Origin: Macrostomum lignano
Lineage: Eukaryota
Assembly: GCA_002269645.1 (NCBI GenBank)
Contig: NIVC01004738.1
Location: forward strand, 1 to 36,497
DNA length: 36,497 nucleotides
Direction of reading: 5' to 3'
In this document: positions 1 through 36,497 of the stretch, piece by piece
Position numbering within the stretch: the first letter of the stretch is position 1
Layout of the letters: each line of letters opens with the position of its first letter
Notes under the pieces: generated by a model
Databases searched by the model: none
Seen by the model: the letters and a program-made list of their open reading frames with translations, nothing else
Told to the model about the DNA's origin: nothing
Made by a program: the position numbers and the translations under genes

Positions 1-749
1 CTTTTTCACCATTACAGCTATGGCAGCCAAAATCTTTGGACATTTGAATGTCACCTAATTTCAGTAGAACTAAACATCTACACATTCCTGCATTACCGGC
101 TGATATGAAAGCTAACTTTGAAACAGAATACGGCTTGTATCATCGACTAAGATTAAAGGGACATGTATGTAATTTTTGGAAGTCAGCTAGTTCCTTTACG
201 AGAATAAATTTAAACAAAGTTTCACACAGCATGACAAGCTAAATTATGTTTATTCTTAGTAAAGCGAGGTTAACAAAAAGCCTTGCAGGATTAAAAGCAG
301 ATAAACATCAATCCGTGGCAATCAGTGGGAAATTTGAGAACTTTGATGACTTCTTAATTAATGGATAGAATTTTTTTGTCTTGCAATAAATTCAGAACGT
401 CACACTCAGGTCATGAAATAAACGTTTTTATAGAGCTGAATACACACATCAATGGCATGCAAAAGTGTGTAGTAACTTGAATCAAAAGAGTTAAAGCTCT
501 GGTTTTCTAAAATTACATAAAAATAAATTACTAATCAGGAGGATGAAGCATTGATTCGGAAGTAAGAATGATATGCGAGTATAATATTGCTCTAAAGGTT
601 GAGTACGGGTCTATGATTTGCGAACTCGTTGGTTTAATTATTTTAAATTCAAATTGGTGTCCAATTCGAAACCTTTTGCACAAAAATCGCCTATCAAAAC
701 GTATTTAATCCGTCAGGCTCAGCGACTCCTTGTGAGTATCTCGTAGCCT

Positions 750-1045
750 TCAAAAAGGCAGCTTAGCCAAGGACAGAGCCAGTCCGAAAGCCATCGTCAG
801 GACCCCAGAGCCGCGGTGACAATCGAGCCAGCCTTTGGCGTTGTGGCTGGCGCCTGAGTGGTCATCTCAGCAGCAATGAAATCTCGGTACCACTTGGCGC
901 TGTCCTTCAAGGTTCTGGCCGCTCAGGATCGTTGAAGTCCACCGAGACGATGCCGAAGTGCTCCGTGTAGCCCTCGCCCATTCGAAGTTGTCCATGAGGG
1001 ACCAGGCGAAGTAGCCGACTACGTTGCACTTGAACTCGTTCTTGG
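750..1045 (-). CDS. GH1 copy A exon 5 (GYFAWSLMDNFEW...GYTEHFGIVSVDF; Thr/Ala spacer and hydrophobic tail)
   Basis: Acceptor ccctgcag ends at 1046 and its phase matches exon 4. Three -1 indels are needed to keep the frame. Confidence 0.75.
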
Positions 1046-4000
1046 CTGCAGGGATGGTGAAAGAGAATGAAATCCTGCATTCGTCGGCATTCATGAAGAC
1101 CGTGTGTGTAGACAGGAGGGACTGTAGGAGACCATCCTCTTCCAACTTCGTTCATAGCCAGATGATCAATATCAAAGATATAATCAAGGATGTCCTCAGA
1201 CAAGTAACCTGGCATGGGCCTGTTTTGTATCTGTTAGGAGCTAGTAAAGAATGCCTTATTAAGTAGTCTTGAGTTGTGGCAGTGCCCTATGGGCTCCATT
1301 CTAGGGCATTCAATGTGATAGAATTTCTGTGTTTTGTAAATATTCAGCTCAAGATGTCTTTTATTACCCTGCGTAACGTTGCCGATGTACTCTCTGTAGA
1401 AGTCAATCCGGTGTTGGTCACTGGTGGTCCCGTCATTGTCAGAAACTCCGTTCTCCGTGACCACAAGGGCGGGTTGTCGTACCGCTCGCTGAGCCACTTG
1501 ATGCCCTCGCGAATGCCGAATGGTGTCACCTTGAGCCAGATGCTGCCGCTTCCAGGCCAGCTGGGATCCAGAGAGGAAACCAAGTCCTGATCGTCATAGT
1601 ATCCGCCATCGTTGCTCAGTATTTTGTGCTCAGCAATGCTGGAGGTGTAATAGTTCAGGCCGAAGAAGTCGCTGGAGCCTTTCAGCTCGGCTTTCTCATC
1701 CGCTGTGAACTCGGGCAGCCTGAGGAAAAAACAAAGGAGAGCAACGAGACCTTTAGAAGGGCTTAAAAATCTTTATCCAGCAACGATATCTGTCTGAAAA
1801 TCTAAAGTGAAGCATAAAAAATAAGCGGTCTGTTTCCGGGACGAATGAAGCCGGCAAAGACATCCTGCTTGCAGCTGTCTTCATCTGAACACGCACTAAG
1901 GAACGTGTTCGAAAGAAAAGCTGGGCAAACTAGACAAACAGAAACCGGATTCGAACCCGATTGGAGGCTGATATTTCTAAAGCCAGTTTAATACGTAGCC
2001 AAACTGACTTGAACGGTCAGAAGTTCGTACCTTGACTTTGGCAAGCCGGCTGCCGCACTCTTGTTACCGATCCGGGTCTTCATCTCCTCGGGTAGTCGCC
2101 GAAGTACACCGGGTCGGAGTACCAGCCAAACATGAACTCCATCTCTGAGCGGCTTTCTTGTCCAATTCGCTGGACGGGTCCTTCGGCAAGACGTAGGCGC
2201 CATTGAGCGTGATGCCAACTTTGCCCTGCGTGGCTTGAAGTCTTTCTCGTAGATCCTGTAGGCCTTGGCGTGGGCGCGCAGGAGATTGTGTCCCACAATG
2301 TACAGGGTAGTCTTTAACTCCTTCTTGCCGGGCGCGTGTCTGCCTTCTCCGTTGCCCACCACGTTGAACACCCAGGGCTCGTTGAATGTGATCCACCACT
2401 TGACCTGGATGGAAGAAATGGAGGATTTTCATAGAAAAGTACAAGTACATCGATTCTTGGAGCCATCGATAGATGGCTATAAGGTAACGTACGAGTTTAA
2501 AAGAAAAAAATGCTGTGTGCTGTGAATGTGCGTGCTCTAGTTTACGATAGGCCGACGACACAGCCCTCAGTGTTTCAGCAGCGTTGGTCGTTGGACCCAG
2601 GATTGACTGCAGCATGACTTGACTGACTGCTTATGCACCGGTAAACTGTGCCATTGACATTTCTTGCGTTAATACGTCTGCTCATCCCACCCGTATTCTG
2701 TCACCTTTTTGCGTGGGGTGATGTTGTGAAAATGCATGCCCTATGCTATTACGAGTAAATGTATGTGACGAACGCTCACTTATGTACACCTGTAAGTCAG
2801 ACAATGCTGCAGTTACAACAATCTGCAAATCATCCTATGGCTTTTGTTAAAACTGACGTTTTGATTCTGAGCTTTCGACTTCAACGCATTTTTGCGGTTT
2901 GCCAAGATTGCGAAACTGCGTGAGAACAGTGGTAAAGATTCCAAGGTCCCACACCATCAATCAATCTTGAAGATAAGTAATCAATTCACGTATGGGTTTG
3001 TCGCCAAGCAGAAAAAAGAGAGAAGAACTTTAAAGAAATTGCAAGAAACTTTTGGAGCGAAAAATAATACACTAACAATATTCAAGAGCTGATCCTTCAG
3101 TGAAACGGTGAACTGATAAGATAACAGATTTTCTTAGTTTGAGTCTTTAAATCAAGATATACCGACCGCTGTCTAAACCAAAGTCGTCAATGTCAAAAAA
3201 TTTCATCTATGAAAACTTGCTTATGACAACTTTCAACTCAAGCTAGAGATAAAGCGACAGTGTTTTGACAAACTGATAACGTCACCAGAAACCGTCGCAA
3301 ACAGGCCACCAAGTTTGTTGGCCCAGGTCCATGAGGAACGGTAAATTCATTCAATGACATTCTAAAATTCAACTGGAGGGTGTGTTAGTTTATATTCGCA
3401 CACCCAAGCTTAGGCGTCCGTTTTTGAGGCATTTTGGCTGATGCCTAACTCACACGGTTGGCTCTACAGCAAATGATCCTGCATGACACCCGTGTCTTTT
3501 CCCATCGAAAGAAAATTCCTAATCAGTTCACAACTAGCTTACCTTGTCGCCCAGCTTCTCGAACATCAGCTTGGCGTAGTCCACAAAGTGCGGAATGATC
3601 TGCTCGCTCTCCCAGCCTTCAAACTCATTCTGCAGAGTCAGCGGCAGATCCCAGTGGTAGAGAGTCGCCATGGGCTGAATTCCGTTTGCAAGCAGTTCGT
3701 CCACCAGGTTTACGTAATATTGAATGCCTTTCTCGTTTATGCCACCCGCCAGGGTTCCGTTGGGCAGAACTCGAGGCCAGGAGATCGAGAATCGGTAACC
3801 ATTGACGCCTAACTGTTTGAGCAGCTGGACATCCTCTTTGTACTTTTCATAGCTTCTGCAGGCTATGTCGCCGGTGCTGTTGTCCTTGATGGTGGTGCCG
3901 TTTCGGCGGACAAACTCGTCCCAGATGCTCATTCCTTTGCCTGCGAATGGTGTAATTCAAGATGGAGTTATTTCCAGACGTCATTTCCAAGCTATTTCCA

Positions 4001-4279
4001 AGCGACATCATCGAAGCCTCTTAACAGATACGCCATCAAAAACTGCGATGAAATCCACAGTGATCTTTAATTGATCGCTTATAGCACGTAGCTACTTTCT
4101 TGCCTTTAATTGCCACTCAAAGCTGGTATTCACTTACCGTCAACATCCCAGGCGCCCTCGATCTGGTAGGAGGACGTCGCCGTGCCCCAGATGAACTCCT
4201 GAGCGGTGCACTGTCGGGACATGCTGGTCAGCAGCAGAGTTAACGAAATCGCAGCGACTAGCGGCATTTGCAGCGTCAT
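750..4279 (-). CDS. GH1 beta-glucosidase / lactase-phlorizin hydrolase-like gene, copy A (5 exons; several -1/-4 indels, probably assembly errors)
   Basis: GH1 motifs read in order across GT-AG exons: signal peptide + WGTATSSYQIEGAW, SIWD, YRFSISWPR, TLYHWDLP, TFNEP (acid/base), GLNYY, VTENG (nucleophile), WSLMDNFEW, and C-terminal FGIVSVDF. Stop inferred at 750-752 after correcting one homopolymer indel; the literal stop is at 797-799. Confidence 0.9.
1368..1719 (-). CDS. GH1 copy A exon 4 (LPEFT...DFFGLNYY...WLKVTPFG...VTENG)
   Basis: Acceptor tttttcctcag ends at 1720 and the donor GTAAT starts at 1367. One -1 indel near 1467, in a C run on the coding strand. Confidence 0.85.
2031..2404 (-). 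CDS. GH1 copy A exon 3 (VKWWITFNEPW...AHAKAY...GDYPEEMK)
   Basis: Acceptor ccatccag ends at 2405 and the donor GTACG starts at 2030. Collinear with copy B exon 3 apart from indels of -1, -3, -4 and -1. Confidence 0.85.
3543..3940 (-). CDS. GH1 copy A exon 2 (GKGMSIWDEF...YRFSISWPR...TLYHWDLP...LGDK)
   Basis: Open 398-nt exon between acceptor cattcgcag and donor GTAAGC; phases fit exons 1 and 3. Confidence 0.95.
4138..4279 (-). CDS. GH1 copy A exon 1 (signal peptide + EFIWGTATSSYQIEGAWDVDG)
   Basis: ATG at 4279, hydrophobic leader MTLQMPLVAAISLTLLLTSM, donor GTAAGT at 4137. Confidence 0.9.
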
Positions 4280-4410
4280 TTTAAAACAATTTTTGTAGCA
4301 CTGGGTCAGCTAAAACTTGGGAAAACTACGCCGATTTCCGGCTGGCGAATTCTCACGGGAATTTAAGCTCGCACAAACCAATCGAGTATCGAAGTCCGGG
4401 GAGCGGGGTG

Positions 4411-4473
4411 TGGCCGATATTTTATAACCATGGCATTGCACTGCATGGTGCCTGGCATGCTGTTATCTTATCT
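4411..4473 (-). promoter_or_regulatory. Candidate core promoter of GH1 copy A: tandem GATA (AGATAAGATAA) + TATA box (TATAAAATATCGGCCA)
   Basis: Both motifs recur with similar spacing upstream of copy B (33533-33600). Confidence 0.6.
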
Positions 4474-4762
4474 TGGACGTTTGCCATGGGCTATGCAGCA
4501 AAAAATTAAGCATTCGGGCAGGACACCCGTTGAGTTTTCCAAGCCATATTTACTGTATCTGGCTTGGTCTGACTGATTTTCAATGAATAATCTACAGATC
4601 TGATGAAATTCTCTCTCCCACATGGACGGGCTCACAATGGGCTTGAGCTTGGCTTGCTGCAATGGAGCTGGTTAAGCAAAGTAATAAATTATTTGGATCT
4701 AGCCAGCCGATTTCTCGCTGCCTCTTCTCTCTCAAATAATTTAACACCAGGTAAAATTAGTA

Positions 4763-5598
4763 CAGTTTTAGGTTTAACATTGAAATAAGATCATATATAA
4801 ATACTAGGGAAATAGGTAAAGCAAATGTCACTGATACCAAACTATCTACTCTAATACTTTGTAGCATGTCCTTTTGACTTAATCACAGCATCTTATCGCC
4901 TAGGCATACTGTCCACCAGCTTCTGGCACACACACTGCCCACGAGTCCTCAATGATGCGGTACATCTGATCAAGGGAAGCTGGATGCTGCCTCTGGATGT
5001 CCCGCTCGACCCAGTTCCACAGATTCTCAATCGGATTGAGGTCTGGTGACTGCGTTGGACAGTCCATGGTGCGGATGTTGTTCCCAGCAAGCCATGCCTT
5101 CACAACCTTGGAGGTGTGTATCAAATCGTTGTCCTGCTGACAGTGCACCTGGGATCGAATTCCTCGACACCAACTCGGCGGCGCACATACCGGCAGCCGT
5201 CAGAATCAGTGCGGTAAAATTTGCTCTCGTCACTCCAGATGGTCTTGGTCCAGTCCTGGGGTGTCCAGCTTGCATGCTGCTTTGCCCAGTTCAAGCGCCG
5301 CTTCCAGTTTTTGTCGGAGATAAATGGCTTCTTAGCAATGCACCTTTATAGCACCTTTTAACCCAATTGATGAAGTGGTCTTATTTACTGTGTGACTTAT
5401 CAAATTCGAAAGTGAGACAAGTGACTCAAATTAAACACGCTAAATTGCAAGTAATTACCCAACACATCACTAATTTAATTGATTGATACCATGGTTATCT
5501 ATAACTTATTAGATTAAAATGCTTCCGCAATCTGTGTAGGTTATGAAGTTAAAAGTTCGAAGTTGTGTTAGTTGGTCTGATTTCATTGTGCGCCACTG
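4763..5598 (-). mobile_element. Tc1-like (IS630-Tc1-mariner) transposon remnant, internally deleted
   Basis: Minus-strand translation gives KKPFISDKN..RRLNWAK...TIWSDESKF, then QQDND..HTS...QSPDLNPIENLW...LVDSMPRR..VIKSKGHATKY*. The end TA|CAGTGGCGCACAATGAAAT lies at 5598-5600; the other end near 4763 is degenerate. Confidence 0.85.
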
Positions 5599-5599
5599 T

Positions 5600-6320
5600 A
5601 CATGTACAACAGAATACGCTGTCAGTGTCACATGGCGCCTCAGGGCCAAGTCACGAATGAACGCCACGCCGCCGGCGTCAGCCAGCAGGCAATCGACGAT
5701 ACGTGGACAGTACGTCTCTGAGCGGATGATGTGGCCTGTCAGCTGGAGTCGCCGATGGTGCCACAGGTCGCTTCGGCGCGATAATACAAAGCCGCGTTGG
5801 TCACTCGCTCGTAGCCGATCTTGAACGCTTGAGCGAATCCATCAGCGTCCAGGTCTCGGCGTTGTACAACAGGGCGGACTCGACCACCGCCTGGAACAAC
5901 GCCGCCCTCTGGCGGTCAGGTAGGGCCTTGGACTGCAGGACTGCCTTCACAGAACGAAAGGTAGCCTAGGCAAGGCCAGGGCGACGCTGCGAATACTCGC
6001 GGACGCCGGGAACCAGACCGCCGTGGTAGACGAACTGCTGACAACGCGAAAGCTCTGTCGCCTGTCCATCAGCGCCTCGGAACAAGATCTCAGCCTCGAT
6101 GTCGTCTGGCACGCAGAACACGACGGTCATCTGCGTGTTGACCACCAGGCCGACACTCGCCGCAACAGCAACTAGCTTGTCCAGTTGTCGCTGGGAGTTG
6201 AGGACAGCAGGGCAAGGTCGTTGGCGTAGCCCAGCACGCTGAGTCGTCTCTCCGGACGACTTCGAACCACGCGTCGCCGCAACAGAAAGCCGTCATCGTT
6301 AGTAGGTAGAGCTATCCGCA
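5600..6320 (-). mobile_element. Non-LTR retrotransposon (RTE-like) RT C-terminal fragment with 3' end
   Basis: Frame-disrupted LSVLGYANDLALLSS...VGLVVNTQ...FVYHGGLVP...TFRSVKAVLQSKALPDRQRAALFQAVVESALLYNAETWTL. Same family as 27925-28410. Confidence 0.75.
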
Positions 6321-6329
6321 GAAATCTCG

Positions 6330-6510
6330 CTGTCTGCAAGTCTGCAACTCGCATACGTCGACAACATCACCCTTCTACGTCGCGATCTGGCTGCCGCTCA
6401 ACGTGCTCCCACGCACTAGGCTCTTATGAGGAGGGTAACCCACGTTGGACTGGTGATTAACGCCTCCAAGACGGAAGTGCTTCATGTAGCTACTGACACG
6501 TCTGCTCCTG
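6330..6510 (+). mobile_element. Short non-LTR reverse transcriptase fragment
   Basis: LQLAYVDNITLL (degenerate YADD) followed by HVGLVINASKTEVL, the typical motif after RT domain 5. Confidence 0.6.
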
Positions 6511-6539
6511 GCTCTGCCAAATGGAGATGTCATCAAGGT

Positions 6540-7085
6540 GTGCGAACACTTCCGTTACCTCCGCTCCGGCAATCCCGCGTGGCTGTCCCATGTCCTTTCC
6601 CGCCCTGCGCAGGGCCCGGCCTGCTTGGACTTAACCGCAGGGACATCAGGGCGGTGACCATGGCCCTCTCGGGTCACGGCTGTTTTGCCAGGCATCGCCA
6701 CCTCCAGGGAAAAATCCACAGTGAGGAATGCCCATTCTGCCTCTCCGGTGTCGAGAATGCGGATCAATTCATCTGTGAATGCCCCGCCTTTACTCAGAAC
6801 AGGCTCACCTCCCTCGGCCAAAACCCGGACCTCTCCGATGTTTTCAGGCACGAGAATCTACCAGCTCATCCGCTACCTGAGGCCACCAAGCGAGCGACCA
6901 TCCACCTCCTGGACTCTCCGGAGGGGGACCGCGCTGCGGACAACGGCACCACCGGAACTCCCTGCGCGACACCGCAGCACTATAGCTGCCCGTGGTCACC
7001 AGGCGTTAGCGAAATGGGCGGCAACGCCTCCTAGCTGTTTCCAGACGCACGGAGCCCCCAGCTGCAGCTAAGTCAAGTAAGTCAG
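6540..7085 (+). mobile_element. 5'-truncated I-group (LOA/R1-like) non-LTR retrotransposon 3' end
   Basis: LLGLNRRDIRAVTMALSGHGCFARHRH...CPFC...ENADQFICECPAFTQNRLTSLG is the CCHC knuckle region that follows RNase H. Ends in the tail CAGCTAAGTCAAGTAAGTCA. Confidence 0.7.
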
Positions 7086-8713
7086 CTCCCTTGTGTTGAG
7101 CCTGAACAGAATCGTCTCCAACAGAACTCGGGCCTGGCGCGTGTCCCGTCTGCTTAGGAGAACCTTCAACTTAACGGAACCGATACTCCTGTGATAGCAG
7201 GGAAGCTGCTCCACTGACTAAGACGCGACAACACGCCCTGGGTGCGCACTAAATCAGCACTGGTTCTCCTTCATCAGCCCACTAGGCGTCTGCGGAGCGG
7301 GCCGCCTGTCAATCAGCAAATCAAATTATAAAGAAGATAAGCTTAGTGAAAAGACACAAACCAATTGGTTTTCAATTCCTGCATCCATGCAGGAAAGGCC
7401 CCAAAAATGATGGACCAAATGTGTTTCTATGTATATAGTTAAATATATAAAATATATATATATATGCATACCATGGTGTCCATAGGCAGTGTGGACAATC
7501 AGGGCAATGTCCACAAAGCAGCTCGCGGCAGTGCCAAATTCAAACAAATTGCAATATTCGTTAAAACAGTCATAAACAGTAAAGCACGCAGCATGCATTA
7601 AGATAAGCAGAATACTAAATTTCAAAACGGTATTAAATTGTTTAAATTAATTTAGCAGCATATTCAATTGTAAACAGGCATCTCACAATTCCCGTCTCCG
7701 TGGATCATAAGCATTATATAATCATATACTATATCTATTATTGTTGTTAACCAGCATTGAGAACAACAATTATAAGCTTTTCATAACAGTCAAAAGCTGC
7801 TGCAGGCTTCAAAACTCCAAAGATTTGGGCCTCTTAAAGCATCAAAGGCGTGCAATGGAAAATCGAGGCGAGAGCAGTGCGAAATTTTTTGTTTTACAAA
7901 TTTCCAGTCATAGTCGCATTCAACTACTGATTCAGTAGAAACACGCGGAGGCAACTTATATGAAGCCAAAGCGCTGTGATGATAAATCTGGGAGTTAATT
8001 GGGTGCCAACTAAAAACACAAGCATAAGTAGGTGAAAGCTACAGGTGACAATATAATAACTATAAATATGCTAATATAAAAAACTTGCAGAAAGTCAATT
8101 CTCTTTTTCAACAACGCGAGCTTGTTTGTACTAATTTAAGCACTAAAGACGTACAAGGAAGGCTGGATAATATTAATTAGATCAGGAAAAGAGAAGGATA
8201 GACGGCGGTTAAGTGCACATGTACTGCAGAATGCGACATGTAAATAATAGACAGATCTATATGCATATAAATATAATTAAACAATATGGAAAACATTGGG
8301 CACGCATGTCTGTACAAAACTCTCTCTGCATGGACAGACCATCCCGGCAAAAGATGATTTATTAATTGTTCAACTATTAAGTAATAAAACAACACAAAAG
8401 CAATACGTTGTTCACGGCGTGCTCTACTAGTAGTAATATAAGCATTCGCTGAATATATTGTAATTACAAGCATAAAAGTTATATATGCATACCGGATTAG
8501 CAAGAAACCGATAAACAAAGCATTATTAGAATATTAGCAATACTCAATGCTACTCGTAGTAGCGACTTTAATTTGTGTCGGATTACGAAAGGAGCGGTTC
8601 ACATGGGCGCAACTTAAATAATTCTGCGCCTTCTGAGCATGCATAATGCTTACATGACGGACGAGTTTGTATATTTGCTATACTTGCTACTGTTTAAGTA
8701 GCATTACTCTGTT

Positions 8714-9233
8714 GGAGAGGTAATGGGAGGCCTGAAGGATCGGAGGAGAGGTAATGGGAGGCCTGAAGGATCGGAGGAGAGGCAATGGGAGGCCTGAAGG
8801 AACGAAGGAGAGGTAATGGGAGGCCTGAAGGATCGGAGGAGAGGTAATGGGAGGCCTGAAGGATCGGAGGAGAGGTAATGGGAGGCCTGAAGGATCGGAG
8901 GAGAGGTAATGGGAGGCCTGAAGGATCGGAGGAGAGGTAATGGGAGGCCTGAAGGATCGGAGGAGAGGTAATGGGAGGCCTGAAGGATCGGAGGAGAGGT
9001 AATGGGAGGCCTGAAGGATCGGAGGAGAGGTAATGGGAGGCCTGAAGGATCGGAGGAGAGGTAATGGGAGGCCTGAAGGATCGGAGGAGAGGTAATGGGA
9101 GGCCTGAAGGATCGGAGGAGAGGTAATGGGAGGCCTGAAGGATCGGAGGAGAGGTAATGGGAGGCCTGAAGGATCGGAGGAGAGGTAATGGGAGGCCTGA
9201 AGGATCGGAGGAGAGGTAATGGGAGGCCTGAAG
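8714..9233 (+). repeat. 31-bp minisatellite (AGGCCTGAAGGATCGGAGGAGAGGTAATGGG), about 17 copies, just 3' of PAK
   Basis: Period of 31 read directly (8821, 8852, ...); copies are nearly identical. Confidence 0.97.
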
Positions 9234-9357
9234 TATCTCTAAACCTGAAGTACTTTCTCAAGATTTTAAATACTTCCGAGAATCTCATTTACGTACACCG
9301 AAAAAAAAAAACTGAATGAATCCGATCCAGGCAATAAAAAGAAGTCCTTGAACCGAC

Positions 9358-13838
<4,481 letters not shown>

Positions 13839-13921
13839 GCCGCTGCCGCCGCTGCTGTGCGAATGAGCGGCGTCATTTTGGTGGCGGTGCTGCAATGATT
13901 TTGGGAATGGTTGCGATGTGT

Positions 13922-16259
13922 CAGCAGCTGTGAAATCCTGAGGGAGGAGAGTCAGTAGCTGTGGAATCCTGAGGGTGGAGAGTCAGCAGCTGCGGAGAGT
14001 CAGCAGCTGTGGAATCCTGAGGGTGGAGGGTCAGCAGCTGTGGAATCCTGAGGGAGGAGAGTCAGCAGCTGCGGAATCCTGAGGGTGGAGAGTCAGCAGC
14101 TGCGGAATCCTGAGGGTGGAGAGTCAGCAGCTGCGGAATCCTGAGGGTGGAGAGTCAGCAGCTGTGGAATCCTAAGGGCGGAGGGTCAGCAGCTGTGGAA
14201 TCCTGAGGGTGGAGAGTCAGCAGCTGTGGAATCCTGAGGGTGGAGAGTCAGCAGCTGTGGAATCCTGAGGGTGGAGAGTCAGCAGCTGTGGAATCCTGAG
14301 GGTGGAGAGTCAGCAGCTGTGGAATCCTGAGGGCGGAGGGTCAGCAGCTGCGGAGAGTCAGTAGCTGTGGAATCCTGAGGGTGGAGAGTCAGCAGCTGTG
14401 GAATCCTGAGGGCGGAGGGTCAGCAGCTACGGAGAGTCAGTAGCTGTGGAATCCTGAGGGTGGAGAGTCAGCAGCTGTGGAATCCTGAGGGTGGAGGGTC
14501 AGCAGCTGTGGAATCCTGAGGGTGGAGAGTCAGCAGCTGTGGAATCCTGAGGGTGGAGAGTCAGCAGCTGCGGAATCCTGAGGGTGGAGAGTCAGCAGCT
14601 GTGGAATCCTGAGGGCGGAGGGTCAGCAGCTACGGAGAGTCAGTAGCTGTGGAATCCTGAGGGTGGAGAGTCAGCAGCTGTGGAATCCTGAGGGTGGAGG
14701 GTCAGCAGCTGTGGAATCCTGAGGGTGGAGAGTCAGCAGCTGTGGAATCCTGAGGGTGGAGAGTCAGCAGCTGCGGAATCCTGAGGGTGGAGAGTCAGCA
14801 GCTGTGGAATCCTGAGGGTGGAGGGTCAGCAGCTGTGGAATCCTGAGGGTGGAGAGCCACCAGCTGTGGAATCCTGAGGGTGGAGAGTCAGCAGCTGTGG
14901 AATCCTGAGGGTGGAGAGTCAGCAGCTGTGGAATCCTGAGGGTGGAGAGTCAGCAGCTGTGGAATCCTGAGGGTGGAGAGTCAGCAGCTGTGGAATCCTG
15001 AGGGCGGAGGGTCAGCAGCTGCGGAGAGTCAGTAGCTGTGGAATCCTGAGGGTGGAGAGTCAGCAGCTGTGGAATCCTGAGGGTGGAGAGTCAGCAGCTG
15101 TGGAATCCTGAGGGCGGAGGGTCAGCAGCTGCGGAGAGTCAGTAGCTGTGGAATCCTGAGGGCGGAGGGTCAGCAGCTACGGAGAGTCAGTAGCTGTGGA
15201 ATCCTGAGGGCGGAGGGTCAGCAGCTGCGGAATCCTGAGGGTGGAGAGTCAGCAGCTGCGGAATCCTGAGGGTGGAGAGTCAGCAGCTGCGGAATCCTGA
15301 GGGTGGAGAGTCAGCAGCTGTGGAATCCTGAGGGTGGAGAGTCAGCAGCTGTGGAATCCTGAGGGTGGAGAGTCAGCAGCTGTGGAATCCTGAGGGTGGA
15401 GAGTCAGCAGCTGTGGAATCCTGAGGGTGGAGAGTCAGCAGCTGTGGAATCCTGAGGGCGGAGGGTCAGCAGCTGCGGAGAGTCAGTAGCTGTGGAATCC
15501 TGAGGGTGGAGAGTCAGCAGCTGTGGAATCCTGAGGGCGGAGGGTCAGCAGCTACGGAGAGTCAGTAGCTGTGGAATCCTGAGGGTGGAGAGTCAGCAGC
15601 TGTGGAATCCTGAGGGTGGAGGGTCAGCAGCTGTGGAATCCTGAGGGCGGAGGGTCAGCAGCTACGGAGAGTCAGTAGCTGTGGAATCCTGAGGGTGGAG
15701 AGTCAGCAGCTGTGGAATCCTGAGGGCGGAGGGTCAGCAGCTACGGAGAGTCAGTAGCTGTGGAATCCTGAGGGTGGAGAGTCAGCAGCTGTGGAATCCT
15801 GAGGGCGGAGGGTCAGCAGCTGCGGAGAGTCAGTAGCTGTGGAATCCTGAGGGTGGAGAGTCAGCAGCTGTGGAATCCTGAGGGTGGAGAGTCAGCAGCT
15901 GCGGAATCCTGAGGGTGGAGAGTCAGCAGCTGTGGAATCCTGAGGGTGGAGAGTCAGCAGCTGTGGAATCCTGAGGGTGGAGAGCCACCAGCTGTGGAAT
16001 CCTGAGGGTGGAGAGTCAGCAGCTGTGGAATCCTGAGGGTGGAGAGTCAGCAGCTGTGGAATCCTGAGGGTGGAGAGTCAGCAGCTGTGGAATCCTGAGG
16101 GTGGAGAGTCAGCAGCTGTGGAATCCTGAGGGCGGAGGGTCAGCAGCTGCGGAGAGTCAGTAGCTGTGGAATCCTGAGGGGGGAGAGTCAGCAGCTGTGG
16201 AATCCTGAGGGTGGAGAGTCAGCAGCTGTGGAGAGTCAGCAGCTGTGGAATCCTGAGGG
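13922..16259 (+). repeat. 31-bp satellite (CAGCTGTGGAATCCTGAGGGTGGAGAGTCAG), roughly 70 units with interspersed 17-bp partial units, immediately 5' of the PAK ATG
   Basis: Period of 31 (14221, 14252); recurrent variants GCGG/GTGG and CAGCTGCGGAGAGTCAGTAG. Confidence 0.97.
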
Positions 16260-17302
16260 CATGTGAAAGCCTGTGAAAGCGACCCACAAGGGGGGACTCA
16301 GGGTTGAATGATTAGGCTAAAGGATCTCAGTAATCCCTTATGCGTTTATTATTTCAAATTTCCCACTCAATCTCACCGTGTTTGAGCAGCCGCACAGCAT
16401 TGCACGTGCACGAATAGATATCAGTTTTTTTGATTACTTAGAACTATTTTTACCCAATTTCTGTCACTCTATAGGAACAAAATTCAGGTCAGGATTGCTT
16501 AGTATTAATAAGATTCATAGCCACGACTCTGCCGTCATAGGAAACAGGAAATCAGTCAATATAGTAACTGTGAAAACTAGCCAAATAGTAAACTCTCTCT
16601 CTGTGTCCATAGAATTCGGCCATGCGCACTTCCTATCCAATGTCAATGCAAATGCAAAGTGCTAACCTGCAGTCGGAAATTAATTAATACAATGATCACA
16701 CCCTTTAAGATTTCCTGTGCTTTAATCATTAATAGGCCAGGGAAAATTAAATTTTTATCACAAAACTTTTGCTCAATACTACTTGAAGTGTCATGAAACG
16801 TCAACTTTAGTTTTGGCATCTGGAATTTTGATTCCCAGATGCCAAAATAAAACTTCATTGGACCAAATAGACTCAGCAATACAAAAGGTAGGGTAGAGAT
16901 ATTGCTATTTTATATGACAGTTATAGAAAAAATGTGTGCTGCATCAACCTTTAATAGAAATTGCAATTATTACTTTCATTGCTACATTGTCAATTGTCAA
17001 AAACATAAACAAAGCAATTCAAATGCTATTTTTAGGCTCTGGAGCACTAGCTAAAAGCAATTGATATACAAAATCAATCTAGTTATATAGGCATGCAGTC
17101 TACAGTTTATAGTCCATACATGCGCAACTGCTGGCCGAGCTGGCCGATCCGGCCACCGTAAATTGTGGTGGACCAGGGTAAGTCGCAAAATTGAGTTGAC
17201 CAAAAACGAAAAAATGCAAGAGGAAAGAGCAATATAGGGAAGTAAAATGGTGAAGCAAAAGAAAAACAAGTTGCAGCAGAAGCAAATTAAGTTGCACAAA
17301 TG

Positions 17303-18018
17303 ATTAGGTAAGTCGCAAAAGGAGCAACTAAGTTGCAAAAAGGATTCGGTCAAGTCGCAAAAAGGATTAGGTAAGTCGCAAAAGGATTAGGTAAGTCGCA
17401 AAAGGGTTAGGTAAGTCGCAAAAAGGATTAGGTAAGTCGCAAAAGGATTAGGTAAGTCGCAAAATGAGCAACTAAGTCGCAAAAAGGATTAGGTCAAGTC
17501 GCAAAAAGATTAGGTAAGTCGCAAAAAGGATTAGGTAAGTCGCAAAAGGATTAGGTAAGTCGCAAAAAGGATTAGGTAAGTCGCAAAAGGATTAGGTAAG
17601 TCGCAAAAGGAGCAACTAAGTCGCAAAAAGGATTAGGTCAAGTCGCAAAAAGGATTAGGTAAGTCGCAAAAGGATTAGGTAAGTCGCAAAAGGGTTAGGT
17701 AAGTCGCAAAAGGAGCAACTAAGTCGCAAAAAGGATTAGGTCAAGTCGCAAAAAGATTAGGTAAGTCGCAAAAAGGATTAGGTAAGTCGCAAAAGGGTTA
17801 GGTAAGTCGCAAAAGGAGCAACTAAGTTGCAAAAAGGATTAGGTAAGTCGCAAAAGGAGCAACTAAGTCGCAAAAAGGATTAGGTCAAGTCGCAAAAGGA
17901 TTAGGTAAGTCGCAAAAAGGATTGGGTAAGTCGCAAAAAGGATTAGATAAGTCGCAAAAAGGATTAGGTAAGTCGCAAAAGGAGCAACTAAGTCGCAATA
18001 AGAGGGAAGTAAGTCGCA
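17303..18018 (+). repeat. 20-22 bp tandem array (TAAGTCGCAAAAAGGATTAGG), about 33 copies, inside the hAT element
   Basis: The unit contains the TAAGTCGCA motif also found singly near the element's right end (19473-19504). Confidence 0.93.
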
Positions 18019-18244
18019 ATCAGAGGCGATCAAGGGGTAGTAGGTGCAAGTGTGGCAGGAGAGCAAAAAAAACAGAATAGAAGCCTTCAACCATAGACAA
18101 GATCTTTGAAATCAGCAGCCTATGTCAACAGTTTCCCATTGATTTCTTTAACTCCGGAGCAGGGGTCGGCAAAGTCCAGCTCGCGAAGCCCCTCTATCTG
18201 GCCCTCGCCCCTCGGGTTCTTTGAAACTTTCTAACTAGCAAGGT

Positions 18245-18955
18245 TAGTGTCTCTTCAACTCTCATCTCTCTCTTCTTCTCTACCTTGCCTCCCCTCTTCT
18301 CTCTCTCTCCCTTTTCCCTCTTCTCTCTCCTTTCATTTTTACTCTCCTCTCTTCTCCCCTCTCCTTTCTCCCCTTTCTCTCTACCCTTTCTCCTCAATGC
18401 CCTCTTCTCTCCTCTTATCTTCAGCAAAAATGTGTGCATATTTTCTTAGTTCAAAGTAGAGGGAATAGAAGATTAGAGATAAGCAAACAGAGGAGAGGCG
18501 AGCGATGCAATGGGAGAAAAGATAGAAGATGAGAGAAAAGCTGAGGGAGGAGAGAGATGAGAGAGATGAGAGGAAAGAGGAAAGATATGATGATGGATGA
18601 GATCAGAAAAGAGAGGAAAGAGGAAAGAGGAGAGAAGAAAGGAGATAAGAGAGTAGACGAGAGAAGAGAGGATAAGGAGGAGATAAGAGGAGAGTGAAGA
18701 GAGGAGAGATAAGAGAGTAGAGAAGAGAGGAGAGATGAGATGAGAGAGTTGAGTGGAGAGAGACGAGAGGAGAGATAAGATGAGAGAGTAGAGTGAAGTG
18801 GAGAGAGACGAGAGGAGAGATAAGAATGTAGACAGGAGACAGAAGAGATAAGAGAGGAGGAAAGAGAGGAGAGAGGAGAGGAAGGAGAGAAGGGATGAGG
18901 GATGAGAGAGAAAAGAAAAAGAGGATGAGAAGATTGAGGAAAGGAGAGAATTTGC
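18245..18955. repeat. Polypyrimidine tract (18245-18420) followed by a polypurine GA tract (18470-18955)
   Basis: Low-complexity CT-rich then GA-rich sequence read directly. Confidence 0.9.
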
Positions 18956-19377
18956 AAAGGCCTCAAATCTTAATTTAACATGCATTTACTCCCATCCTTG
19001 TTTGCCTTTTTCCTAACTGTTAACAAGTTTTTGTTTGAGCATGACTTCAAATTTAAGAATCTATGCAAAATAGTTCCGGGAATTGGAATTCAGTGGTTTC
19101 AAAATCTGTGGGTTTTCACAGCTTGTATCTCTACTGGATTTGTATTCTGCATCTGATGAGCCATCTGAATCAGGGCTCTCATCTTCCATGCCAAATCGTC
19201 TAGCAAGTGAAATTATTCTTGAGCTATAGGCCACACTGTATTCACTTCACTTACTTCTAGACATTCATGAATCATGACTTTTGTCTTTACATGTCTTTAC
19301 TCATTGTCATCATTACTAATTGCCTCAGGCCGCCACTATGATATACTGATTAGCTGTAATAAAAACCGCGAAATCTG

Positions 19378-19442
19378 CACTAATTAGCTGGCGAGGCATT
19401 TAGCCTTTAAAATATGGTCATAGTTACTCCTGCCGTTTACCC
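19378..19442 (-). pseudogene. 28S rRNA-derived fragment (helix 69-71 / R2 target region), copy 1
   Basis: Ungapped 52/65 match to the conserved eukaryotic LSU sequence GGGTAAACGGCGGGAGTAACTATGACTCTCTTAAGGTAGCCAAATGCCTCGTCATCTAATTAGTG (reference recalled from memory, compared by hand). Confidence 0.9.
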
Positions 19443-19798
19443 ACAATTCTTTGTTTAGCTTTCTTACATAGGTAAGTCGCATTTTTGATCGAAAACTAAG
19501 TCGCACGGCCAGCGTAATTTCAGAAGTTGCGCATGTATGTTATAGTCAATGAGTCTACAATGAAGTTATACTTCTTTCTAGATATTTTCTAGATGTTTGG
19601 CAATAAAAAACAATCATCAGTATAGTTTATATGCTCTGCTATATGTTTAGTTCTTTTAGAATTCATAAGCAGCTATGTGAAAAATATAGAATTAAAAGTT
19701 TGAAACAGATTGCATTTTGCAACTTTGTTTTATCTATTATAGTTCAAAAGTCTTTAAATTTCAAAAACATGATAGGACCCTATTGTGGAATGACCCAT

Positions 19799-20089
19799 CA
19801 TATGCCCAAAACCTGTCCAACCTGTCCAAACTGGATGGATGAAATGGCTGCTGGCCATGAAAAATGAAAAATTGGGGGAAGAAAAAAAGGAGAGGGAGAG
19901 AAAAGGAAAAGAAAGGAGGGAGAAGAGAGAGGGAAAAGAGGAGAGAGAAAGAGAAGAAAAGAAAAGAGAAAAAGGCAAGAACAGTCATATACAAAGTGAA
20001 AATTAAGTCACAATTGGGAGGAACTAAGTTGCAAATCTGGACAAAACTAAGTTGCACTGGATGGGTGAAATTTTGATGTTGGGCATATA
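19799..20089 (+). mobile_element. hAT-type MITE (TIR YATATGCCCAA), GA-rich interior
   Basis: TIRs at 19799-19809 and 20079-20089; 8-bp TSD TGACCCAT at 19791-19798 and 20090-20097; AACTAAGTTGCA subterminal motifs related to family 1. Confidence 0.85.
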
Positions 20090-20109
20090 TGACCCATCAT
20101 AGATATATA

Positions 20110-22595
20110 TTCAAAAAATGAACTTTTTTTTACCTTTTTTTTCTATTTCACAATAATTCTTTTGCATGATTCTATAAAGCGCATGCCAGGTGTATTTTCT
20201 TAGGAGTGATGCATGCAACTGTGCATGCCTACTTTTGGCATGCAAGGCCAATGCACGCCTGAATTTTTGGGCATATACTATATGATCTAGAATGTGGTCC
20301 AACATATATATCACAAGTAAAATAGTTTTTCTGATATAAACTTAAATTTATGATATTAGGGATCACTTTCTTAGCATACTCTGTAACAGATTTTATAGTC
20401 TGGATGCATGCCCATATTCTCAAGTCTAGGCCAGTATTTAAAAAATAATTGACTTTTTTGCCTTGCAACAAAAAACCTTTTTGCACTGCATAAAAACTTT
20501 TTTGGCTAATAATTTGGTTAATTATGTATTTTTTGCCTTATGCTATTTGGTGTTAAATTGGGTCGGAGCGGTTGCTACCTGCGGATCAGCCCTGGGAGGG
20601 GCTTTGCCGCAATGGGCACTTCCAGGGGCCTAAGCCCGAGATACCCACTAAACTTAGTTAGACCCTAACGTCTTGGCTAGGGATGGGTGTGAACCACTAC
20701 TAACCCAAGCCTATGGACTAAGGAACTGCCAACCCAAAGTGGAATCAGGGATGGTGCTAAGACCGAGTCCACCTAGACCACCACCCAGTAGACAAGTCCT
20801 CGGGAGTGCGCGCAAAAAATGTTTGAAAAAATGCTTAGATTGCTACTAAGTGTGGTCCGAGAGCGGGGAAACCCCAGAAGTCTACAGAAAAGCAAAGGTT
20901 TGGAACTTAGGAGTTTGGCTGGAAGGCTTGTTTCCAAGGGCGAGTCTTCTATCAAGAGGTAAAAGTGCATAAACCCTCCTATAGGGCTGCAAGCCACAAG
21001 GGTATCACCTATCCAGCTTTAGATTGGAGGCCAGGCCAAGGGGTTGGGAAGGGGCACAAGGCGCAAGAGGACCCAGACTTAGCCAGTATCCCCAATTTGG
21101 GACGAACTTCCTACCCAGGACTCCAGTCCACTGTCAGGATGAGAGCCAAGACACAAGGGCAGGGAAACAGCCAGAGGAGCCAGCAGTGGACCAAGGTCAG
21201 AGCAAGATAGACCGGGCAGGGAGGGCAGAGCTCAAAACTCCAGGTTAGAGTGGCACTAAGCTGGTTAGTAGGTAGGCACTACCCAGTACGTACATTAAAG
21301 GGAATAAAAACAATAAAAACAATGGGAGAAGCCCCTGAACCCTATTAGCAGGTGGGGGTGAACCTGCAACCCGGGGCTCAGCCTCAGGACTGGCATGCTA
21401 CTAGGCTCTACCGTACACCTTTGTGAATGGTACTTCTTTCTTGCAGGGTGACTGGGGGGCTCAAGTCCCATTCTAGCCACACTGTAGTCCAGAGTACACA
21501 CTCACGCCAGGTACACCCCCCTAAACCAAGGCCGAGGGCCAAAAAACTAATTAGAATGAAAAAAAGTTTATTTTTAAAATAGGCACAGCCCCTCTAGGGT
21601 GGACCCTTAGTAATTGGGCTAGCAAGAGCCAGACTCAATCCAATTGCGCACAACCGTTAGACAGGCTACCAGAGAGTCAGTCAGGGTAAAAATAGTCAGA
21701 GACCGTCCTTTTATAGCAGAAAATTTATTAGCACAGTTTTTTAAATGCCTTATTAGGTTTAGGATCTTAAAAACTAGAAAACTTAAAATTTATATTATTA
21801 AAAATGAACTTTCTAATCTTTTTTCTTCTTAATATTAACTCTTCCACATGATTCTATAAAAAGGCATACCAGGTCAGTCAAGGTATATATGTGAATCTAT
21901 TTTCTTAGGAATAATATATACCAATTGTATATACCAAATTTTTGGGCATATACCATAGTTTGGATCATACTGGGTACATGCCCAAACAAAAATTAAAAAA
22001 TTACAAATGCATGCCAAAAATTTAGTGCATGCCCATTCTTAAAAATATGCTGGTGTTGCAACAATAAATGACCTTTTTAAACTGCATAATAGACATTTTT
22101 TAGCAATTATTTTGGTTGATTTTTTTGTTTTTTTTCAGCAATACTAAGTGTTGTGTGTTGATGGCTTTGCCATAGACATTTTTGTTACGACTGCGTTGAT
22201 GAATTGAACCATGAAATTGAGTTATGAAATAAATGATAGACGCGTCAGAGGTCAACAGACCACTAGACTGACAATTGCTAAAGGCTAAAGCCAAAAAGTA
22301 CAACACTAAGCCCTATTTGCAAAAAAAATTGATACATGCAAAAATTTGTATAAATGCTTTTTACAAGCTTAAAAAACTAGAAAGCTTGAAATTTATGCTT
22401 AAAAATAAACTTTTTTCATCTCTTTTCTACTTCATAATAACTCTTATATGTGATTCTATAAAATGCATACCAGGTATGTATGCATACTATTTTCACTGGA
22501 GTGATGCACACCAATTGTGCATGCCTACTTTTGGCATGCAAGGCCAATGCATGCCCAAATTTTTGGGCATATACTACATGATCCAGAGTATGGGA
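20110..22595 (-). repeat. Three dispersed, degenerate copies (about 20110-20510, 21830-22090, 22410-22595) of a GGCATAC-motif element related to the 23337-25441 transposon in inverted orientation
   Basis: Shared blocks such as GATTCTATAAA..GCATRCCAGGT and TTTTTGGGCATATAC; AAATGACCTTTTT near 22070 is the reverse complement of sequence near 23455. Confidence 0.65.
20560..21700 (-). mobile_element. GC-rich, CpG-depleted probable retroelement relic
   Basis: Composition differs sharply from the flanks. Only a weak LP..GGLGGLGLS motif (non-LTR RT C-terminus-like) is readable, near 20750-20830. Confidence 0.3.
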
Positions 22596-23109
22596 TAGGG
22601 GTTGCAATCCTGGGATCCTAGGATTTAGACATTTTTTGGGATTATAGGATCCTAGGATTAGAAGTCAGGATTATGTTGGGATTTGGGTTTAAAAATTAAT
22701 ATGTGAAAAATAGAAACTAAGTTATTGAAATAGTAAAAAGCAAGGTATTATGATTAATTTATGATGATATAGTACATGTACATGTGCACTATGCTGTGCA
22801 CTGTATAGTATGCAGTCCAGAAAGATAGCAGGGATAGATAAACTCTAACTTAGAGGCAGCACTAGCAGGCAGACCTTGGCTCCTAGGACAGGGAAAGAAA
22901 TAAAACTTGCTAAGATAAGATAGGCTGGGATAAGGTCTGGGCTCTGGGTATATGATTGGGTTTGGCTAGGTAACCCAAGAGGGGAATGAGAGCTTTGTGT
23001 ATTTATGTACACTGTAGTGTATATACACTTTATTGACTTTAACAATCTGCTCTGCCTCTGCATGAGGTGGTGGGTACAGGGAGGCCTAGAAAGTAGATGG
23101 CTACAAGAT

Positions 23110-23207
23110 CGGTTATTTTTTTGGGTGGGCATTTTTGCAACTTCCTTGGTTGGCCGCCAGATTGGTCGGCCAGATCGGCCGACTTGGCCAACTGTTGCGC
23201 ATGTATG
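23110..23207 (-). mobile_element. Solo terminal fragment of hAT family 1 in reverse orientation
   Basis: Reverse complement of the left end of 23786-24078, including the TIR GTTGCGCATGTATG at 23194-23207; no partner TIR found. Confidence 0.8.
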
Positions 23208-23785
23208 TTAACCATGTAGAAAATAAAAGCAAAAAATAAAAACTGTTCATTGGATTGAATTTTATTTTTCTTGAGTTCCTTTATTCATTTTGTAATATTA
23301 GGCAAGAACAATTAGGAGCAATGAGCAAGCTAAATGCCAGTGTGCAGATCATGTACCCATGTACACCAGAAAAAATTTAGGCATCCAGGACTTTGTATGC
23401 CAGTGTACGCCAAAAACAAAAAGTTGCGCTAAAATATACACTAAGAATTCCTAAAAAAAGGTCATTTGGTTTTCATGAGTAGAGTTTTCTAAAAAAGGCT
23501 TTTGTATGAAAAGTGTTTTTAAAATATTATGAATATTTTCAATTTAAACAAACTTAAATTATACCTACAAAAAATATAATGCAAAATTAATACTCTTAAA
23601 AAAATTACACTAATTTTATTTATTATTATTTAAAAGAAGCGAAAACTTTATCACTGACGATAAAAATTTTCCTTTACTTTACGTAAAAATGTTAATTTAC
23701 ATTATAATTTTCATGCACAGCATGAATTTATTCACCAAAATTTGTACACCAAAAAAGTATGCGTGGCTATGTTACTTGTGTATGC

Positions 23786-24078
23786 CATACATGCGCAACA
23801 GTTGGCCGAGTCGGCCGATCCGGCCGACCGATTTGGCGGCCAACCAAGGAAGTCGCAAAAATGCCCACCCGAAAAAATACCTAAGTAGTAGTACTAAGTA
23901 GCTGACGAGGCAATTTGACTTAATAAGACAGTCATAGTTACTCCTGCCGTTTACCCAAAGTTGCGTTAATTTTGCATTACGTTTTTTTACATGTCGCATT
24001 TTTGGCCAAAAACTACGTCGCATTTTTGTTAAAACTAAGTCGCATGGCCGACCGAATTTTAGAGGTTGCGCATGTATG
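23786..24078 (+). mobile_element. 293-bp MITE of hAT family 1 (TIR CATACATGCGCAAC)
   Basis: Perfect 14-bp TIRs; 8-bp TSD GTGTATGC at 23778-23785 and 24079-24086. Confidence 0.93.
23892..23956 (-). pseudogene. 28S rRNA-derived fragment (helix 69-71 / R2 target region), copy 2
   Basis: 52/65 ungapped match to the conserved LSU segment. Confidence 0.88.
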
Positions 24079-24126
24079 GTGTATGCCAATAGTGTATGCC
24101 AACAAAGTGCGCTAGGGGTTGTGTAT

Positions 24127-25348
24127 TAGTGATGGATCCGAATATTCGGATTCGGAATCCGAATCCGAAAAAAAGTCTTACTTTTATAGGAATCCGAATG
24201 CTTCGGATTCGGAAATTTTTTTTCCGAATATTTCCGAATGTGCTTCTAAAATTGAAATCTAAAATAAATATTACAAATCAAGAAACCAAAGCATGCAACC
24301 CATTAAATAAAGAAACTAAAAACTAAAAAGAAAGAAAATTAAAAGGCAAAGAGCAAAATCTATCACGTTATTCTTTTTTTCTACGATTGTCTATTTTTGC
24401 AGCAATATATGTTTAAAAAAGTTAAATAAGTGAATTTACTAAACCTAGGGACCCGTAAGACAATAAACCTAAAGTTACGGAAATATTTAGGTAATTATTG
24501 TTTAAGTGTAATAACAGGTTTTTTCAAAATGCAAAATTGCAACTGCACGGGTCACATGGACTGTACGTACGTACGGTAAAATTATCATAATTGCACTGTA
24601 TATATATGTCACTCATTAGCTATAGTCAGTAGTACTAGAATTAGATGTTAATGTAACATGGTAGAAGTAGAACTGAATTTCCCATCTAAGTCCGTCTCTT
24701 TAAATTTGGTTTCGCGATAGATATCAGTAGAGGTCAGACAAGCAGAAGATTTTGGTCATGCGTGAATTTTTCAAAGTCAGGCATGATCGTGATTGTGAAT
24801 TTATATTAGCATACATGTATATTGAGCTCGTAAGTTACAAGTGTTGAAAATAACAAACAAGAAAAGAAATCATACTCGTATATTGATAATAGCTACTTGG
24901 CCGTAATGCTGTCAAGTCAACAAATTTAAAATTTATTAATTCTTTACACATGAATCGTGTTCACGTTTTTTGGTAAATCAAAGTTGAAAAGTTATGTTTC
25001 TAATAAAAACATAAGCAGAAATTCACAACCATTGGAACAGGTTTCAACAAAATCACTATCGTGAAAAAATGGTCCTGAATTCACGATTGTGATCACATCC
25101 GACCCATAAGATAAAAGTACGAGTACGAATATAAGCCCAGGAGAGATGGAATCTTGTCAGTCAATTTATGTGCGCACTAATTAGATGACGAGACATTTTC
25201 GTAAATTAAAAGAGTTGTAGTTACTCCCGCCGTTTACCTTACACTTTTTGCTTATATTCGGAAACATTCGGATTTGGATTCGGATTTTTTTTGTACATTC
25301 GGATTCGGTTTCGGAAACTTGCAAAAATCCACATTCGGTCCATCACTA
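24127..25348 (+). mobile_element. Non-autonomous hAT-type element, family 2 (TIR TAGTGATGGA; ATTCGG/CCGAAT subterminal repeats)
   Basis: TIRs at 24127-24136 and 25339-25348; 8-bp TSD TTGTGTAT at 24119-24126 and 25349-25356. Confidence 0.92.
25162..25239 (-). pseudogene. 28S rRNA-derived fragment (helix 69-71 / R2 target region), copy 3
   Basis: 55/65 ungapped match over 25175-25239; similarity extends about 13 nt further (CAATTTATGTGCG vs CCATTCATGCGCG). Confidence 0.92.
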
Positions 25349-25615
25349 TTGTGTATGCCGATTATGTACGCCAAGGACTTAGGGTGGCCATTTTGTACAC
25401 CGGAAAAGTTCTGGCATACATGCATACCATCCGCAACCTGGGCTAAATGGTGTTAAAAACTTGAAAATGCATAAATGAGATGCTTGTTTCATTACTAAAA
25501 TCAGATTTTATGACATAATCAAGGTAAACTGGGAAGAAATCTCCAATCCTGAAGTCAATCCCAGGATCCTGGGATTTCTAGTTTTTAAATATTGGGATCC
25601 TAGGATGGAAAAAAG

Positions 25616-26426
25616 GGTTTCCATGCATTTCAGTGCCCGTGCTTTTCGGTGCCCGGCATTTCAGTGCCCCAGATTGCTTTTCAGTGCCTCAATTTATGAT
25701 GCCGAAATGATGATAATAAAAAAGAAATCCAATAAATGTTCAAAACGTTCGATATTCCTAATAAAAGCAGTGTTCATTTTGTTAAGCTGGCACGCTTCTT
25801 AAATTTAGAAAAATCCGGTCAATTTAATTGCATGCAATTGCTGTACAGTATGTAATCATAATCATGTAATATACAATACAATCTGGCGGCACTCAGCAAG
25901 CGTGCCAGTGCTATGAAGACTTAGTTAGGTAAATTTGAAATCCATTAACGATGCTACATATAGTTTTGATCAAAATTATGAAATGTGACAAGTCTACATG
26001 TATTTTAGTTAGTATTGATTTTTTGAATCACACGCGACCGACGATCATGTTTTGTTTCATAAAACTGCCTAGGAAATGAAGTGTGTATTATTTGATGAGC
26101 TGAAATGATTAGACCATAATCTATAAGATTTTATTATAAGCGCATTTGGGGCATTAGTTTAAAATTTTGATGTGGATGAGAATCGAGTAATTTCGAAAAC
26201 CATTTTTTTGAATTAAAACACCAGGTCAGCTTAACAAAATGAATAATACCTTGTTTTTTTAAGTAAGTAGGTACTGCAAAGACAAAGCACTCACTGCTAA
26301 ATTATAAGGGCTCAATTTCTATATTCTTGTGTCCAATTCCAATGTATAATTTGGGCACCGAAAAGCAAGCTAGGGCACCGAAATGCCGGGCACCGAAAAG
26401 CACAGGCACCGAAAAGTGTGGATACC
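25616..26426 (+). mobile_element. Non-autonomous element with GG-terminal, about 80-bp imperfect TIRs (TTTCGGTGCC repeats); Merlin-like
   Basis: Ends GGTTTCCA and TGGATACC; 8-bp TSD GAAAAAAG at 25608-25615 and 26427-26434. GG termini with an 8-bp TSD fit Merlin, but the superfamily call is inference. Confidence 0.75.
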
Positions 26427-27924
26427 GAAAAAAGACAGGATTTTGCAACTCCTAGTGTAGGATATATAGGCCTACTATATGATCTGGAGTATAGCCTTTT
26501 TGCTATGTACATAACTTGTTATATGTGATATAAAACATTTTTTTAAATCTGTATGCATTGCAGATTGCTCTAAATAAAATATATAAACACTAAGAAAAGA
26601 ATCATAATAATTTAACAAGGCATCTAGATTCTACTAACTAAAGCTAAGTCCAGAGTCCTATACTAGGCCCCTATATAGGCCCTACCCCTACTAAGTTTGA
26701 TAGGGCCTGTGTTTTTACTTTTTAATGCTTGATAGGCCTACAAAATGTAACCTATTACTTTAATAAGATGTCAATTTTTACACTTAGTGGAGCCTTTATG
26801 AATCTATTTTATTAGAAATTAAAAAACATTTGGTATTGGGGGTCTAAAATCTGGATGTCAAATCCAAAATTTAAAAGGCCAATGATATCAACTATAATAA
26901 AGCCATTTAAAAATAAAAGACAGAAATGAAAGGCATAGAAATGACATAGCCATAAATAACGCCAATATCTTTAAGTTGTTATTACGAATAGGCCTACCGA
27001 ATAAATTATTATTTTTGAAATCGGTTTCGCTATTGTTGAGTTTCAAATGGGTATTGACATTTCTATGAACGTTTTCTGGTTATAACAACTCTTCGGCATT
27101 GAATGGGAAGGATCCACTTATTAAGTTCCTCGGACTTTGAAAGAGTTTATTAGTTAGCTGAGAAATCTAATTTGATAAATCATCTTAAAATATCTGCAAG
27201 CGGGGATGACAACCTGCCGACCTGGTTAGTTTGATTTGAATTTCCCGTCTAAGTATTCTTAAACTATGATTACGAAGTTTTAATGCTTTTACTATTACTG
27301 CGAGTAGTCATCACTGACGCCAACTCTTTTTACTCATTGTCTGAAAAATATTGTTTTCCAAAAAGTAAACATAGGCTTTTTATACACAGCAAGAACTCTT
27401 GTGCGTGTGTGTATACCAAGGACAACGTAAGTACTTAAGTCGTCCTTGGTGTATACGCTGAGCGGTGAGCGCTTTCAATTGTTCATGGTTTCGGATTATC
27501 TATGACTTGACAGGTTAACACAAAGACAATTAATTGAATTTATTGAATTTATTAAAATTTAAAATGTTAATATTAATGTTAATACAAGGGGCCTGTCAAC
27601 TTAAGGCTAAATTGGAGCTCGTGCAACCTATGTACCCAAAAAATACGTCATTCTACTCACCATGACGCCAGGAAACTGGGCTTGGCAAAAAACGCGATGA
27701 AAATTGGACTTGGGATAGGAGAGAACAAGCAATTGGCCGTTCCGCTGAACCAATATCAGGCTAAGGGCTACTAGCGAATTAGGATGTGATGAAACTCCTG
27801 CTTAGGAAGGCCAAATATTTTATTATACCTGCTGTTTTAATTCACTTTAATCTGACAATTTGAACAAAAGATTGTTGGGTCTTAATCAATATGATGTTTT
27901 GATACTCTAGCTGAGTATACATGT

Positions 27925-28410
27925 AACAACAACACAACAAAATACGCGGCCCCGCATGCAAAGTCACAGTTAGAGCGGGCGCGCCAAATGGCGCGCCGCT
28001 CAGAGCCTGGGAGCGAACGAAGTCCGCTCCGTTTGTAGTGTGGAGCAGCAGGACGTCCTGAACAGGTTGGGGGCAGTAGCCCTCGACCCGGATCACGTGG
28101 GTTGCACGCCATTTGAAGTCGCCGCCGGTGCATGCAGGATGGTGGACGGGCGCTGCAGCTTGGCCCGATCGTGCAGGGCCTCGGTCCCGACGCTCTCCGC
28201 GTCAGCTCGAAAGGCCGTACGGAGCAGCCCTGAGTGCGCCGAGTCCAGCTGCCGCTCTAGCGTAGCCGTCAGCGTCCACGTCTCGGCGTTGTAGAGCAGG
28301 ACGGTTTCGACCACCGCCTGCCACAGCCGAGCCCTCTGGCGGTCGGGCAGCGCTTCCGACTTGAGGACGGCTCGGCTCAAACGGAAGGCCGCCCAGGCAA
28401 GTCCTCTGTG
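27925..28410 (-). mobile_element. 5'-truncated RTE-like non-LTR retrotransposon 3' end
   Basis: RGLAWAAF..SRAVLKSEALPDRQRARLWQAVVETVLLYNAETWTLT; (TTG)n-type tail near 27925-27940; same family as 5600-6320. Confidence 0.78.
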
Positions 28411-28598
28411 TAATTATTCTTGACTTTGCTTCACTAATTAAGTCTCCACATTTTACCACCAGAATATACTGCTTTGGATTTATTCGCAGTGTACCTCGCT
28501 GTTTTTATTATTTATAAACCCTACGTCGCAAGTACTTTTCAAAGTTCTGCTGTAATATTTCTTAAAAAATTAAACAACTGGTTTACTGTGTACTGCAA

Positions 28599-30035
28599 AT
28601 GATGGATAACTTGGCATGTCCGAGTTGTGGATCTACTCGTTCAGCAAAGCTGCGAATTTGGATCGGCACATGCTGATGAGCCGCTGCTCTCGGGCTGCGC
28701 AGTTGGAGGCAAGCGGCGATTCGCCATCTCAGTTCCGCAACGCCAGGGAGACGCGCAACTTCATTGCCACACCGCTGGAGGAGCATTGAAGGCATTTCTC
28801 AACCCGAACCTCTTTCCCGAGATCTCTAGCCACCGTTGAACGAGTGACTTGGCTCAAGCGAGGCTACTTTGATCAGTTCTGCGACATGCTGCCTGAAACC
28901 TCACGCATGCGATTCCTCTGGAAGGAGAACAGAGCTTTTCTGTATCTGAAGAAGCTAAGGCAGGGTCTCAGCGCTTTAAATCTTTAGGCTTTGACTTTAA
29001 AATTTCTAGCCAGCGAGCTTGCAAAGTTTTTTGTGAGTTGCTGCCGACCAATTCAAGCTGGATCCCTATCAGCCTCATCACATCGCAGCTGATCCGCCAT
29101 CCGCCATGCTGAACTCCATTGTGAAAGATGAATTAATTGATCTTGGGTGTCTTTCACAATCTGCTGAGGGGGCGCAAGCTAGTGCTGCTGATTAGTGATC
29201 ACACATACTTCTATGTGCCAAAGAGCACCAAAGCTCGAACGTAAAGAAGAAGATGGATGCTGGTAAATAGCAGTGGCCATATTATGTACAGCTCACCATT
29301 CGCAGGTGCGATCTCCCCAACTCTTGGAGATGGCAACCTGACCGCGATGCAGCTCGATTGAGCCGGAGCTGACTTGCAGAGACTCTAGTTGCAAGTCGTG
29401 AGGATATTTGACAAGGATACAACAGGATACGACAGATGTCAATTTCGCTGACTTTCGTGCGGCGACAAAGTGGGGGCGATTATTTGCTTCTGTTTCCCAG
29501 CTCACCAGGTGATCCAGTGCTGAATGCCAACTTTGAGCACGTCGCAAACCTTTACCAATCAAGGGTCGGCCAATTTCTGGTAAGCTGACAGCAGCTGAGG
29601 CCAATAATAGCAGATGCGCAACCATGTTTCGCTACCTAGTCCAATGCACATTTGCCGCAATCAAGCAGGACAAGTGCATTAACGAGAGGCACGAGCCATA
29701 TCAGCCGTGTAGCTTCGCTTGGATGTGATCGTTGAGAATTCCATGGCCAAGTACAACCGCAGTCATCCGGGATTCCGATACAAGAAGCAGCTGCCACCTT
29801 CATGGAAAGGTCAGTCAATGTTTGAATTCGGCAGGAACTTCGCCAGAAGAATTTATCTGTCAAATGAATTCGACGACAATGAGAGGCTCCGATTTAACTG
29901 CGATGTCACTCGCATTCCGACTCTGAATTCGCGCAAATGGATCGCAGCTAATGCACTTGATCCGACCAGCTCCAAACTTCCTCGCATCTGTGCCTTGAAT
30001 CTGGAAGAGGTGTACGTACCAGTTTCAGCCTATAC
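28599..30035 (+). pseudogene. Degenerate DDE_Tnp_4-like (PIF/Harbinger-ISL2EU) transposase with N-terminal zinc-finger-like motif
   Basis: Across frameshifts and stops: CPSCGST.FSKAANLDRHM, LISDHTYFYVPKS, MLVNSSGHI..PF, FDKGY-like, KLTAAEANNSRCATMFRYLVQCTFAAIKQ (third acidic residue appears as Q), and W....LD...KLPRICALNLEEV. Confidence 0.6.
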
Positions 30036-30039
30036 TCTT

Positions 30040-30420
30040 CAGCCAAGGTCGGCAGTAGAACTGCAGGCACGCGCCTCTCGGACATCGAGCTGTCCATCAC
30101 CGTCAGCCAGCGGCTCGGTCTGCAAACTGCTGCTTCTGGAGTGTGCGAGTGCCGCCAGCCACTCGATGCCCTGGGGGACCACGCCCTCACCTGTAAACGT
30201 GGCGTCGAGCGCTTCCGGTGACACGACGAGTTCAACTCGCGGCTCCGGGACATCCTGGGGGAGGCCAGCTTTTCATTGGTGCTCGAACCAGATGGTCTCG
30301 ATGGCACCACGGTGGTAGCTTTCGAGCGCGGACGACTGTCGGCTTGGGACGCGACTATCACACACACCTGCGCCCCAACAAGTCACCTGCACGCTTTTCC
30401 GTCGTCCCCCCGCGCAGCTG
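30040..30420 (+). mobile_element. CRE-like non-LTR fragment with CCHC finger and restriction-like endonuclease (RLE) motif
   Basis: GTRLSDIELSITVSQRLGL...CECRQPLDALGDHALTCKRGVERFR*HD...LEPDGL-DGTT..FERGRL.AWDATITHTCAP. Confidence 0.75.
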
Positions 30421-32139
30421 CCACCAGGCCGGCAAATCCTCCCGGTCGGGGTGGAGACTCTGCAGGGCGCCCTTGTCCCCCATGCTCTGGAGCTTGTTAT
30501 CGCTCTTGCGGCTCCCCTTATGAGCTTAACTTGACATAATATTCCCAATTATCCCCTGTTTGTTCTCCCCTATCCCGGGTCCAATTTTCGTCGCACTTTT
30601 TTGCCAAACCCAGCTTCCTGGCGTCACTGTGAACAGAATGACGTATCATTTGTGTACACAGGTTACTCGGGCTCCACTTTATGAGCTTGAGTTGACATAA
30701 TATTCCTAATTATACCCTTGTTTATTTTCCACTTTAACATAAATTCTGGTAACTCTATTACTCATGTGATAAGGCCGGTTTACATTAAAGCTGGAAGCTC
30801 AACGGGTCAAATATTTCTCAAACCAGTTTACAGTTAGTTTATTCCCATTTTAAAATTGATGGGTTTCGACCTTTCAGGCCCCTTGTGAGGGAGCCTTCGG
30901 GCCTCAGGTCTCAGAAATAAATCAATTAGAGTCCTGGCCCCCCACTCCTGTCAGATGGTCAGCCCCATGGTAGCTTGATCGTGTGGCGAGCAGTCTAGGT
31001 CCTATAGCTAAGAGAGGGACAGCGAGAGACAAGCAGGGAGAATTTTGAAGGTAGAAATTAGCTAATCCGCAGACTAAGCTAACTCGCTGCCATCAGCCCG
31101 TGCGTCCTGGCTCACCACACCGGGACTCTCGAAATCGGGCTTCCGACTAGAAGGGGCTTTGCACTTACCTGCCAACTAGTGTCTTTTTGCTGTCAATCTC
31201 GAAGTCATAGCCGATGATAAGGGACACTGCTGGGACTAGATCGCATTGGCCATGCAGGTACAGAGGGGACTTGTGCAGGGGATTCTTGCAGTGGCGAGTC
31301 TATGGGGCAGCTACATGTACTATTACATTGCTAAATACGAAGATATGTACTTTTGGCCTTCAACGCGCCAACTAGCCTCTCATAGCGCTGATGATAGACT
31401 AACTCGAACTTCGGAGACCTCGCATGATTCGTTACCCGAGCCGCTTGGCTAACCTAGAGTGCACGAAGTACATCTCTGGCGCCGATTCTGCACTTCTGGC
31501 AGTTTTGCTCACTGGTTTGATAGATTGATCGACTGAAAGCTGCCTGGCCATTGGTCCACTGTGACCGGCGCCTACTAGCTTAGCTACTCATCTGAGCCAT
31601 CGGCGAACAAAGAAATAAAACCGATAAAAATAACTGTTAGATTTAACCTTCTCCTTATATCTCTTCACACCTCAGATTGAATTGGAGTTTCAGACTACTA
31701 GCAGTATTATTGAATGATTTCTGCCTCAGTAACAGCACTACTGAACAAAATGAGCAAAAGTGTTCAGCTACTGAAACAGGGGACAGATAGGGGATCACCC
31801 AATCAAGCAAGTCTAGGTAGCCTCTCACCCAACCAATCAGAAACTCAACAGCCGGAGACCAGGTAATCCACAGTGACCGAATCGGCTTGATGCTCTGTGG
31901 CGGTAGACTCGGGATGGTGCTGTCACAGTCTTCGCTGATAGCTAGCAGGTGATGATCTTCGCTTGATGTTCGCTGCTGACGACCGGGGGACTCGTCCTTG
32001 ATGATGATGGGGGAAGTCGCAATCCGGGGATCAAGAAACGACGGTCGCGCTCCGGGAACCAGAAGTTGCGTGCTGGGCCCGAGCCAAAGTTCCAAGCAAG
32101 TAGAACCCGGGTTAAGTCCGAGCGGGCCAAAAACTTCGG

Positions 32140-32273
32140 TTTAAATAGCCGCCAACTGGACCGCAGTTTGTTATAATGGAACACGTCGATTCTGATTGGC
32201 TGAGCCGTTTTGTTAAAATGAGCGCCGAATTTTCTGATTGGCTAAGCTTGTTGCTACCCAGAATCACGTGACC
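32140..32273 (-). promoter_or_regulatory. Promoter-like cluster facing left: two CCAAT boxes, TATA-like box and E-box
   Basis: TTCTGATTGGCT at 32190-32201 and 32232-32243 (42-bp spacing); CTATTTAAA at 32140-32148; TCACGTGA at 32266-32273. Confidence 0.5.
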
Positions 32274-33532
32274 GAGAGATCCTATCAGTTCCCACAGGGT
32301 CGTAAAAAGATGACAGGTGCGGCCATAAATCACTCAAAATCGCAACAAAATGATTTATGACATTTCGCGTAGGATTGACAGAAATTAATGAAAAAATATA
32401 CATTAGAAAGCTCTTATTAAATAGAAAGTGAAGATAATGAAGAGAAATTGCTAATCGCTAATCCCAAAGTACTTTTAGGGGTAAAACGCATAGCTGTCAA
32501 AGCTGTCACACGCTTGAGTGAATCCAAACAATAGGCACTGACCTCATAAATCTTGATGGCCTGTCAAAATGATGAGAAAAAAGCTACCGCCCGCATCCTC
32601 TCAGACCATCTTGCGCCCGTCTCAACACTGAGTGAGGCGCAGGTGGCTGTCAGACCAGCTTCGAGAGCGATGATTTGTGACCCAAAAAGCAATGCCTATG
32701 TTATTATGACTACTAGTATGACCAAACATTATATCTAGTATAGATTCTATGCCTATTCGCAGAAAAAGGATAAAAATGCCCACTGCCCACTGTTAGTAGG
32801 CTGGTAAGTTTCGAGCCCATGTGCTAGCGCGGGATTTGGGAAAAAGTGCGTCCTCATCAAAATTAAAATCTAAACCAGCCTTAAAGCACTGGAGACCATG
32901 AAATGGTGCCCTTAATAATGTCGCGGCTCTGCAGTGAGTGTGACGCTCGATAATTTTCATACTCATGAACTATGGTTCAGAATAACGAATGACATGTAAA
33001 ACTTGATTCATACAAATTATCTGACGTTACATATAAAGCAGCTGTATTGAGAAAAATTTTGTTTTTCTACGGTTCGTTTGAAATTCTTGTTAAAACTGGA
33101 CTTTGATCCATTTTCTCATTTTAGGATAAAAATTTTTAAATTTCAATAACATTAGAAATCTACCGAGTGCATGTCTGCATGTCTGCGTTGGTTGTTTGCT
33201 ATTGCAGTACATATGCATGTTGCTACAATATAAATATATTTATGTCGCTTGGAGAATGAGAAAAGCATCATTCTATGCTGAGCTTGCAGAAAGCAGTCTC
33301 GTGAATGCTATAGGCAATGGTTGTATGTGTAAGACTACAGGTGGTTGTTTTTGTGTCAGTAATTTCTGACCATGACGCACATTATTCGTACCAAATTACT
33401 CGTACAAATTGTATTATCGGAGGTCTCGTGATTTCATCGACTTGAAGAGCTACAGCAGAAGGTCTAATTAAGTTTTTCTCGAGCGTTGTACCTACAGGCA
33501 GGCTAGCTCTGCTAATTGTGATGATTAGCTAA

Positions 33533-33600
33533 AGATAAGATAAGATCGATAAGCAAGTATTTTAGCCAGAAGAGAACCGCGCAGTATAAAATCTCGGCTA
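33533..33600 (+). promoter_or_regulatory. Candidate core promoter of GH1 copy B: tandem GATA (AGATAAGATAA plus a third GATAAG) + TATA box (TATAAAATCTCGGCTA)
   Basis: Matches the copy A promoter motifs (14/16 at the TATA block); the TATA box ends about 130 bp upstream of the ATG. Confidence 0.6.
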
Positions 33601-33722
33601 CTCGTCGGACCTCTGCGCCACTGAGAAGCTTATTCCAAGAGTTATAGATTGTTTTTCGCCTTGCGTCAGTTTTTCAACATCGTTAATTTGTGTGCAAGCA
33701 CAGCGCTGCTCCCAACTCGAAA

Positions 33723-33867
33723 ATGACGTCGCGAATGGCGTTTGTCGCTGCGATTGCAGTCACTCTGATGCTAATCAGCTCGGCTCCTGCACAGTGCACT
33801 GCTGAGGAGTTCCTCTGGGGCACGGCAACCTCCGCCTACCAGATCGAGGGTGCCTGGGATGTTGACG
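33723..33867 (+). CDS. GH1 copy B exon 1 (signal peptide + EEFLWGTATSAYQIEGAWDVDG)
   Basis: ATG at 33723, hydrophobic leader, donor GTGAGC at 33868. Confidence 0.92.
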
Positions 33868-33904
33868 GTGAGCGGATATTGCTGCAAAGTAGCTTTTAAC
33901 TCGT

Positions 33905-34240
33905 ACTTGACCTAACTTGACTTAGCTGAGGGTGGCCCGAAGGTACAGCAGGGAGCTAGAGGTGAAGGTCACCAATTCTGCCCACTCCTGTAGGCCAGCA
34001 GACAGGTAAAGGTGAGGGGTCGGTCAGGTGGTCCACCAGTCCGTTCTGCAGCGTTATCTTCCATGGGGATGGCTCGGCTTGTTTCCCGGAGCTGAAACTG
34101 GATGAGATGTCGGATGCTGTCTGGCTGACAGACCTCGTCGATGGACGGATTGGGCCCGAGGTACGTAGCGTAGCCGGTCTCTGGTGAAAAAAGGGCAGTG
34201 ACAGACAAAGTGCTGAGCCCATTAGTGGGCAGCGTAGCTG
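33905..34240 (-). mobile_element. Short 3' fragment of the I-group non-LTR family, inserted antisense in GH1 copy B intron 1
   Basis: The tail CAGCTAAGTCAAGT is identical to 7065-7078; the translation GYATYLGPNPSIDEVCQPDSIRHLIQF resembles RLTSLGQNPDLSDVF..LIRYL of 6540-7085. Confidence 0.65.
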
Positions 34241-34349
34241 GGATCTCGGAAGCGTTTCTTTTTTCACTTCCATTGGAGTTGCCTGATGCTTAATAATCAT
34301 TGATATCGAATTTTGAAGTTTCTTTGAGCCAATAACACACCATTCGCAG

Positions 34350-34747
34350 GCAAAGGAATGAGCATCTGGGACGAGTTTGTCCGTCGAAACGGCACCACCA
34401 TCAAGGACAACAGCACCGCCGACATAGCCTGCAGAAGCTATGAAAAGTACAAAGAGGATGTCCAGCTGCTCAAACAGCTGGGTGTTAACAGTTACCGATT
34501 CTCGATCTCCTGGCCTCGAGTTCTGCCCAACGGAACCCTGGCGGGTGGCATCAACGAGAAAGGCATTCAATATTACGTAAACCTGGTGGACGAACTGCTT
34601 GCAAACGGAATTCAGCCATTGGCGACTCTCTACCACTGGGACCTGCCGCTGACTCTGCAGAATGAGTTTGAAGGCTGGGAGAGCGAGCAGATCATTCCGC
34701 ACTTTGTGGACTACGCCGAGCTGATGTTCGAGAGGCTGGGCGACAAG
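34350..34747 (+). CDS. GH1 copy B exon 2 (donor reads TT instead of GT)
   Basis: 398 nt, the same length as copy A exon 2, with 14 differences. Confidence 0.92.
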
Positions 34748-35645
34748 TTGAGCTAGTAGATAGGCGATTAGTTAGCATTTTGGACTGCAGAGTGATTCAT
34801 GCCTGTACAACTCAGAGGGTCTTAAAAGAGTACTGTAAGATTAAGAACTTGTCGAAGAAGTCGTTTAATAACATTTTACGACAAATCTACGAGTATGTTC
34901 GAGTCCTTCAAGTTCATGCATTCGCCTTTACAATTTTGAAGACAACAAAATTGTTGTTTATTGAGAGGTCGAATGTCTCTAACTGAGTAGCCAATGAAAA
35001 CAACCAGGTTAGCACGGCAAGGCTCGTACGAGTATTTCTGGCGATACGAGAAACCCCAACTGAAATACAATATAAACGTCGATTCTGAATTCAAGCGAAA
35101 TTTCGAAATGATAAGATATTAACTTTTGCTTAGTTAGCCTTTAGTATTCCAGACCTGTCAAAAAGTTGCCGAGTTGATTAATACTGAACTTCGACAAAGT
35201 ATCTCTAATCAGTTCGGAAATTTCCATACCTCAAGCCCGGCCCTGCAAATTGATAATGGGACAGACCGAATCTTTTGTTAGAGTTGCCAAGTTCCCCCTT
35301 CAACCTAGAAAAATTGACGAAATAAATTACCTGTTCCATAGTTGCCAGCGCTCAGAAATTTTTTTTATTAGAGGCAGGGGGTTGTGTGCACCCTGGCGCA
35401 CTTTAAGCGACATAGGCACACAACCGGCGAGAGGCATTACTGCCCATTCCGCCGACTCCCCTGAGCAGGCATACAAGCGCGCGGATACGTACGCAGGCAC
35501 ACACTCACACAGGAGTGTACAGCGGCCCTAACTTTATTTTATCGTTAGGCATGTACACTTCACTGCGCCTTGGGGGGTTGGCTCTCAAGGCCGTTAATTG
35601 CACGAGCAAAGCCAAGCCGAGATTCCAATTCAGCTCCAAATTAAT

Positions 35646-35717
35646 GTGACTGCACTTGGAATCGAGCCTGGGTCGCTGGCACACCAGACAGCTGCGCTAC
35701 CGCTGGGCTACGCCCCC
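35646..35717 (-). mobile_element. tRNA-derived SINE head (pseudo-tRNA), antisense in GH1 copy B intron 2
   Basis: GGGGGCG-TAGCCCAGCGG (A box) and GGCTCGATTCC (B box) at tRNA spacing. The acceptor stem does not pair and the anticodon arm is irregular, so this is not a functional tRNA. Confidence 0.65.
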
Positions 35718-36115
35718 CCCCCCCGCGCTCAGAAATCACAGACGAAGGTCACCTGTGCAGTGAGTATCAGCAGTGACCTGTTTCACAAGAAAATATTTGT
35801 GAAAAATTGAGACTTCAGACACAGACACCAATATTGCGTAGCATGGGTTTTCCCCATTTTTTCTAAATTCCCCAATAAATAGCAATGCATTTTGATGAAA
35901 TGTTTTGGTTCGTACATAGTATACTCGATTGCCTGGATAATCTAGTAGACTACATGTACCCCATTATACGCTTTTTATCTAGAGCGCAATCTAAAACACA
36001 AACTATATTTCTCATAGTTATGGAGATTCTAATTTTGCATCTCCCGACAAGGCAACAAATCTTTACAAGAAACGACTTCTGCATAGAAACCAAACCCTTT
36101 TCCATTGCATTCCAG

Positions 36116-36497
36116 GTCAAGTGGTGGCTCACATTCAATGAGCCCTGGGTATTTACCGTGCTTGGTTACGGTCTGGGTGCCCACGCGCCTGGAACAAAAG
36201 ACCTTGTGAACACAGTGTACATTGTGTCGCACAATCTCCTGCGCGCCCACGCCAAGGCCTACAGGCTCTACGAGAAAGACTTCAAGCCCACGCAGCAGGG
36301 CAAAGTTGGCATCACGCTCAATGGCGCCTACGTCTTGCCGAAGGACCCGTCCAGCGAATTGGACAAGAAAGCCGCTCAGCGCTCGATGGAGTTCTCGTTT
36401 AGCTGGTACTCCGACCCGGTGTACTTCGGCGACTACCCCGAGGAGATGAAGACCCGGATCGGTAACAAGAGTGCGGCAGCCGGCTTGCCAAAGTCAA
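36116..36497 (+). CDS. GH1 copy B exon 3 (VKWWLTFNEPW...MEFSFSWYSDPVYFGDYPEEMK...), runs to the window end
   Basis: Acceptor cattccag ends at 36115; frame is open with no indels; gene continues beyond the window. Confidence 0.93.

Follow-up and report, generated by a model that had tools for sequence, protein, structure and literature searches.

A 28S rRNA gene fragment lies about 100 bp from one end of transposons of two unrelated families in Macrostomum lignano

The window analyzed here, positions 1-36,497 of the Macrostomum lignano contig NIVC01004738.1, contains non-autonomous cut-and-paste transposons that fall into two families, A and B (Table 1). No transposase was found in the window, and every element copy there is non-autonomous. 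Pfam searches found no domain in eight open reading frames (ORFs) of the window, two of which lie in or overlap A1, and the interior of A1 contains neither a Pfam domain nor a long ORF. A 105-amino-acid ORF that spans A3 had no other translated copies in the protein database. The motif AAGTCGCAAAA recurs close to both ends of A1 and A3 as the subterminal motif of family A and is presumed to be the transposase-binding repeat of that family, while element B has the subterminal repeats TTCGGA/TCCGAA. The solitary end A2 lacks both a partner TIR and the rDNA piece and is therefore taken to be a truncated or disrupted element. A composite element spanning 17115-23207 was rejected: it would be flanked by the differing sequences TTATAGTC and TTAACCAT, while 17115-19539 lies between the two copies of a perfect duplication. 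A prior interpretation of this DNA from its letters alone, referred to here as the sequence-only reading, described the two families as unrelated, and they are: the rDNA piece described below is the sole significant similarity between A and B. The element flanks consist of non-rDNA repeats, and the only rDNA-like sequence in the window sits inside elements. We rejected the possibility that these elements reside in or target rDNA, as Pokey and R elements do, because rDNA is missing from their flanks.

Table 1. Positions of transposons, their duplications and repeats, and the 28S-derived pieces in the window
Feature	Positions	Strand	Description
A1 TSD	17107-17114 and 19540-19547		TTATAGTC; 8 bp, perfect
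Element A1 (family A)	17115-19539	+	2425 bp, non-autonomous, cut-and-paste; found by TIR search, ends checked by script; TIR CATACATGCGCAAC(T), 14-15 bp, starting CATAC
Tandem array within A1	17288-18019	+	~35 copies of a 20-21-bp unit with AAGTCGCAAAA; Tandem Repeats Finder
28S piece, copy 1	19378-19442	- (rRNA sense)	In A1, 97 bp from right end
Copy 1, half-site 1	19378-19401
Copy 1, core	19402-19416
Copy 1, half-site 2	19417-19442
A2 (family A)	23114-23207	-	Solitary left end, inverted; 94% identity to A3 left end
A3 TSD	23778-23785 and 24079-24086		GTGTATGC; 8 bp, perfect
Element A3 (family A)	23786-24078	+	293-bp miniature
28S piece, copy 2	23892-23956	-	In A3, 122 bp from right end
Copy 2, half-site 1	23892-23915
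Copy 2, core	23916-23930
Copy 2, half-site 2	23931-23956
Element B TSD	24119-24126 and 25349-25356		TTGTGTAT; 8 bp, perfect
Element B (second family)	24127-25348	+	1222 bp, non-autonomous; TIR TAGTGATGGA, starting TAGTG
28S piece, copy 3	25140-25239	-	In B, ~100 nt, 109 bp from right end
Copy 3, half-site 1	25175-25198
Copy 3, core	25199-25213
Copy 3, half-site 2	25214-25239

Both families had been assigned to the hAT superfamily, a label based only on TSD length and short TIRs that our analysis does not confirm. The 8-bp TSDs of A1, A3, and B agree with hAT. The TIRs of hAT elements are short (about 10 to 25 bp) and start with YARNG; the TAGTG of family B fits this pattern, and the CATAC of family A does not. 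Targets of hAT elements reportedly follow nTnnnnAn in the Ac clade and nnnTAnnn in the Buster clade (Arensburger et al. 2011). By these patterns, and at only three sites, the TSDs of A1 and A3 fit nnnTAnnn and that of B fits nTnnnnAn. Family A could instead be P-like or belong to another family with 8-bp TSDs.

Every element whose right end survives (A1, A3, and B) carries a piece of the 28S rRNA gene. Its three copies match 28S at 52/65, 52/65, and 55/65 positions, counts that refer to a eukaryotic consensus 65-mer rather than to M. lignano's own 28S and that equal those reported before. The TIRs, the distances from the right end, and the orientation, in which the rRNA sense runs from the near end toward the element interior, were also described correctly. 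An independent repeat finder grouped exactly these three copies as one family (D10). A 21-mer from one half of the piece and a 23-mer from the other each match only these copies in 36.5 kb, with a chance expectation of 0. With 42 metagenomic rDNA loci as real 28S references, blastn of the entire window returned only the three copies (E = 5e-13, 2e-11, and 2e-18). Sub-window searches with the Rfam model LSU_rRNA_eukarya (RF02543) detected copy 3 (43 bits, E = 3.4e-9), gave a weak match below significance for copy 1 (12.8 bits, E = 0.68), and did not detect copy 2. Rfam applied to the entire window in gathering and E-value modes gave 0 LSU matches because its filters discard fragments so short, whereas small sub-windows succeed. 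Matches to MIR7533 and CLRN1-AS1 in the window were rejected as low-complexity noise. Together, the RF02543 match of copy 3, the blastn results, and the consensus matches establish that the piece is truly derived from 28S (helices 68 to 71).

The copies do not have the same boundaries, as had been thought. Copy 3 reaches 35 nt further inward into 28S, to 25140, for a total of ~99 to 100 nt. On the outer side, weak, decayed 28S homology covers another 15 to 30 nt in all three copies; it runs to about 19453 in copy 1 and, as far as the decayed letters can be aligned, may continue to about 23972-23983 in copy 2. The 28S homology of the copies thus ends within about 100 to 130 nt. Rfam aligns copy 3 still further, up to model position 2130 (window position 25306), but we regard this extension as unproven because the added stretch belongs to the GAATCCGAA repeat of family B itself and helix closing drives the alignment there. 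On the right side, A1 and A3 become homologous precisely where the rDNA piece has its inner border. The piece in A3 sits where the left and right end segments join, beside a short duplicated CTAAGTAG, and this position is the usual look of filler DNA at a deletion junction. A retroposed rRNA fragment or SINE-like insert was rejected, since the piece itself is neither accompanied by poly(A) nor flanked by a duplication.

The presence of a 28S piece about 100 bp from one end in two unrelated families is real, and it is seen in three copies that represent at most two captures. By a rough estimate for two random captures, region, orientation, and distance from the end would coincide by chance with a probability of ~0.003. 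A coincidence at this level of ~0.3% makes a non-random cause of the sharing likely. One such cause would be selection for a cis-acting module in which two ~25-bp half-sites, 15 bp apart, form a putative protein-binding platform. The candidate binder, which would aid transposition or localization, could be an R2-type protein, a transposase, or a host factor that binds rDNA. Minimal elements would keep such a module, and unrelated families would have acquired it or exchanged it among themselves. The same core, orientation, and similar end distance in otherwise unrelated families are consistent with a module, as is its presence in every element with a right end. The 293-bp A3 likewise retains the piece despite the loss of everything further inward. 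We consider a selected module possible but doubtful.

The element sequence next to the piece had been described as much more diverged than the piece itself. This is correct between families but not within family A, where copies 1 and 2 are identical at 54/65 positions (83%) and the element DNA flanking them is identical at 80/89 and 76/93 positions (82 to 90%). Copies 1 and 2 have derived changes in common, namely an A-to-C change in half-site 1, a C-to-T change in half-site 2, and four further ones in the core, which indicates a single capture in family A. Conservation of the half-sites speaks for a module in two respects: half-site 2 is identical at 26/26 positions between copies 1 and 2, and the half-sites of family B are better kept than its inner 35-nt rDNA extension (4/50 versus 10/35 changes; P = 0.017). 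In family A, however, the half-sites have changed at 4/50 positions and the element flanks at 26/182, a difference without significance (P = 0.34), so that half-site conservation is not significantly above that of ordinary subterminal DNA. A position-by-position test of the conservation shared by A and B across the entire 65 nt likewise fell short of significance (P = 0.11). A module is further weakened by half-site borders picked after the data were seen, by the small number of copies and origins, by the lack of a known binder of the 28S piece, and by the families' own subterminal motifs, AAGTCGCA and TTCGGA, which are unrelated to it.

The 15-nt core, defined as antisense positions 25 to 39 (R2 coordinates +5 to -10), evolves about three times faster than ordinary element DNA (7/15 changes in family A versus 26/182 in the flanks; P = 0.005). 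Over three independent branches, 17 of the 27 changes fall in the core, a clustering with a scan-permutation P of 4e-5 when the position of the window is left free. A window set on family A alone captures 6/10 of the changes in B (P = 0.007). When gaps are allowed, the cores of copies 1 and 2 can be accounted for by a small number of substitutions together with two or three short indels, which would mean fewer independent events than the 17 counted changes. The half-sites are nonetheless separated by 15 nt in all three copies, with net length unchanged, and no indel was seen in the 65 nt, where about four events are expected from the indel-rich element flanks. Equal, indel-free copies between such flanks are another point in favor of a module.

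The gapped fits also agree with neutral decay after a mere coincidence, in which the families captured overlapping fragments independently and the hot spot in the core is an artifact of indels or of A/T-rich slippage. Ribosomal DNA is highly abundant and a likely template for ectopic repair, and rRNA fragments occur sporadically in other mobile elements (PMC12220804; review, PMC10946416). We regard coincidence as unlikely, since it has to accept the chance agreement in region, orientation, and end distance as well as a net length that is constant in 3/3 copies. In addition, copy 3 is free of indels, yet it has 6 of its 10 changes within the same 15-nt window.

The sequence-only reading had laid stress on the R2/I-PpoI site, which turns out to be the least conserved part of the piece. 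The silkworm (Bombyx) R2 recognizes an upstream motif (RUM, -34 to -22) and an insertion motif (RASIN, TTNANNT, -6 to +1); cleavage is lost when T(+1) becomes A and is severely impaired when A(-3) is mutated (PMC10499050). Scored by these rules, which come from an R2 of a different clade and may not be those by which a flatworm R2 reads DNA, the 13-bp RUM within half-site 2 is present in all three copies with one substitution at most. It is identical to the wild type in copy 3 (GTAAACGGCGGGA), and the lone change in copies 1 and 2 (GTAAACGGCAGGA) is at -25, a position that is unconstrained in Bombyx R2. RASIN fails in copy 1 (TTTTAAA) and copy 2 (TTATTAA), also with a +1 shift; the insertion-site motif of family A is destroyed, with A in place of T at +1 and T in place of A at -3. 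TTNANNT is matched only by copy 3 (TTAATTT), where it also has the right spacing from RUM, and judging from these motifs copy 3 may still be cleavable by R2.

It had been proposed that the piece serves R2 as a docking site, landing pad, or decoy. Binding would then occur at RUM and be followed by insertion or titration. A landing pad would provide extra safe harbors for R2, and a decoy would titrate the R2 protein without cutting. The preserved RUM, its unchanged distance to the former cleavage position in 3/3 copies, and the correctly spaced motifs of copy 3 are compatible with docking. R2 elements are known in Platyhelminthes (PMC5035012, PMC12247875), which makes R2 plausible in M. lignano's phylum. 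We nevertheless find docking very unlikely: decay has gone furthest in the cleavage core, which in family A carries changes that abolish or severely reduce cleavage under the Bombyx rules, there is no R2 insertion at the transposon-borne site in any of the three copies, no R2-like sequence is evident within the window, and a DNA transposon has no evident gain from docking. A combination of docking and module, in which unrelated families acquired or exchanged a selected piece with the RUM half-site and the native 15-bp spacing while the cleavage core was deliberately disabled, is quite unlikely in our judgment. With the core disabled, R2 protein or a host factor would bind such a piece without cutting.

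Roles at the RNA level were also considered. The 3' strand of helix 69 is scrambled in copies 1 and 2 when read from the alignment; the stem is not kept in family A, and an rRNA-like RNA structure is therefore not maintained. A functional rRNA gene or rRNA-like structured RNA was rejected, with no gathering-score match in the window and no contiguity with the remaining 28S, and a snoRNA-like antisense guide was rejected on its improper box C/D arrangement and its overly long complementarity. It had further been suggested that rRNA-like small RNAs made from the piece shield the elements from silencing; a shield could also arise if silencing RNAs directed against an element would hit host 28S rRNA as well. 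Each piece has two 24- to 26-nt stretches that are 83 to 100% identical to rRNA and long enough for small-RNA targeting, and a piRNA pathway is active in M. lignano (PMC4604429). A shield would be highly improbable even so, as the identity to rRNA is imperfect and the position close to one end is left unexplained. The piece also makes up only about 3 to 22% of each element, and the remainder would therefore be unshielded.

The explanation that we tentatively favor, at a probability of about 45%, is that the piece is passenger rDNA that was caught in gap repair and whose nuclease target core eroded later. The original fragments would have been host 28S rDNA of about 95 to 130 bp (helices 68 to 71), copied as filler into the interiors of non-autonomous cut-and-paste elements, probably by template switching while an excision gap was repaired. 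Family A would have made one capture, before A1 and A3 diverged, and family B would have gained its longer piece separately or by exchange. The piece sits at the inner edge of the ~100- to 120-bp right subterminal segment, which is obligatory for every mobile copy, and it therefore travels along with this segment, a mode of inheritance that the window shows in part. It has since decayed as ordinary element DNA does, except in the faster-changing 15-bp nuclease cleavage/insertion core. Intact sites may have been cut and then mutated in repair, or invaded by an R2-type element; we propose that, through the cutting of copies with intact sites, mainly lineages with dead sites persist.

Passenger rDNA does not account for everything seen in the window. 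Capture by neutral means leaves unexplained why both families hold one 65-nt core out of an rDNA unit of several kb, equally oriented and 97 to 122 bp from an end, and there is no A-B similarity beside the piece, which is the trace that simple recombinational transfer leaves. Error-prone repair after cutting would usually alter the length of the core, and the length is fixed. The count of core changes may shrink if compensating indels occurred. Copy 3 retains the minimal R2 motifs.

The piece matters differently under each explanation. Sharing that reflects selection would uncover either a cis-acting resource of DNA transposons that is new or a connection of these transposons with the R2/rDNA system, and a module with a disabled core would make these the first cut-and-paste transposons that exploit or decoy the rDNA/R2 machinery. 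For a passenger, the preferential loss of the R2/I-PpoI core would document in nature the fate of rDNA nuclease targets that have come to lie outside the rDNA, which bears on current work to insert genes at defined sites with R2 and on how R2 acts off target.

We compared the piece with other DNA and with the literature. A family A-specific 24-mer, CATAGTTACTCCTGCCGTTTACCC, matched at least 42 loci in metagenomes, none of them transposon-borne among the matches listed; they are genuine rDNA of other eukaryotes that naturally carries the T variant. Viral contigs gave 0 matches. In the papers searched, we found no description of a 28S coding fragment near the end of a cut-and-paste DNA transposon, nor of one common to unrelated families. 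The earlier hint of novelty is thus borne out for these papers, and a 28S piece in cut-and-paste transposons seems undescribed.

Mobile elements with rDNA modules are already known and include SINEs and TRIMs with 5S promoters, SINE28 (PMC10946416), and Pokey with its spacer repeats. SINE28, a mammalian SINE with 28S rDNA fragments (Longo et al. 2015, as summarized in the review PMC10946416), is similar in being a dispersed mobile element with a fragment of the 28S rRNA gene in its body. It differs in being a retroposon whose body is the 28S sequence, whereas here the fragment is a small internal module of cut-and-paste elements with TIRs and 8-bp TSDs. Pokey, a piggyBac element of Daphnia, is also a DNA transposon with internal rDNA-derived sequence, but its cargo comes from the intergenic spacer and it targets a 28S site, while the elements described here carry a 28S coding piece, are inserted in non-rDNA, and belong to another superfamily. 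An R2 lineage of ray-finned fish has 28S-like sequence in its 3' UTR (Kojima et al. 2016, PMC5035012) and thus resembles our elements in having acquired a 28S-derived segment near one end. It is a target-primed retrotransposon in which the acquisition was likely concurrent with a shift of insertion site (PMC5035012); cut-and-paste elements, unlike the fish R2, have no such use for target homology.

The closest parallel for repeated acquisition of an rDNA-derived module by unrelated element families is found in the 5S-rDNA-derived modules of SINEs and of Cassandra/Ajax TRIMs (review, PMC10946416). An internal Pol III promoter still works in those modules and gives them an obvious function. Unlike them, the 28S H68-H71 segment has, to our knowledge, no promoter or cis-acting role. 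Internal deletions of Ac/Ds and P elements capture filler and host sequence, and transduplication, as in Pack-MULEs, has a comparable outcome. As in our elements, a foreign fragment then lies at a deletion junction in a non-autonomous element and is passed to all descendants. Such filler captures are normally confined to one lineage, whereas here the same fragment is present in two unrelated families at an analogous position.

A decayed piece of 28S rDNA (helices 68 to 71) lies near the right end of each of three complete, non-autonomous transposable elements in the window, and this three-copy feature is real and statistically secure. A repeat finder recovered the copies as a single family with three members (19379-19448, 23893-23962, and 25176-25245), and two words of 21 and 23 nt, drawn from opposite halves of the piece, each matched those three sites alone, against a chance expectation of zero. 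Blastn comparison of the window with 42 metagenomic rDNA loci returned exactly three rDNA-like places (E = 5e-13, 2e-11, and 2e-18). The reference set was made up of the 42 metagenomic matches listed, all genuine rDNA loci, and no transposon-borne copy was present among these or in a viral scan. Whole-window Rfam searches missed LSU matches at the three copies; when the query was narrowed to 301 bases surrounding copy 3, LSU_rRNA_eukarya was matched over model positions 2130-2335 (43 bits, E = 3.4e-9), and sub-window searches gave a weak match for copy 1 (12.8 bits) and no match for copy 2. A sequence-only reading had scored copies 1, 2, and 3 at 52, 52, and 55 of 65 positions of a conserved 28S 65-mer, and these values were reproduced, the comparison sequence being the Rfam consensus and rDNA of other eukaryotes. 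The plus strand is rRNA antisense in all three copies, so rRNA sense reads inward from near the right end, at distances of 97, 122, and 109 bp in A1, A3, and B, as had been described.

The window belongs to the flatworm Macrostomum lignano, and the host elements occupy a repeat nest flanked by a PAK kinase gene and one of two inverted glycoside-hydrolase family 1 (GH1) exons. The TIR of family A, CATACATGCGCAAC, occurs five times in the window. Perfect 8-bp target duplications (TTATAGTC, GTGTATGC, and TTGTGTAT) flank 3/3 complete elements, which are therefore genuine transposition products. Pfam searches of the ORFs in A1, A3, and B found no protein with a recognisable domain. Subterminal motifs are AAGTCGCA in family A and TTCGGA/TCCGAA in family B, and sensitive blastn detected no significant similarity between the families outside the rDNA piece, in agreement with the proposal that they are unrelated. 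The hAT label given to both is reasonable for family B and less certain for family A, whose TIR starts with CATAC. The tandem array in A1 shows higher-order periodicity at 103 and 144 bp and would be an unusually large set of presumed transposase-binding sites. A weak Rfam match to MIR7533 in A1, found on both strands of a GA/CT-rich low-complexity stretch, was rejected as spurious.

Features of the window
Feature	Position	Strand	Remarks
Inverted window ends	2032-4214, 33791-36497		80-100% complementary over several blocks
GH1 exon, left window arm	3534-3932	minus	132 aa
GH1 exon, right window arm	34358-34756	plus	132 aa
LINE-like ORF	6426-7071
PAK-region minisatellites	8714-9237, 9819-10253, 10828-11648, 12592-12887, 13994-16232		26-31-bp units, up to ~70 copies
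Spurious ORF	10649-12577		642 aa
PAK kinase gene exon	12981-13895	minus	304 aa; 100% identity to UniRef M. lignano protein
Element A1, family A	17115-19539		2425 bp; TIR CATACATGCGCAAC
Tandem array in A1	17288-18019		~35 units of 20-21 bp, subterminal motif AAGTCGCAAAA
MIR7533 match (rejected)	18339-18575	both
A/T-rich repeat units	~20100-20560, 21800-22130, 22400-22600		repeat D12, 90% identical
G+C-rich block	20560-21700		~1.1 kb
GGGATCCTAGGATT-like motifs	22600-22680, 25540-25600
A2, family A	23114-23207		lone left end, inverted
Host repeat with insertions	23207-25430		GTGTATGCC-like motifs
Element A3, family A	23786-24078		293 bp; TIR CATACATGCGCAAC
Element B, family B	24127-25348		1222 bp; TIR TAGTGATGGA
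Inverted repeat pair	25616-25694, 26348-26426		79 nt, 85% complementary, 653 nt apart

The window contains several other repeats. Its ends are mutually inverted, with GH1 exon arms that are 95% complementary, and represent either a large inverted segmental duplication around ~30 kb or an assembly palindrome. Minisatellites fill and surround the PAK kinase introns, and several yield long spurious ORFs. A single host repeat in which GTGTATGCC-like motifs abound has received three independent insertions (the A2 end, A3, and B) within ~1 kb, and this suggests either that the locality is a hot spot for insertion or that the target sequence is a preferred one. The G+C-rich block lacks a long ORF, splits a group of related A/T-rich repeats, each unit several hundred bp long, and is probably another nested mobile element. 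The 79-nt inverted pair and the recurring GGGATCCTAGGATT-like motifs suggest a further miniature inverted-repeat element family. The LINE-like ORF encodes a C-terminal Cys/His motif (CPFC...H...C) without a Pfam match; it may represent a decayed non-LTR retrotransposon and could not be identified as R2.

Contrary to what had been proposed, the copies do not share the same boundaries. Copy 3 reaches 35 nt deeper into 28S, to position 25140 (~99 nt in total), and faint decayed 28S similarity continues for a further 15 to 30 nt on the outer side of all three copies. The original captures would thus have been ~95 nt or more in family A and ~130 nt in family B, with the 65-mer representing, as judged from these alignments, only the best-preserved core of a larger capture. 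Nor is the piece better preserved than neighbouring element DNA within family A: copies 1 and 2 are identical at 54/65 positions (83%), compared to 80/89 and 76/93 for the left and right end regions of A1 and A3. Indels are numerous in these end regions, and none falls in the piece.

Derived changes common to copies 1 and 2 indicate that family A captured the piece once. Changes can then be placed on three independent branches, namely the ancestor of family A, the divergence between A1 and A3, and family B. Seventeen of 27 changes on these branches fall within one 15-nt core (antisense positions 25 to 39, R2 +5 to -10; permutation P = 4e-5 with the position of the 15-nt interval left free), although gapped alignments suggest a few compensating indels for part of the family-A core divergence, so that independent events there are overcounted. 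When defined on family A alone, this 15-nt interval still contained 6/10 family-B changes (P = 0.007). The core has changed faster than the element flanks (7/15 versus 26/182 A1-A3 differences, P = 0.005). With limits picked post hoc, the half-sites on either side of the core were not significantly slower than these flanks (4/50 versus 26/182, P = 0.34), and in family B they were better kept than the 35-nt rDNA extension (4/50 versus 10/35, P = 0.017).

We favour a passenger origin, in which excision-gap repair would have copied a fragment of abundant rDNA into the element as filler, and the piece, which borders the right subterminal segment on its inner side, would then have been inherited together with that segment. 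This is supported by the single origin within family A, by A1-A3 homology whose start coincides exactly with the inner edge of the piece, by its position at the left-right junction of miniature A3 beside a short duplicated CTAAGTAG, and by a level of conservation no higher than that of the flanks. The simplest interpretation of the fast-changing core, offered as an inference, is that a nuclease target lying outside the rDNA was lost or destroyed. A passenger origin does not explain why two unrelated families have one segment in common, oriented alike and at comparable distances from an end, a coincidence that we roughly estimate at ~0.003 for two random captures (~0.03 for overlap if the rDNA unit spans several kb, ~0.2 for end proximity, and 0.5 for orientation), or why the length of the piece is strictly conserved. 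The main rival to the passenger origin is therefore a putative binding module under selection, made of two parts separated by a spacer of constant length, with three copies as the evidence for or against it. On sequence evidence, any function of the piece is unproven.

The R2/I-PpoI site, which the sequence-only reading had emphasised, is the part that was lost, at least in family A. Judged by Bombyx R2 rules, from which flatworm R2 may differ, copy 3 retains the wild-type upstream motif (-34 to -22), and copies 1 and 2 depart from it solely at -25, an unconstrained position; no copy shows altered spacing between this motif and the former nick position. The insertion-site motif TTNANNT is kept as TTAATTT in copy 3 and lost in copies 1 and 2 through T(+1) to A and A(-3) to T. 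In Bombyx, T(+1) to A abolishes cleavage in vitro, and mutation of A(-3) severely reduces it (PMC10499050). R2 is on record in Platyhelminthes at the phylum level (PMC5035012, PMC12247875), and all three copies are free of R2 insertions. The R2-docking reading is weakened for family A. Separately, eight metagenomic 28S loci (L001, L003, L006, L012, L025, L026, L038, and L041) are interrupted at or beside CTCTTAA/GGTAGC by unrelated sequence; these introns or R-type insertions illustrate heavy natural use of the site.

A 28S piece in cut-and-paste elements is apparently undescribed in the full-text literature, searches of which gave nothing closer than the cases below, consistent with the earlier statement that no description was known. 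A 2024 review (PMC10946416) tabulates rDNA-derived transposable element sequences, including 5S-derived SINEs and TRIMs, SINE28, and Pokey spacer repeats, and a 28S fragment carried by a cut-and-paste element is not among its entries. The piece is best classed as a variant of this known phenomenon, in which mobile elements carry modules derived from rDNA; the nearest cases are a fish R2 lineage with its own 28S-like 3' UTR (PMC5035012) and polinton-like viruses with isolated rRNA fragments (PMC12220804).
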